64,000 bases of DNA from an uncultured Chlamydiae bacterium (GCA_963754655.1 CAVWGN010000001.1:1664001-1728000); one strand, 5' to 3'. Counted from the stretch's first letter, positions 1 to 64,000 are shown. Made by a program: numbers and translations. Notes: generated by a model not told the origin, from the sequence alone.

Positions 1-790
1 ATTCCTGCATAATTTTGAGCTTTCATTTCGTATCTTATTCCAATACGCCTAAATCGTTTTATAAACTGAAAAAAATTTTCTACCAAGCAACGCTCTCTGT
101 AGATATGTTTATCATGTTCAATTAGTTCAGCTCTTGATACTTTGCTGGGTATGACTGCTTGACTTCCCATCTTTTCTATAAAATTTCTGATTTCATTTGA
201 GTCGTAAGCTTTATCAGCTATAACATTTTTTGGATTTTTTCCACTGAGTAAAAGCTTCATTTGAGTGCTCTCGTGTACTTGACCTTCTGTCAAGATAAAA
301 TCAATACAACGACCTAATCCATCTGTTACTGCATGAATTTTTGTGGTTGTTCCGGCCCTTGATTTTCCCATGGCTTCTTCGGCTTTTTTTTTATCCTACA
401 AGCATCTTGATGCGCTTCAACAATTGAGCTGTCTACAGAGTAATTTTCTTCGTCAATTTCATCTTTTAAAGCTTGCCAAATCGTTTGCCAGATTCCAGCC
501 TTTGTCCATCGATTAAAGCGATTATAACATGTGCTCCAAGGACCATACTTGGGTGGTAGATCCCTCCAAGCGGCTCCTGTTCTTAAAATCCAAATAATGC
601 CTTCTAAAATCTTACGATGAGGCCGACTTGGTCTGCCCCAATATCCTCGTTCTTTTGGCAATAAAGGTTTTATTTTTATCCATCTTTCATTAGTTAATAC
701 TATCCTACTCATTCAAATTTCCCCCTTGTTTTATCAGAGAAAATTATAAATCATAAGAGTTATTATTTTAAATCTTTTAGGTACGTTCCC
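1..790 (-). mobile_element. IS5-family element (two-ORF transposase joined by -1 frameshift); runs off the window start
   Basis: ORF A 326-712 has the motifs W..I.PLLP, GRP and LRTGAAWRDLP.YGPW.T.Y.RF.RW. An A9 run on the minus strand (384-392) leads into an ORF B frame (KAEEAMGKSRAGTTTKIHAV...ADKAYDS). The end GGGAACGTACCTA is at 790, next to CTAG. Confidence 0.9.
326..712 (-). CDS. IS5-family transposase ORF A
   Basis: DUF4096-type N-terminal motifs and VDSSIV (first catalytic Asp region). Confidence 0.9.
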   Translation of the reverse strand: MSRIVLTNERWIKIKPLLPKERGYWGRPSRPHRKILEGIIWILRTGAAWRDLPPKYGPWSTCYNRFNRWTKAGIWQTIWQALKDEIDEENYSVDSSIVEAHQDACRIKKKPKKPWENQGPEQPQKFMQ

Positions 791-791
791 T

Positions 792-1518
792 AGTACTCAA
801 CCACATTAGTTTTGTGTATTTAGACTGCTTCAAAGCCCCCGCGGTTGAATTGGCGTAAGTGGTTCAATATTAGTAATATGGACCCAGTTACGCCAATTCA
901 ACCCGGGGCTAGGGTGTTCATTTTGTGCAAAAAATGAGCTTTATTTTTTACAATAATTGGCATAGTTAAATTGAAAGTCGTATGTTTATGCCGTCCTTTC
1001 AGGACTCGATGTCTTTTTGATAGAACCCAGGCCTCCGCTTCGCTGCGACCTGGGCTGTAACATGACGGCCCTTCAGGCCTTAACAAAAAGATGATTTAGG
1101 GACTATAGAAGAGGGACTTAAACATCTCTTGTTAAGCCTGAAGGGCCGGCCCTTTAAGCCTTAACAAAAGGACTATTTATGGACTATAGAAGAGGGACTT
1201 AAACATCTCTTGTTAAGCCTTAAAGGGCCGGCCCTTTAAGCCTTAACAAAAGGACTATTTATGGACTATAGAAGAGGGACTTAAATCTCTTTTGTTAAGG
1301 CCTGAAGGGCCGTCATGTTACAGCCCAGGTCGCAGCGAAGCGGAGGCCTGGGTTCTATCAAAAAGACATCGAGTCCTGAAAGGACGGCATAAACATGCGA
1401 CCTTCAATTTAATTATGCCAATTATTGTGAAAAATAAAGCTCATTTTTTGCACAAAATGAACACCCACCCCGGGGCTTTAAAGAGTCTAAATACACAAAA
1501 CTAATGTGGTTGAGTACT
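792..1518. mobile_element. Non-autonomous nested palindromic element (MITE/REP composite)
   Basis: Outer IR AGTACTCAACCACATTAGTTTTGTGTATTTAGAC; inner IR GGGTGTTCATTTTGTGCAAAAAATGAGC (912..1466); REP-like hairpins; second copy at about 53830-55175. Confidence 0.85.
1067..1311. repeat. Three tandem ~82-bp palindrome-bounded units
   Basis: GGCCCTTyArGCCTTAACAAAA...GGACTATAGAAGAGGGACTTAAA...TTGTTAAGCCT..AGGGCC at 1067, 1148 and 1230; one unit in the 54.9-kb copy. Confidence 0.9.
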
Positions 1519-1744
1519 GTTCATCTAACTTTTGCTCCTGATCCAGCCACACATAGTCATTGCACTTTTGTATCGGCTCAAATAAGTTAATTCTGACTCT
1601 AAGGAAGTTAACTGTTAAACCTCTACACTTACTTTCTTAATAATGATGAAGCCGCTTATTTAAATCAGAGTCTATTTTTGAAGGCAAGAGTAGATAATAG
1701 TAAAAGAAAGCTAATCTGGATGAGGATAAGCAACCCCTAATGGA

Positions 1745-2281
1745 GTGACTATGAAAATCTTTTCTCTCATTGGAAGTTTGCTTGATCGGCTTTGTGTAGT
1801 GGCGGGTGCATTTATTGGCAGTCAAATTCCACAATTTATGCAACAATATACACAGCGCTTAGCAGGTCATGTGGAGGCCCTTCAAAAATTGATCAATCAA
1901 TTGAGAGAAATCGCTACTCTTTCCCATAAAACTTTAGAGCAATATATTCAGAAATTTAAAGATAGCAGCGATCAAGACTTTATTCATCAAGCAGATTTTA
2001 TGCAGGGAATTCTTACGCGCTGGCAAGATCTTCACCAAGCACTCGATCATCTCACACAAAGCTCTATGTGGTTGCGGCCTTATTACTTTTTAAAGGACCT
2101 TCAACCTGAAATTGCTCATTCAACCTTTGCTTCTTTTCAAGCTGGTTTCAATTTAACCTTTGAAGGGTTATGTTATGCGGGAGTTGGAATGGTGGTGGGC
2201 TGGGCCTTCTATCAATTAATATCAAAATTTATTGCTTTTGGTTATACTCGTGCGTTGGCCATTTTTAAACAGAGCATTTAG
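1745..2281 (+). CDS. DUF2937-family membrane protein
   Basis: Q.PQF.QQY.QRL.G motif with TM segments at both ends. Confidence 0.7.
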   Translation: MTMKIFSLIGSLLDRLCVVAGAFIGSQIPQFMQQYTQRLAGHVEALQKLINQLREIATLSHKTLEQYIQKFKDSSDQDFIHQADFMQGILTRWQDLHQALDHLTQSSMWLRPYYFLKDLQPEIAHSTFASFQAGFNLTFEGLCYAGVGMVVGWAFYQLISKFIAFGYTRALAIFKQSI

Positions 2282-2792
2282 CACCATTATTTTTTATGTA
2301 GGCTGGATCCTTTGCTTGCAAGAAGCTTCTGTTGATCATTCTTATTATGGAGCTTTGCTAGTTGTAAGTTTTATCGCATATTACTTGTATCATTCTTCTT
2401 GTCGAAAAGCTGATTATCTTTTACTGAGCTTGGTCTTGTTGATTGGACCTCTTTCAGATATGCTGTATGCACAATTAGGATTGCTACATTATCATCGTGT
2501 CCATCCTTCATCCACTTGGCTTCCCCCTGTATGGGTCTTTATTTTATGGGGATTATTTGGAGCAAATATTCAACTGTTTTCTTGGCTAAGAAGGCGTTGG
2601 TGGCTTGCAATACTATTGGGGGCCCTTGGAGGCCCCGCAAGCTATCTTTCCGTTGTGCGACTAGGTGGGGCAAGTCTACTTAAGCCATTACCTTTAGCTT
2701 TTATCACCATTGGTGGGACATGGGCCATTTTTCTCCCTGTTTTTATTTGGTTAAATGATTATTTAAAAAAAAAGTTTAAGCACAATCCTTAA
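2232..2792 (+). CDS. DUF2878-family membrane protein (true start may be slightly downstream)
   Basis: P.W...LW..F and GALGGP.SY motifs; multiple TM helices. Confidence 0.7.
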   Translation: MLLVILVRWPFLNRAFSTIIFYVGWILCLQEASVDHSYYGALLVVSFIAYYLYHSSCRKADYLLLSLVLLIGPLSDMLYAQLGLLHYHRVHPSSTWLPPVWVFILWGLFGANIQLFSWLRRRWWLAILLGALGGPASYLSVVRLGGASLLKPLPLAFITIGGTWAIFLPVFIWLNDYLKKKFKHNP

Positions 2793-2829
2793 ACTTTTTT
2801 AATAATTAATTCTTGTTTTCGCTTTTGCC

Positions 2830-4593
2830 TCAAATTTCTTTGTGATCTTCTTTAGTCTCTTTTTTTTCAAATTTTTCATCAGTTTTTTCATCAGAAGCAG
2901 TGGCTTGCGCGCTTTCTTGCTGGCCTTCGGTTTTCTTTTCTGAACCTTTCTCTATGTTAGCAGTACTTGGAAACCAGCTACTAATATTGAAAAAACCCAT
3001 TGTTGTCTGAGATGTTGAAAGTGCTTCAGTTTTAGCAGTCACTCGCCACTTAGCTCTTTGTTGTGCATCCTGTCCTAATAGTTTAAAATGATTGTCAATA
3101 GCTTTCGTACTCTCTTGAATATTTGAAATATAGGTTTTATAAGTTGCAATAGCAGCGTCTATTATTTTCAAACGATTTGGGAGTACGTTAGATTCAAATA
3201 TTTTCTTTTCATTTTCCAAATCTTTTATTTGAGTAGCTATGTGGAAATAGGTCATACGCCTCTTATCTAGGGGATCAATATTCTCCCACTGATTACTTAA
3301 TACAATATCTTCTTTTAAAGTCGTGATGCTTTGAATAAGTTTTAAGGCCTGCTGATAATCAGTACTTAAATCTGTTAATTGAATAGGCTCTTTTGGATCT
3401 AAATTTTTTTCTTCTAATCCAAATATTTTTTTTCTATGAGCAAGGAAATCATCAATTTCATTTTGTCTAAGTTTTATCATGTCTAAACGTTTAGTGATTT
3501 CTAGATGTTCTTGTTTCCAAGCAATGGATTTAGGAGAATCTGGTGTGCTGGCCTCAAGCATAATATTTTTATCTAATAGTTCAATCTGATTTGGAAACTC
3601 TTCTTTAACTTCCTCGATAGTTTGCTTTAATGCATCCAGGCGTTGTTTGTGGTAAATATAATATTTTCTAGGCAAATCGCTGCTTACTGCTATCTCGTAT
3701 ATGTCTTTTCTAAGTGCCTCATTGCATATTGTCACTTCTTCTTTTAAGGCCACAAGATCATGCGATAGCCTGACAATTTTTAAGTAGAATTCTGAGGATT
3801 TGCTACTGCCAATCATAGAGGACTCAAGAGGAGCTTTTTCTCCATTTTTAAGATTAGAGGTTTCTTCTTCTTTAATGCCCACTGCTATTTTTCTTGTTTT
3901 TAAAGCTTCGAGCGCTTCCCATAAACGAAACTGTAGGCCATATAAATAACCAATTTCCATATTAAATAATGAAAAGCTCTTGCTGTAACTATCATTTCCT
4001 ATGATGGATTCTTTTAGAAGAGCAGATTCAAGTGAATGGTTTGCTATAGCCTGTTGTAAAGCTGTTATGCGATCTTCAAAAATTTTTTTGAATGTATTCT
4101 CATATGACAGACAAATTGTCTTGTGTTGAGTCTTTTCCTCTTCTCTTATTTTCCAAAATTTTTCACGAACATCTGCATTATTCATTTGGTCTTTTGCAGA
4201 GAGATATTTGCTATTGTTGCTGGCAAATAAGCTTTGAAATCCAGCGATGAATGACTGCTTATTTCTTAAAGTGATTTCATATTGGTTCTGAGCGTCAGGA
4301 GATAAATCATTCAATAGGTTTAAGAGTTTTTGTACCTCGTCACTAACCAATGTTGTAATATTTGAAGTTTGCTCAATTTTCATTGAAGTTGGTTGATGTT
4401 TAGCATCTAAAGAATGACTGAGTTTTGCTTGCGCTGTATTGTCCGTTTTATTTTGCAGGTCTTCGTCAGTTCTTTGTTTTTTATCTTTTACTTGTTTTAC
4501 CTTTAGCTCCTTGTGATCCTTTGTTAATCCTACCGCTTGTTGTAAAGTTGGAAAAGTTGCCTGATCTGCAGAAATCTTAACAGCATTATTCAT
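2830..4593 (-). CDS. Hypothetical coiled-coil protein (possible secreted effector)
   Basis: 587-aa ORF, K/E/L-rich, upstream GGGG RBS-like sequence. Confidence 0.7.
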   Translation of the reverse strand: MNNAVKISADQATFPTLQQAVGLTKDHKELKVKQVKDKKQRTDEDLQNKTDNTAQAKLSHSLDAKHQPTSMKIEQTSNITTLVSDEVQKLLNLLNDLSPDAQNQYEITLRNKQSFIAGFQSLFASNNSKYLSAKDQMNNADVREKFWKIREEEKTQHKTICLSYENTFKKIFEDRITALQQAIANHSLESALLKESIIGNDSYSKSFSLFNMEIGYLYGLQFRLWEALEALKTRKIAVGIKEEETSNLKNGEKAPLESSMIGSSKSSEFYLKIVRLSHDLVALKEEVTICNEALRKDIYEIAVSSDLPRKYYIYHKQRLDALKQTIEEVKEEFPNQIELLDKNIMLEASTPDSPKSIAWKQEHLEITKRLDMIKLRQNEIDDFLAHRKKIFGLEEKNLDPKEPIQLTDLSTDYQQALKLIQSITTLKEDIVLSNQWENIDPLDKRRMTYFHIATQIKDLENEKKIFESNVLPNRLKIIDAAIATYKTYISNIQESTKAIDNHFKLLGQDAQQRAKWRVTAKTEALSTSQTTMGFFNISSWFPSTANIEKGSEKKTEGQQESAQATASDEKTDEKFEKKETKEDHKEI

Positions 4594-4789
4594 AATGACC
4601 CCTTTATTTTGAATGAAGGAAAGGTTTTCCTCTCATTATCTAAACTCTGCCTTCTTAATTACATTAAAGATTGTTTTTTATTAAGAAAATTCCGCCTGAG
4701 GGGTGAAAATATTTTTAGAATCCTTAGGATGAGTTGTTTCATTCCTAAGCGACTGCCAATAGTGTTGCATGTCTTGTGATAGGAAAGGG
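4537..4789 (+). repeat. ~250-bp direct repeat, copy 1
   Basis: Closely similar to 7095-7352 (e.g. AACAGCATTATTCATAATGACCCC...GCGACTGCCAATAGTGTTGCATGTCTTGTGATAGGAAAGGG). Confidence 0.9.
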
Positions 4790-4997
4790 ACCTATAGAAA
4801 TGCATCCAGCTATTTTGATAATGAAAATTTAAATCAAATTCTCTATTTGTTTTTATCCATTTAGACGATCCTTTCTTAATCTCTTCGGCAAGCTTGCTCT
4901 TAATAAAATCGACATCTTATATTTGTAGAATTATAAACTTAAATATTGTAAAATTGTCTATAAAATAAATACTATAAAAGTTAGTTAAAGGATAGTT

Positions 4998-6977
4998 ATG
5001 CAATTTATACTCGTTAATTCACAAGTAATGCAAAACACTTCAAATGAGGTTTTTTTAAATAACATCTTTCCTGACGAAATTTTAGAAATTTTTTTTGATC
5101 AGGTGGTCAATCAAAAAAGGCCACTTTTAGGTGATATTTCTTCTATTTTACTCACTTGTAAGAGATGGAAAGAAGTTTTTGAGAAGAATCCTTGCATTTC
5201 ATTAGTGCAAACCCTTTTTCAACTTACAAAGAGTCCTCAGTCGTTTACTCATTCTTTCCGAGAATGTATCGCAATTGAACAAAAGAAGTCTTTTACCTCT
5301 CAGGAACTTAAATTGATCGATCGAGTCCGACAAGACTGTGTAGGAAGTTTTAGAAAGTTATTAATGGTTAAATCAGATTTGTTTTGCGCTAATAGTTTAT
5401 TTCGTTCTCTTTTAAATCACTGTTTATGGGATCCTCAATTTTGCAAAAACAGCGCCAATCAAAACATCCGACAAGTGGCTGAAGGACAATTGTCTATTTT
5501 AAACTCTCTTGCATGGGGCACTGAGGATCAAAGATTAATGGTGATCGAAAATGATTTTATCGCAAAACTTTACCTGGGGGGTCGAGATCAAGTTTGGCAG
5601 CGGGCAAAAGAATCGGTCATTTCCACACTTAAAAAATTTCCCTGTTTTAACGATAAAAAAAGAATGATGCAAGTTGCTCGCTGTTTTGGACAATCTGTTT
5701 TTGATATAGATGCAAGCCTTAAAAAAGATCGAGAAATTGTCTTGGCTGCCGTTCAGCAAAATGGCTACGCTCTTCAATATGTAGATGATAGTCTTAAAAA
5801 AGATCGAGAAATTGTCTTGTTTGCTGTTCAGCAAAATGGCGAGGCTCTTCGATATGCAGATGAAAGCCTTAAAAAAGATCGAGAAATTGTCTTGGCTGCT
5901 GTTCAGCAAAATGGCTATAGTCTTCTATATGCAGATGAAAGCTTTAAAAAAGATCGAGAAATTGTCTTGGCGGCCATTCAAAAAAATGGCGGAGTTTTTC
6001 AATTTGCAGACGAAAGCTTTAAAAAAGATGGAGAGATTATCTTGGCGGCCATTCAGAAAGATAGCTTAGTTCTTCAATATGCAGATGAAAACTTTAAAAA
6101 AAATCGAGAAATTGTCTTGATTGCTGTTAAGCAAAATGGCGGGGCTCTTCAATATGCAGATGAAAGTCTTAAAAAAGATCAAGAGATTGTCTTAGCGGCC
6201 GTTAAAGAAAATGGCTTAGCTCTTCAAGATGCAGATGATAGCCTTAAAAAAGATCGAGAAATTGTCTTGGCTGCTGTTCAGCAAAATGGCGGGGCTCTTC
6301 AATATGCAGATGAAAGTCTTAAAAAAGATCGAGAGATTGTCTTAGCTGCTGTTAATGAAAATGGCCGGGCTCTTCAATATGCAGATGAAAGCCTTAAGAA
6401 AGATCGGGACATTTTCTTGGCTGCCATTCAGCAAGATGGCTGGGTTCTTCAATATGCAGATGAAAACTTTAAAAAAGATCGAGAGATTGTCTTGATTTCC
6501 ATTCAGCAAGATGCCAACACTCTTGCAATAGCAGACACAAGCCTTAAACAAGATCGAGAGATTGTCTTGGCTGCTGTTCAACAAGATGGTCGGGCTCTTC
6601 AATATGCAGATGAAAGCTTTAAAAAAGATCGAGAGATTGTCTTGGCTGCTATTCAGCAAGATGGCGGAGCTCTTCAATATGCAGATGAAGACTTTAAAAA
6701 AGATCAAAAAGTTGTCTTGGCTGCTATTCAGCAAGATGGCTGCGCTCTTGAATATGCAGATGAAGGCTTTAAAAAAGATCGAGAAATCGTCTTGGCTGCT
6801 GTTCAGCAAAATGGCTGGGCTCTTGAATATGCAGATGAAAGCTTTAAAAAAGATCGAGAGATTGTCTTGGCTGCCGTTAGTCAAGAGGGCCAGGCTCTTT
6901 GCTTTGCAGATGAAAGCCTTAAAAAAGATCGAGAGATTGTCTGGGCTGCTGTTTTCAGCAAAATGGCTGGGCTCTAG
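4998..6977 (+). CDS. F-box-like N-terminus + DUF4116 (25-aa) repeat protein, putative effector
   Basis: FPDEILEIFF...ILLTCKRWK F-box-like motif, then about 17 KKDREIVLAAVQQNGxALQYADESL repeats. Confidence 0.85.
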   Translation: MQFILVNSQVMQNTSNEVFLNNIFPDEILEIFFDQVVNQKRPLLGDISSILLTCKRWKEVFEKNPCISLVQTLFQLTKSPQSFTHSFRECIAIEQKKSFTSQELKLIDRVRQDCVGSFRKLLMVKSDLFCANSLFRSLLNHCLWDPQFCKNSANQNIRQVAEGQLSILNSLAWGTEDQRLMVIENDFIAKLYLGGRDQVWQRAKESVISTLKKFPCFNDKKRMMQVARCFGQSVFDIDASLKKDREIVLAAVQQNGYALQYVDDSLKKDREIVLFAVQQNGEALRYADESLKKDREIVLAAVQQNGYSLLYADESFKKDREIVLAAIQKNGGVFQFADESFKKDGEIILAAIQKDSLVLQYADENFKKNREIVLIAVKQNGGALQYADESLKKDQEIVLAAVKENGLALQDADDSLKKDREIVLAAVQQNGGALQYADESLKKDREIVLAAVNENGRALQYADESLKKDRDIFLAAIQQDGWVLQYADENFKKDREIVLISIQQDANTLAIADTSLKQDREIVLAAVQQDGRALQYADESFKKDREIVLAAIQQDGGALQYADEDFKKDQKVVLAAIQQDGCALEYADEGFKKDREIVLAAVQQNGWALEYADESFKKDREIVLAAVSQEGQALCFADESLKKDREIVWAAVFSKMAGL

Positions 6978-7094
6978 AATAGAAAGAGCTAGATTTCAAA
7001 TCAAATGAGTACCCCCTCACCTTACACCAATGATTCAAAAAATTGAGCCTTTGATCAAAAACATTCCATGATTGAACTCAGGCATGTGCATAAA

Positions 7095-7352
7095 TTGTTG
7101 CAAAGTTGGAAAAGTTGCGTGATCTGCGAAAATTTTAACAGCATTATTCATAATGACCCCTTTATTTTGAATGAAGGAAAGGGGTTTTCCCTCTCATTAT
7201 CTAAACTCCGCCTTCTTAATTACATTAAAGAGTGTTTTTTATTAAGAAAATTTCCGTCTGCGAGGTGAAAATATTTTTAGCATGCTTAGGATGAGTTCTT
7301 TCATTCTATAAGCGACTGCCAATAGTGTTGCATGTCTTGTGATAGGAAAGGG
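7095..7352 (+). repeat. ~250-bp direct repeat, copy 2
   Basis: Matches 4537-4789. Confidence 0.9.
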
Positions 7353-8230
7353 GTTAATTGATGATAAGGAATAGAAGCTCCAGGATAATGATGTTCTGTA
7401 TCAATGAAGGCTATTTTGCCACTCTTCGTAAATGGAATATTATCGGGGTACACCGAGTCAATTAATCCTTCTTCTCGAATCAAAGTATAAAGCTGTTCTA
7501 AAATTTGAGGGGATATTCTTTTTTTAAAAGCTTTTAAATTAGATTTTGTATTTAAAATATGCATATTTTCAACAATAAGAATAAAGTTTTTGCGTTTAAA
7601 GCCAGCATGATCAGGAGGCGATGGCTCTAAGGGTAAAGGGTAAATCCATTTCTGGGGGACGGCAAAATGGCAAAATGGATGCCGAGCTAAATAAGCTTGT
7701 ATGGCGCGCGCACCCTTAATTCTTTGAATCCAATTTCCCCATTCACAGACAGCTGGTTGAGTATCTAAATAAACTTTGAAGATGTATTCTTTGAAGCGTG
7801 GATGCCTGCCAATCACAAGATTTGTTGGTTTTCTCATCTTTGGTTTACTAAAGCCTGCTTTTTCGAAGCTTTCTTCCGATTGTGTAACGCGCATCTGTTG
7901 AAAGAGGTGATCAAGTTGGGATTTGATAGGATGATGGTCCGGTAAGAAATAAGGCGTGAGTTCTTCCCATAATGATAGAGGAACTAAGGGATTGTAAGGA
8001 TAGGCCTGAGCAAACTCTTTATTATCAATGGCTGATAGAGGAGCTTCTAATACCTTTTCAGAAAAAGAATTAGCAGAAAGATTGGCAATACAGCAAACTA
8101 GAAAAAAAAGACGGCTCAAAGAAAGCCGTCTGATTAAATATCCTTTTAAATGACTGGAAATGCCACTTAACAACTTAGGGTTTGACATCTCTTCGATCCA
8201 TCCTAGGTGGATTAGGCTGATTGTCGCCAT
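7301..8230 (-). CDS. Hypothetical protein, paralog of the C-terminal domain of the upstream 937-aa protein (possible kinase-like fold); true start probably downstream
   Basis: Shares PYxLP..HP, K.Y.D, W..RIKGA, VP.KWIYPLP, DSVY..NIPF...G.IA.IDTE motifs with 8175-10988. Confidence 0.65.
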   Translation of the reverse strand: MATISLIHLGWIEEMSNPKLLSGISSHLKGYLIRRLSLSRLFFLVCCIANLSANSFSEKVLEAPLSAIDNKEFAQAYPYNPLVPLSLWEELTPYFLPDHHPIKSQLDHLFQQMRVTQSEESFEKAGFSKPKMRKPTNLVIGRHPRFKEYIFKVYLDTQPAVCEWGNWIQRIKGARAIQAYLARHPFCHFAVPQKWIYPLPLEPSPPDHAGFKRKNFILIVENMHILNTKSNLKAFKKRISPQILEQLYTLIREEGLIDSVYPDNIPFTKSGKIAFIDTEHHYPGASIPYHQLTPFLSQDMQHYWQSLIE

Positions 8231-10988
8231 TGGGAATATGTCCTCCTTTAAAAGTGATTTTTCCCCAATAAGGCTTCATGTCTTTAGAAAAATAGTGCGT
8301 TAGCTTGCTGAAAGGAACTGGCCACTTATGGTGATATTCAGTATCAATTACAGCAATGCGGCCATCCTTGCAGAAAGGGATGTTAAAGGCATAAACGGAA
8401 TCATAAAGACCACATGTTTGAAGAATGCAATAAAGGCCATCCATTAACTTACGCGTCATGTTCTTTTTATACATTTTTTCATTCTTGCTATGCTCTTGGA
8501 TACGCATGTTTTCGCAAATTAAAATAAAATTTTTCTGCAAATAACGCGAACTATTTGGAGGAGCCGGATACTTAGGTAGAGGGTAAATCCATTTATGAGG
8601 AACCTTAAAATTTTCTTGCAAGTGATTATCTTTAATGCACTGACGAATCATTTGCGCTCCCTTAATGCGATGAATCCATTTTTTCCAGTCATAAAGAATT
8701 CCTAATTCTGTATCGCAATAGGCTTTAATAAAATACTCTTGGCATTCAGGATGAGAAGAAGCTGCTACGCGGCTCCAACGTCCAGGACGCCAACGTCTAA
8801 AACCTGCTTTTTTAAATTCTTCCGGAGAAAGAGTGGCTCGAGAATTACAAAAAATGCGATTCAACTTTGACCAAGCAGGATGATTTTCGGGAAGCAGATA
8901 AGGGCGAACTTGCTTCCAAACTTCTTCAGAAACCTCAGGAAACTCGTACTGATAGCGGCTTTTGTCTAATTTTTTAACCGAACGCAAGAGTGATTGTAGC
9001 TTGCTTAACTTGTTGTCATTGTGGGTGGGAATAAAGATCTGAGGGAAGGAAGTCTCTGTCCAAGGGTATGAAGAAGGAAACATTTGACGCTTGGCAAGAG
9101 TCTGATCACCCTCCTCAATGATTTGCAATACATTGCGGGGTTGGATAAGATCTTGATCGTAAACATGAATGATTTTTGAAGGCACTGAAAATTGTTCGCG
9201 CTGCCTTGCAATGATACGATAGTAAGCTAATCCGCCTTGCACTTGAATTTTAGGTTGAGTTGTAATGGCAACTAAATTGTCATTCGTTTCTTCTTCAGTC
9301 ACAACTCCATTGACAATAGCATTGACTTGTTTCTCGCAATAAATGGATGGAATAAAATCGAGTGAGTTAGATCCGAATACAAAATATTCAATAGGCTCCT
9401 CCGACTGCGCAGCATTACGTTCCCAATTCAACTCATACACATTTTCGCTAATCTGATCAAATTCTACTTCTTCTATAGCATCGGGTTTATTGACAACAAA
9501 GGCATAAGGAGCAGACCATTCTGACCATTTCCCTTGGCTACATCCCTTTGCGCGAAAATAATAAAGAGTTCCAGGATTTAAGAAAGTTTCACTAATAGGA
9601 GGTAAAGCGATGACCGAGGAAAAAGATTCAACCTGGTCAAAGTTAGATGGACTCACCTGAAAATGACTATCTAACGCAATTTGCCACCAAATCATTTCTA
9701 TGTTATCTGATGAGGATTCGAGCATGAATAAAGGAGAACAATAATCAAATGCATGGGATGGGTTACAAACACGAAGAGGAGGAGGGGTGTTTTTTACTAG
9801 CTCATCCTCTACCTCGTATTGAAACCGAACAAGCGTAGGATTTTTTTTAGTTCCGAGATGAAGCTGATTTTCCCCTTTTTTTAAAGAGGGAAATAAAGTC
9901 CAAGCACAAGTTCCTACGGCAAGCAATTGCCCCTTAGGTTTATCCGAAAACAAGATGCGTACTTGAAAGAGATGGCTTTCTGAAAAAGTATAAGATTCTC
10001 CAGGTAGCAATGTCAGTTTTTGATCTAATAACTTCATGCTGACAGTACTGTTATTCACTAATTGATGAATAGGAAACGGGGAGAGATATTCCCAATGTCG
10101 AGTCACTTGCCGCTTATCTAAATGAATTGCATGAGAAAGAGAGCATTGATGCTGAGCTAGTTCGGGGCGAATGCTCGAGGTTTCAAAAACAAGGGACTCG
10201 CCAGGAAAGAGATCAATTCCACTTGCACGAGGAGACAATTGTTCTGTTGCTAGAACAATAGGCATGGCGGAAGTAGGCTCCAGAATCTCAAAATTCGCCA
10301 ATTGCTTCCACCCTTCTTTAAAATCCACTTGTTTGGCTTGGCGTGCATGCTTGGTACGCAAAGCAAGAAATGGATCATCCATGACATCTTCAGAAGAAGC
10401 TAGCTTTTCATTATCCAATCCTAAATAGATTTGCTGATGAGTCAGATCTAAAAAATTCCATTCATCATCTAATCCGAAATCACATAGCTGTTTCCCTTTT
10501 ACATTGGCCACACGGGTCTCTATACCAAGTGCATTGCATAGCTTGAGAAATTGTTCATTAAAGGCCGCTCCACAGCAGGCACCTTTGAAATTGAGAAGAT
10601 CTAAGGGGTGGTAATTTTGTTCGCCTATTGCCTCATCTTGCACAATAGAGCGATTCCAAAGTTGATAAAGAGCTAACAAAGGATAGGGTTCTTTTGCAAG
10701 TGTGCGTGCTAAATTGTTTAAGGAGAGTGAGGGAGATTGATTGATGTAAGGAAAGCAATTCTTAATTGGCTGATCCCCCAAATTTTCAATCTTGAGTTGC
10801 TGGCAATAATGGATAAAAGAAGGCTGAGAGCCGGGATGTTCTTGTCTTTGGTCTGGAATCGACACTTGTAAATTAACAGTTTGCTTAGTCTTATGATCGA
10901 AGAAAAACTCAAGAGTTTTTGCTTCCAAACCAGAAAGGCTAAGACTGACAAGTGAAAGTATCAGAAGGGTTTTATTAATCAACTTCAC
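8175..10988 (-). CDS. Large secreted multidomain protein (transglutaminase-like region, FN3-like region, C-terminal putative kinase-like domain)
   Basis: Signal peptide; GACC...LCNALGIETR...WNFLD; YYFRAKG...WSEWS FN3 motif. Confidence 0.6.
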   Translation of the reverse strand: MKLINKTLLILSLVSLSLSGLEAKTLEFFFDHKTKQTVNLQVSIPDQRQEHPGSQPSFIHYCQQLKIENLGDQPIKNCFPYINQSPSLSLNNLARTLAKEPYPLLALYQLWNRSIVQDEAIGEQNYHPLDLLNFKGACCGAAFNEQFLKLCNALGIETRVANVKGKQLCDFGLDDEWNFLDLTHQQIYLGLDNEKLASSEDVMDDPFLALRTKHARQAKQVDFKEGWKQLANFEILEPTSAMPIVLATEQLSPRASGIDLFPGESLVFETSSIRPELAQHQCSLSHAIHLDKRQVTRHWEYLSPFPIHQLVNNSTVSMKLLDQKLTLLPGESYTFSESHLFQVRILFSDKPKGQLLAVGTCAWTLFPSLKKGENQLHLGTKKNPTLVRFQYEVEDELVKNTPPPLRVCNPSHAFDYCSPLFMLESSSDNIEMIWWQIALDSHFQVSPSNFDQVESFSSVIALPPISETFLNPGTLYYFRAKGCSQGKWSEWSAPYAFVVNKPDAIEEVEFDQISENVYELNWERNAAQSEEPIEYFVFGSNSLDFIPSIYCEKQVNAIVNGVVTEEETNDNLVAITTQPKIQVQGGLAYYRIIARQREQFSVPSKIIHVYDQDLIQPRNVLQIIEEGDQTLAKRQMFPSSYPWTETSFPQIFIPTHNDNKLSKLQSLLRSVKKLDKSRYQYEFPEVSEEVWKQVRPYLLPENHPAWSKLNRIFCNSRATLSPEEFKKAGFRRWRPGRWSRVAASSHPECQEYFIKAYCDTELGILYDWKKWIHRIKGAQMIRQCIKDNHLQENFKVPHKWIYPLPKYPAPPNSSRYLQKNFILICENMRIQEHSKNEKMYKKNMTRKLMDGLYCILQTCGLYDSVYAFNIPFCKDGRIAVIDTEYHHKWPVPFSKLTHYFSKDMKPYWGKITFKGGHIPNGDNQPNPPRMDRRDVKP

Positions 10989-11019
10989 GATTTAGATCCT
11001 GCTTTAAAATTAAAAATTG

Positions 11020-11289
11020 TTATTTCTTAAACACTTGAATCAACCAACTGACTATAATTAAGGATCCTAATACAAGGATAGTACCTAAAATAGCGGCTGT
11101 TAAACTACTAAAAAACTCCTGAGTTTCGCGGAAAAAAATAAAAAAGGTCAAGATAAATACGACTAAAGAAATCATTGCTATAGTCCATTGGATCTTGGAA
11201 TTAGCTTTCATTTTACTCCTATAATAAGAGAAATAAATCATAAATCCTTCTTGCCTTTTTCTGCAAAAAAGTTTTAATAATGCTATCAA
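11020..11289 (-). CDS. Small two-TM membrane protein
   Basis: Two hydrophobic helices; start probably at MKANSK. Confidence 0.5.
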   Translation of the reverse strand: MIALLKLFCRKRQEGFMIYFSYYRSKMKANSKIQWTIAMISLVVFILTFFIFFRETQEFFSSLTAAILGTILVLGSLIIVSWLIQVFKK

Positions 11290-11318
11290 ATAGACATATT
11301 ATAACAAAGTAGCTTTCC

Positions 11319-12170
11319 ATGCGCTTTTTATTTGTTTTTTTGCTTCTACTCGCCATTGGCGTGGGCATCGTGTTTGCGTGGGATTCTCATTCACGCGCAG
11401 CAAATCAAAGCTTTAATAGCCAGTCATTTAAGCACGAGTTTGTCGTTATTCAGGCTCATCATTTATTAGGTTTTAATTTAGTGGACCCCGAACAAGCGCC
11501 CCATAACATTCGCGATAGTGTCATGAGAGGCTATCGTCTGATGTTGAATACTGCTTTTTATGCACCTGAATATGCTCATAATGAACTCTCCTGCACGAAC
11601 TGTCATTTCCTTGGGGGTGATACTTTAGGGGGTAAAAATGGAGGCATTGCTCTCGTAGGTGTCACAACGCTCTATCCTCAATATTCCAAGCGTGCAGGAA
11701 AAGTCATTACACTAGCAGAAAGAATTGATAATTGTTTTCAACGCAGTATGAATGGCAAGGCCCCTTCGGCGAATTCCAGAATGATGCATGACATTATCAA
11801 TTATCTTCACTGGATTTCTAAAGAGGTAGAGTCCATTAAGGATATTCCATGGCTTGGTCTTCCTGAAATTAGAAATAGCCATAAACCAAATCCTCATGAA
11901 GGACAAAAAATTTATGAGCAATCTTGTGCTGCTTGTCACCGCTCAGATGGTATAGGTGGTGGCGTGTTAGATGAAATAGAGGGAAAAAGCATTCCACCTC
12001 TTTGGGGAGATCACTCTTTTAATGATGGAGCGGGAATGAACACAATGAAAATGTTAGCTCCTTTTATCTATTTGAATATGCCTTACCAACAAGCCAGTTT
12101 AACAGAAGAGCAAGCTTTAGATGTCGCTGCTTATGTCATGGAACAAAAGCGACCTCATTTTAAAAATTAA
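11319..12170 (+). CDS. tsdA: Diheme cytochrome c, thiosulfate dehydrogenase TsdA-like
   Basis: CTNCH and CAACH heme motifs; RIDNCFQRSMNG (catalytic Cys); PPLWGDHSFNDGAGM; signal peptide. Confidence 0.8.
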   Translation: MRFLFVFLLLLAIGVGIVFAWDSHSRAANQSFNSQSFKHEFVVIQAHHLLGFNLVDPEQAPHNIRDSVMRGYRLMLNTAFYAPEYAHNELSCTNCHFLGGDTLGGKNGGIALVGVTTLYPQYSKRAGKVITLAERIDNCFQRSMNGKAPSANSRMMHDIINYLHWISKEVESIKDIPWLGLPEIRNSHKPNPHEGQKIYEQSCAACHRSDGIGGGVLDEIEGKSIPPLWGDHSFNDGAGMNTMKMLAPFIYLNMPYQQASLTEEQALDVAAYVMEQKRPHFKN

Positions 12171-12211
12171 TTGTGCCCTTTCGTCATATAAGGATAGAAG
12201 ATTAAGTAAAA

Positions 12212-14668
12212 ATGCTCATTATTAAATTGATATCTACTTTTTTGACAACACTGTTTTTTCCACCCATAATGGGTCAAGAGATCAGTGGAACGCCAGGCTC
12301 TCCGAATGCTACAGAATCATGGCACACACCCTATCTTCCGCCGTCACCACCACAATTTCGGGGAATAATTCGTTTTAATGCTAATGAGTCTAAACCTTAC
12401 TGGTTGCCCACGATTGTTCCTCCAAAAGAAGCTCCCAATGTTCTCTTAATTATGACAGATGATGTGGGATATGGTGCGCCGAGCACGTTTGGCGGAATCA
12501 TTCCAACTCCTGCCCTAGATCGCATTGCAGAAATGGGTTTGCGTTATACGCAATTTCATTCCACCGCTTTATGTTCCCCAACGCGTGCTGCATTAATTAC
12601 TGGTTGCAATCATCATTCAGTCCATACAGGTGCCATTATAGAAATGGCAACGGGCTATCCAGGATATGATAGTCTAATTGGCAAGGATACGGCAACAATT
12701 GGCGAAATTCTTAAGCAAAATGGTTATGCCACTTCATGGTTTGGCAAAAATCATAATACTCCCGATTGGCAGTCGAGCCAAATAGGTCCTTTTGACAATT
12801 GGCCAATTGGATATGGGTTTCAATACTTCTATGGTTTCATTGGTGGAGATACAAGCCAGTGGCAGCCAAATTTATTCCGCAATACAACCCCTATTCAACC
12901 TTATATTGGAAAACCTAACTGGAATTTGACCACGGCCATGGCTGATGAGGCAATTCAGTACCTCAAAGTGATGAATGAAATTGATGCGAAGCAAAAGTTT
13001 TTTGTCTATTACGTTCCTGGTGGGACGCATTCCCCCCATCATGCCCCTAAAGAATGGATTGAGAAATTTAAGGGTCAATTTGATATGGGTTGGGAAAAAC
13101 TTCGTGAAATTATTTTTGAAAACCAAAAAAGATTGGGTGTCATTCTACCAAATGCCAAATTAACTCTTTGGCCAGATAGTTTGCCCAAGTGGGAAAGTTT
13201 AGGTGAAGAGGACAAGAAGCTATTTGCACGCCAAGCAGAAGTCTATGCGGCTTATCTCGCTTATACAGATCATGAGATTAACCGAGTCATTCAATCGATC
13301 GAAGAAATGGGTAAATTAGATGATACGCTGATCATTTATATTAGTGGGGATAATGGCTCCAGCCCTGAAGGCTCACTCATAGGCACTCCAAATGAAGTAG
13401 CAAAATTTAATAACGTTGCCATTCCCGTTAAAGAACAAATGAAATGGTATGATGTTTGGGGGTCTGATCTCACCTATCCCCATATGGCAGTGGGTTGGAC
13501 GTGGGCATTCGATACGCCCTTTCAATGGACGAAACAAATTGCTTCCCATTTTGGAGGCACGCGTCAGGGAATGGTCATCGCCTGGCCAAAAAGAATAAAA
13601 GATGCCGGCGGAATTCGTACTCAGTTTCATCATGTCATTGATATTGCTCCCACGATTCTTGAAGCTCTAGGCATTCCAATCCCTTTGATGGTCAATGGCG
13701 TAGCGCAGAAGCCTAGGGATGGTATCAGTATGATCTATACATGGGATAAAGAAAATGCCCATCTATCTTCGAAACGAAAAACGCAATATTTCGAAATGCT
13801 AGGAAATCGAGCGATTTATCATGATGGATGGATTGCCTCTACGACCCCACCTGTACCACCATGGGAGTTGGGATTTGGCAAATTGCCGCACGATGTCATG
13901 AATGGCTATCAATGGGAGCTTTATAATCTTAAAGATGATCCTACTCAGTTTAATAATCTTGCAGCACAAATGCCTGAGAAATTGCATGAAATGCAAAAGC
14001 TTTTTATTGCTGAAGCAGAAAAATATCAGGTTTTCCCATTAGATAACTCAACAATGCCACGCCTTCTAACGCAGCGTCCAAATCCTGGAGGAGAACGAAA
14101 TTTTTTTACATATTCAGGAACAATTTCTCAAGTCCCTCATGCTATATCCCCACATCTATTAAACAAGTCATTTATTATTACCGTAGAAATTGAAATTCCT
14201 AATCACCAGGCAGAAGGCATGCTTGTCTCGCAGGGAGGGCGTTTTGGAGGCTATGGATTTTATCTGTTAAAAGGAAAGCCTGTATTCGTATGGAATTATG
14301 TGAATTTAGAGCGCACGCGTTGGGAAGGCGAGGCACTTACACCCGGCAAACACACGCTAGTCTTTCATTTTAAATACCAAGGAATAGGCTTTGGCAAAAG
14401 AGGAGTGGGTAAATTAATGGTGGATGGTAAAGAAGTCGCTAGAAAGCGAATGAAGCGGACGATTCCCTTTATGTTGCAATGGGATGAAACATTCAACGTT
14501 GGCTTAGATACAGGAACTCCCATTGATGACCAAGATTATCAAATTCCTTTTGAATTTACTGGCAAAATTCTTAAGCTTACGATTGAATTAAAGCCACTTC
14601 AATTACATGAAGAAATGCTCAAATTGTTTATGCAAAAAAATCAGCGCAATAATGAAGCTAGCGAATAA
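12212..14668 (+). CDS. Arylsulfatase (formylglycine-dependent)
   Basis: PNVLLIMTDDVG, LCSPTRAALITG (CxPxR), GKNH and DNG motifs. Confidence 0.92.
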   Translation: MLIIKLISTFLTTLFFPPIMGQEISGTPGSPNATESWHTPYLPPSPPQFRGIIRFNANESKPYWLPTIVPPKEAPNVLLIMTDDVGYGAPSTFGGIIPTPALDRIAEMGLRYTQFHSTALCSPTRAALITGCNHHSVHTGAIIEMATGYPGYDSLIGKDTATIGEILKQNGYATSWFGKNHNTPDWQSSQIGPFDNWPIGYGFQYFYGFIGGDTSQWQPNLFRNTTPIQPYIGKPNWNLTTAMADEAIQYLKVMNEIDAKQKFFVYYVPGGTHSPHHAPKEWIEKFKGQFDMGWEKLREIIFENQKRLGVILPNAKLTLWPDSLPKWESLGEEDKKLFARQAEVYAAYLAYTDHEINRVIQSIEEMGKLDDTLIIYISGDNGSSPEGSLIGTPNEVAKFNNVAIPVKEQMKWYDVWGSDLTYPHMAVGWTWAFDTPFQWTKQIASHFGGTRQGMVIAWPKRIKDAGGIRTQFHHVIDIAPTILEALGIPIPLMVNGVAQKPRDGISMIYTWDKENAHLSSKRKTQYFEMLGNRAIYHDGWIASTTPPVPPWELGFGKLPHDVMNGYQWELYNLKDDPTQFNNLAAQMPEKLHEMQKLFIAEAEKYQVFPLDNSTMPRLLTQRPNPGGERNFFTYSGTISQVPHAISPHLLNKSFIITVEIEIPNHQAEGMLVSQGGRFGGYGFYLLKGKPVFVWNYVNLERTRWEGEALTPGKHTLVFHFKYQGIGFGKRGVGKLMVDGKEVARKRMKRTIPFMLQWDETFNVGLDTGTPIDDQDYQIPFEFTGKILKLTIELKPLQLHEEMLKLFMQKNQRNNEASE

Positions 14669-14697
14669 ATTTAAGCACCGATAACAGGAGATTTCCA

Positions 14698-15603
14698 ATG
14701 ACAACAAAACCTATCACTCTTCTTCTTGGGGTAACAGGACAAATAGGAAAATTGTTAGCAGAACATCTTAAAAAAGATGAAACAATTTCACTACGCGTGA
14801 CTTCAAGGCATCAAAATCAACTTTCCGAGCTCAAACAGTGTTATGGAGATGCTGTTTATTTTGATTTAGATGATCCTCGAACCTTTTCCAATGCACTTAA
14901 AGGAGTTAAAAGAGCTTTTTTGCTGACGGGCTATACAGTTGCAATGATCACGCAAAGTAAAACTTTTGTAGATGCTGCCAAAAAAGCAGCTGTTGAACAT
15001 ATTGTCCATTTAGGAGTATATACCCCAGAATGGGATTGTACTGATCCCCATTTCACGTGGCATCAAATGGTCGAAGTTTATATTAAACATAGTCAAATCA
15101 AATGGACTTTTCTTCACCCTAACTGCTTTATGCAAAATTTAACCGGTTTTTATTCTTTTTTAAGGGGAAATAAATTGTACTGGTGGGGTGGAGATAAGCC
15201 TTGTGGGTGGATTGCTTTAGAAGATGTGGCCGAAGCGGCAGCGAGAATATTAATTGAAGGTCCAGAGAAGCATCACGGGAAGGATTATTGGTTTTCTACA
15301 GAGTCTTTAACAATCACTCAAATGGCTAAAATAATCGCAGAAAGGCTCCATGTTGAACTTAAAGTAGAGAATCAATCCCCAGATCAATTCCTTAAAAACA
15401 TCAGCACTAATCCTAAAGAAATTGATCTCTATTTTTACGGAGTCGCTGAATCTTTTAGACAAATACTAGATGGTCGTATGAGCTATATTGGTGATATTAG
15501 GGACGACATGCCTCTTATAACAGGTCACAAAGGCATGCCTTTCAAAAAATGGGTTGATATACACAAAGAGGAGATTCTAAAAAGAATTCATCCTCTCATT
15601 TAA
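14698..15603 (+). CDS. NmrA-family NAD(P)-binding protein
   Basis: LLGVTGQIG Rossmann motif; TFLHPNCFMQN; IALEDVAEAAA. Confidence 0.85.
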   Translation: MTTKPITLLLGVTGQIGKLLAEHLKKDETISLRVTSRHQNQLSELKQCYGDAVYFDLDDPRTFSNALKGVKRAFLLTGYTVAMITQSKTFVDAAKKAAVEHIVHLGVYTPEWDCTDPHFTWHQMVEVYIKHSQIKWTFLHPNCFMQNLTGFYSFLRGNKLYWWGGDKPCGWIALEDVAEAAARILIEGPEKHHGKDYWFSTESLTITQMAKIIAERLHVELKVENQSPDQFLKNISTNPKEIDLYFYGVAESFRQILDGRMSYIGDIRDDMPLITGHKGMPFKKWVDIHKEEILKRIHPLI

Positions 15604-15633
15604 GGATATGATCTTAAGCTCGTTTGACAACTT

Positions 15634-17574
15634 TTAACTTTTTAGATTAATAAGCTCCATTAAATTAAGCGCTGGAATTAAACTTTCGTGATAGTGGCTA
15701 ATAACAAAAGGATCTTCCTGTCCTTGAGGGAGAGCTAAAGCTTTTTTAAATTCAGCTGCAGCTTCTTGGAGTTTTCCTTGCTGATGTAAAGTTTCAGCAT
15801 AATGGCTAACAGTGAAAAGGTTTTGCTGTCCTTGAGGGAGAGCTAAAGCTTTTTTAAATTCAGCTGCTGCTTCCTCGAATTTTCCTTGCTGACGTAAAGT
15901 TTCGGCATAACTGCTAACAGTTAAAAGGTTTTGCTGTCCTTGAGGGAAAGCTAAAGCTTTTTTAAATTCAGCTGCCGCTTCCTCGAGTTTTCCTTGCTGA
16001 CGTAAAGTTTCGGCATAACGGCTAACAGTTAAAAGGTTTTGCTGTCCTTGAGGGAGAGCTAAAGCTTTTTTAAATTCAGCTGCAGCTTCCTCGAGTTTTC
16101 CTTGCTGACGTAAAGTTTCGGCATAAGTGCTGACAGCGGAAAGGTTTTGCTGTCCTTGAGGGAAAGCTAAAACTTTTTTAAATTCAGCTGTCGCTTCCTC
16201 GAGTTTTCCTTGCTGACGTAAAGTTTCGGCATAACGGCTGACAGTGAAAAGGCTTTGCTGTCCTTGAGGCAGAGCTAAAGCTTTTTTTAATTCAGCTGCA
16301 GCTTCCTCGAATTTTCCTTGCTCACGTAAAGTTTCGGCATAATGGCTAACAGTGAAAAGGTCTTGCTGTCCTTGAGGGAAAGCTAAAGCTTTTTTAAATT
16401 CAGCGGCAGCTTCCTCGAATTTTCCTTGTTGACGTAAAGTTTCAGCATAACAGTTGACAGTGGAAAATTTTTGCTGTCCTTGATGAGGGAGAGCTAAAGC
16501 TTTTTTAAATTCAGCTGCAGCTTCCTCGATTTTTCCTTGCTGACGTAAAGTTTCGGCATAATGGCTAACAGTGAAAAGGTCTTGCTGTCCTTGAGGGAGA
16601 GCTAAAGCTTTTTTTAATTCAGCTGTAGCTTCCTGGAGTTTTCCTTGATAGCGTAAAGTTGCGGCATAATGGCTAACAGTAAAAAGACTTTGCTGTCCTT
16701 GAGGGAGAGCTAAAGCTTTTTTAAATTCAGCTGCAGCTTCCTCGAATTTTTTTTGCTGACGTAAAGTTTCGGCATAACGGCTAACAGTGAAAAGGTTTTG
16801 CTGTCCTTGAGGGAGAGCTAAAGCTTTGTTAAATTCAGCTGCAGCTTCCTCGAATTTTCCTTGCTGACGTAAAGTTTCGGCATAACCGTTAACAGCGAAA
16901 AGGTCTTGCTGTCCTTGAGGGAGAGCTAAAGCTTTTTTAAATTCAGCCGCAGCTTCCTCGAATTTTCCTTGCTGACGTAAAGTTTCGGCATAACCGCTAA
17001 CAGCGAAAAGGTCTTGCTGTCCTTGAGGGAAAGCTAAAACTTTTTTAAATTCAGCTGTCGCTTCCTCGAATTTTCCTTGCTGACGTAAAGTTTCGGCATA
17101 ACGGCTAACAGTTAAAAGGTTTTGCTGTCCTTGAGGGAGAGCTAAAGCTTTTTTAAATTCAGCTGCAGCTTCCTCGAGCTTTCCTTGCTGACGTAAAGTT
17201 TCGGCATAAGTGCTGACAGCGATAAGATCTTGCTGTCTATCAAAAAGAGCTAACGGATTTTGAGCAGAAGAGGAAGAAGGATTCAAATTAAAAGGTTGTG
17301 TTTGCATTTGGAAGATTTTATCAACCATTTCTTTTTGTGTAGACTCTAATTTAATAAAGCGCTCTTCTATTTTATTTTGTTGATGCTGAATGGCTTGTAG
17401 TTGCTCTTGTAGAAGCTTATTGCTTTTTAATATCTCAGACATGAAAAACTCTTGAGAAAATCCATCTGTTTGATGATTTGTTTTTTGTCTTTTTGCAGGA
17501 CGCTCAGGAGATTGAGAATCTTCAGAATTATCTAAAGGGAATGAGGTAGAATTAACAAAAAAACTAGAATTCAT
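15634..17574 (-). CDS. TPR-like solenoid protein with 14 near-identical 36-aa repeats, NLS-like motif and coiled coil
   Basis: Repeat LFTVSxYAETLRQQGKFEEAAAEFKKALALPQGQQ(D/N/S), 108-bp units; N-terminal RPAKRQK. Confidence 0.9.
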   Translation of the reverse strand: MNSSFFVNSTSFPLDNSEDSQSPERPAKRQKTNHQTDGFSQEFFMSEILKSNKLLQEQLQAIQHQQNKIEERFIKLESTQKEMVDKIFQMQTQPFNLNPSSSSAQNPLALFDRQQDLIAVSTYAETLRQQGKLEEAAAEFKKALALPQGQQNLLTVSRYAETLRQQGKFEEATAEFKKVLAFPQGQQDLFAVSGYAETLRQQGKFEEAAAEFKKALALPQGQQDLFAVNGYAETLRQQGKFEEAAAEFNKALALPQGQQNLFTVSRYAETLRQQKKFEEAAAEFKKALALPQGQQSLFTVSHYAATLRYQGKLQEATAELKKALALPQGQQDLFTVSHYAETLRQQGKIEEAAAEFKKALALPHQGQQKFSTVNCYAETLRQQGKFEEAAAEFKKALAFPQGQQDLFTVSHYAETLREQGKFEEAAAELKKALALPQGQQSLFTVSRYAETLRQQGKLEEATAEFKKVLAFPQGQQNLSAVSTYAETLRQQGKLEEAAAEFKKALALPQGQQNLLTVSRYAETLRQQGKLEEAAAEFKKALAFPQGQQNLLTVSSYAETLRQQGKFEEAAAEFKKALALPQGQQNLFTVSHYAETLHQQGKLQEAAAEFKKALALPQGQEDPFVISHYHESLIPALNLMELINLKS

Positions 17575-17878
17575 ATAAAACCTTTTAATATTTTTTATAA
17601 ATTTTTTTGGTAAACAATGTTGATTAAAATTTCATGACAACATCCTTGCCTGTAAGTTTGATATCTACCAAAGTTTAAAATTAAATTAACCAAAGATGCA
17701 CCAGCATGATAATGAATTCAAAATTTTTAATCTAGATCTATTTAAATTTTTGCTTAAATAAATTAAATAATTATTTGTTGATTATTTAATTAATTTGGGA
17801 GTCTCTTCTTAAAAAATATTTATAAAGGTATTCATAAAAAAATTAAATATTTGATAATTCGATTTGGTGAGTTTGCTG

Positions 17879-18811
17879 CTACCTTATCAATAACATTTTA
17901 GCATTGCGTAAAAAGCCTTGTTTGAAAAATTGGTATTTAATCAATTGATATTTCTTTTTGAAATAAGAAAGTTTTTCTAATTCTCCATAAGCTTTAAGCA
18001 AGATTTGTCTATCTAGAGGAAGGATATGGTCATAAAGGGCTAATAGGCAATTAGCCTGATGATAGGTTTGTTTAATGCAATTTGCTTTCTTCTGTGATTC
18101 CCTGGGCGATTGATTGAGAAACCGCCAAAGGCTATAGGATTTCGCGCCAGTATCATTTGAGCTATGCTGTCTATAAAGAAGAGTGGGTTGACCAATACAT
18201 TGAATATGACCCAAGCAAACAGCAATTAAAGCAATCCACCAATCATGCATGATTGCTTCAGAGGGAATGGGACAAGCTAAATTGGCAAGCGCACGATTGA
18301 AAAGCATTGTGCAACCTGTCAATGTATTTTGGGAAAGAAGTCGATTGAGAGAAACCGTATGAGGCTTTAGACCAGCAAAATTCCAAAAAGAAGGAGCAAT
18401 CTCTTTTAAATTTTGATCAACCACTTTTAAATCTGTGTGAACCAATAAGGGAAGATGAGAGCCATATTGTCTTTCTAAGGTTTTGATTTGCTCAAGGCTA
18501 ATTTCTACTTTGTTTGCAAACCATTTATCATCCTGATCTGCAAACATGAGATAAGGAGAGTGGCTTTGTTTCATCAATTCTGAAAAGTTTCCTATCACTC
18601 CAAGATGGTCTTGAGAAGAAAGAAGCGTGATTTTTTGAGAATAGGTGTTGGTCCATTTTTGCAAGATTGATAGGGTTTGATCAGACGAACCGTCGTCGCG
18701 AATCCATAAATGAATGTGAGGGTGAGTCTGAGTTAAAATAGATTCTAACTGCTCTTCTAAATAGTTAGCTCCCTGATAAGTAGCTAATAACACATCGACT
18801 TTTTCACTCAT
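17879..18811 (-). CDS. Glycosyltransferase family 2 (rhamnosyltransferase-like)
   Basis: VLLATYQG, RDDGSSD, FADQDDKW, HDWW motifs. Confidence 0.9.
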   Translation of the reverse strand: MSEKVDVLLATYQGANYLEEQLESILTQTHPHIHLWIRDDGSSDQTLSILQKWTNTYSQKITLLSSQDHLGVIGNFSELMKQSHSPYLMFADQDDKWFANKVEISLEQIKTLERQYGSHLPLLVHTDLKVVDQNLKEIAPSFWNFAGLKPHTVSLNRLLSQNTLTGCTMLFNRALANLACPIPSEAIMHDWWIALIAVCLGHIQCIGQPTLLYRQHSSNDTGAKSYSLWRFLNQSPRESQKKANCIKQTYHQANCLLALYDHILPLDRQILLKAYGELEKLSYFKKKYQLIKYQFFKQGFLRNAKMLLIR

Positions 18812-18814
18812 TCT

Positions 18815-20014
18815 TTATCCTGTTGAATGCATCAAACGTGATAGAAAATACCAAAAATAAGATTTAAATGTATGTCTAAATTGGTAGTTGAAAATCACTT
18901 GCATAATTTCTTCATTGCTCATTGTACTAAAAGAGGCCACAGATCGATCAATCAAGGAATCTTTTGATGTTTTGAATAAATGATGCATAAACTTTTCTGA
19001 AAAGAACCATTTGTAACCAAAGTATTGATGAAGGGCGTGATCATAAGAATTCAAATCTTCTACTTCTCTCTTTAAATAACTTTGAATGATACGAGCAGCA
19101 ATGCGACCGCTTGACATCGCATGACGAATACCTTCCCACCCTAAAGGATTGACAGAAGAAATGGCATCTCCAATAGCAATCATAGGTCCGCGATAGCGTA
19201 AATCTTTTTGTCGTTCCGTATAGTAAAGCGTTTTGCCATGCCTATCTTTAATTTGATAAGAGGAGCCGCAAAGTGCTAATAGTTGCTCTAAATAATGCTT
19301 ATAGGAAGGCTCATAAGGAACATAATGCTTATTCTGAAAATAGCGAATCACTCCTACTTTAAGCATAGAAGTAGAAGAGGCCATCGGAAATATCCAAGCA
19401 TAGCCTTGAGGCATCCAATGATGACCCAGAAAGAAATTGAGTGCTTTTGAATAGTTTTGATAATACCCATTCTCCACTTCAATATGATATTCAATGCCTG
19501 TTGCTACTATAACCCGATCTTTGTCATAATGTTGCTGAGCCAATACTTTTCGCTCAGTTCCCGTCGCATCAACAACAATGCTTGCTTGTACTGGATAAAT
19601 CGTAGAGGATGCCAAGTCTTTTAAATAGACTTCAATACAGTGCGAATAAATTTGATGATTTTGATACTGACAGCCTAATTGAAACTCTCCTCCCTGTTTC
19701 TTTGTTTCTTCAACTAAAAAATTCCGTAACTTATCAAAATCTATTACTGGCCCAAAAGGAGAAGCTGCCGTCCAAGTTGCTTTTGCTTTAGTGGAATTTA
19801 TACGCAGAGTGTTCCAATAAGTTCCCACAATGGAATCTGGTAGGTTAAAGTCTGCCATGATAGTAAGAGGAGCGCCTCCACTAGAATAGTTGTTTTCCAA
19901 AAAGCTTTTCGCTTTATCAGCAATAAGCACCTTAAATCCCGCTTGCGTCAATTCACGCGCACATTGCCCTCCAGCTGGACCTGCGCCAATAATAATGACA
20001 TCATATTTCTTCAT
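18815..20014 (-). CDS. Geranylgeranyl-reductase-family FAD oxidoreductase
   Basis: IIGAGPAG, VDATG, GYAWIFP, IGDA...NPL..EGI motifs. Confidence 0.85.
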   Translation of the reverse strand: MKKYDVIIIGAGPAGGQCARELTQAGFKVLIADKAKSFLENNYSSGGAPLTIMADFNLPDSIVGTYWNTLRINSTKAKATWTAASPFGPVIDFDKLRNFLVEETKKQGGEFQLGCQYQNHQIYSHCIEVYLKDLASSTIYPVQASIVVDATGTERKVLAQQHYDKDRVIVATGIEYHIEVENGYYQNYSKALNFFLGHHWMPQGYAWIFPMASSTSMLKVGVIRYFQNKHYVPYEPSYKHYLEQLLALCGSSYQIKDRHGKTLYYTERQKDLRYRGPMIAIGDAISSVNPLGWEGIRHAMSSGRIAARIIQSYLKREVEDLNSYDHALHQYFGYKWFFSEKFMHHLFKTSKDSLIDRSVASFSTMSNEEIMQVIFNYQFRHTFKSYFWYFLSRLMHSTG

Positions 20015-20101
20015 AGTTATTATGGCTCATTCAAAATGTTAAAAAACACTATCAAAATTTAAAATGCATGCAGGGGTGTCTTAAACAATCCAAAGCTCAG
20101 A

Positions 20102-21121
20102 TTAAAGAGGGGGTGGGGGAGGAGAATGTTTGGAAGTAGGTAAAAGAGGGGCTTCATTTTCATATTTGCTACCTTCAATCGCTGCAATTCGATCTTCAAT
20201 AGGAGGATGAGTAGCAAAAATACGCGCCCAAAAAGAAGGGTGTTCATTGAAATAAAGATGAGAAAAGGGTTTACTACTACGTGGCATGTCAGAAATATTC
20301 GATTGGGCAATCTTTCTTAAAGCATTGGCTATTCCTAAAGGATTGCGCGTGTATTGCACTGAAGAGGCATCTGCTAAATATTCCCTTTGTCGACTGACCA
20401 TTGCCTGCAAGATAGACCCAAAAAACCATGTAATGGAACCTGCCACTAAAAAAATAATGGCAAGCACTGCAATAGGATTTCCTCCACGTCGATCTTCCTC
20501 ATTACGGCGAGAAGAATAAGCCGACCCTTCTAATAAACGTAAGCCAATATAAGTCACAATAAAAAACCCCATTACCATGGCAGCAACTCGCATTCCAACG
20601 GTCATATCACGATGATAAATATGCCCAAATTCATGAGCTAAAACACCTTGCAACTCGTCTCGATTCAATAAATTGAGACACCCTCTCGTGACTGTGACAG
20701 CCGCATTATCAGGGCTTGTTCCAGCAGCAAAAGCATTGATTTCTTCAACTTCTAAAATATATACAGGAGGAATTGGAAGAGAAGTTGCCAGAGAAATTTC
20801 TTCGACAATATTCATCAATTGCCGTTCTTTAGGATGGCGCGTATTGGGATCGACGAGTTCGGCTCCCACTGATTCTGCTACATAACTTCCTCCGGATTGC
20901 AAATAATTCATGTAATTAAAACCTGCAACCCCGAATGTAAGACCTAAAAATCCTAGTCCTACAAAAGGAATGTCTGGATTGCCATAACTATCTCCAGCAA
21001 ACATTCGCATAGCTAATTCTGCACCTGATGCTGCCACCAGCGTCAATACAATAAATATGCTCATATATAGCGCTGTTTTTGCTTTTGCGCGTCTTTGAGC
21101 TTCCCAAAAGTTCATAACCAT
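20102..21121 (-). CDS. htpX: M48 family zinc metalloprotease, HtpX-like
   Basis: NAFAAG, AHEFGH, SRQREYLAD, THPP; downstream of lemA. Confidence 0.88.
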   Translation of the reverse strand: MVMNFWEAQRRAKAKTALYMSIFIVLTLVAASGAELAMRMFAGDSYGNPDIPFVGLGFLGLTFGVAGFNYMNYLQSGGSYVAESVGAELVDPNTRHPKERQLMNIVEEISLATSLPIPPVYILEVEEINAFAAGTSPDNAAVTVTRGCLNLLNRDELQGVLAHEFGHIYHRDMTVGMRVAAMVMGFFIVTYIGLRLLEGSAYSSRRNEEDRRGGNPIAVLAIIFLVAGSITWFFGSILQAMVSRQREYLADASSVQYTRNPLGIANALRKIAQSNISDMPRSSKPFSHLYFNEHPSFWARIFATHPPIEDRIAAIEGSKYENEAPLLPTSKHSPPPPPL

Positions 21122-21181
21122 AGCACTTATCCACTCCCATGATTGTCGTTGAATTGTCGATTGGAGGGCGTTATCTCACTT

Positions 21182-21790
21182 TTAAGAGAAAGAAATTTTT
21201 GGTGCTTTTTTAACCTGTTGGTCTTCAACTTGGAAAAGTTCCACAGGATGATGTCCGAAAGTTGAGGCTAATAACGTAGCAGGAAATTCTTGCTGAGTCG
21301 TGTTATAAAGCATGACATTGTCATTATAGGCTTGTCGTGCAAAAGCCACTTTATTTTCAGTTGAGCTTAATTCTTCTTGAAGCTGTTGCATATTTTCGCT
21401 CGCACGTAATTGAGGATAATTTTCAGCCAAGGCCATCAGATTCGTGACAGCTCCTCTAACTGCTGTATCTGCAGCAGCCAACTCCTTAATGGAACTAGAG
21501 GTAGGCCCTCCACTTTGTTCAATTTGATTGCGCGCATTTTGAGCTTGATTGCGTGCATTAATGACAGCTTCTAAAGTTCCTTTTTCATAGGTCATATAAC
21601 CCTTAACCGCCTCAACCAAGTTGGGAATCAAATCATAACGACGTTGTAATTGAACATCAATTTGACTCCATGCATTCTTGACTTGATTGCGCAATTGAAC
21701 CAGTCGATTATAAATACCCATTCCCCATAATACCAAAAGAACAATGATAACTAAAATGATAATAAGCAATGTTAACATATAAAACTCCAA
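21182..21790 (-). CDS. lemA: LemA family protein
   Basis: YNRLV..RN....AWSQIDVQLQRRYDLIPNLVE; ENYPQL. Confidence 0.93.
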   Translation of the reverse strand: MEFYMLTLLIIILVIIVLLVLWGMGIYNRLVQLRNQVKNAWSQIDVQLQRRYDLIPNLVEAVKGYMTYEKGTLEAVINARNQAQNARNQIEQSGGPTSSSIKELAAADTAVRGAVTNLMALAENYPQLRASENMQQLQEELSSTENKVAFARQAYNDNVMLYNTTQQEFPATLLASTFGHHPVELFQVEDQQVKKAPKISFS

Positions 21791-21984
21791 GGTTTTGCCA
21801 TCTTCAATTTCTATTTTACTGATTTAATATTTTATAGAAAAGATTATAAAATTTTACTGTGTTAAATATTTCAAATAAAAAATTCTTATCCTTCATGAAC
21901 ATGGGTTTATCTCTTTTACTATTTGCAATTTAAGAATGATTTCAAGCATACTATTTTCTTTACACATAAACATTAATTATAAGG

Positions 21985-22890
21985 TTGGCATTCATGTGTT
22001 GTACTTTAGATCAAGGGGTTGGAAGATTTATTGTTAGGGCGGCTGAATTTGAAGAAGATGAAACAGGAGAAAAAGTTTGTCATTTGAAGGGAATCTATGA
22101 TCGCACACCTCCAACGTTGGCCGATCGCATTTCCCGCTTTTTTCAACGTCTTGAGCTGCTTGAGAAAATAGCAGAAATTGTCGATGAAAGTTTTCATGCC
22201 TTTGGCTTCATTTTTCAACGCCATGCAAGCATGGTAGTTTATCAAACTTACCACAATTTGCATGATAGCTCACATCACATTGAGCATATTTTACATAGCT
22301 TTTGCTTTCTAGGTGATGTCACGCGGTTGATGACTGGGAAATTTTTTAAAGATGGCAATGGGACTCAATTAGATTATTTACGCAGTGCGTCTCGGGTCTG
22401 TCATGCAACGGCACATTTTCTTGCAACCATGGAATTTTTGCACGATCACCAATTGCCAGCTTTAGAGCAATTTAAAAATTCTTTTAAATATGCCTCCGCC
22501 TTGAGTTCTCTAGGATATGCCCTTTGGACTGTTTCCCTTATTTGGCAACGTCATCAGGGGATAAAAAATGAAAACTTTGCGGTTGATATGAGCATTCATT
22601 TTGGAGGATTTTTATTTGAAGCTATTCCTTTAATTAAAACAATTGATTCTTTGGCTCCTTATTCTTTCTATCTCGGCAAAGCTACTGCAATAGCAGGAAT
22701 AATTCACGCTTGGTTTGTTGTTCAAAGATTAATGACAAAGGATAGCGAAGTGATAGAAACTTATTTTATTATGCCAGATGAAAATGATGAGGATTTCTCT
22801 CCTCGTGTGGATCATTCTCACCATCATCATGTTCACGACCATTCTCATCAGCATGACCTCAAATTTCGTCCTGTGAAAGTCGTGAATTGA
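21985..22890 (+). CDS. Hypothetical membrane protein with His-rich C-terminus
   Basis: 301-aa ORF ending HSHHHHVHDHSHQH. Confidence 0.65.
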   Translation: MAFMCCTLDQGVGRFIVRAAEFEEDETGEKVCHLKGIYDRTPPTLADRISRFFQRLELLEKIAEIVDESFHAFGFIFQRHASMVVYQTYHNLHDSSHHIEHILHSFCFLGDVTRLMTGKFFKDGNGTQLDYLRSASRVCHATAHFLATMEFLHDHQLPALEQFKNSFKYASALSSLGYALWTVSLIWQRHQGIKNENFAVDMSIHFGGFLFEAIPLIKTIDSLAPYSFYLGKATAIAGIIHAWFVVQRLMTKDSEVIETYFIMPDENDEDFSPRVDHSHHHHVHDHSHQHDLKFRPVKVVN

Positions 22891-23104
22891 AAAAATGTTA
22901 TTCTTTGGGATGTTTCCTCAGAGGAGAGGGGACATCTTTTGGAGAACAGTCTATTTTTACCGATTTTGATTAAAAAAATGCTTCTTAAGAAAATTTGTGA
23001 AGGCCTTCATTTCTTCAAGATACAACTTCAACTTAGTTTCTCTTTCATTCTCAGATCTATGTGCTTGCAACTTCCATCCATGACTACTAAGTCTAATAAT
23101 ACCT

Positions 23105-23341
23105 TCAATCTGAATAATGACCTTCACATGATTGACGTGTAGTAAAACCTAAAATATTTAACACAATAACTGTATCTTTGATGCCTTGATCAATAGGATA
23201 ACCTAGACCATCAGTCCAAGAATCAACTTCTTCAGCTTGCTTGTCCCACAGTTGCTGCTTTGTTAAAACCTCATTACCTTCTACAATATTGAAAACAGAA
23301 AATATTATAAAAAATATAATATGAAAAATGCGTGAATACAT
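23105..23341 (-). pseudogene. Probably truncated secreted hypothetical protein
   Basis: Signal peptide; ends abruptly after TRQSCEGH. Confidence 0.4.
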
Positions 23342-23385
23342 AAATAGACCTGAAGTTTTATGAGTTTTAATTTTTTTAATTTATC

Positions 23386-23493
23386 CTATTTTGCTTTTTT
23401 TCTTAAAATTCGATATACAGTGGCCTCACCTATTTCAAGCTCTTTAGCAACGTTTGCCTTAGACATGCCATTTTCCACAAGACGCAAAACCTC
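23386..23493 (-). pseudogene. C-terminal HTH fragment of a serine resolvase
   Basis: Translated by hand: EVLRLVENGMSKANVAKELEIGEATVYRILRKKAK*. Confidence 0.7.
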
Positions 23494-23555
23494 TCAAGCT
23501 AAGAGTCACTGCATCAGCCTAAAGGACTGTAAGTGCGGTAGTCTGAGGACTTGTA

Positions 23556-24218
23556 TTAAAGAATAAGATCAGCGCTGGCAATAGGAAAAGAAAGCGCATC
23601 TAAATTAACAACTTCATAATCCCAGTTCGGATGGTAAGTTGAACTAGAAAAAAGTGGGCAAGAATATCCATTAGGATCATTAAAAGTATCAAGATCATCA
23701 AAAGTATTAATGATGACAATGACTCGATCGCCTTTCTTCCAACTTTTTGCATAGGCTTTCTCATCATAGTAACTAATCTTCAATATGACGTCGTTATCTA
23801 AGGTTAGAAAAATAATCTCTTCACCATCGTCTTCTTGATGGCTTATGCTGGAGATGACATATTTATTTTTATCACACCACCCAAAACGCAGTAGAGACCT
23901 TTTTTTGCCTTGCGTTTTATTGATAACACGAACAAATTCTTCCGTATCTAAATCATCCTCATCTTGAGGATAGGGTTTTTTTATAATAAGTGTATCTCCT
24001 ATATCCCACTTATCTTTCTTATCAGAAAAATATAGAGTGTAGCCATTCTCTAAAACAAAAAGACCTATGTGATTTTTTTTATAATTAAATGTATATTTAG
24101 ATTCAATTTTGCTTATTAATTTGTCTTGTTCTTTAGCTTGCAAATTATTTTGATTAAAACAAATTCCAATTATTGAAAGTAACAATATTTTGAATAATTT
24201 ATTCATATTCTTCTCCAA
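23556..24218 (-). CDS. Secreted hypothetical protein
   Basis: Signal peptide; internal repeat W..GD motifs. Confidence 0.6.
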   Translation of the reverse strand: MEKNMNKLFKILLLSIIGICFNQNNLQAKEQDKLISKIESKYTFNYKKNHIGLFVLENGYTLYFSDKKDKWDIGDTLIIKKPYPQDEDDLDTEEFVRVINKTQGKKRSLLRFGWCDKNKYVISSISHQEDDGEEIIFLTLDNDVILKISYYDEKAYAKSWKKGDRVIVIINTFDDLDTFNDPNGYSCPLFSSSTYHPNWDYEVVNLDALSFPIASADLIL

Positions 24219-24358
24219 TTTTAATTAGCCATAGCTAGTGATATAATTATTTCATATGAGGAGTCTTTCAAGCAATATTAAAAAATTATTTACGATCATT
24301 GCTATATCAGTTATAAATTAAAATATTTAAAAATAAAAGATGATTTCAAACATTTGAT

Positions 24359-27300
24359 TTAAAAGATTAAAATGTCGTAATGCCGTCCTTGTGCGGTTTG
24401 TTTGCGGTACAAGAAAATGGTCTTTTGCATTCCAGGATTTTCGATCTTTTGTAGTTGATAACTTTGTCCATTAAGACCTTCTCCATAAATAGCTAAGGTG
24501 TGGTTTTTTCTGATTTTATCTATCGAATGCTCAGCGGCACGCTCTGCAAGCAATTCCTGCTCATTCCATATCGATACCTTTTCTTCGCGATTGCTTTCTG
24601 AAAACACCCCTTTCCTAAGTTCTTCTCTCCACATAGGATTAGAAACTTGTAGGGCTATCGACCGCCATTGAGTATTGCCCTCAACAAGGAAAGCTCTTTT
24701 AATGACTTCTTCTATAGGTGTTCCATAAGCCATCGGTAAAATGCTTGCATCTGCTAGCTGAATCGTAGAGATATATTTGGACTTTGGTTTGCTCGTCTCT
24801 ACTGCTGTTAGAAGATCTTCTCTTTGGATGGTTCGGATCATTTTATTGATCTCGACTTTTATCAACTTTCGTTTATCCTTTGCTGCTTGTATATCTTTAC
24901 TCGCATTCAACTCCGATTGATAACATTGTTCCAAAATAAGATTACAGAAAAGGTGAAACTGTTGGACCACATTTACGTCCGTTCGCTGATTAAAAAAGGC
25001 ATCCATTGCTTTTTTAACTTCTCTGACAGTGCGAAGGTGTTCATCGCGAAATGTGTCGAATTTCATTGTGACAAATGTTCGAAGTGCCGCTTTATTGATC
25101 CTATTCGCCCTATCTTCAGCCTGTGCATCAACAAATGGATTCCAATTATCCGATATCCTAAAGATTTTAGATGCTTCAGGAAGATTTAATCCGACGCCTC
25201 CTGCTTTCTTCAATAAAATCAAAGCTTTGCTGATATTTGGTTGAGAAGGATTTTTAAACCATTTCAATACCTCAGTGCGCTGGTCAGTCTTAAGATCCCC
25301 GCTGAAAAGGCGTACTTCAACTTGAGGATGCCTAAATTGAATCGCTAAACGTAAGATTTCAGATTCTGCTTTGTACTCTGAAAAGAATAAACCATTTTCT
25401 CCGCCATTGACCATTTCTAAGAATACCGAAGAACTTAACAGTTTTGAAAAACGCGGAGATCTGGCAATCCATTTCTCTATCTCATTAGTGTCGCCTGAAG
25501 CAAAAAGGGTAAGGATATTCTGGATTTCAGGATCTTTTAAATTTAATGAAGATTGGTTAAGGGTTGGATCTAAAAGAATCCTATCGATAGTGTGAGAATA
25601 TGATAACTGATCGCCCTGGTTTTTATATGTGTTTAATGCTTTTGCTAATCTTTCTTTAACTAATGCTGAAATTTCTCCTTGAATTTCAATATCATTTCGT
25701 TTCGGCACAGCTCCTCCCCAATCTTGTATCACTCGAGTATCATCCCTTTTTAGTCTGTCGACCACAAAGGGAAGGATGGTGCTTCTGAAACTTTCTAAAT
25801 GAGCAAAAGATTTAATAATGAACTCAAAAATTTTGGTTTCATCTTTCTCTTCATCTGGATCTGCCAAAAATTTCACACACTTCTGAGTTTTTTCTATTTT
25901 TTCTGATAGTTCATTAAAATTGCTTTTAGAAAAAATAGATTCCGAAGGGTTTGCTAATCGCAGAAGGGTCCAAAGTTCAGAAAATCTATTTTCAAAGGGA
26001 GTTGCAGTCGATAATAGAATTTGTAGTTCTGGATTTTGTTCTTTAAGGTATTTGATGAGATTAAAGCTTGTTTTTGATAACATTGAATCAAAGGTATGCA
26101 TTCTCTGAGCCTCGTCGAAGCTTATCCCAGCTATTTGAATACCATTGAATAACTCTTTAGGGGTCTTTTTAAATACTTCATAGCTCGAAATAATGACCTT
26201 TTTTTCTGCCTCTATAGCTGCTGTAAATTCCTCCTTACTTTGGCACAACGCAATATTTCGTGACATATGATTTGTCAAAGGGACGAGGAAGGAATCTGGG
26301 ATTTTAGTATTTTTCAGTAAAAAGACTTCTTGCATCAATGCCCCTGCAAGACGTAGCTGCATGAAAAGAGGCATTGAAATCAATTTCCAATCCTTAAAAT
26401 CATTGCCTGGAAGAAGCTTTTCTAAAGGTGCTTCTGCAAAATATCTTTGCCACTCTTCTATGTCTTTATGATTTGAAAAAACTAACTCGCAAGCTTTTGT
26501 ATGCATTTGCCGTGTCAACTCTTCTGACAGACCTCCAAGTAATAGAGGAAGCTGTGCAGCCAGAATTTGTGATAATTCGCTCCAGATTTTATCTTTTGGA
26601 TTCGGCAGGACATCGTAAAGTGCTGCGGCCATCTGATGTTCATCAAACATGGCAAACAAAGGAAGATAGGCTAAAAGTTGATAAACATCCCTTTCCTCAA
26701 GAGCTTTTTTGATTTTCCTTAAGGCATTTGCCTGAAATTCTGGAAGCTGAGACTCCACTGTTTCTCTTTTCCAAAATACCCAAGCCATTGCTGAAACAAC
26801 AGCTTGATAAATAGAAACTTCCTTAAACATCTGGGGTCCAATCGATAGGGGGAGGATAACAAAAAATATCCCGCTTTTGCCGCGGCCGATCTGTTGCATT
26901 AACCATTCGTTAATGGCATAGCTTTTCCCGCTTCCCATTTGCCAAGAAAGGAGAGGAGAAATGCCTTGTTCCATTTTTTCCAACAATTTTGCCACACTTT
27001 CTGCTTGATAGGGTTTTAAAAGAGGATTTAGAGGGAAAAACTCCTGATGAGGAGGAACAACCGACATCAGGTCCAAAATAGGGTATTCCAATGGTTTTGT
27101 CGAAAAAAGGTTCTTTTTCCTTCTTAGATGATTCGAAATTTTTGAATTTACTCTTTCAAGTGAGTTAAGGCTGGTTTGGACCCAAAGGTTATTCCATCCA
27201 ATTGCTGCAAAAGAAACTGACAAACTGTCTTTGACTACTTTTGAGGTTTTAACGGCTTTTGCAATCTTTGGCGTGGAAATAATGATTTCTGGAATTGTTT

Positions 27301-29185
27301 TGAGTCGCTTGGAGATTCTTTGATCTTTAGGCTGACTAAGAGGGTCTCTTGTCCTTTTGATACCCGATTTTTTTTGTTTTGTCGGGTTGTTTTCTGAAAA
27401 ATAGGTTTGTAAAATCAGAAAAGGGGGAATTCTATCAGAGGAATTTTCCAATTCACTTTTTAAGACTTCTATACTTTCGAGAATTAAATTTTCTTGTAGT
27501 GTGCTAGGTTCCTCTTCTCTTATTTCCATTAAAGCTTGTTTGATGGTTGAGTCTTCCACAGCTTTTTCAAAGTCCATAGAAAGCCCTTCTAATAATCCAT
27601 TTTTTCCAAAATGAGCAGCCAAAAAATGGACCTTAGAGAAGTCACTTTTTTGAATAATAAAAAAGGAAGGGATTTGCTTTGGTGTTCCTGAATGATCCTT
27701 TTGAAACTTTGAAAGAGGCATATTGGCAAATTCCAACGATTTCAATTCCAACAGTATGGGAATTGCAAAGTCTAATAACTCATCCCCTAAAGGTATTGGA
27801 ATATTCGCAATGGGTTTGTTTAACCAGGTTTGATGTATGAGGTCAATGATTAATTCTTCATTCGGCTGACATTGATTCTTGAGAAAAGCTTCAGTAAGCT
27901 CTACAGGCATGTGATTCAAAAATTCTTGGATAATACTGAGGGCCAGCAACCTATTTGTAGAATGGTCTTCCAGAAATTTGGACAATGTATCGACGAGCCA
28001 GGGACATATCTTAGAGTTAAATCTCCAAGCTCCTCTTGAACTGGTAAGATGAGGGACGAGACTATCTTTATTAAGAAAAACTTTTTCGGATAATATCTTG
28101 AAAAGCTTTTCCGCATCTTGTCCTTGTTTAGGTTGTTTTTCAAGAAGAGTTTCTAAAGGCTCTACTTGTGTCTGAGTTGCTTGACTAGAGGATTCTTCCT
28201 GATTTAGGAATTGTACTGATAATGGGGACAGAGACTTTATGGCTTCTTCAAGTGAACAATTTTTAATAACAGAAGGGAAAGGACCCGATTCGCAATAAAA
28301 AATGCGTGGTCCCGAGGATTTATAAAGCTTTTGCTGAACTTTATTTTTCGAGATAATGTTATTTTCAAAGAAAAGATATTTTTTATCTTCTGGGTGAGAA
28401 TTGAGATAATTTAATAGGACTATCATGACGGCTTGATGGAGTCGGGAAGGGGTGTTAGATAGCCCACCTTTTTCATAAATTTGACAGGGTGATAGAGCGT
28501 CCGCTGTTCTATTGACATAAAAATGGAAGACAAATTCTTTATATAGAGTTCTATCTTTTATGATTTTATTCACAAAAGAGTGACATTTCTTAGATAAGAG
28601 ATTATTCAATAAGTGATTTAATATTGTCCTGAACCCAAAACTACTATAAAAAGTACTCCAAAGAGTCATTCCCTCCCAATCAAAATCCCCTAATGCCCAC
28701 TGAGTGTTTAACGACATGCCGGTTTTTTCTAACCTTTCATCCAACTCTGATAAGGTAGGAGGAGGAAAAACAACATGAAAAAAAATTTTATTATCTAAGA
28801 AAAGCTTTTCAAAATCTTCCCTTTTTTCAGGATGGTGTTGCAGATAACGTAAGAAAAAATGTGCCCCCATTCTGGCTTCTTTATCTAAATCAATTACAGA
28901 GTCAGATCCTTTTTTTTGAATTCCTGTTAACCGAAAATTCAGCGCTCCTATTGAATTTTCACCTTGAATGAAGTTTGGAATATCAGCCGATTTAGAGAGA
29001 TAATCGAGGATAAGCATTTTTGATTTTGATAAATCAATTTCCTTATTTTCCAACAAACCATTTAAAAGATCAAAAAATTGGGTCATGGATGTTTGGAAAT
29101 TAACAGAATGTTCCATTGATAGCTTAGAAATATTTTGAAAGCCTGAAATATTTCCACTAAACGAATTATAATATGAATTAATCAT
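24359..29185 (-). CDS. SNF2-family ATPase with long unique N-terminus and NLS-like basic patch
   Basis: LKPYQ, QMGSGKS, FDEAQRM, STATPFEN, AGGVGLNL, WNP...QAEDRANRI; KKSGIKRTR...SKRLK. Confidence 0.88.
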   Translation of the reverse strand: MINSYYNSFSGNISGFQNISKLSMEHSVNFQTSMTQFFDLLNGLLENKEIDLSKSKMLILDYLSKSADIPNFIQGENSIGALNFRLTGIQKKGSDSVIDLDKEARMGAHFFLRYLQHHPEKREDFEKLFLDNKIFFHVVFPPPTLSELDERLEKTGMSLNTQWALGDFDWEGMTLWSTFYSSFGFRTILNHLLNNLLSKKCHSFVNKIIKDRTLYKEFVFHFYVNRTADALSPCQIYEKGGLSNTPSRLHQAVMIVLLNYLNSHPEDKKYLFFENNIISKNKVQQKLYKSSGPRIFYCESGPFPSVIKNCSLEEAIKSLSPLSVQFLNQEESSSQATQTQVEPLETLLEKQPKQGQDAEKLFKILSEKVFLNKDSLVPHLTSSRGAWRFNSKICPWLVDTLSKFLEDHSTNRLLALSIIQEFLNHMPVELTEAFLKNQCQPNEELIIDLIHQTWLNKPIANIPIPLGDELLDFAIPILLELKSLEFANMPLSKFQKDHSGTPKQIPSFFIIQKSDFSKVHFLAAHFGKNGLLEGLSMDFEKAVEDSTIKQALMEIREEEPSTLQENLILESIEVLKSELENSSDRIPPFLILQTYFSENNPTKQKKSGIKRTRDPLSQPKDQRISKRLKTIPEIIISTPKIAKAVKTSKVVKDSLSVSFAAIGWNNLWVQTSLNSLERVNSKISNHLRRKKNLFSTKPLEYPILDLMSVVPPHQEFFPLNPLLKPYQAESVAKLLEKMEQGISPLLSWQMGSGKSYAINEWLMQQIGRGKSGIFFVILPLSIGPQMFKEVSIYQAVVSAMAWVFWKRETVESQLPEFQANALRKIKKALEERDVYQLLAYLPLFAMFDEHQMAAALYDVLPNPKDKIWSELSQILAAQLPLLLGGLSEELTRQMHTKACELVFSNHKDIEEWQRYFAEAPLEKLLPGNDFKDWKLISMPLFMQLRLAGALMQEVFLLKNTKIPDSFLVPLTNHMSRNIALCQSKEEFTAAIEAEKKVIISSYEVFKKTPKELFNGIQIAGISFDEAQRMHTFDSMLSKTSFNLIKYLKEQNPELQILLSTATPFENRFSELWTLLRLANPSESIFSKSNFNELSEKIEKTQKCVKFLADPDEEKDETKIFEFIIKSFAHLESFRSTILPFVVDRLKRDDTRVIQDWGGAVPKRNDIEIQGEISALVKERLAKALNTYKNQGDQLSYSHTIDRILLDPTLNQSSLNLKDPEIQNILTLFASGDTNEIEKWIARSPRFSKLLSSSVFLEMVNGGENGLFFSEYKAESEILRLAIQFRHPQVEVRLFSGDLKTDQRTEVLKWFKNPSQPNISKALILLKKAGGVGLNLPEASKIFRISDNWNPFVDAQAEDRANRINKAALRTFVTMKFDTFRDEHLRTVREVKKAMDAFFNQRTDVNVVQQFHLFCNLILEQCYQSELNASKDIQAAKDKRKLIKVEINKMIRTIQREDLLTAVETSKPKSKYISTIQLADASILPMAYGTPIEEVIKRAFLVEGNTQWRSIALQVSNPMWREELRKGVFSESNREEKVSIWNEQELLAERAAEHSIDKIRKNHTLAIYGEGLNGQSYQLQKIENPGMQKTIFLYRKQTAQGRHYDILIF

Positions 29186-29478
29186 AGATTTATTTTGTAT
29201 GTAAGAAATGAATTATTAATTTTATTTTTTAACAATATAAAATCAATGAATATTTAAAGTCAATATCTCTCTATCTATTTTATTTTAAAACAAATAATAT
29301 AAATTTCAAATTATGATATTTTCAATATTAATATAAATTAATATACATATTTGGAAAGTCAGAAATTTATGCGGATAAGCTCTAAAAGAGGAAAGAGTAT
29401 TAAACGGACGCATCCAACATAAGCTGATGCAATGAAAGCGCGCCTTGAAATAAATGAATAGCTTTGGGTAACTCTGGT

Positions 29479-29507
29479 TGCAAAAGAAGCTGGTAGCTTC
29501 TTTTGCA
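29479..29507. terminator. Hairpin terminator downstream of the BON gene
   Basis: TGCAAAAGAAGCT-GGT-AGCTTCTTTTGCA. Confidence 0.65.
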
Positions 29508-29515
29508 TTTTTTTA

Positions 29516-30001
29516 TTACTGAGCAGTATCTAAATCATTGCTTACGCTTTTTACACCTTCAACATTTTTGATCATGTACTCAATTTGATTTTTCTCGTTA
29601 CTATTTGCAACTTTGCCCTTAAGAGTCACTTTTCCATCTTTTGTTACGATTTGGATGTTGTGAGCACCATCTGACAAATAGGGTGTGCTTCTCAAATTTT
29701 GCATAATGCGTGATGAAATGACATTATCAGGAACATTTTGAGTTTGAGTTTGATTACCACCAAACCAATTTGACCATGTGCTTTGATTCTGCTGAGCGCC
29801 GCTTGGATTCCCAGAAGGATAACCTGTGTTTTGATGTTGGCCTGATTGGCCGTAAGTTTGATAAGATTGAGAATATCCTGGTTGAGGTTGATTAGAATGA
29901 TTCATATCACTGGAATATTGTCCATATTGATAGTTTTGTGCGCATGCTAATGAAGTTACGCACAAACTTGAAATCGCGATAAATTTTCCGAATTTTTTCA
30001 T
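29516..30001 (-). CDS. BON-domain (OsmY-like) secreted protein
   Basis: Signal peptide, Q/S/G-rich linker, I.IVTKDGKVTLKGKV...VEGVKSVSNDL. Confidence 0.88.
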   Translation of the reverse strand: MKKFGKFIAISSLCVTSLACAQNYQYGQYSSDMNHSNQPQPGYSQSYQTYGQSGQHQNTGYPSGNPSGAQQNQSTWSNWFGGNQTQTQNVPDNVISSRIMQNLRSTPYLSDGAHNIQIVTKDGKVTLKGKVANSNEKNQIEYMIKNVEGVKSVSNDLDTAQ

Positions 30002-30385
30002 ACAATCCTCCTTAAAAGGTTTATTTTAAATGCAAATAGCTTATTTTGCCTATTTGATCTAAAAAAACACATAAATAAAATAATGTCAAATAAATCTTTG
30101 GCGATATTAATGCTTAAATATTGACGTATCTACTCAACTAGTTAAATTTCGCTAAATAGAGGATAGGATAGTTACGAATATTTTTGCAGTCTGAAAACGA
30201 TTATAGGTGCAGAGTGGTTTTTGGGCAAGCTAAAGTAAGAAACGGATCAGAATAGGGTGTAAGGGTCAGAATAAGATGTAATCTGTTATTTTCAATCTCT
30301 TTTTTATTCCTGCATAACTTATCTTTCCTCTGGAAAAGCTTAACTTATTTTCTTTCCAACAAGTTCTTTTTTTTCTTCCTTAAAT

Positions 30386-30573
30386 CAGGATGTTTTTACT
30401 AAAAATATTTAACACTTACAGCTCTTCAGGCTGCATGACACAACGCACTCATACCTTGCATCAGCCTGAAGGGCTGTAAGTGCAATAGACCAGGGCAACG
30501 CCCTGGGTGTGAGTGCGTTGTGTCATGCAGCCTGAAGGGCTGTAAGTGTTAAATATTTTTAGTAAAACACCTG
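30386..30573. mobile_element. MITE carrying REP-like hairpins
   Basis: TIR CAGG.TGTTTTTACTAAAAATATTTAACACTTACAGC; flanks TCCTTAAAT/TTCTTAAAT (9-bp near-TSD); internal CCAGGGCAACGCCCTGGG. Confidence 0.8.
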
Positions 30574-30908
30574 TTCTTAAATCACCTTCGCCATCTTCTG
30601 CTACTATTTCAACTATTGGAGCCATGCAATCTAACACTCATTAAATTTGTTGTTGATTTATTAAAATGAATTTTGTAAATTATCCTAATAAAAAAAATAA
30701 AATTAAAATTTTAGGTGACTAACTATGATTAATAATCTTCAACCTTCGCAGTGGATAAATTTAGAAAACAGTGAAGGCGAAAAATTTATACTCGATTTTT
30801 CAGTTGTCTATAACATTTTACAATATAGCCAGAGGTTTTCCGGGGGACAATTAGAATCAAATCTTATTTTTTCTTCTCTACACAATGTAGAAGCAATTCA
30901 TAGAAAAT

Positions 30909-30943
30909 AAAAAGCCTCTAATTAAGTATTTAGAGGCTTTTTT
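30909..30943. terminator. Bidirectional intrinsic terminator
   Basis: AAAAAGCCTCTA...TAGAGGCTTTTTT. Confidence 0.8.
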
Positions 30944-30985
30944 ATAGATCTTTTTCAAATTCGACTAAATTAAGCCTAGCGGCTT

Positions 30986-32293
30986 CTAACTTTGCAAATT
31001 AAGCGCTATTAAATTAAGTGCTGCCGCCTCTTCGAGTTTTCCTTGCTGGCGTAAAGTGTCGGCATAACGGCTGACAGTAAAAAGATCTTGCTGTCCTTGA
31101 GGGAGAGCTAGGGCTTTTTTAAATTCAGCTGCAGCTTCCTCAAGTTTTCCTTGCCGGCGTAAAATTGCGGCATAACTGCTGAGAGTAAAAAGATCTTGCT
31201 GTCCTTTAGGTAGAGCTAAGGCTTTTTTAAATTCAGCTGCAGCTTCCTCGAGTTTTCCTTGCTGGCATAAAGTTGCGGCATAAAAGCTGGCAGTAAAAAG
31301 ATCTTGCTGTCCTAGAGGTAGAGCTAAGGCTTTTTTAAATTCAGCCACAGCTTCCCCGAATTTTCCTTGCTGGCATAAAGTTGCGGCATAACGGCTGACA
31401 GTAAAAAGATCTTGCTGTCCTTGAGGTAGAACTAAAGCTTTTTTAAATTCAGCTACAGCTTCTTCGAGTTTTCCTTGCTGGCGTAAAGTGTCGGCATAAA
31501 ACCTGACAGTAAAAAGATCTTGCTGTCCTAGAGGTAGAGCTAAGGCTTTCTTTAATTCAGCTGCAGCTTCTTCGAGTTTTCCTTGCTGGCGTAAAGTGTC
31601 GGCATAAAAGCTGACAGTAAAAACATTTTGCTGTCCTAGAGGTAGAGCTAAGGCTTTTTTAAATTCAGCTGCAGCTTCCTCGAATTTTCCTTGCCGGCAT
31701 AAAGTTGCGGCATAAAAGCTGACAGTAAAAAGATCTTGCTGTCCTAGAGGTAGAGCTAAGGCTTTTTTAAATTCAGCTACAGCTTCTTCGAGTTTTCCTT
31801 GCCGGCGTAAAATTGCGGCATAACGGCTGACAGTAAAAAGATCTTGCTGTCCTAGAGGTAGAGCTAAGGCTTTTTTAAATTCAGCCGCAGCTTCTTCCAG
31901 TTTTCCTTGCTGACGTAAAGTGTTGGCATAACGGCTGACAGCTACGAGGTCTTGCCTTCCATTAGAAAGAGCTAAGGGTTGTTGAATAGAAGAGGAAGAG
32001 GGGAGATTAAAAATTTTTATTTGTATTTGGGAGATTTTATCAAGCATCTCCTTTTGTGAGGATTCCAATTTAACAAATCGCTCTTCCATTTTCGTTTGTT
32101 GCTGCCGAATGCTTTGTAATTCTTCTAATAGAAGCTTATTGCTTGCTAATATCTCAGGTATGAATTCTTGATAAGATTTTTCTGATTGATCATGATGAAT
32201 TTTTTGTCTTTTTGTAGGGGGCTCAGAAAATTGAGAACTTTCAGAATTATTTAAATTAAATGATGGCAAATTAATAGAAAGACCAGGATGCAT
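30986..32293 (-). CDS. Paralogous TPR-like solenoid protein (8 full + 1 partial 36-aa repeats) with NLS-like motif
   Basis: Same architecture as 15634-17574; PPTKRQK; start placed at MHPG by the upstream AAGGTTTTAT shared with the paralog. Confidence 0.88.
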   Translation of the reverse strand: MHPGLSINLPSFNLNNSESSQFSEPPTKRQKIHHDQSEKSYQEFIPEILASNKLLLEELQSIRQQQTKMEERFVKLESSQKEMLDKISQIQIKIFNLPSSSSIQQPLALSNGRQDLVAVSRYANTLRQQGKLEEAAAEFKKALALPLGQQDLFTVSRYAAILRRQGKLEEAVAEFKKALALPLGQQDLFTVSFYAATLCRQGKFEEAAAEFKKALALPLGQQNVFTVSFYADTLRQQGKLEEAAAELKKALALPLGQQDLFTVRFYADTLRQQGKLEEAVAEFKKALVLPQGQQDLFTVSRYAATLCQQGKFGEAVAEFKKALALPLGQQDLFTASFYAATLCQQGKLEEAAAEFKKALALPKGQQDLFTLSSYAAILRRQGKLEEAAAEFKKALALPQGQQDLFTVSRYADTLRQQGKLEEAAALNLIALNLQS

Positions 32294-32499
32294 AATAAAA
32301 CCTTTTTTATAATTTTTTGTGATATTGTTGAATAATACTATAATAAATCCAATCATTTCTGATCTATAAATATTTAAATCATAGCAAAAAATCGTATGTG
32401 AATTAATTAATTTAAACTAAAAAATATTTTCATGATTTTTTTGTTTATCTGAAGCTATTAACTGGAGACCTGTTATTTGGTTTTTTAGCAAAAAGTTTA

Positions 32500-32780
32500 C
32501 TAGCTTTTGAATCTCTTTTCTTGCAAGGCATAATAGCACATTGTTGCCGCTGAAGTAATAGCAGCCAATATTAAAATAAGCTTAGAGGATAGCAGAAACA
32601 GCGCGCCGCCAAGTAAGCAGATGATAGCGTCGCCTAGGACGCGCAATGATAATTGTACACCCATTACTTCTCCTTGAATGGCGTCAGCTGCCGAATCGGA
32701 AATTTTCACTGTAAGAAGAGTCACTCCAAGGCCAATGGCCAATCCACTAAGAAAAAGCGGACTGACTGATATTAGCTCTG
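32500..32780 (-). pseudogene. C-terminal fragment of an MFS transporter
   Basis: ISDSAADAIQGEVMG motif; only the last TMs are present, truncated beside the dif-like site. Confidence 0.7.
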
Positions 32781-32782
32781 AC

Positions 32783-32810
32783 TATAAACATAACGTATAT
32801 TATCAGACCT
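32783..32810 (-). other. dif: dif-like XerC/XerD recombination site
   Basis: AGGTCTGATAA-TATACG-TTATGTTTATA versus E. coli dif GGTGCGCATAA-TGTATA-TTATGTTAAAT (11-6-11 layout, XerD arm 8/11 identical). Confidence 0.75.
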
Positions 32811-32889
32811 GTAGTTACATAGCCAATAGGTTTATTCGATGTGAATAAAAAATCGGATAAATATAACTTTCAAGAGTACTATCCAAGTT

Positions 32890-33090
32890 TCACTCACCTT
32901 TCAATAAATTCAATAAATCCTCCGCTTTTACTTCGCCGTTTGTCTTAATCTCAATTAATTGAGCTAAACTTTTCCCACACTTTCTTTTTCCGTTAACAAT
33001 GTCGTTTAAATGCATTCGAGAACATCCAAGCTCTTTGCTAAATTCAGTAATACTAATTTTATTTTTAACGGGATAAATTTTCAATTGCAT
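32890..33090 (-). CDS. Cro/XRE-like HTH protein
   Basis: ITEFSKELGCSRMHLNDIVNG...LA..IE..T.GEV.AEDL. Confidence 0.75.
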   Translation of the reverse strand: MQLKIYPVKNKISITEFSKELGCSRMHLNDIVNGKRKCGKSLAQLIEIKTNGEVKAEDLLNLLKGE

Positions 33091-33426
33091 ACCACCTCTC
33101 TATACACCATATAATCTATCACCTTCAGAAAAACGGTACAATAGCAACTCAGAAAACTATGCATATTTAACACCGTTGCTATACTAGCACCTGGCGAACC
33201 AACTCTGCGATTAATCAATGTTGCATTAGCTATTTGCAGGACAATATGCCATTGTGGTATCAGAACAATGGAACCGATTTAATAACCTTCTGCTTCAATC
33301 TAAAACCTGTTTTTAAATGGAGGAACATTATAGATTAATGGGAAAATATCTATATGATTTGTATATGATCGAGAAAAAGGAAGCTGAGAAGAAATAGGGA
33401 ATAAATGTGAAAATTTATAAGCAAAG

Positions 33427-33490
33427 ATGGACTTATTTAACATCCATTGAGACCGATGCCCAAATTTCCCCCTGGTATCGGTCTCCTAAT
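33427..33490 (+). repeat. ~63-bp hairpin-containing direct repeat (second copy 35457-35518)
   Basis: ATGGACTTATTTAACATC...AGACCGATGCCCAAATTTCCCCCTGGTATCGGTCTCCTAAT. Confidence 0.85.
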
Positions 33491-33840
33491 TTTTCCTCTC
33501 CCCTCTAATGAAATGCGGCCAATTGTATGAGGACCTGTAAGGTGAAGTAAAATTTGGCACAAGCGTCTATCTTTTTAATAATTTAATTATAACGATTTAT
33601 TTTAATAATTGCAAATTGGTTTATCATCATAAAATTGTGTATCGATCGTTACCATAGTTAATAGATTTAAGAAAACCTTAATGTGCTTTATAATCCGAAT
33701 TCTGAGTTGACCCCCTCCTTAAGAGGTTCTCTGAATCGTGGTTAAAAAATTTTCAGACCTATTATCACAAAAATATTGCCTTAGCAAACACATTTGCTAA
33801 AATAGCTAAAGTGACGTATAGTGTATAATCATGCGGGCAA

Positions 33841-34083
33841 TTACAGACTTTCCTTTCCCCTCTTTTCTTCCAAATCCAATTCCTCTTGTAAGTGTTTCCC
33901 AACTAATCTATAGAACTCTTCCATTTCAAAATTATATTTAGCTTGGTTTAGTTTTGTATTACCCATTTGCCATTTCAGCATTATGTTATTTCCATATAGC
34001 CCAAGAACAGCTAATAGAGCAAAGAATCCTATATATTGGTAAAAAGATCTTTGTTTCTTTTCAAATTTAGACATATATAACAA
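33841..34083 (-). CDS. Small hypothetical protein, paralog of the C-terminus of 36232-36864
   Basis: KLNQAKYNFEMEEFYR versus KLQQAKYHFEMEEHYR. Confidence 0.6.
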   Translation of the reverse strand: MLYMSKFEKKQRSFYQYIGFFALLAVLGLYGNNIMLKWQMGNTKLNQAKYNFEMEEFYRLVGKHLQEELDLEEKRGKESL

Positions 34084-34507
34084 ATCTCCCTGTTAGACTA
34101 GCCAAGGCTAGCAGCTTGTAATGGCTAGAATTTGGATTATGATATTATTCTATAGGAAAGAGCGACTTACCCACGTTATACTATACAGCAAATAATTAAG
34201 AAATAAAATTCTAAAAAGACTTTTGGGCTTAAGACCGTGGTAAACTCCTTTTATTAACCAAAAGCACAAAATTTCCCATTTATAATATAATTAGAATAAG
34301 AAGGATTGTTAATTTTTCCAATTAATTCATCAAACCTAAGTGTTAAAAAAACTGCATTTTACGGAGATCTTATATCGGGTTATTTTAAAAATTCCTAAAT
34401 TTATCCATTGATTTTTTCTAAAATCATGAAATTTATCACCATATTTTTTCTAAAAATGCTTGATTTATCCCCATGTTTTCCCTAAAATTAGCCTAAAAAG
34501 GCTGACT

Positions 34508-34641
34508 ATGCGAAGAGATCAACTAGATTTTTTAAAAAATTGGCGTAAGGATCCCATTCGCGTTCCTTTATTGATTAGAGGAGCTCGCCAAGTAGGGAAA
34601 TCATGGCTGGTCAACCTATTTGGAAAAGAATTTTCCTCTTA
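34508..34641 (+). pseudogene. N-terminal fragment of an AAA_14/DUF4143-type ATPase, cut at an IS remnant
   Basis: MRR...W.....PLLIRGARQVGKS Walker A motif. Confidence 0.8.
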
Positions 34642-35169
34642 TGAGTGCTCTCGTGTACTTGGCCTTCTGTTAAGACAAAATCGATGCAACGACCTAATCC
34701 ATCTGTTACTGCATGAATTTTTGTTGTTGTTCCGGCTCTTGATTTTCCCAGGGCTTCTTCGGCTTTTTTTTTATCCTACAAGCATCTTGATGCGCTTCAA
34801 CAATTGAGCTGTCTACAGAGTAATTTTCCTCATCAATTTCATCTTTTAAAGCTTGCCAAATCGTTTGCCAAATTCCAGCCTTTGTCCATCGATTAAAGCG
34901 ATTATAACATGTGCTCCAAGGACCATACTTGGGCGGTAGATCCCTCCAAGCGGCTCCTGTTCTTAAAACCCAAATAATGCCTTCTAAAATCTTACGATGA
35001 GGCCGGCTTGGTCTGCCCCAATATCCTCGTTCTTTTGGCAATAAAGGTTTTAATTTTATCCATCTTTCATTGGTTAATACTATCCTATTCATTCAAATTT
35101 TCTCCTTGTTTTATCAGAGAAAATTATAAATCATAACTTATTTAATTTAAATATTTTAGGTACGCTCCC
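34642..35169 (-). mobile_element. Truncated second copy of the IS5 element at 1-790 (ORF A 34706-35092)
   Basis: Near-identical to 262-790; same terminus next to CTAG; ORF B deleted. Confidence 0.9.
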
Positions 35170-35189
35170 TAGTATAAGTGAAAATCAAT

Positions 35190-35251
35190 ATCGAGAATGC
35201 AAACAGTACTTATTAGCCTTATCGAGAATGCAAACAGTACTTATTAGCCTT
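35190..35251 (+). repeat. Perfect 31-bp tandem duplication
   Basis: ATCGAGAATGCAAACAGTACTTATTAGCCTT x2. Confidence 0.9.
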
Positions 35252-35582
35252 AGATAAGTTGGTTAAGGGAATAGAAGAATATCTTCATTCTCAAACTCCT
35301 TCACACGAAGAAGAATAATTGAGATAAAGGATGCCTTTGAGATCTCTCTCTACAGCAACTTCTTATGAAGAAATGGGGGCTCGTCTTCTTTTAACGTCTG
35401 ATAATAAAAAAGCAACAACTCTTCTCGTTTTGATTTAGTGCCATCTCTTGGAAGAATGGACTTATTTAACATCATGAAGACCGATGCCCAAATTTCCCCC
35501 TGGTATCGGTCTCCTAATCGTCAATGATCCCATCACTTTAAGCTGAAATTTTAAACGTTTGAGCCATAAGACACTCCAAGTT

Positions 35583-35774
35583 TCACCCATCTTTCAATAA
35601 TTCCTCTGCTTTCACTTCGCCCTTTGTCGCTTCTTCAATATCATTGGCTAATCTTTTTCCTGGTTTTAAATGACCATTGACTATTCTAGAAAAATAACTT
35701 CTATTACATTGAATCCGCTTTGCAAAGTCCCCAATATTAATCCTATGCAAAAATAAATATTCTTTTAAATTCAT
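35583..35774 (-). CDS. Cro/XRE-like HTH protein (paralog of 32890-33090)
   Basis: MNLKEYL...FAKRI.CNRSYFSRIVNG...LA..IEEATKGEVKAEEL. Confidence 0.8.
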   Translation of the reverse strand: MNLKEYLFLHRINIGDFAKRIQCNRSYFSRIVNGHLKPGKRLANDIEEATKGEVKAEELLKDG

Positions 35775-36231
35775 GATCTCCTACCAATAACATATTATAT
35801 CTCCTATTATAAATGAATTCATGATATCCAATATTGGATTTTTTATAAAAGCGCTTATTTCTACAACATTTTACTTGTTTAAAAATATCACATTATGTTA
35901 TATTTTAACACATCAAAGCAGTCTCCCTGGAGCCTCGATAATCGAATAAACGAGCAGGTTGAGCGGCTGAAATAATGTTAAGAAACAAGATTTTTGAAAA
36001 ATAAAATAAGTATCCTTAAGATAAGGAGTGTAGCAGATGTTTCAAAGAAGTCTTCTAGCGTTTAGTACAGTGCTGATATTCCTGTTTGATTTACGAAATA
36101 AATATAAGAGATGCCCAGGTAGATTGTTTTGCCTATGCCAGCGTCAATTATCTACTTTCAGCTTTTCCATTGCATACCGAATATGATTTATTTAAAGCCC
36201 ACTATTTTATGATGATTAGTAAATAAAATAA

Positions 36232-36864
36232 ATGAAAATATACACAAGGAAAACCATGTATCCACTATTTATATCTGTATTTATCACTTTGGTTACGATT
36301 TTGTTTGATATTCGTTACAAATGCATAAAACCAACTTATCAATATTTACTGATCTTTTTTGCAATAGCGGGAATCAATTTTCTGTTCGCGTCGAAATTAC
36401 ATGCTGAAAAATTTGATCTTTTCAATAATTCCGTATCAATGCAAGTAATCATCGAGACAAAGAGAGATAGCAAACCAAACCCCCTAAAAGAGGTATATAA
36501 GTCTTATTATTATGGTTGTAAAGATAAAATGGACTATCATTGGAAGGAAGGTTGTAAATCTTTAAACGAAGCTGAAGAGGCGTCTTTTTTTCTGCCGAAT
36601 ATCAGCGAACAAGATAAAGCAGCATTTTGCTTCACGAACATCATAGCTACGCTTTCGCCAGGAGACCCCAAAGTGAAAATTGTGACGGCAGCGTTGGCAA
36701 TTTGTGCACAGTATGGCTCTATGGTGATGGTAGAATGGCAAAGAGTCGATAGCAAGCTTCAGCAAGCTAAATACCATTTCGAGATGGAAGAGCATTATAG
36801 ATTTACAGGAAAGTATATCCAAGATCTGCTTAATCTAATGCATAAGCAAGATAAAGATAATTAA
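36232..36864 (+). CDS. Hypothetical membrane/secreted protein
   Basis: 210-aa ORF with N-terminal TMs. Confidence 0.6.
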   Translation: MKIYTRKTMYPLFISVFITLVTILFDIRYKCIKPTYQYLLIFFAIAGINFLFASKLHAEKFDLFNNSVSMQVIIETKRDSKPNPLKEVYKSYYYGCKDKMDYHWKEGCKSLNEAEEASFFLPNISEQDKAAFCFTNIIATLSPGDPKVKIVTAALAICAQYGSMVMVEWQRVDSKLQQAKYHFEMEEHYRFTGKYIQDLLNLMHKQDKDN

Positions 36865-37150
36865 AAGAACTGAACTCATCTCTATTTAGCCTCTCTTTTA
36901 TTTTTCTGTTCACTATGTTCAACAAAATTATCTTATCGTATACGATAGAGATATATGGAATACGAAAATCAAGATCAACGCAACTAAACTTTAAGGCATT
37001 GGCGGAAGGTTTCCGCCATAAGCAAAAGGTATAGTGAACCCAAAGTCAAGACAACTTTTTCAGTAAAATAAGTTACATCCTGATTTTCCTTATAATGAGA
37101 TGAAGGACTTTTTTTATCTGTTGCGATTCTTTCCTTTTAAATAGACCGTT

Positions 37151-38359
37151 CTATAACTTATGGACAAATATACCATTCATTACTTCTTGCTTCATCGATA
37201 CATTGCTAATAGACTTTTGGCCTATCCCACAAGAGGAATCTCCACAAGCGTAAATTCCCGTGGAACTCACGGTACTCAATTTTAATAAATTTTTGGCTGC
37301 ATTAATGTCTCTATCGTGTTGTGTACTGCAACGTTGACAGACCCATTCCCTGATGTTCAGCGGCATTTGGATGGCTTTATGCTGACAATGAGAACAGATT
37401 TTTGAAGAAGAATAATACCTTGGCGCTCTTATTAGCTTCGAGCCATACCATTCTGTCTTATAGGCAAGCATGCGTATAAATCCGCTCCATCCTGCATCGG
37501 CGATCCCTCTACTCAACCTATTCTTTTGCTGCAAAGTTTGTACATCCAAATCTTCAACAACAATAATTGACTTGGTTTTCGCCAATATTGTTGATAATTT
37601 ATGATGGAAATCAGTGCGTTGATTGCCGATTTTTCGATGCTGTCTGGCTAACAAAAGAGATGATTTCTTATAATTACTAGAACCTTTTTGTTTGCGACTT
37701 TGTTTTTTATTTAACACTCTTATCTTTTTAAGCGATTTATTTAAAGGCTTTGGTGAAATAGTTTTTTCACCTTCTGAAGTTGTAACAAAAGAGGTTAGCC
37801 CGACATCAATGCCAATCGCTGGTCCTTCAACTGGCTGGGAATTTTCTATTTCACACTCTACCGTTACACTAACATACCACCGATCTGCTTGACGAGAAAC
37901 TGTAGCTGAAAGAATTCTTCCTCGTACTTCTGCACACTCTTTAAGTCGAATGATACCCAAACGAGGTAATTGAATGGATTGCTTATTAACTTTAATGGTT
38001 CCCGTTAATCGGAAATGATCGTTGATCCCCTTTCTCTTAAATTTTGGGAATCCTCCTTTCTTACCACTCTTCTGGCGATGGAAAAAATTCTGAAAAGCTC
38101 GATCAAGATCTCTCAAAGCCTCTTGGGGCGCACATTTTGACACCTCATACATCCAAGAAAATTGTGACCCCTTCAAACTATTGAGTAATCGGTGCTGTTC
38201 AATAGCGTTAGTAGATATTCCATCTTTTTCATATTTTTCAATTCTTGCAGCAAGCCCCCAGTTATAAGCAAACCGAGCAGATCCTGCATGCTTGGCTAAG
38301 AGGATGCGCTGAGCGATATTCGGCTTTAATTCATATCGGTAAGCTCTTTTAATTAGCAT
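37151..38359 (-). CDS. tnpB: RNA-guided endonuclease TnpB
   Basis: AYRYELKP, GIDVG (RuvC-I), VEDL (RuvC-II), CSHC...CQRC zinc finger, DRDINAA (RuvC-III). Confidence 0.93.
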   Translation of the reverse strand: MLIKRAYRYELKPNIAQRILLAKHAGSARFAYNWGLAARIEKYEKDGISTNAIEQHRLLNSLKGSQFSWMYEVSKCAPQEALRDLDRAFQNFFHRQKSGKKGGFPKFKRKGINDHFRLTGTIKVNKQSIQLPRLGIIRLKECAEVRGRILSATVSRQADRWYVSVTVECEIENSQPVEGPAIGIDVGLTSFVTTSEGEKTISPKPLNKSLKKIRVLNKKQSRKQKGSSNYKKSSLLLARQHRKIGNQRTDFHHKLSTILAKTKSIIVVEDLDVQTLQQKNRLSRGIADAGWSGFIRMLAYKTEWYGSKLIRAPRYYSSSKICSHCQHKAIQMPLNIREWVCQRCSTQHDRDINAAKNLLKLSTVSSTGIYACGDSSCGIGQKSISNVSMKQEVMNGIFVHKL

Positions 38360-38915
38360 TTTGCATGGTTTCCAATGCTTTTTTAGCTTTGTTCTTTGCC
38401 GATCTTCGTCCGTATAGTCTAGCACAAAAAGAAGTTAACACTTCTATCATATCTTGAACTAAATCATCCTTTAACTCAGAACCATCTGCAACTATTAATT
38501 TTCTTCCTTGTGCAGCTAATGCTGACTCCACATATTCAGCACCAAATCTCATCAATCGATCTCGATGTTCGACTAAAATAATCCAGATCTTTGGATTGTT
38601 CAATAATTTTATTAATTTAGGACGATGGCCATTGAGGCCAGAGCCTATTTCTGTTACTGTGTGAGCCACAAGATAGCCTTTTTGATTGGCAAAAGTGACT
38701 AGCCGGCTTACTTGCCCGTTAAGATCATTTTTTTGATCGGCTGAGGACACACGTGCATAGATAGCAACAGCATTTGGCTCAAGCATTTCCTCTTTGATTA
38801 GAATTGTTCCTGTTTTTGTTTGCTCGGCAGGAACAGGGAGTTGTCCTGCTTTGAACCAGCGCCAAGCAGTCCTATAGCTTATGCCTTGTTTTTTTGCCCA
38901 TTTACTTAGTTTCAT
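38349..38915 (-). CDS. tnpA: IS607 serine recombinase TnpA
   Basis: N-terminal HTH, YARVSS, EHRDRLMRFG, SFCARLYGRRS. Confidence 0.93.
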   Translation of the reverse strand: MKLSKWAKKQGISYRTAWRWFKAGQLPVPAEQTKTGTILIKEEMLEPNAVAIYARVSSADQKNDLNGQVSRLVTFANQKGYLVAHTVTEIGSGLNGHRPKLIKLLNNPKIWIILVEHRDRLMRFGAEYVESALAAQGRKLIVADGSELKDDLVQDMIEVLTSFCARLYGRRSAKNKAKKALETMQNAN

Positions 38916-39109
38916 GCTAATGAAATATCAAATTCGAACGTATATGTCTATAAATTTGTCAACAGTTCGCAGCCCTAAGCTGGGATGAGAAAACAAAAAA
39001 AATATTTAATAACTAATTATTAGAACGCTTTTCCTTCTATTTTAAATTCAACTTGCTTTTAAAAAAGATACTTATAACTGATGGCTCAAAATGGATTCAA
39101 AAAGAAATC

Positions 39110-39500
39110 AATAGGATGCGATATCGAAATGCTATTACTGAGACGGCCGCACGTATTGTACGCGATTGTATGGATAAAAAAGCAGCTATTGCTTTTATCA
39201 GGAAATATGCACGGCTTTCTATCCCTTTAGAAGATCAATCACATTTCGTTGAGGCTGTTAAAGGGATATCATGAGCTTACACGTGGGCCGGGACTTAACA
39301 AAGAACTGTTTTGGGCTTGATGTTTTTCGCGTCATTTTCTGGAAATATGCCTCTAAAGTCTGTTACAGGCGTGGTGTTGTTAAATTGATGCGACGAATAT
39401 CAAGTCCAAAAATAGCTCTTTGTTAAGTCCGCACGTGGGCAATATTGCTCGACATCGTATCCGCAATGTCGAGTATGAGACATGGCACAAAATTTGGTAT
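39110..39500 (+). pseudogene. Fic-family C-terminal fragment interrupted by a MITE
   Basis: ...FVEAV...SLHVG | HVGNIARHRIR..EYETW rejoins once the MITE is removed. Confidence 0.55.
39289..39431. mobile_element. 143-bp MITE with 9-bp TSD
   Basis: TSD CACGTGGGC at 39280-39288 and 39432-39440; imperfect TIR GGACTTAACAAAGA.CT.TTTTGG.CTTGAT. Confidence 0.88.
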
Positions 39501-39622
39501 TTGACATTTCGCGATTTTAGTCCAAAACACCATTCTTTAGTTCTAAGAAATTCGATGTTGCAAAAAGCTACCAGTGATGCAAAGATAGAATTTTTAAAGG
39601 CACACAACTTTTGGAGGTACAC

Positions 39623-41410
39623 ATGGGCGCGCATTCTTATAACCCTCACGATAAGGTCAAGGTCGCCATAGAGTGCACTGCTAACAAAAGATCTTATATT
39701 AAAATATTGTTAGCCAAAACTTATTTGAATTTTAAAGAATCCCTGTTGTCTCTTAGAATTCATTTCCCTCGAAAGCCTAATAAGGACACTCTTCAAGCTC
39801 CTGAAAAAGCTTTGAATGGCAGAGGTGTTGATTGTGACAGTTTAGAAGACTTTTGGGAACAGACGGCAGTAAAGCCTAATACTCAAAACTGCTTCTTTTT
39901 GCTTGCAATGTTTTTTTTGCTTTACATCGTACCTATTAAGGCTTTTTCCACTCCTTGCGATCAGAATTCTACTGTTCCCGTGATCTTCATTCCTGGTTAT
40001 GCGGCCTCATTACCAATTAAAGGGCAGGCTTTATCTTATATTTTTAATCGCGGATTTTCTCCTGAAAAACTCCAATTATCTTTTTCTTACGACACTTTAG
40101 TGCGTACGCTTAAAAGAGCGGGTTATAAAAAAGGAAAAACTTTCTTTGGAGCAGTTTTCGACTGGCGTATGCCCGTTGCACCGCAAGATGGTAATTTTGA
40201 TGGAATTCTTGAACAAGTTACAGCCCAATCAATGACTAGTGGTGATTATAGCTTTGCAGTTAATTACTTAGGTTATTGGCTTGATCAAGCTATTCAAGCT
40301 AATCCAAATCTTAAATATGTAGACGTTGTCACACATAGCACAGGCGGAATTGTGGCTCGTGCCTATATACAAAGTCCTGCTTATGGTGCTACATACATTG
40401 ATAAACATGGAATCACTAGACAGCTTCCTAGGATTCGCTATCTGGTTGCAGGTGCAATGCCAAGTGAAGGAACAATTCATTCTTGGCGTCCCTGGAATGG
40501 CGATTTTCAAGATGTTCTCAGTGGGTTTATACCCACTTCTGAAATTGAAGCACGTTTTTGCGCCTTTGCTTTTGCCAAAGTCCTTTTGGGTGGAAAAATT
40601 TATGGACCTGATTATATCATCACTCGAGAATCCATTTTACAAGTCGATAAGAAAGGTCGTTTAATTCCCGATCAAACTCTCTTCTTTCGTCTTTATAACC
40701 CAATGCGACGTTCCCTAATGTCAACCGATAATTTCCTACAAACCCCTGATAGCGAGTCTTTTACTAATGTTAATGATGATCTCTCTTTAAGATCAGACAT
40801 TCTCTTAGATTTAAATGCCCAATCTTCGCCAGGAAACAATCCTTGGTTGTCTCTTATTGGAACTGCTTCTGGTAAAGGAGGAGCAATTGCCACCTATGCC
40901 ACTGGGGCAAGAAAAAAAACCAGTATTTTGGATTTTGTTGTTCCAGGACTGATCAATAATAACCCCTTTATTTCCACCCTTACGAAGGTGATTCAACTTA
41001 GCAATAATCAAGGAAGCTTTCTTCCCCTACTTGAACTGTTAAATCCAACGCCTACTCTTGTACCAATCTATGACTCCTTATTTTCCCGCATTGGAGATAG
41101 TGAAGTGACGCAACAATTAGCCGGCGATGGAAATGGAACTTTTGAGACCTTGCTTAGCACCTTTGTTGGCGATCCAAAAATAACCCTTGTTCAATGGGGC
41201 AATGGCACTCCCCCATCCAATATACCTATTGAAATCGTTTGGACAAAACAAACGAGCTTTCCAGTTTATCATGATGTTTTTTTCTTTAATCCAGATGTAG
41301 CAGCCTTTGTGGCGAGTACTCTTACAGGAAAGCAAATTTCCCCAAAACCACTATCACGAAGTTCTGTTCATGTGTTGCTAACTAAGCAAAAAAAGATCAT
41401 AATTGAATAG
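39623..41410 (+). CDS. Alpha/beta-hydrolase, lipase/LCAT-like (start uncertain)
   Basis: PVIFIPG, FDWR, VVTHSTGG nucleophile elbow, GDG. Confidence 0.75.
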   Translation: MGAHSYNPHDKVKVAIECTANKRSYIKILLAKTYLNFKESLLSLRIHFPRKPNKDTLQAPEKALNGRGVDCDSLEDFWEQTAVKPNTQNCFFLLAMFFLLYIVPIKAFSTPCDQNSTVPVIFIPGYAASLPIKGQALSYIFNRGFSPEKLQLSFSYDTLVRTLKRAGYKKGKTFFGAVFDWRMPVAPQDGNFDGILEQVTAQSMTSGDYSFAVNYLGYWLDQAIQANPNLKYVDVVTHSTGGIVARAYIQSPAYGATYIDKHGITRQLPRIRYLVAGAMPSEGTIHSWRPWNGDFQDVLSGFIPTSEIEARFCAFAFAKVLLGGKIYGPDYIITRESILQVDKKGRLIPDQTLFFRLYNPMRRSLMSTDNFLQTPDSESFTNVNDDLSLRSDILLDLNAQSSPGNNPWLSLIGTASGKGGAIATYATGARKKTSILDFVVPGLINNNPFISTLTKVIQLSNNQGSFLPLLELLNPTPTLVPIYDSLFSRIGDSEVTQQLAGDGNGTFETLLSTFVGDPKITLVQWGNGTPPSNIPIEIVWTKQTSFPVYHDVFFFNPDVAAFVASTLTGKQISPKPLSRSSVHVLLTKQKKIIIE

Positions 41411-41667
41411 AATTTAGAAAAACTTTTTTAAAGCCAAACCTAATCTGTGATTGCTGACATTGACTGTTAATTAATAAAAATATAAAATCTATTCCGACAA
41501 AAATAAAAAGGGCTCTGACATCAGAATAGATACTAAATTGACATTCTAATCAAATTTGATTAGTTTTTACACAAGACCAGATAAATTTCAGCTTCAATTC
41601 TTATTAAACACTCATATTATTAACTAAATTTATTAAAAAAAAACAACCCTCGCAATTTTTAAAATTA

Positions 41668-42921
41668 ATGAACATTAACTTTGTTGCAAATTTAAGAGGT
41701 TATTCTAATTTTTTTCTTCAAAAGACATTTTTGGAATTACCCAAACGTCAGACTATTATTGTTTTGATTGCCTTTGTTGCCTTAAGTTACTTAGCATATT
41801 GCTTAATTTGCCTAAGTCGTAAAAAAAATATGTTGAGTGAAAAAGAAGACTTTAAATCAGACTTTTCCCCAGAAAATTTTTTTGATCAAGATGCTTACCA
41901 ATATGATGTATTATCCGAAGATTTAAAAGATAAAATCTGGCTGGAAGAAGGGGAAGATTCATATAATAAAGAAGTAGCTACCATTAAGGCATTGAAAGCA
42001 GCATTTAAGAAACAAGAAGGACAATTTCAGGAATGTTTGCAACAGCAGTATCCTCTATTTTGCCAACCTCTCTACAATGAGCAAACTTCTGAAGTTCTCT
42101 ATAAAGCATTAAAAATTCGGGATATTTACAAAAAAAATTATTACACTTTTCTTCATGGCCGATCGCTAGATTGGAAAGTATTTTCTTTTTTTATAAAAAC
42201 AATCGTTAAAATACTTAGACCTGATCTTCGATTAAATTTGATAGAATTTCTGCGTGCGCCTTTCAAAACACATATTACATGCAATACCACTGAATTTATA
42301 AATAAATATGAGGGAAACATTGATGATCATGATCTTTTTTTTCGTACGCAACTAATCAGTGTAGATGCTTTTTGGTTAAGTAAGACATTCGCAGAAAGTG
42401 CAATAAACTTTTTCATTGGTAATGCAAGCATTGCTACTGGTGTTCAAAACTCTTTTAGGCCAATCATTGATTCTTGCTTAAGTCAAAATATTCAAAGTCG
42501 CGAAGCAATAATTCTCTCTTCTGTAATAAAAATTCAATGCATACTTAAAGAAATGCGGTCCAAAATGCAAAGATTTCCAGGTGAATTAGTTATTATTTGT
42601 CTTCCTAAAACAAGGGTTCAAGATCAAACAACTAATCCTATTTATAGGGCTTGTCCTCAAGGTGAACCTTTTCCAAACTTAAAAGAAGCGACAGACATTT
42701 CTCTTTTAGAGAAACTTCAACAAGATAAAGTTCCTAAAAATATAGAGGAAAATATAGAAGAAGCAACTTGGTGTCTTCAATATCGTTTACTAGCTTCTCA
42801 TCTTGTACCCAAAAATGGCGTACGCATTTTTGGAGTGAATGTTCTTTCTAAAAATTTAAAAAAGACTTATAAACAACCTATTAAAGAACTTGTAAATGAA
42901 ATCTTTGCAGCTTCTAAATAA
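41668..42921 (+). CDS. Hypothetical protein with N-terminal TM
   Basis: 417-aa ORF. Confidence 0.65.
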   Translation: MNINFVANLRGYSNFFLQKTFLELPKRQTIIVLIAFVALSYLAYCLICLSRKKNMLSEKEDFKSDFSPENFFDQDAYQYDVLSEDLKDKIWLEEGEDSYNKEVATIKALKAAFKKQEGQFQECLQQQYPLFCQPLYNEQTSEVLYKALKIRDIYKKNYYTFLHGRSLDWKVFSFFIKTIVKILRPDLRLNLIEFLRAPFKTHITCNTTEFINKYEGNIDDHDLFFRTQLISVDAFWLSKTFAESAINFFIGNASIATGVQNSFRPIIDSCLSQNIQSREAIILSSVIKIQCILKEMRSKMQRFPGELVIICLPKTRVQDQTTNPIYRACPQGEPFPNLKEATDISLLEKLQQDKVPKNIEENIEEATWCLQYRLLASHLVPKNGVRIFGVNVLSKNLKKTYKQPIKELVNEIFAASK

Positions 42922-43362
42922 GATAAATATTCCTACGAACGTTTGATATATTGCTTTTTGAGCCTCCTCAAAGAGGATCTGACTTGGAGGATATTTTAGA
43001 GATGTTTAAATACCCTTGAAGCGAAACTTTATAATCAAGCACTTAAGCAAGGTTCGTTCAAAAGACCATTAAAATTAACTCAATTTTGATCTTTCTATAC
43101 AAACCATTCAAAATATGGACAAAAGTCCAAATACCATTTCCATTTCCAATAATGGGAAACCGCTAAAAATATAAACTCCCAGATTTAATCCCCCTAAACC
43201 CTACTTTGAGATTTCTAGTGGTTGTCAAATTTTTTAATAGCTTAATATTGATCCATTTAAGTCAATATAACTTAGCACATCTTACGTCTGATAATATAAC
43301 TAAAAGAAAATTCTCTTACTCTTGGTCTGATAAAAAAAACAGCCTGCTATAGAACAAGTCTT

Positions 43363-43615
43363 TTAAGATATATTTATTGTTATTGATTTACACATGTCAA
43401 AGATTATTTCTGTATCCGTTTTGCAGTCTGGCTCAATGTGACATTCCCATCGATCTTTAAAGTTTCCTTTTAGCTTATGATTGCGGTGTTTTGAATCTAA
43501 AGGCTCCTCTTTGGATAGTTTCTTGATAATATCTCCAAGTTTTGACATATCCTTTCCGCGTTTTCTTGCTATTTCCGATTCTCTCGAATTTCATTGTCAT
43601 AGAAATTTTTAACAT
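43363..43615 (-). pseudogene. yafQ: YafQ-family mRNA interferase toxin (frameshifted)
   Basis: KRGKDMSKL...HKLKG.....ECHIEPD; ATG at 43615 out of frame with the body. Confidence 0.8.
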
Positions 43616-43871
43616 TATTTAAGACCAAGTTTGTCGATCAAGTCATCCGCGTTCTTATATTGGACTAGATTTTTCCTTCATCTGTCTCTTTAAAAACTCT
43701 GACTGTTTCTTCATTTGGGACATTTTCACTCAAAAGGTTTTTTTTAAGACATGTTAGAATAAGATCTTTTAAAGAAACGCCAGCAAGAGCCGCAATTGCT
43801 TTTAATTTCTTATGATCAACAGCAGGAAGCTCGAAAGTTAGCCTTGTATGATCTTGATGATGTGTAGTCAT
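43615..43871 (-). pseudogene. Cognate antitoxin of the YafQ toxin (frameshifted near C-terminus)
   Basis: RHH-like N-terminus, PNEETVRVF; continuation YKNADDLIDKLGLK in another frame; TAATG coupling to the toxin. Confidence 0.7.
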
Positions 43872-44056
43872 AAGTTTCCCTCCTTTTCTTCATTTTAACA
43901 TATTAATGCTTTTGATAAAAAGCATAAAAATGCGTAAATGAAAGACTGTTTTACAGCAATGTAGTATTATAATGTTGCTGAAACATTATCTCACTTTCAC
44001 AAACTATTTCTGCGTATTGGAAGACAATAAAGTAACACAGCAATTAATAAGCAATA

Positions 44057-44411
44057 GAAATGGAACTTTTGAGACCTGCTTCTTAGTACCTTTGTTAGCG
44101 ATCTAAGAATAACACTTGTTCAATTGGGTAATGGCACTCCCCTGTCCAATATACCTATTGAAATGTTCGGACAAAACAAAGAAACTTTCCAGTTTATCAC
44201 GATGTTTTTTTCTTTAATCCAGATGTAGCAGCCTTTGTGGCAAGTAGCCTTACAGGAAAGCAAATTTCTCCAGAACTACTCACGCATTTCTTTGCCTTTG
44301 CTGCTAACGAAGCAAAAAAGATCATAATTGCTTAGAATTCAAACTTGACTATTGAGCAACCTTTTTAGAAAAAAATTTGTTAAAACTGAATCTAATTTAT
44401 GATTGCTGACA
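44057..44411 (+). pseudogene. Degenerate duplicate of the 3' end of the lipase gene and its downstream region
   Basis: Similar to 41130-41460. Confidence 0.85.
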
Positions 44412-44507
44412 AGATGTCTTAAATTAAAAAATGATAATCCAAGTGCTGAAAGATTAAACGTCTGATAACATTAAAAGCCAATTTATAAACCTCTTTTAGC
44501 ACACATC

Positions 44508-44535
44508 ACGTCTGATAATATAGATTATTTCAGAT
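44508..44535 (+). other. Degenerate dif-like site
   Basis: ACGTCTGATAA-TATAGA-TTATTTCAGAT. Confidence 0.55.
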
Positions 44536-44559
44536 GCTTAATGAGATTGTTGAAACTTA

Positions 44560-44886
44560 CCGTTCTATAACTTATGGACAAATATACCATTCATTACTTC
44601 TTGCTTCATCGATACTTGCTAATAGACTTTTGGCCTATCCCACAAGAGGAATCTCCACAAGCGTAAATTCCCGTGGAACTCACGGTACTCAATTTTAATA
44701 AATTTTTGGCTGCATTAATGTCTCTATCGTGTTGTGTACTGCAACGTTGACAGACCCATTCCCTGATGTTTAGCGGCATTTGGATGGCTTTATGCTGACA
44801 ATGAGAACAGATTTTTGAAGAAGAATAATACCTTGGCGCTCTTATTAACTTCGAGCCATACCATTCTGTTTTATAGGCAAGCATGC
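44560..44886 (-). mobile_element. IS607 right-end remnant (3' tnpB / omegaRNA region)
   Basis: Near-identical to 37146-37473, with a 1-bp deletion. Confidence 0.9.
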
Positions 44887-45067
44887 ATATAAGCTTGTTG
44901 CTTTGTTGATATCTTTGTCTTGCCCAATTTTATTACCTTCCAATAATAAGGATAACCTTATTAACAAGAGTAAATCTGATAAAACGATTTACAATCATTA
45001 TTGTTTCCTTTGGGATGACAGGAAATTCTTGTGTTAGGTAGGTTAACACTATTCATATACGCACCTA

Positions 45068-45925
45068 CTATAATGCCTTTATTGCGATGATGTCTTCATT
45101 ATCGACTATTTCAAGAGTTATAGAATCGTCATTTTCAAAATCTCTCATATCCTTTAACCAAGTTTCACCATCCTCATAGCCAAAACTTTTGATCAGCTCT
45201 GGCTTACCTAAGTTTGTCAGGATTTTTATTCCATGCTCAGCTCCCATCCGGAACATGCTCTTTTTTAGTTGTCCTTCTATCACTATGTTAAACAACTGTG
45301 AAGAATAAGTTGCGATTTTGTCTGAATGTGATAAATGTTCAAGCACTTTTTCAACAGTGTCTGGATTGGATTTTTGCATCTGATGCTGTAAATCGACCAT
45401 ATTTTTCCAAGCTTGAATTGCTTTGATAGGGGTGTTTTTGAATTTTTTCTTAGCTCCCACTTCCTCAAGGATTAAAAATCCTCCTGGTTTAACCATAGAT
45501 AACATTTGGTCGACAGCCTTCGATAGTTCAGGCACATGAGTGAGGAGGAATCGAGAATGAACAACATCAAAAAGACCTGGATGCTTTTCTTTAAGTTTCT
45601 CAAGATGGTAAACATCACATACCTCCCAAGTGACATTGTCAAGTTGCTCTTCACTTGATTTTTTTTTGGAAACCTCAATCTGTGCAGGGCTCATATCCAC
45701 ACCAACAACAGTCGAACCAATGATCGTTTTTGCAAATAAGCATGTCAAAGTGCCATTTCCGCAGCCTACATCAAGAATTTTAGGATTTTTTTTTGTGCAA
45801 TGAGTTGTTATTAAATCTAGCGACTTTGCATTGTGAATAACCCCAAGGGCATCAAGTCTTAACCTGTCTGTGTCCCCTACGGGAAGCATATAACCTGCAG
45901 GTTTGTCTGCTATTGTCGCATGCAT
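45068..45925 (-). CDS. Class I SAM-dependent methyltransferase
   Basis: ILDVGCGNG, VGVDMS, FDVVHSRF, VKPGG. Confidence 0.9.
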   Translation of the reverse strand: MHATIADKPAGYMLPVGDTDRLRLDALGVIHNAKSLDLITTHCTKKNPKILDVGCGNGTLTCLFAKTIIGSTVVGVDMSPAQIEVSKKKSSEEQLDNVTWEVCDVYHLEKLKEKHPGLFDVVHSRFLLTHVPELSKAVDQMLSMVKPGGFLILEEVGAKKKFKNTPIKAIQAWKNMVDLQHQMQKSNPDTVEKVLEHLSHSDKIATYSSQLFNIVIEGQLKKSMFRMGAEHGIKILTNLGKPELIKSFGYEDGETWLKDMRDFENDDSITLEIVDNEDIIAIKAL

Positions 45926-46055
45926 TGGTTTTCTCCTTTTTAAAAAATCACATACATATCATCGCTATGTGATTTCTACAATGAAATTTTGGTGTTTTTG
46001 ATTAAAACCGCGAAATGTCTATTAAAGGGTGATCGGCTTTATGATAGAGCAGTCA

Positions 46056-48119
46056 TTAAGGTTTTCTATTCCAAAAGCGAATTTTTCTACATGCTAAAAT
46101 AAAATGATTCGCATCTTCTGGTGTAGAAATTTCAATGCAGCCCTCATCCAATAAAGGTAACATCCCCACTTTTTCAAAAAGGGGTTTTGAATCGCTATTA
46201 TACCCAATACTTTTTAAATGAGTAAATGCATCTGTAAGAAATTGGCGAGCTACAGGATGTTGAGTAAGAGAAACAATTCCTTCCGAAGAAGACAATACAA
46301 TAATTGCATCATAAAGAACAGAAGGAGCTCCTTCAAGCTTTTGATGAGCTGTAAGAAGTTTTCCCTTTTTTGTTTTTACTCCTCCTATAGCCAAGGCTAT
46401 AATTTCAAAAGTGGCTTTTTCATTTTCAATATGATGAATTAGCGCATCCAAAATAGAATCATTTATTCCATCCGTCACTAAAATCCCAACTTTTCTTCCC
46501 GTAAAAGTTTTAGGAGAATTTAAGATTATACTAAGAGCTTTTGAAGGTTTTAAATCCTGTTTAGCCTTATGCGAATGTTCATAAGGAACAATTTTTTCTT
46601 TTAATCCTAATCCTTCTGCTACCGCTAGTGCGAGTTTTTCTTCGATGTTAGGAAGATGAGAGACCAGGCGCGCACGAATTATTGGATTTTCTACTTTACT
46701 CAATTCAAATATTAGAGCGTCGGCAATATGCTTTTGCTCGATCTCAGTTTGACTTAAATAAAACAGTCGAGCTTGACTATAATGATCTGAGAATTTTTCT
46801 GAACGCTCGCGAACTTTTTGTCCTGATTCTTTAGCAGGATAAGTGTGAAAGCCTATTTTTGGAGATTCTCTTGGACCTATTCCTTGTGAATTAGGTTCAT
46901 AATTTATCCTTCCTTTTGGGTTCACCATTGCCATATGGCCATCTTGTTGAAAGTGATGAAAAGGACATTTAGGAGCATTAATTGGAATATGAGTGAAATT
47001 AGGTCCTCCAAGACGTTTAATTTGAGTATCTAGATAAGAGAAATTGCGACCTTGTAATAAAGGATCATTTGTGAAATCTATACCAGGAACAATATTGGCT
47101 GTACAAAATGCTACCTGTTCCGTTTCCGCAAAGAAATTATCAACACATCGATTTAAAACCAATCTACCTACATAACGGATTGGAATTTTTTCTTCAGGAA
47201 TGATTTTAGTTGCATCAAGTACATCGAACTCAAAAGAATTTGCAAATGAGTCATCGAATAGTTGAAGACCAAATTCCCATTCGGGATAGTCTCCTGCTTG
47301 AATAGAATTCCACAAATCCCTTCTGTGAAAATCAGGATCTGCTCCATTAATTTTTACCGCTTCATCCCATAAAACAGATTGCAATCCAAGTTTAGGTTTC
47401 CAGTGAAATTTAACGAAGGTCGATTTTCCTTCTTTCGAAACTAAACGGAATGTATGTACTCCAAAACCTTCCATAAATCGAAATGAGCGAGGAATCGCTC
47501 GATCTGACATTATCCACATAATCATATGCATACTTTCTGGCATCAGAGAAATAAAATCCCAAAAATTGTCATGGGCAGTTTGTGCTTGAGGAAATCCTCT
47601 ATCTGGTTCTTGCTTAGCTGCATGAATAAGGTCAGGAAATTTGATTGCATCCTGGATAAAAAATACAGGAATGTTATTACCTACAATGTCCCAATTACCC
47701 TGTTTGGTGTAAAGTTTAACGGCAAATCCACGTACATCACGAGCTAGATCACCAGATCCCTTATTTCCCACTACAGTGGAAAAGCGTACGAATGCTGAAG
47801 TTTTTTCCCCTGCTCTTTGAAAAATATCAGCTGATGTAATGTCTGAGAGGGATTCATAAGTTTCAAAAAACCCATGAGCACCAAATCCTCGTGCGTGTAC
47901 AACTCGTTCAGGAATTCTTTCATGATCAAAATGAAATATTTTTTCCCTAAAGTGAAAGTCCTCCATTAAGACAGGACCTTCATTACCTATTTTAAGTGAA
48001 TTCTGATCGTCAGAAACCGGAATTCCTTGTTGAGTGGTTAGAATTGGAGTATCTCCGTCGGATATCTGATGGATTTCTCCAGCCAATCCTTGAAATGATT
48101 TAGATTTATCTTTTTTCAT
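46056..48119 (-). CDS. katE: Large-subunit catalase HPII
   Basis: [31 protein letters not shown]-terminal GATase-like domain; start at MKKDKS. Confidence 0.95.
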
Positions 48120-48159
48120 AATTTCACCGGTATATTTGTTTATATATGCCAATAATGGA

Positions 48160-48391
48160 AAAATCGAAATATTGCAAGGAATTTGAAGGACGAGTTGGCA
48201 CCTTAACGACTGGAAAAGGAAGTAAAGCACAGCATATTTCCATGACCATTGAAAACATTATTGGTCCTTTTTCTATTTCCGACATTGAACGAGCTTGCCC
48301 CTCTTTAAGTAGAGACACTATCCGACTAGTGTTAAGGCAACTCAGAGACGAGGAGTCCATTATCAAGGTAAAGGTCGCAGTGCAAAGTGAA
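48160..48391 (+). pseudogene. C-terminal wHTH fragment of a Fic-family protein
   Basis: EFEGRVG...FSISDIERACPSLSRDTIRLVLRQLRDE, then frameshifted GKGRSAK. Confidence 0.55.
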
Positions 48392-48633
48392 TAAGGAAAT
48401 TAACATGAAACGAAAGTTTATTTCACAAATAGTTCGAAAGAAGGTTTCTTGAATGGAGATGAAAGCGAAGATAAAAACAATATCAAAAGACAAGTTGATC
48501 GCTTTGAACTTCCAAGAGAAAGAAATCCATCCGAACGATGTGCGTCATGTCATCCAGGCTTTTGTTTGATTTATTTCTTTTTCAGTTAAAGGTTTTTCAA
48601 AACCATGATCCATAAAGAGATTCCTATGGTTGG

Positions 48634-49407
48634 TTATAAAAGTCTTTTCATAATCTGTTCAAAATTAAGCATGCGTAGTCTGCCTGAAGGGTCTTGAGCT
48701 TCAAGTTTTGACCATTCGTTTGGTGAAGCATTGTCAAGCCAAGTCTGTAAATTTTTCTGAAAAGCTTTTAACCATTTTGGATGTTGTTTTGCTAGCACGC
48801 TAAATTCATTCAAGGCACGATCAGAAAAGTCGCCTAACTGAGAAACGACATACCAAATGCCATAAAGATCTTTAAATATTTTTAAGGAGCTTTTACGTTT
48901 CGTAAAAGTAAGGCCTTTATGGAACATCCAAGCGCCAGGAGTCACCACATTCCCTTTAACGTTTGAGTAAGTCTGAAACTTTAATGTTGTTTGCAAGCTC
49001 AAAGTTAAGTAGCTCAATGGTTGTGCAACCACACCTGCAATAAGTACATTTTTATTTTTATTATTTCTTACAGAGTCGTCTGTCAGGAATTCAATTTCAA
49101 TCTCGGCGCCTGCAATGTCCTTCACATAGGCCTCTGTCGCAGGACGATCTAAATCTTTAGAAACATGGTTGAAACCTGCTTCTCGAAGGTGACTTTGAAT
49201 GTTCTTTTTCGATATTTCTGGAATTTTTCTTGGAATAAGAGAATCAATATCCCTCGTTCCCACTGGCGCATTCATTAATTTTGGGTCTGCGAGATAAAGC
49301 TTGTAGATAAATAGGGCAAACCCGCCTCCAATGACAACCAATTCTCGCCATGGACCAATAGATTCTAAAAACTCTGAAATGATTTTATCTTCTTGATTGA
49401 ATGTCAT
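48634..49407 (-). CDS. Nucleotidyltransferase, type IV TA toxin-like (AbiEii/GSU2403-like)
   Basis: VVIGGG.A, TRDID, IEFLT, K...KDLY motifs; coupled to the upstream gene. Confidence 0.75.
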   Translation of the reverse strand: MTFNQEDKIISEFLESIGPWRELVVIGGGFALFIYKLYLADPKLMNAPVGTRDIDSLIPRKIPEISKKNIQSHLREAGFNHVSKDLDRPATEAYVKDIAGAEIEIEFLTDDSVRNNKNKNVLIAGVVAQPLSYLTLSLQTTLKFQTYSNVKGNVVTPGAWMFHKGLTFTKRKSSLKIFKDLYGIWYVVSQLGDFSDRALNEFSVLAKQHPKWLKAFQKNLQTWLDNASPNEWSKLEAQDPSGRLRMLNFEQIMKRLL

Positions 49408-50135
49408 CTCATTTTTCCGCTTTTATAAATGCGCTTAAGCTCTAAAAGACGCTCTGCCATAAATTCAGCTTGCTCTTGTCCACGTAAAGGAAAGTGATAT
49501 AGATCCAGAAAAGTCAAGATAGGAGGAGATGAATTAATATCTTGACTTGAGTCGGAAGAATTCTTCAGCAAGCTTTTGTAGTAGGGTTCTACAAGCAAAA
49601 CTTCATAGCCTCTTTCTTGAGGCTCTAGTAACAACTTTTTCTCAAGCTGTGGTCGAACCAAAGGATCAAGCAGGTATAATTCAAGAGTGTTTAAATTTGT
49701 GTTTTTGCATCCATAGACTTCAGCAGCGGAATGAAGAGCAAGTGCAACTTTCTTATTTAGATTTGACTTTTTGAGTGCTTCTAAAAGTTCTGCTTTATCT
49801 TGGAGTCCAGAGCGATATGTTCTCATTTTACATTTTTTAACAATACTATAATATTCCAACCAGCTTTCAAGAAGAAGTTTAGGATTCTTCAGAAAAAACT
49901 TTTTAGCAGTTCTAACTCCTTCAATTTGCAATATCCCTTTTAAAACTAAAATCTTAAAGACGCGCTGTACCAACCCAAGACTTACCCCTGTCTCCTTGGC
50001 TACATTTCTTAAGGAAAATTTTTGGCTTTTTATCCCCTCTTTTAGAAGCCAATCGAGGATGAGCACGGATTTGTCAGAATAGATATTCCCTTCTGCGGGC
50101 TTCTCATTCGAACCTATTAGAAACTGACCTTTCAT
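49404..50135 (-). CDS. AbiEi-like antitoxin/transcriptional regulator
   Basis: N-terminal HTH (SLRNVAKETGVSLGLVQR), LLESW, LDL...P.RG.EQAE. Confidence 0.72.
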   Translation of the reverse strand: MKGQFLIGSNEKPAEGNIYSDKSVLILDWLLKEGIKSQKFSLRNVAKETGVSLGLVQRVFKILVLKGILQIEGVRTAKKFFLKNPKLLLESWLEYYSIVKKCKMRTYRSGLQDKAELLEALKKSNLNKKVALALHSAAEVYGCKNTNLNTLELYLLDPLVRPQLEKKLLLEPQERGYEVLLVEPYYKSLLKNSSDSSQDINSSPPILTFLDLYHFPLRGQEQAEFMAERLLELKRIYKSGKMR

Positions 50136-50159
50136 AAACCCCTATTTGTTCATTAATAT

Positions 50160-50187
50160 AAACTGTTCAATATTTATTGAACAGTTT
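50160..50187. promoter_or_regulatory. 13-bp perfect inverted repeat, putative AbiEi operator
   Basis: AAACTGTTCAATA-TT-TATTGAACAGTTT, about 25 bp upstream of the antitoxin start. Confidence 0.65.
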
Positions 50188-50559
50188 AAAATTACGGTAC
50201 AAATTAAGCTAACTGCAGAGCCACATAAAAGGGTTTAAGTCTGATAACATTATTTGACACATCAGTTGCTTTGCATATATTTTCGTAATATTTTTCGAGC
50301 GGCGTGGAGAGCAGACTTTCGAGCATTTTCTGAGCAGCTAGCAGCTAACAAGAACGAATATCGTTCTTTTTTGAAAGAAAAGAGAACTTTAATCTATTCC
50401 CCAACAATAATTTGTAGATGATGAATCTAAGAGTTTTAGCTAATCTCTCTGCTACTTTTAAAAAGCTTCCAGTTTACCTTATTTTAATTGATAGATTTCC
50501 CGGATGAGCTTTTATACGTTCTAAAATTTTATCACCTTCAGTGTTCATATCATTAGACC

Positions 50560-50919
50560 TCATAACCATTCTGGATTTTCAACTGTTTTCTCAGAAATCG
50601 CCTCTCCTGTATTAAGAACCTGCTTAGGTTCAAAAAGTAAAACATGAGCTTCTTTATCTGCATAAGGAAGATGATCAACACCTTTTGGAACGATGAAAAA
50701 TTCTCCTTCATTAAGGATAATTTCTTGATTCCTAAGCTTAATTTTCAACTGACCTTGAATGACAAGAAAGAATTCATCTTCATTTTTATGTTGATGCCAA
50801 ACAAATTCACCTTTTGCTTTAAAAATTTTGACGTGATTACCATTTAGCTCGCCAAGAATTTTTGGAGTCCAATATTGATCAAATAGCTTAAATTTTTCTT
50901 TAATATTAACCTTATTCAT
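50560..50919 (-). CDS. Cupin-domain protein
   Basis: GEFVWHQH..EDEFF, VPKGVDH. Confidence 0.9.
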   Translation of the reverse strand: MNKVNIKEKFKLFDQYWTPKILGELNGNHVKIFKAKGEFVWHQHKNEDEFFLVIQGQLKIKLRNQEIILNEGEFFIVPKGVDHLPYADKEAHVLLFEPKQVLNTGEAISEKTVENPEWL

Positions 50920-50944
50920 TATATTCCACTAAATTCCTTTGGTC

Positions 50945-51600
50945 TTATAAAATCATTTTCTGAACTGAACTTAGACGCCTTTTATTCAATGGTTTTGTTT
51001 GCATCAACAAATGACGGAAAAGATCAGCCGACCAATCGGCGATCTGCGCAGAATCAGTAACAAATGGCTGCATATCTGCTTTCGCAGATGCGAAATCCAG
51101 ACGCTCGATTTTATCGAGCATGAGTTTTTCAAATCGCTCCCGTGTCAGCATTTCATCATTTTGGAGAGTGCCTGCTCGTCGCATGTGAATGGCTAAACGC
51201 TGTAGTGATAAAATGGTTTTTTGACGCACTAACCAGTACCAGTCGTACCAATCACGTCCTTTCACACGCCCTTTCCATTCCCTGAAAAGGACAGCATGCA
51301 TTTGATTTCCACAGAAAAACCATATGACGTGAGTTCTTTCCGGATAGATTCATGATATGGCTCAAGAGAATATTTTGGATTTGGCGCAAGGAGTGTAAAA
51401 TCCAGATCTTCAGAAAACCGGTCAAGTCCATAAAGAATGCGAAGTGTTGTACCTTCATAGAACGCGGCATGTTCGAAAAAATGTGCCCTCCATAAACCCA
51501 CAAGTGCCAATTCCTGAAGAATCTCTTTTAACGCTCGCTCATATTGAGCGCGTGTCTCACATTTGTATCTTCTTAATATTGTCTCTAAGGCCGGATTCAT
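50945..51600 (-). pseudogene. abiEii: AbiEii nucleotidyltransferase toxin, internally deleted/frameshifted
   Basis: AFYEGT.LR..Y.LDRFSEDLDF in one frame; KMHAVLFR.WK.RVKGRDWYD in another. Confidence 0.82.
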
Positions 51601-52238
51601 TTTTGTTTCCTTAACCATTCAATTATAAGTTTAAGCGTTGGCGACCCTCCAGCCTTCAGGATTTCAGTGAACATCCCAATCCGCATGCGACTCACTAGTG
51701 CGTCATCGAGACGAAGATCATCGAAAAGCAGGTCAACAAGTTCATTCAACGTCTCAGGATGATCATCGCGAAGATAGAGAAGATCGGCAAGTGCCTTTTC
51801 AGCTGTTGCGAAGAGTGCAGTTTCGTTATTTCTTACTGAAACTAGATTGAAGTTGACTTGGTAGAGTTTAGGTGGAAGATAGGCATAACTAAATCTGCCA
51901 ATTGGGGTATCAAAGTTCCGAGCGCGTTTTATAGAAATACTTGTGACTTCTGTAACATGTTCAGGAATTAAACCATAATAAGCAAGTGCATATTCTCTAG
52001 AAACATAGGAAGGGCCATAAATCTTATTCGCCATAATTTCTGGGCTGTATGGTCCTTTTCGGTAGTCAGAACCAAACAGATATAGACCTTTTTTAACTCG
52101 GATTAAATCCCCTTTTTGCAGGAGTGTAGTTAACTTGGCTCTAGGGGATTTATAGTCCTTAAGACCATCCATGACAAAAGTATAGTCGATCTCTTCTCCT
52201 TGAGATTTACTTCGAAGTTGTAACATTATATTAGTCAT
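51597..52238 (-). CDS. abiEi: AbiEi antitoxin
   Basis: LIRVKKGLY, PSYVS.EYAL.YYGLIPE, A..EKALAD. Confidence 0.85.
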   Translation of the reverse strand: MTNIMLQLRSKSQGEEIDYTFVMDGLKDYKSPRAKLTTLLQKGDLIRVKKGLYLFGSDYRKGPYSPEIMANKIYGPSYVSREYALAYYGLIPEHVTEVTSISIKRARNFDTPIGRFSYAYLPPKLYQVNFNLVSVRNNETALFATAEKALADLLYLRDDHPETLNELVDLLFDDLRLDDALVSRMRIGMFTEILKAGGSPTLKLIIEWLRKQK

Positions 52239-52245
52239 GATTTTT

Positions 52246-52280
52246 TGTCAGTATGTATGAATTTATTGTACATACTGACA
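52246..52280. promoter_or_regulatory. 12-bp perfect inverted repeat, putative AbiEi operator
   Basis: TGTCAGTATGTA-N11-TACATACTGACA directly upstream of abiEi. Confidence 0.65.
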
Positions 52281-52558
52281 TAATTATTATCAAAATTTGT
52301 GAGTACCAAGATCTACTCATTTTATGAACTATCGCTATTTAGTTGCATAATTTCCAAATTTTTCAGGCCTTCTTTTGTGAAAGCATAAGACATCACATTT
52401 TAAGCGCAACATCCAATTCAAACGAACAAATTTTGATTCTTACACCAGATGAAGCAAAATATTGATTTTTCTTCTTTTCTTCAGTTAACATCGCAATCCC
52501 CCAACTGGATAGGGACTAGAAAATCAATTGGCTTAGTAAAATGATAGGAGAAAAATTG

Positions 52559-53539
52559 ATGAAAGCTATTTTAATTCATGGAAATGGCGGTGGGAAACCG
52601 ACAGACAATTGGTTGCCTTACCTTAAGTTAGAATTAGAGAAAATGGGGATTAAAGTTGAAGCTCCTCAATTTCCTGATGCTGATTTAGCAAGAGCATCTT
52701 ATTGGATTCCATTTCTAAAAGATACTTTAAAGGCAGATGACAAAACTATTCTCATAGGACATTCCTCAGGAGCAATTGCTGCAATGAAGTTTGCTGAGAA
52801 AAATCAAATTTTAGGATCTGTCTTAGTTGGAGCTTATCATACCGATTTGGGTTTTGAAAAAGAAAAATTAAGTGGTTATTTTGATACTCCTTGGGATTGG
52901 AATGCAATTAAGAAAAATCAACAATGGATTGTTCAATTTGCAGGACTTCATGACCCGTGGATTCCTATTTCGGAAGCACGCTATGTCCATGATAAACTTA
53001 ATACTGATTATCATGAATCAACAGACCAGGGACATTTTGGAGGTGACTACTATAAAGAGACTTTTCCCGAGGCTCTAAAGGCAATCAAAGCGATGATTTC
53101 TGATAACGAATTTAATGCTCCAGAATCTCAATCTACACAAAAAAGAGAAAGCTTAAAAAAGATAGCGGAAACCTATGCTCAGCGAGTCTGGAATGATAAG
53201 GATCTAATAGTTATTGACGAGCTAATTCACCAAAAATGTGTCATACATAGCTTGCTTGGGGATTTTTATGGACCAGAACCCATGAAAAATGTTGTTCAAA
53301 CCTGGTTAAGAGGTTTTCCTGATTTAATAGTAAAGAATACAGCGATCATTTGCGAACAAGATTTTGTTGTCATTCAATGGCTTGCAAATGGTACTCACAC
53401 TGGACAATTCAAAGGACTACAGCCAACGGGTCAATCTGTATTCTATAGCGGCGTAACAATTTATGGCATTGAGGATGACAAGATAGTAGAATACTGGGCA
53501 TATTTAGACATGCACGATTTACTCCAACAAATAAGCTAA
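52559..53539 (+). CDS. RBBP9/YdeN-type serine hydrolase fused to a SnoaL-like (ester cyclase) domain
   Basis: LIHGNGG, GHSSG, DPW, GHF; C-terminal FPDL...GTHTG.F.G..PTG. Confidence 0.85.
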   Translation: MKAILIHGNGGGKPTDNWLPYLKLELEKMGIKVEAPQFPDADLARASYWIPFLKDTLKADDKTILIGHSSGAIAAMKFAEKNQILGSVLVGAYHTDLGFEKEKLSGYFDTPWDWNAIKKNQQWIVQFAGLHDPWIPISEARYVHDKLNTDYHESTDQGHFGGDYYKETFPEALKAIKAMISDNEFNAPESQSTQKRESLKKIAETYAQRVWNDKDLIVIDELIHQKCVIHSLLGDFYGPEPMKNVVQTWLRGFPDLIVKNTAIICEQDFVVIQWLANGTHTGQFKGLQPTGQSVFYSGVTIYGIEDDKIVEYWAYLDMHDLLQQIS

Positions 53540-54024
53540 TTTTTCATTGCTTTTACTCCTCTTTTCGCAAACCAGAGATTTGTAAAATATGATTAATAAA
53601 CCTACACCTACCAGGTCTTTTAACGTCTGATAATATTAAATAAAGAATATTCCCTTTATGTCTGATAATAAAATTAAATGCTTTTTCAAAAAAATGTGTT
53701 TATGACTATAAGCCTCGATTTAGATCATGGTGTTTTACTAAAAAATTTGACACTTGCAGCCCCTCAGGCTGATTCAGAAAATTTCAGCTTGTAATAGGAG
53801 TAGACCGCGGTCTAAAAGCACAATAGCCTAGTATTCAACCACATTAGTTTTGTGTATTTAGATTGCTTGAAAGCTCCGGGGTAGGGTGTTCATTTTGTGC
53901 AAAAAATGAGCTTTATTTTTCACAATAATTGGCATAGTTAAATTGAAGGTCGCATGTTTATGCCGTCCTTTCAGGACTCGATGTCTTTTTGATAGAACCC
54001 AGGCCTCCGCTTCGCTGCGACCTG

Positions 54025-54866
54025 GGGCGTGTTTTAAAAAGATTATTTATGATATAATAATAGTTGTAGGGACCCATAGGAGGTGTTTATGACTAGAATG
54101 TTTTTAAAAGATAAGGACTGGGAGAAGCTAAGTCCATTATTACCTTCGCAAACAGGTAAACAGGGAAGACCTAGAAAAAATGATCGGTTGGTAATAGAAG
54201 GGATTTTATGGTCTATAAGAACGGGAGCTCCTTGGAGAGATATGCCCCCTGAATTTGGCCACTGGCAAACGATCTATTCAAGAATGCATAACTGGACCTT
54301 AAATGGAACTTGGTCAAAAATTTGGAGTGTTTTGAAAAAAAAATGCATCCCACGAATCACATATTATTGATTCTACAAGTGTTAAAGTACATCAAAATGC
54401 AATGGGAGGTTTTGGAGGAAAAACATTTAATGGAATTGGAAAGACACAAGGTGGTTGGTCAACAAGAATTCATGTTGTAGTTAATGCTGAAGGGCAACCA
54501 TTAAAAGTAAAAATTGCTCCTGGAAATAGAAATGATAATTTATTTGCTAAATCTCTATTAAATGGGAAACGAGCAAAAAATGTTATAGCAGATCTAGCTT
54601 ATGATACAGATGAAATTAGATACTATTTAATGAAAAGAAAGGAACGAGCTGTCATTCCAAGTCACCCAAAGAGAACTGATGAAATTCCCTATAGCAAGCG
54701 TTTGTATAAAAAAAGAAAGGTTGTGGAGAATTTTTTCCAAAAACTAAAAACTTTTAGACGAATTGCTACTCGTTACGATAAGTTAGGAAAAATATTTAGA
54801 GGAGTGGTTATAATTGCGTTTATTATAATTTATATCACACATTGGTAATGTTTTTCAAACACGCCC
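54025..54866 (+). mobile_element. IS5-family element (ORFs 54083-54370 and 54402-54848, joined via an A9 run)
   Basis: TIR GGGCGTGTTT.AAAA; inserted in CCTGG with TG/CTGG duplication; IDSTSV, ADLAYD and VENFF..LK.FRRIATRYDK motifs. Confidence 0.92.
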
Positions 54867-55367
54867 TGGGCTGTAACATGACGGCCCTTCAGGCCTTAAC
54901 AAAAAGATGATTTAGGGACTATAGAAGAGAGACTTAAACATCTCTTGTTAAGGCCTGAAGGGCCGTCATGTTACAGCCCAGGTCGCAGCGAAGCGGAGGC
55001 CTGGGTTCTATCAAAAAGACATCGAGTCCTGAAAGGACGGCATAAACATGCGACCTTCAATTTAACTATGCCAATTATTGTGAAAAATAAAGCTCATTTT
55101 TTGCACAAAATGAACACCCTACCCGCGGGGCTTTGAAGCAGTTCCAATGGGCAAAAACTAATGTGGTTGAGTACTAGGCTATTTTTTCGCCATTTTCGGG
55201 AAAAATTGCTTCTAAAATCTGTTACAGACCTGGTATTATTAATTTGACTATACAGGTATTAAGCCTAAAATAGTTCTTTGTTAATTCCTTGCCCTTGGGG
55301 CTATTGTATTTTTAGACCGCAGTCTACTCCTATTGCAAGCTGAGATTTCCTGCATCAGCCTGAAGAG

Positions 55368-55484
55368 GCTGATAGGAAATTGATAATTTCCGACGTATAT
55401 AATTTATTTTAACTTGTCTTGAGTATATTGTGAGTGGTTTCAAAAAATTATTTAAGTCCTGAAATTATCAATTTCCTGTCAGCC
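55368..55484. mobile_element. Small MITE inside the REP arm
   Basis: TIR GGCTGA(T/C)AGGAAATTGATAATTTC. Confidence 0.7.
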
Positions 55485-55765
55485 TCGAAGGGCTGTAAGT
55501 GCAAAAACCACAGCAACGCCCTGGGTATGAGTCAGTTGCGTCATGCAGCCTGAAGGGCTGCAAGTGTTAAAAATTTTTTAGTAAAAAAGCCCTGCGATTT
55601 AGATCTTATTAATTTATAATTATCGCGCTTTTAATTTTAAACAAATTTAAAAATAAAATTTAAAAATTAAATAAATATATACATAAATCCAATAATTTTA
55701 TATAGTATCAAACCAATAGTAATTGTTTATAAAAATTAAAACAAACAAATCATTAGAAGGTAATT

Positions 55766-56881
55766 ATGCAAATTAATAACAGTCACACACAAACAACGCA
55801 AAATAATTTGAAAGAATCCTTATTAAATACACTTATTCCTAATGAGATATTAGAAATTGTTTTTGATCAGATTGTCAATCAAAAGAGCCAGCCTTTGTCT
55901 GATATTTCTTCTATTTTACTCACGTGTAAAAGATGGGAAAATGTTCTTAAGGCAAATCCTTGCATCTCATTATTGCAGACTCTTTTTCAAATTACACACA
56001 GTGATCGATTCATTATTACGCCTCCCAGTGAGTGCATTATCATATTTAACAAAAAAAAGGAATTTACCTCTCAAGAACTTAAATTGATTGATCAAGCCAC
56101 TAAAGACAAAGCCTTATTTGAAAAATTATTCTTATCAGAATCAAAAAAATTTGAAAAATTGTTAATGGTTGATTCAAAATTATTTCACCCAGACAGTTTA
56201 TTTCTTCCTCTTTTGAATCGCTATTTATGGAATCCTGAGGTTTGCAAAAACAGCGCCAATCAACGCATCAGGATTATCGCTGAAAATCAACTGTCTATTC
56301 TAAACTCTCTTATATCAGGTACTGATGAAGAAAAATTAACTGTTATCAAAAACGACTTTATCGAAAAATTTTACCGGGGCGTTAAAGTTAGTGAAACAAG
56401 AAAGTACGAGGCTGAAACATCTGTTATCTCCACCCTTAAAAAATTTCGCAATCTTAATGATAAAAAAGTTTTTATTCAAGTTGCTCACTATTTTGGAGGC
56501 GCTATTTTTGTTATAGATGAAAGTTTTAAAAAAGATCGAGAGATTGTCTTAGCGGCCGTTAAGCAAGATGGCAGCGCTCTTTACAAGGCAGATGAAAGTT
56601 TTAAAAAAGATCGAAAGATTGTCTTAGCGGCCGTTAAGCGAGATGGCAGCGCTCTTTACATTGCAGATGAAAGCCTCAAAAAAGATCGAGAGATTGTCTT
56701 GGCGGCTGTTAAGCAAGATGGCGAGGCTCTTCAGTATGCAGATGAAAGTCTTAGAAAAGATCGAGAGATTGTCTTAGCAGCAGTTAAACAAAATGCCTGG
56801 TCTTTTCGATTTGCTTTAGATAAAAGCCTTAAAAAAGATCAAGAGATTATGTTGGCTATCCAGTATTGCCTAAGTTTTTAG
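55766..56881 (+). CDS. F-box-like + DUF4116 repeat protein (array member 1)
   Basis: LIPNEILEIVF...LTCKRW; 25-aa repeats. Confidence 0.85.
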   Translation: MQINNSHTQTTQNNLKESLLNTLIPNEILEIVFDQIVNQKSQPLSDISSILLTCKRWENVLKANPCISLLQTLFQITHSDRFIITPPSECIIIFNKKKEFTSQELKLIDQATKDKALFEKLFLSESKKFEKLLMVDSKLFHPDSLFLPLLNRYLWNPEVCKNSANQRIRIIAENQLSILNSLISGTDEEKLTVIKNDFIEKFYRGVKVSETRKYEAETSVISTLKKFRNLNDKKVFIQVAHYFGGAIFVIDESFKKDREIVLAAVKQDGSALYKADESFKKDRKIVLAAVKRDGSALYIADESLKKDREIVLAAVKQDGEALQYADESLRKDREIVLAAVKQNAWSFRFALDKSLKKDQEIMLAIQYCLSF

Positions 56882-57139
56882 GTATTTTTCGATCTCAAAA
56901 CATTCGTCATTAAAAACCAAATCTGAATATGACTGCGGAGGCGATCGAGTTGGATTATTTTATGTGAAATGACAAACTTAAATTAAAATCTTGTTAATAT
57001 ATAAACATCTTGTTTTTAGTTTTTAGCAAAATTAAATATAAAATCATATAAATATACACATAAATAAATTATATGGTACATTATTAAATTCATTATAAAT
57101 TACTTATAAATAAAAAAAATAAATCATTAAAAGGTAATT

Positions 57140-58297
57140 ATGCAAATTAGTAACATTTACTCACAAACAACGCAAAATTATTTGGAAGAATCCTTATTAA
57201 ATACCCTTATTCCTAATGAGATATTAGAAATTGTTTTTGATCAGGTTGTTAATCAAAAAAGCCAGCCTTTATCTGATATTTCTTCTATTTTACTCACGTG
57301 TAAAAGATGGGAAAATGTTCTTAAGGCAAATTCTTGCATCTCATTATTGCAGACTCTTTTTCAAATTACACACAGTGATCGATTCACTATTACGCCTCCC
57401 AGTGAGTGCATTATCATACCTGACAAAAAAAAGGAATTTACCTCTCAAGAACTTAAATTGATTGATCAAGCCAATAAAGAAGAAAAAACATTTGAAGAAT
57501 TATTAATGGTTGATTCAGAATTATTTCACCCCAAAAGTATATTTCTTCCTCTTTTGAATCGCTATTTATGGGATCCTGAAGTTTGCAAAAACAGCGCCAA
57601 TCAACATATTAGGATGATTGCTGAAAATCAATTGTCTATTTTAAACTCTCTTATCTCAGGCACTGATGAAGAGAGATTAACCGTTATCAAAAATGACTTT
57701 ATCGAAAAATTTTACCAGGGCGGTAAAGTTAAGGAAAGACAGTACGAGGCACAAACATCTGTTATCTCCACCCTTAAAAAATTTTTCGATCTTAATGATA
57801 AAAAAGTTTTTATTCAAGTTGCTCACTATTTTGGATGCGCTATTTTTGTTATAGATGAAAGTTTTAAAAAAGATCGAGAGATTGTCTTAGCGGCCGTTAA
57901 GCAAGATGGCTATAACGCTCTTTACAAGGCAGATGAAAGTTTTAAAAAAGATCGAAAGATTGTCTTAGCGGCCGTTAAGCGAGATGGCAGCGCTCTTTAC
58001 ATTGCAGATGAAAGCCTCAAAAAAGATCGAGAGATTGTCTTAGCGGCCGTTAAGAAAGATGGCTATGCTCTTAAATATGCAGATGAAAGCCTTAGAAAAG
58101 ATCGAGAGATTGTCTTGGCGGCCGTTAAGCAATATGGCGAGGCTCTTCAGTATGCAGATGAAAGTCTTAGAAAAGATCGAGAAATTGTCTTAGCAGCAGT
58201 TAAACAAAATGCCTGGTCTTTTCGATTTGTTTTAGATAAAAGCCTTAAAAAAGATCAAGAGATTATGTTGGCTATCCGGGATTGCCTAAGTTTTTAG
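57140..58297 (+). CDS. F-box-like + DUF4116 repeat protein (array member 2)
   Basis: Same architecture as member 1. Confidence 0.85.
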   Translation: MQISNIYSQTTQNYLEESLLNTLIPNEILEIVFDQVVNQKSQPLSDISSILLTCKRWENVLKANSCISLLQTLFQITHSDRFTITPPSECIIIPDKKKEFTSQELKLIDQANKEEKTFEELLMVDSELFHPKSIFLPLLNRYLWDPEVCKNSANQHIRMIAENQLSILNSLISGTDEERLTVIKNDFIEKFYQGGKVKERQYEAQTSVISTLKKFFDLNDKKVFIQVAHYFGCAIFVIDESFKKDREIVLAAVKQDGYNALYKADESFKKDRKIVLAAVKRDGSALYIADESLKKDREIVLAAVKKDGYALKYADESLRKDREIVLAAVKQYGEALQYADESLRKDREIVLAAVKQNAWSFRFVLDKSLKKDQEIMLAIRDCLSF

Positions 58298-58466
58298 GTA
58301 TTTTTCGATCTCAAAACATTCGTCATTAAAAACCAATTTTTTGTTTTTTTAATTTTCAACAAAATTAAATATATAAACATATACATAAATAAAATTATTT
58401 GATATAACATTAAAACAACAGAAATTATTGATAAATATTAAAAAAACAAATTATTAAAAGGAAACT

Positions 58467-59702
58467 ATGCAAATTAATAACATTCCTTCACAAACAACGC
58501 CAAATCATTTGGAAGAATCCTTATTAAATACCCTTATTCCTAATGAGATATTAGAAATTGTTTTTGATCAGGTTGTTAATCAAAAAAGCCAGCCTTTATC
58601 TGATATTTCTTCTATTTTACTCACGTGTAAAAGATGGGAAAATGTTCTTAAGGCAAATTCTTGCATCTCATTATTGCAGACTCTTTTTCAAATTACACAC
58701 AGTGATCGATTCACTATTACGCCTCCCAGTGAGTGCATTATCATACCTGACAAAAAAAAGGAATTTACCTCTCAAGAACTTAAATTGATTGATCAAGCCA
58801 ATAAAGAAGAAAAAACATTTGAAGAATTATTAATGGTTGATTCAGAATTATTTCACCCCAAAAGTATATTTCTTCCTCTTTTGAATCGCTATTTATGGGA
58901 TCCTGAAGTTTGCAAAAACAGCGCCAATCAACATATTAGGATGATTGCTGAAAATCAATTGTCTATTTTAAACTCTCTTATCTCAGGCACTGATGAAGAG
59001 AGATTAACCGTTATCAAAAATGACTTTATCGAAAAATTTTACCAGGGCGGTAAAGTTAAGGAAAGACAGTACGAGGCACAAACATCTGTTATCTCCACCC
59101 TTAAAAAATTTCGCGATCTTAATGATAAAAAAGTTTTTATTCAAGTTGCTCACTATTTTGGATCCTGTGTTTTTGATATAGATGAAAGTTTTAAAAAAGA
59201 TCGAGAGATTGTCTTAGCGGCCGTTAAGCAAGATGGCTATAACGCTCTTTACAAGGCAGATGAAAGTTTTAAAAAAGATCGAAAGATTGTCTTAGCGGCC
59301 GTTAAGCAAGATGGCTATAACGCTCTTTACAAGGCAGATGAAAGTTTTAAAAAAGATCGAAAGATTGTCTTAGCGGCCGTTAAGCGAGATGGCAGCGCTC
59401 TTTACATTGCAGATGAAAGCCTCAAAAAAGATCGAGAGATTGTCTTAGCGGCCGTTAAGAAAGATGGCTATGCTCTTAAATATGCAGATAAAAGCCTTAG
59501 AAAAGATCGAGAGATTGTCTTGGCGGCCGTTAAGCAATATGGCGAGGCTCTTCAGTATGCAGATGAAAGTCTTAGAAAAGATCGAGAAATTGTCTTAGCA
59601 GCAGTTAAACAAAATGCCTGGTCTTTTCGATTTGTTTTAGATAAAAGCCTTAAAAAAGATCAAGAGATTATGTTGGCTGTCCGGGATTGCCTAAGTTTTT
59701 AG
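58467..59702 (+). CDS. F-box-like + DUF4116 repeat protein (array member 3)
   Basis: Nearly identical to member 2, plus one extra 26-aa repeat. Confidence 0.85.
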   Translation: MQINNIPSQTTPNHLEESLLNTLIPNEILEIVFDQVVNQKSQPLSDISSILLTCKRWENVLKANSCISLLQTLFQITHSDRFTITPPSECIIIPDKKKEFTSQELKLIDQANKEEKTFEELLMVDSELFHPKSIFLPLLNRYLWDPEVCKNSANQHIRMIAENQLSILNSLISGTDEERLTVIKNDFIEKFYQGGKVKERQYEAQTSVISTLKKFRDLNDKKVFIQVAHYFGSCVFDIDESFKKDREIVLAAVKQDGYNALYKADESFKKDRKIVLAAVKQDGYNALYKADESFKKDRKIVLAAVKRDGSALYIADESLKKDREIVLAAVKKDGYALKYADKSLRKDREIVLAAVKQYGEALQYADESLRKDREIVLAAVKQNAWSFRFVLDKSLKKDQEIMLAVRDCLSF

Positions 59703-59932
59703 GTATTTTTCGATCTCAAAATATTCGTCATTAAAAACCAAATCTGAATATAACTGCGGAAGTGATCGAGTTGGATTACCTTAAGTGAAATTAAAAGCTT
59801 AAATTAAAATCTCTTTAATTTATACGCCTTCTTGTTTTTTGGTTTTTAAAAAATTAAACATAAAATTATATAAAAATATACGAAAATAAAATTATTTTGT
59901 AAAATATTAAAAAAAATCATTAAAAGGTAATT

Positions 59933-61306
59933 ATGCAAAGTAACAACATTCATTCACAAACAACGCCAAATCATTTGGAAGAATCCTTATTAAATACACT
60001 TATTCCTAATGAGATATTAGAAATCGTTTTTGATCAGATTGTCAATCAAAAGAGCCAGCCTTTATCTGATATTTCTTCTATTTTACTCACGTGTAAAAGA
60101 TGGAAAAATGTTCTTAAGGCAAATCCTTGTATCTCATTATTGCAAACTCTTTTTCAAATTACACACAGTGATCGATTCACTACTACGCCTCCCAGTGAAT
60201 GCATTATCATACCTGACAAAAAAAAGAAATTTACCTCTCAAGAACTTAAATTGATTGATCAAGCCAATAAAGAAAAAAATACATTTGAAAAATTGTTATT
60301 GGTTGATTCAGAATTATTTCACTCCGACAGTTTATTTCTTTCTCTTTTGAATCGCTATTTATGGGATCCTGAAGTTTGCAAAAACAGCGCCAATCAACGC
60401 ATCAGGATGATTGCTGAAAATCAATTGTCTATTTTAAACTCTCTTATCTCAGGCACTGATGAAGAAAAATTAGCCGTTATCAAAAATGACTTTATCGAGA
60501 AATTTTACCTGGGAGGCGAAGTTAATCAAAGACAGCACGAGGCACAAACATCTGTCATCTCCACTCTTAAAAAATTTCGCAATCTTAATGATAAAAGCGT
60601 TTTTATTCAAATTGCTCACTATTTTGGATCCTGTGTTTTTGATATAGATGAAAGCCTTCAAAAAGATCGAGAAGTTGTCTTAGCGGCCGTTCAGCGAACT
60701 GGCCCGGCTCTTGCCTATGCAGATAAAAGCCTTAGAAAAGATCGAGAGATTGTCTTGGCGGCCGTTAAGCAAGATGGCCATGCTCTTTTCTATGCAGAGG
60801 AAAGCCTTAGAAAAGATCGAGAGATTGTCTTGGCGGCTGTTCAGCGAGATGGCTATGCTCTTGCCTATGCAAATAAAAGCCTTCAAAAAGATCGAGAAGT
60901 TGTCTTGGCGGCCGTTAAACAATACGGCTGCGTTATTGAATATGCAGATGAAAGCCTTCAAAAAGATCGAGACATTGTCTTGGCGGCCGTTAAGCGAAAT
61001 GGCAGTGCTCTTCAATATGCAGATGAAAGCCTTAGAAAAGATCGAGACATTGTCTTGGCGGCCGTTCAGCAAGATGGTAGGGCTCTTCAATATGCAGATG
61101 AAAGCCTTAGAAAAGATCAAGACATTGTCTTGGCGGCCGTTAAGCAAGATGGCGAGGCTCTTCAATATGCAGATGAAAGCCTTAGAAAAGATCGAAAAAT
61201 TGTCTTAGCGGCAGTTAAGCAAAATGGCTGGTCTTTTCAATTTGCAGATAAAAGCCTTAAAAAAGATCAAGAGATGATGTTGGTTTTCCAGGATAGGATT
61301 GCCTAG
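59933..61306 (+). CDS. F-box-like + DUF4116 repeat protein (array member 4)
   Basis: Same architecture; about 8 repeats. Confidence 0.85.
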   Translation: MQSNNIHSQTTPNHLEESLLNTLIPNEILEIVFDQIVNQKSQPLSDISSILLTCKRWKNVLKANPCISLLQTLFQITHSDRFTTTPPSECIIIPDKKKKFTSQELKLIDQANKEKNTFEKLLLVDSELFHSDSLFLSLLNRYLWDPEVCKNSANQRIRMIAENQLSILNSLISGTDEEKLAVIKNDFIEKFYLGGEVNQRQHEAQTSVISTLKKFRNLNDKSVFIQIAHYFGSCVFDIDESLQKDREVVLAAVQRTGPALAYADKSLRKDREIVLAAVKQDGHALFYAEESLRKDREIVLAAVQRDGYALAYANKSLQKDREVVLAAVKQYGCVIEYADESLQKDRDIVLAAVKRNGSALQYADESLRKDRDIVLAAVQQDGRALQYADESLRKDQDIVLAAVKQDGEALQYADESLRKDRKIVLAAVKQNGWSFQFADKSLKKDQEMMLVFQDRIA

Positions 61307-61362
61307 GTTTTTAGGTGTTTTTCGATCTCAAAACATTCGTTATTAAAAACCAAATCAGCATA

Positions 61363-61860
61363 TCAGTTTGAATCATAGATAGGTTTTTCAATTAGAGGCT
61401 TATCGAAGAGCTCTATCTCTTCAGGTGTTGGTGCTTGGAATATTTTGAACCACATGTGTAGTACATCTCGTTTTATAGGAGGGTCCTCCATGCCACGGTG
61501 TTGAATTCTATTGAAGAGGACATCCAAAGGCACAGAGAGATAATGCAATTCAACAGCGGCACCAAGAGCTCGAGCTTCGAGCCGTAAAGTATCTCGTTCA
61601 GATCTTCCCCATGTTCCCCACTCGATGATTATGATAAGACCGAGCGTAAGAAGCTCCTGACCAAATTTCCACTGTAACGCTTCCACTCTTCCACGCTTTT
61701 CTTCGTCGTAAAGGTTTATCGAAAGAGCATCCATCCATTCATCGGGAGCAAAACGAATTGCGTGCAGTTTTTTTTCGAGCAACTTGGCGAATGTAGTTTT
61801 ACCTGAACCTGGCAAACCGCATATAATAATCAACCTTGGGCCAGTGCTAGATCTTTTCAT
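61363..61860 (-). CDS. AAA_33-type P-loop kinase
   Basis: IICGLPGSGKTT, DEW, R...R lid motif. Confidence 0.85.
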   Translation of the reverse strand: MKRSSTGPRLIIICGLPGSGKTTFAKLLEKKLHAIRFAPDEWMDALSINLYDEEKRGRVEALQWKFGQELLTLGLIIIIEWGTWGRSERDTLRLEARALGAAVELHYLSVPLDVLFNRIQHRGMEDPPIKRDVLHMWFKIFQAPTPEEIELFDKPLIEKPIYDSN

Positions 61861-61957
61861 AAAGGATCATCATTTTGGTAAATTTATGATTTAGGCCAAC
61901 ATCTTCATATGAATAATCAAATCCCTACGTCATAGGGATCTTAAGTTCTAAAGCTTG

Positions 61958-62209
61958 TTATTGAACCAGCCTGAATCTAGGTTGTAATTTTTCATCTGCG
62001 ATGACATTTTCTAAAAACATAGCAAGTGGGCGTACCCATATTCCTTCCTCTCCATATAAAGCTTGGTAGACCACAAGTTCTTCAAGTGTTTCGCTATGAC
62101 GAGCTATAGCAAGAACCTTATAACGGAAGCCTTTATAGTGCTCATACAGACCATTAATGATTACGGTTTTTGCCAAGAGTGATAACGGGGGTAAAGCTTT
62201 TGAATTCAT
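61958..62209 (-). CDS. DUF1653 family protein
   Basis: GLYEHYKG..Y.V...ARHSETLEELVVYQALYG...WVRP..MF. Confidence 0.88.
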   Translation of the reverse strand: MNSKALPPLSLLAKTVIINGLYEHYKGFRYKVLAIARHSETLEELVVYQALYGEEGIWVRPLAMFLENVIADEKLQPRFRLVQ

Positions 62210-62545
62210 CTATCTCCATGAAGATTCTTGTAAAAGGATTTGCGGACTATTTATCTTCGTTTAATCTTAACAAAAACAGCAATATGGCTTCTAGGATAAA
62301 TATGTTTGTAAAATATTATTAATAAACCTAACAAGTGCTTTTGATGTCTGATAATATTAAAAAAAGAACATCCCCTTCATGTCTGATAATAAAATCAAAT
62401 GCTTTTCAAAAAAATTTTCTTTACGATTATAAGCCTCGATTTAGATCGCGTTAATTTATAACAATCACTTTTGTTAGTTTTAAAAAAATTTAAAAAGTTA
62501 AGTATAAAAATTAAATATATGTATACATAAACAAAAGTTAATTAA

Positions 62546-62724
62546 AGACAGCACGAGGCACAAACATCTGTCATCTCCCCCTTAAAAAATTTCGCAATCT
62601 TCGTGATAAAAAAGTTTTTATTCAAGTTACTCAGTATTTTGGATCCTCTGTTTTTGATATAGATTAAAGCCTTAAAAAAGATCAAGAGATTATCTTAGCT
62701 GTCCAGGATTGTCTAAGTTTTTAG
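62546..62724 (+). pseudogene. Collapsed F-box/DUF4116 gene remnant with no repeats
   Basis: The pre-repeat segment is joined directly to the terminal KKDQEI...DCLSF segment and the conserved 3' tail. Confidence 0.8.
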
Positions 62725-62864
62725 ATATTTTCGATCTCAAAACATTCGTCATTAAAAACCAATTTTTTGTTTTTTTAATTTTCAACAAAATTAAATATAT
62801 AAATATTTACATAAATAAAATCATTTGATACAATATTAAAAAAACAAATTATTAAAAGGAAACT

Positions 62865-64000
62865 ATGCAAATTAATAACATTCCTTCACAAACAACGCCA
62901 AATCATTTGGAAGAATCCTTATTAAATACCCTTATTCCTAATGAGATATTAGAAATTGTTTTTGATCAGATTGTCAATCAAAAGAGCAAACCTTTATCTG
63001 ATATTTCTTCTATTTTACTCACGTGTAAAAGATGGGAAAATGTTCTTAAGGCAAATCCTTGCATCTCATTAGTGCAGACTCTTTTTCAAATTATACACAG
63101 GCGTCGATTCCTTATTACGCCTCCCAAGGAGTATATCCTAACTGACCAAAAGAAGGAATTTACCTCTCAAGAACTTAAATTGATTGATCAAGCCAATAAA
63201 GAAGAAAAAACATTTGAAGAATTATTAATGGTTGATTCAGAATTATTTCACCCCAAAAGTATATTTCTTCCTCTTTTGAATCGCTATTTATGGGATCCTG
63301 AGGTTTGCAAAAAGAGCGCTAATAAACACATTAGGATGATTGCTGAAAATCAATTGTCTATTTTAAACTCTCTTATCTCAGGCACTGATGAAGAGAGATT
63401 AACCGTTATCAAAAATGACTTTATCGAAAAATTTTACCAAGGCGGTAAAGTTAAGGAAAGACAGCAGGAGGTACAAACATGTGTCATTTCTGCTCTTAAT
63501 AAATTTCGCCATCTTGATGATAAAAAAGTTTTTATTCAAGTTGCTCACTATTTTGGGCGCGCTATTTTTGATATAGATGAAAGCTTTAACAAAGATCGCG
63601 AAATTGTTTTGTCTCTCGTTCAGAAAGATGGCAGAGCTCTTAAATATGCAGATGAAAGCCTTAGAAAAGATCGAGACATTGTCTTGGCGGCCGTTAAGGA
63701 AAATGGCAATGCTCTTTTATACGCAGATAAAAGTCTTACAAAAGATCGGGAAGTTGTCCTGGCGGCCGTTCAGCGAACTGGCTATGCTCTTTCCTATACA
63801 GATAAAAGCCTTAGAAAAGATCGAGAAGTTGTCTTGGCGGCCGTTAAACAATATGGCTGCGTTATTGAATATGCAGATGAAAGCCTTAGAAAAGATCGAG
63901 ATATTGCCTTGGCGGCCGTTCAGCAAGATGGCAATGCTCTTCAATATGTAGATAAAAGCCTTAGAAAAGATCGAGACATTGTCTTGGCGGCCGTTAAGAA
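62865..64000 (+). CDS. F-box-like + DUF4116 repeat protein (member 5; runs off the window end)
   Basis: ATG at 62865, MQINNIPSQTTPNHLEESLLNTLIPNEIL...; absent from the ORF track, consistent with no stop before the window end. Confidence 0.85.
   Translation, partial: MQINNIPSQTTPNHLEESLLNTLIPNEILEIVFDQIVNQKSKPLSDISSILLTCKRWENVLKANPCISLVQTLFQIIHRRRFLITPPKEYILTDQKKEFTSQELKLIDQANKEEKTFEELLMVDSELFHPKSIFLPLLNRYLWDPEVCKKSANKHIRMIAENQLSILNSLISGTDEERLTVIKNDFIEKFYQGGKVKERQQEVQTCVISALNKFRHLDDKKVFIQVAHYFGRAIFDIDESFNKDREIVLSLVQKDGRALKYADESLRKDRDIVLAAVKENGNALLYADKSLTKDREVVLAAVQRTGYALSYTDKSLRKDREVVLAAVKQYGCVIEYADESLRKDRDIALAAVQQDGNALQYVDKSLRKDRDIVLAAVK

Follow-up and report, generated by a model that had tools for sequence, protein, structure and literature searches.

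What might an uncultured Chlamydiae bacterium do with a row of five similar genes, each joining an F-box-like head to a string of DUF4116 repeats? The row lies at the end of the window (the 64,000-nucleotide stretch of DNA that we analyzed), and we call its genes M1 to M5. Positions are counted from the start of the window, and features are on the plus strand unless we state otherwise.

M1 (55766-56881, 371 amino acids) encodes the F-box-like head, a helical module with an 11-amino-acid insert, four full DUF4116 units, and a terminal partial unit. M2 (57140-58297, 385 amino acids), M3 (58467-59702, 411 amino acids), and M4 (59933-61306, 457 amino acids; the protein that we used for modeling) have five, six, and eight full units, each again followed by a terminal partial unit. 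M5 (62865-64097, of which 62865-64000 is in the window and the last 97 nt are beyond it; 410 amino acids) has six full units and ends differently at the C-terminus. A conserved 5' module, the first 300 nt, is 90-100% alike in all five copies. The F-box-like segment that aligned in profile comparisons is residues 22-66 of M4 (59996-60130), and the same residues are encoded at 55829-55963 in M1, 57203-57337 in M2, 58530-58664 in M3, and 62928-63062 in M5. The DUF4116 array of M4 (60646-61272) has a period of 75 nt and 8.4 copies; the other arrays are at 56515-56795 (M1), 57853-58211 (M2), 59180-59616 (M3), and 63575-63998 (M5). Two unrelated genes on the minus strand interrupt the row (61363-62209): an AAA_33 P-loop kinase-like gene (61363-61860) and a DUF1653 gene (61958-62209).

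Upstream of M5 is a remnant pseudogene without any full repeat (62437-62772). It contains a piece resembling the upstream region, ~165 nt from the end of the N-terminal module (in which the frame changes), and an in-frame TAA. Here the beginning of the first repeat runs directly into the terminal partial repeat, and a 35-nt tail comes next. All of the full repeat units are gone and so is the F-box-like head, so the initial annotation, which gave an F-box-like N-terminus to five genes and the remnant, was right about M1 to M5 only. It also described a 3' tail common to all members. The 35-nt tail follows M1 (56886-56920), M2 (58302-58336), M3 (59707-59741), M4 (61319-61353), and the remnant (62728-62762), but M5 keeps only its first ~19 nt. 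The tail is specific to this array: at up to 4 substitutions there are five matches genome-wide, all of them inside the window. Folding of the five tails as RNA gave z scores of -0.15 to -1.25, which are not significant, and a scan for promoters and terminators found no excess over shuffled sequences (20 versus 30.6 ± 6.2 and 8 versus 5.6 ± 2.6). Four of the five tails share a 7-bp hairpin that spans the stop codon and is followed by a U run; this is a lead only. An intergenic stretch of 119 nt between M2 and M3 (58302-58420) is 95% identical to one that is downstream of the remnant and upstream of M5 (62728-62846). To judge by its sequence, this pair was left by the duplication or conversion of a block of two genes.

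We think it fairly likely that the genes encode exported SCF substrate receptors, with an F-box-like head and a variable DUF4116 solenoid, that were diversified by recombination. Each protein would have four parts: a disordered tip (residues 1-21), the F-box-like segment (residues 22-77), a family-specific helical module (to about residue 235), and the DUF4116 units. The bacterium would export the proteins into its host cell, which is probably an amoeba. There the head would dock on host Skp1, and the protein would stand in for a substrate receptor of the SCF ubiquitin ligase. The solenoid may recognize the target with variable residues that line up as a stripe (19, 21, and 24 in every unit), and ubiquitination of the target would follow. 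The repertoire would diversify by tandem gene duplication, by gain or loss of whole units, and by exchange of segments between copies.

The first step to consider is the head. The F-box-like model PF12937 matches M1 to M5 at residues 24-60, with 13.0-14.0 bits versus a cut-off of 24.3, so the HMM check that accompanied the initial annotation does not by itself identify an F-box in these five proteins. However, three paralogs are above the cut-off (26.1, 25.7, and 24.4 bits). Among 25 heads from the family, PF12937 matches 22 at E ≤ 1 (best 1.3e-5) and PF00646 matches 14. When these 25 heads were aligned by hhalign to nine independent F-box segments that are supported by Pfam, the probability was 91% (E = 1.1e-6, residues 22-66); alignment to P0055 gave 60% (E = 8.7e-5). 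A search with the family profile against 1.84 billion representatives had 14 matches at E ≤ 1e-3: 11 from this genome, two family-like proteins, and P0055, which is the sole match from outside the family (E = 7e-4) and carries three F-box-like domains (103.6 bits). Seven residues are invariant or nearly so in the family (P25, L29, F33, L51, L52, C54, and W57). The F-box pattern is LPxEIL...IF...LxCKxW, and we take these seven residues to fall on it. Homology of the head to F-boxes is supported at the level of sequence profiles.

Three helices are predicted in the head (residues 26-37, 45/48-53, and 55-62/63), with pLDDT of 45-57 in both AlphaFold models. Because AlphaFold models the head poorly, the three-helix F-box fold stays a candidate. 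Foldseek with the head model had no match to an F-box protein and nothing at E ≤ 1e-3 (best E = 0.45), and the profile of 25 heads had nine matches at E ≤ 10 among PDB sequences, none of them to an F-box protein (best E = 1.1). A wide VIA-align search with the head model (best Z = 6.1) returned generic helical repeats and no F-box protein; these matches cover only residues 143-245, so they have no bearing on the F-box part. In the Protein Atlas, all scores were 0.81-0.84 (below 0.9), and the nearest clusters were from giant viruses, with 22-32% having an F-box; we consider this a lead only.

Selection gives another view of the head. dN/dS is lowest at residues 22-77 (0.19 among M1 to M5 and 0.40 in the family), is 0.19-0.39 for the head and helical module, and reaches 0.96 at the tip (residues 1-21), which is predicted to be disordered. 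Purifying selection acts on the head.

These proteins could instead be exported effectors or scaffolds whose head is no longer, or never was, a working F-box. The head would then serve export, a chaperone, or another contact with the host, and the solenoid would sequester its targets without ubiquitination. The sub-threshold scores of M1 to M5, the low-confidence model, and the lack of a solved F-box protein among the profile's matches would fit, as would an insert of 5-6 residues between the first two helices of the M1 to M5 heads relative to the aligned F-boxes and the joining of DUF4116 to kinases and other non-ligase domains elsewhere. We nevertheless consider this unlikely, because the head matches independent F-boxes, has a reciprocal match to P0055 with its three F-box-like domains, keeps hallmark residues that are invariant or nearly so, and is under the strongest constraint exactly on the F-box-like segment. 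We continue with the putative SCF receptors.

The repeats are easier to recognize. DUF4116 (PF13475) matches M1 to M5 with E of 1e-59 to 1e-156, in 4-9 stretches per protein. An alpha-solenoid fold has been predicted for DUF4116 in the part of the literature that we drew on (PMC8078820). In our AlphaFold2 model of M4, residues 240-457 have pLDDT of 93-98 and each 25-residue unit forms three short helices, so this part is confidently modeled as a solenoid. Foldseek with the full M4 model found nothing at E ≤ 1e-3 among solved structures. Its best matches, to designed armadillo proteins, are not significant (E = 0.012, TM 0.14-0.19), and we rejected them.

The variation is focused at positions 19, 21, and 24 of the 25-residue unit. 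In the 29 units of M1 to M5, the entropy peaks at positions 21 (2.9 bits) and 24 (3.0 bits); across 669 units of the family, positions 21, 24, and 19 have 3.8, 3.0, and 2.8 bits; and pN peaks at the same three positions. Both the variable solenoid and the focused variation had been suggested by the initial annotation, and the model and the entropies agree with it. We do not claim positive selection. Per-position pN/pS, computed from 32,286 pairs of units, is noisy, and pS differs 30-fold between positions, so we used pN alone. For positions 19, 21, and 24, pN/pS is about 1-2.3, but this estimate is unreliable and does not show an excess of non-synonymous change. For the repeats overall, pN/pS is 0.77, which also fits relaxed constraint.

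The row belongs to a much larger family, which has about 96 ORFs at about 27 loci (the row among them), forms arrays of up to 18, and occupies 4.5% of the 3.16-Mb genome. Proteins have 4-8 DUF4116 units in our array and 0-14 across the family. A separate member in the window (4998-6977, 659 amino acids) has 12 DUF4116 stretches and a head that is 59% identical to that of M4. In a quick tree of 89 paralog heads, M1 to M5 form one clade (support 99.6). The array represents a branch of this family that expanded locally and recently. The 240-residue head module was found in none of 30 related genomes, and outside this genome we found only three family-like proteins.

Could a family like this have grown by birth and death of genes and drift in a small isolated population? 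If so, most copies would be redundant or decaying and the variable positions would merely be free to vary. Decay is visible in the remnant and perhaps in the 6 of 96 ORFs that are under 300 amino acids; the pN/pS of the repeats, and its value of about 1 at positions 21 and 24, would fit as well; and in the text that we drew on, Domman et al. argue for drift in comparable families (PMC4209131). But all five genes of the array have open reading frames, the head and helical module are under constraint (dN/dS as given above), and the head is kept in 88 of the 93 ORFs in the genome with at least three repeat cores. We doubt that drift is the main explanation. It also addresses why the family grew rather than what the proteins do, so it is compatible with a role as SCF receptors.

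DUF4116 is also widespread: 2929 proteins match at E ≤ 1e-10 among the candidates that we scored, and they come from amoebae, dinoflagellates, giant viruses, Legionella, and chlamydiae. Two proteins join a canonical F-box to DUF4116, P0073 and L031 (the latter encoded in a genome of the same order), and P0153 joins a HECT domain to it. We tentatively suggest a broader idea, which we hold to be a good deal less probable than not: the DUF4116 solenoid may serve generally for target recognition and be reprogrammable, with amoebae, giant viruses, and the bacteria that live inside amoebae all attaching it to ubiquitin ligases (F-box or HECT) and to kinases. The 96-gene repertoire would then be a diversity generator that shuffles a three-position code (19, 21, and 24) by gain and loss of units and by intra-array and ectopic exchange. 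If this is true, then the repertoire would let the bacterium keep up as its host targets change.

Would the proteins reach a host cell at all? The genome encodes four TLC nucleotide transporters, one FHIPEP gene for a type III export gate, and a protein that matches Hc1 at 78 bits, although the Hc1 profile also matched a Bacteroides control. Searches for Chlam_OMP6 and HrpJ had no match anywhere, controls included, so they are uninformative. From this gene content, the bacterium appears to be chlamydia-like and obligately intracellular. If the proteins stayed in or on the bacterium, for instance as variable surface or inclusion-associated proteins, then they would not meet the host's ubiquitin machinery. 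Some DUF4116 proteins of relatives do have hydrophobic N-termini and no other Pfam match. However, we saw no hydrophobic segment or signal peptide when we read the translations of M1 to M5, and we know of no role for F-box homology inside bacteria. Also, type III signals were functional in comparable chlamydial families, according to the portion of the source that we used (PMC4209131). We consider a bacterial location to be very unlikely, and export of the SCF receptors remains our preferred reading.

The remaining step is diversification. M2 and M3 had been described as near-identical except for one extra 78-bp repeat. Their coding sequences do differ by one 78-nt indel, and also by 15 mismatches, which fall in two clusters (nt 11-40 and 57785-57849) separated by 605 identical nt. 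Where M2 has a single 78-nt unit (26 amino acids, GYNAL), M3 has two in tandem (59178-59333), and the indel could be placed at more than one point within these two. M3 also shares its upstream region and 5' end with M5 (site pattern 00101, columns 59-300) and the sequence GSCVFDIDES with M4 (pattern 00110, columns 996-1001), and M1 is 96-98% identical to M2 and M3 over the 3' repeats and ~90-93% identical further 5'. The shared 5' end, GSCVFDIDES, and the likeness of M1 to M3 over the repeats are as first annotated. M3 is a mosaic with an M5-like 5' end, a middle that is identical to M2, and an M4-like junction. Along the alignment, the site patterns come in the order M3+M5, M2+M3, M2+M3+M5, M4+M5, and M3+M4. 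In the four-gamete test, 42% of site pairs fail. Among the 64 pairs of neighboring informative sites (65 sites), 12 are incompatible, versus 27.0 ± 3.2 after permutation, and none of 5000 permutations was as low. As the incompatible patterns lie in blocks, the copies recombine and exchange segments, which bears out another claim of the initial annotation. Copies that share up to 605 identical nt might be collapsed or joined into chimeras by an assembler, but we consider an artefact hardly credible because the assembly has just two contigs and no N, every copy has flanks and differences that no other copy shares, and the block pattern spans all five copies and the non-repetitive 5' region. Separately, some repeat windows of M4 and M5 look closest to distant arrays in a best-hit analysis per window (up to 92.6%). 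We do not claim ectopic exchange between arrays, because all units share a consensus.

How does this family compare to known systems? In eukaryotic SCF substrate receptors (FBXL and FBXW), the order of parts is likewise F-box head, helical linker, and a repeat domain as the presumed site of substrate binding, and the likeness of the head is homology at the profile level; here, in contrast, the gene is bacterial, the repeat is an orphan three-helix unit of 25 residues, and Skp1 binding is putative. P0073, P0153, and L031 also pair a ubiquitin-ligase module with DUF4116 repeats, but they have a canonical F-box or HECT domain without the family's head module, and none of them is known as a ~100-gene family. 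Legionella has F-box effectors of the AnkB/LegU1 type, which are injected into amoebae or macrophages by type IV secretion and hijack SCF. By description, these effectors are similar in that a bacterial F-box is joined to a repeat domain, but they use ankyrin repeats and type IV secretion, and each is encoded by one or a few genes. For DUF4116 itself, there was nothing on chlamydiae among the literature matches listed. If our proposal is correct, then DUF4116 gains a role that can be tested, that of binding the target in E3 ligase adaptors, and its short 25-residue unit, with three variable positions and a confident model, would be a convenient system for relating a repeat code to binding specificity.

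The closest parallels are in the Parachlamydiaceae, where families that combine F-box or BTB domains with LRR or TPR repeats form tandem arrays, are under purifying selection, and have type III signals, as described in the parts of the source that we cite (PMC4209131). According to the same parts of Domman et al. 2014, these families have dozens to over 100 paralogs per genome, lineage-specific copy number, and pseudogene remnants (PMC4209131). Our family resembles NEX1a, NEX2, and the Parachlamydiaceae F-box superfamily as described there: it is a large lineage-specific family of paralogs, in tandem arrays with a remnant, under purifying selection, in what appears to be a chlamydia-like intracellular bacterium (PMC4209131). 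It differs in its repeat, which is DUF4116 instead of LRR or TPR (PMC4209131). It also differs in that recombination among paralogs is clear in our array, whereas the cited part of Domman et al. 2014 reports no convincing role for recombination in such families (PMC4209131). The array family is a further case of the known expansions of F-box-plus-repeat effectors in amoeba-associated chlamydiae, and it becomes the fifth very large family among their ubiquitin-related effector expansions, here with an orphan repeat as the building block.

The region at 55766-64000 contains five genes on a common strand (M1-M5), each encoding an F-box-like N-terminal segment followed by DUF4116 repeats, and a dead copy (the remnant) that lies between M4 and M5. 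The predicted proteins have 371 (M1), 385 (M2), 411 (M3), 457 (M4), and 410 (M5) amino acids; the 3' end of M5 is 97 nt beyond the window. All five match DUF4116 (E = 1e-59 to 1e-156), and Tandem Repeats Finder identified 75-nt arrays with 3.7, 4.7, 5.7, 8.4, and 5.7 copies in M1 through M5, respectively. Across their first 300 nt, the five genes are 90-100% alike. Between M4 and the remnant are two unrelated genes on the opposite strand (AAA_33 kinase-like and DUF1653). Long ORFs also cross the DUF4116 arrays in other frames or on the opposite strand (60680-61165, minus; 60711-61208, plus; and 63577-63951, plus); these seem to arise from the sequence periodicity and not to be genes. Directly 5' of the array, on the plus strand, is a frame-split IS4/IS5-type transposase (DUF4096 and then DDE_Tnp_1; 54083-54848), which may mark the edge of the array or may have aided rearrangement.

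The initial annotation had described five genes and a remnant that share an F-box-like N-terminus and a 3' tail. We confirmed this array with two small corrections: M5 lacks the complete tail, and the F-box-like head is absent from the remnant. The 35-nt tail has five matches genome-wide (with up to 4 substitutions), all of them inside the window, and these are 3' of M1, M2, M3, M4, and the remnant. M5 retains only about the first 19 nt. The F-box-like N-terminus is present in the five genes, as a weak match to PF12937. What is left in the remnant (62437-62772) is a piece resembling the upstream region, the final ~165 nt of the N-terminal module, in which the reading frame changes, and a TAA in frame. 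The first repeat breaks off after its start and continues directly as the terminal partial repeat, so the remnant has neither a head nor any full repeat. In four of the five tails, a 7-bp hairpin over the stop codon is followed by a U run (56867-56890, and at the corresponding site following M2, M3, and the remnant). This could be a weak terminator; folding z-scores of these tails were not significant.

M2 and M3 were thought to be nearly identical except for one repeat, and this was borne out: their coding sequences differ by one 78-nt (26-amino-acid) unit and by 15 mismatches, which are grouped at nucleotides 11-40 and near the boundary with the repeats; the 605 nt that separate the two groups show no difference. 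M1 has one 75-nt unit fewer and an 11-amino-acid insert in the linker. Its 3' repeats are 96-98% identical to those of M2 and M3.

Segment exchange among the copies is well supported by sequence comparisons: by blocks of informative sites, by permutation tests, and by two near-identical intergenic stretches. We aligned the non-repeat 5' part of the five genes together with the sequence upstream of it (1010 columns, 65 informative sites), and the site partitions sit in blocks along this alignment. The blocks group M3 with M5, with M2+M4 interleaved (columns 59-300); M2 with M3 (368-455); M2 with M3 and M5 (605-890); M4 with M5 (902-931); and M3 with M4 (996-1001, at the GSCVFDIDES junction). 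The first and last of these agree with the original observation that M3 resembles M5 at its 5' end and M4 at GSCVFDIDES. In the four-gamete test, 42% of all site pairs fail, yet only 12 of 64 neighbouring pairs fail, versus 27.0 ± 3.2 if the order of the sites is permuted. None of 5,000 permutations gave a value as low as was observed, and a windowed PHI-type statistic agrees. Also, the 119-nt intergenic stretches 3' of M2 and 3' of the remnant share 95% identity, which fits the copying of a two-gene block. An unlikely alternative is that the mosaicism is an assembly artefact. The assembly of the source genome has two contigs and no N, which speaks against this, but only reads could exclude it.

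We conclude that the family head is likely to be homologous to the F-box, with a putative F-box fold. An HMM search gave a split answer: three paralogs exceed the curated Pfam cut-off, while M1-M5 match PF12937 (F-box-like) at residues 24-60 with 13.0-14.0 bits, versus a cut-off of 24.3. Among 25 family heads, 22 match PF12937 with E ≤ 1 (best 1.3e-5) and 14 match PF00646. The sole protein outside the family that matched the family profile, P0055 (E = 7e-4, profile positions 21-62), has three F-box-like domains (103.6 bits). With hhalign, the family heads scored 60% against P0055 and 91% (E = 1.1e-6, residues 22-66) against nine independent, Pfam-supported F-box segments from the source genome and one relative. 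The invariant or nearly invariant residues of the head (P25, L29, F33, L51, L52, C54, and W57) fall on the F-box hallmark, LPxEIL..IF...LxCKxW. The F-box-like segment is also the most constrained part (dN/dS of 0.19 among the five genes and 0.40 across the family, versus 0.96 for residues 1-21 and 0.78 for the linker). Against this reading, AlphaFold modeled this segment with pLDDT of 45-57 in both runs. None of the solved F-box proteins matched the head profile, and neither Foldseek nor VIA-align returned an F-box for the head; the VIA-align matches lie outside the F-box-like segment. Two DUF4116 proteins from a related genome (L029 and L030) have N-termini that read as F-box-like (LxxEIxxxL...LLLTxKAWxN...LW), with zero Pfam F-box matches, and possibly contain another divergent head of this type.

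In the full model of M4, residues 240-457 have pLDDT of 93-98, with three short helices (~5, 10, and 6 residues) in every 25-residue unit. This agrees with the alpha-solenoid that is predicted for DUF4116 in PMC8078820. The best Foldseek matches to the M4 model were designed armadillo proteins and importin-alpha, which were not significant (E = 0.012-0.1, TM 0.12-0.26). As first suggested, variation is focused within the repeat. Among the 29 units of M1-M5, entropy is highest at positions 21 (2.9 bits) and 24 (3.0 bits); across 669 units from the family, it is highest at positions 21 (3.8 bits), 24 (3.0 bits), and 19 (2.8 bits). Because positions 21 and 24 are three residues apart in the third helix, we infer that they point to the same side. 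Non-synonymous divergence is also greatest at positions 21, 24, and 19 (0.63, 0.42, and 0.38). We do not claim positive selection because the pN/pS values are unreliable.

The array belongs to a large family. The first 240 amino acids of M3 match 96 ORFs in the 3.16-Mb source genome, in about 27 loci with up to 18 genes per array; these ORFs occupy 4.5% of the genome (143 kb in total) and contain 0-14 DUF4116 repeat cores each. In a quick tree of 89 heads, M1-M5 form a single clade (support 99.6), and therefore this array expanded locally. Searches located the 240-amino-acid head at 91 sites in the source genome and in none of 30 related genomes (3 from the same genus, 15 from the same family, and 12 from the same order). 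A search of 5.8 billion clustered proteins gave 45 matches, and 44 of these are from the source genome's own contig. A profile of 25 heads had 14 matches (E ≤ 1e-3) among 1.84 billion representatives: 11 from the source genome, two family-like proteins from elsewhere (P0053 and P0054), and P0055. With P0024, this makes three known family-like proteins from outside the source genome.

We treat the source organism as a chlamydia-like obligate intracellular bacterium: its genome encodes four TLC nucleotide transporters, Hc1 (the search for which also matched one control), and a single FHIPEP export gate. At 2040856-2045227 of contig C1 of this genome, the sole FHIPEP (type III export gate) gene adjoins a separate protein with the genome's top F-box-like score (42.3 bits), and an array of five family genes lies ~5.5 kb away from it. 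Elsewhere in the window, all on the minus strand, are an IS605-type OrfB/TnpB gene (with a Cas12f1-like TNB domain) that overlaps a serine resolvase gene (37151-38915); an NTP_transf_8 nucleotidyltransferase with an AbiEi_2 antitoxin-like regulator (48634-50135), together resembling a type IV toxin-antitoxin system or an abortive-infection pair; and a 1608-amino-acid SNF2-type helicase (24359-29185). When 185,579 species genomes were scanned by pattern, possibly without records from the window's own genome, no confirmed relative of the helicase was found.

DUF4116 itself is more widespread, with 1 to 127 matches in each of 17 of 40 related genomes. Fourteen DUF4116 proteins from related genomes have assorted N-termini, and L031 combines DUF4116 with an F-box above the PF00646 cut-off. 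Another ORF (L028, 1436 amino acids, G009:C168) has TPR, a DUF294/SidM_N-like nucleotidyltransferase, and DUF4116; it recalls the architecture of the NEX2 proteins, with DUF4116 at the C-terminus. Of 7999 candidates scored in a wider database, 2929 proteins matched the M4 repeats (E ≤ 1e-10), with sources that include Naegleria gruberi, a Sylvanvirus, dinoflagellates, Parachlamydiaceae/Chlamydiota bins, and Legionella moravica. Our own domain scans confirmed three architectures: P0073 has a canonical F-box (43.1 bits) and 16 DUF4116 stretches, and P0091 from Naegleria has a kinase domain and DUF4116. In P0153, from a Chlamydiota bacterium bin, a HECT domain (29.7 bits versus a cut-off of 23.9) is fused to DUF4116 repeats, which independently ties DUF4116 to E3 ligases in chlamydiae for a second time. 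The recurrent pairing of DUF4116 with E3 ligase modules fits a target-binding role. The proposal that the array encodes ubiquitin adaptors is partly supported, by the genetics and by homology to the F-box (91% by hhalign, and three paralogs above the cut-off); we infer export, Skp1 docking, and target binding.

In the literature that we searched, none of the papers listed for DUF4116, PF13475, or IPR025197 is on chlamydiae, although supplements may list the family. The nearest case is the NEX1 (F-box or RING with LRR), NEX2 (F-box with TPR), PEX1 (BTB with LRR), and PEX2 (TPR with CHAT) families described by Domman et al. 2014 (PMC4209131). These families have 27-138 members, with tandem arrays, pseudogenes, purifying selection, and type III signals, and no convincing role for recombination was found in that study. 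The family described here is built on the same principle, but its repeat is DUF4116, its head module is very narrowly distributed, and recombination is clear in the present array. It is a further case of the already known expansion of F-box proteins with repeats.
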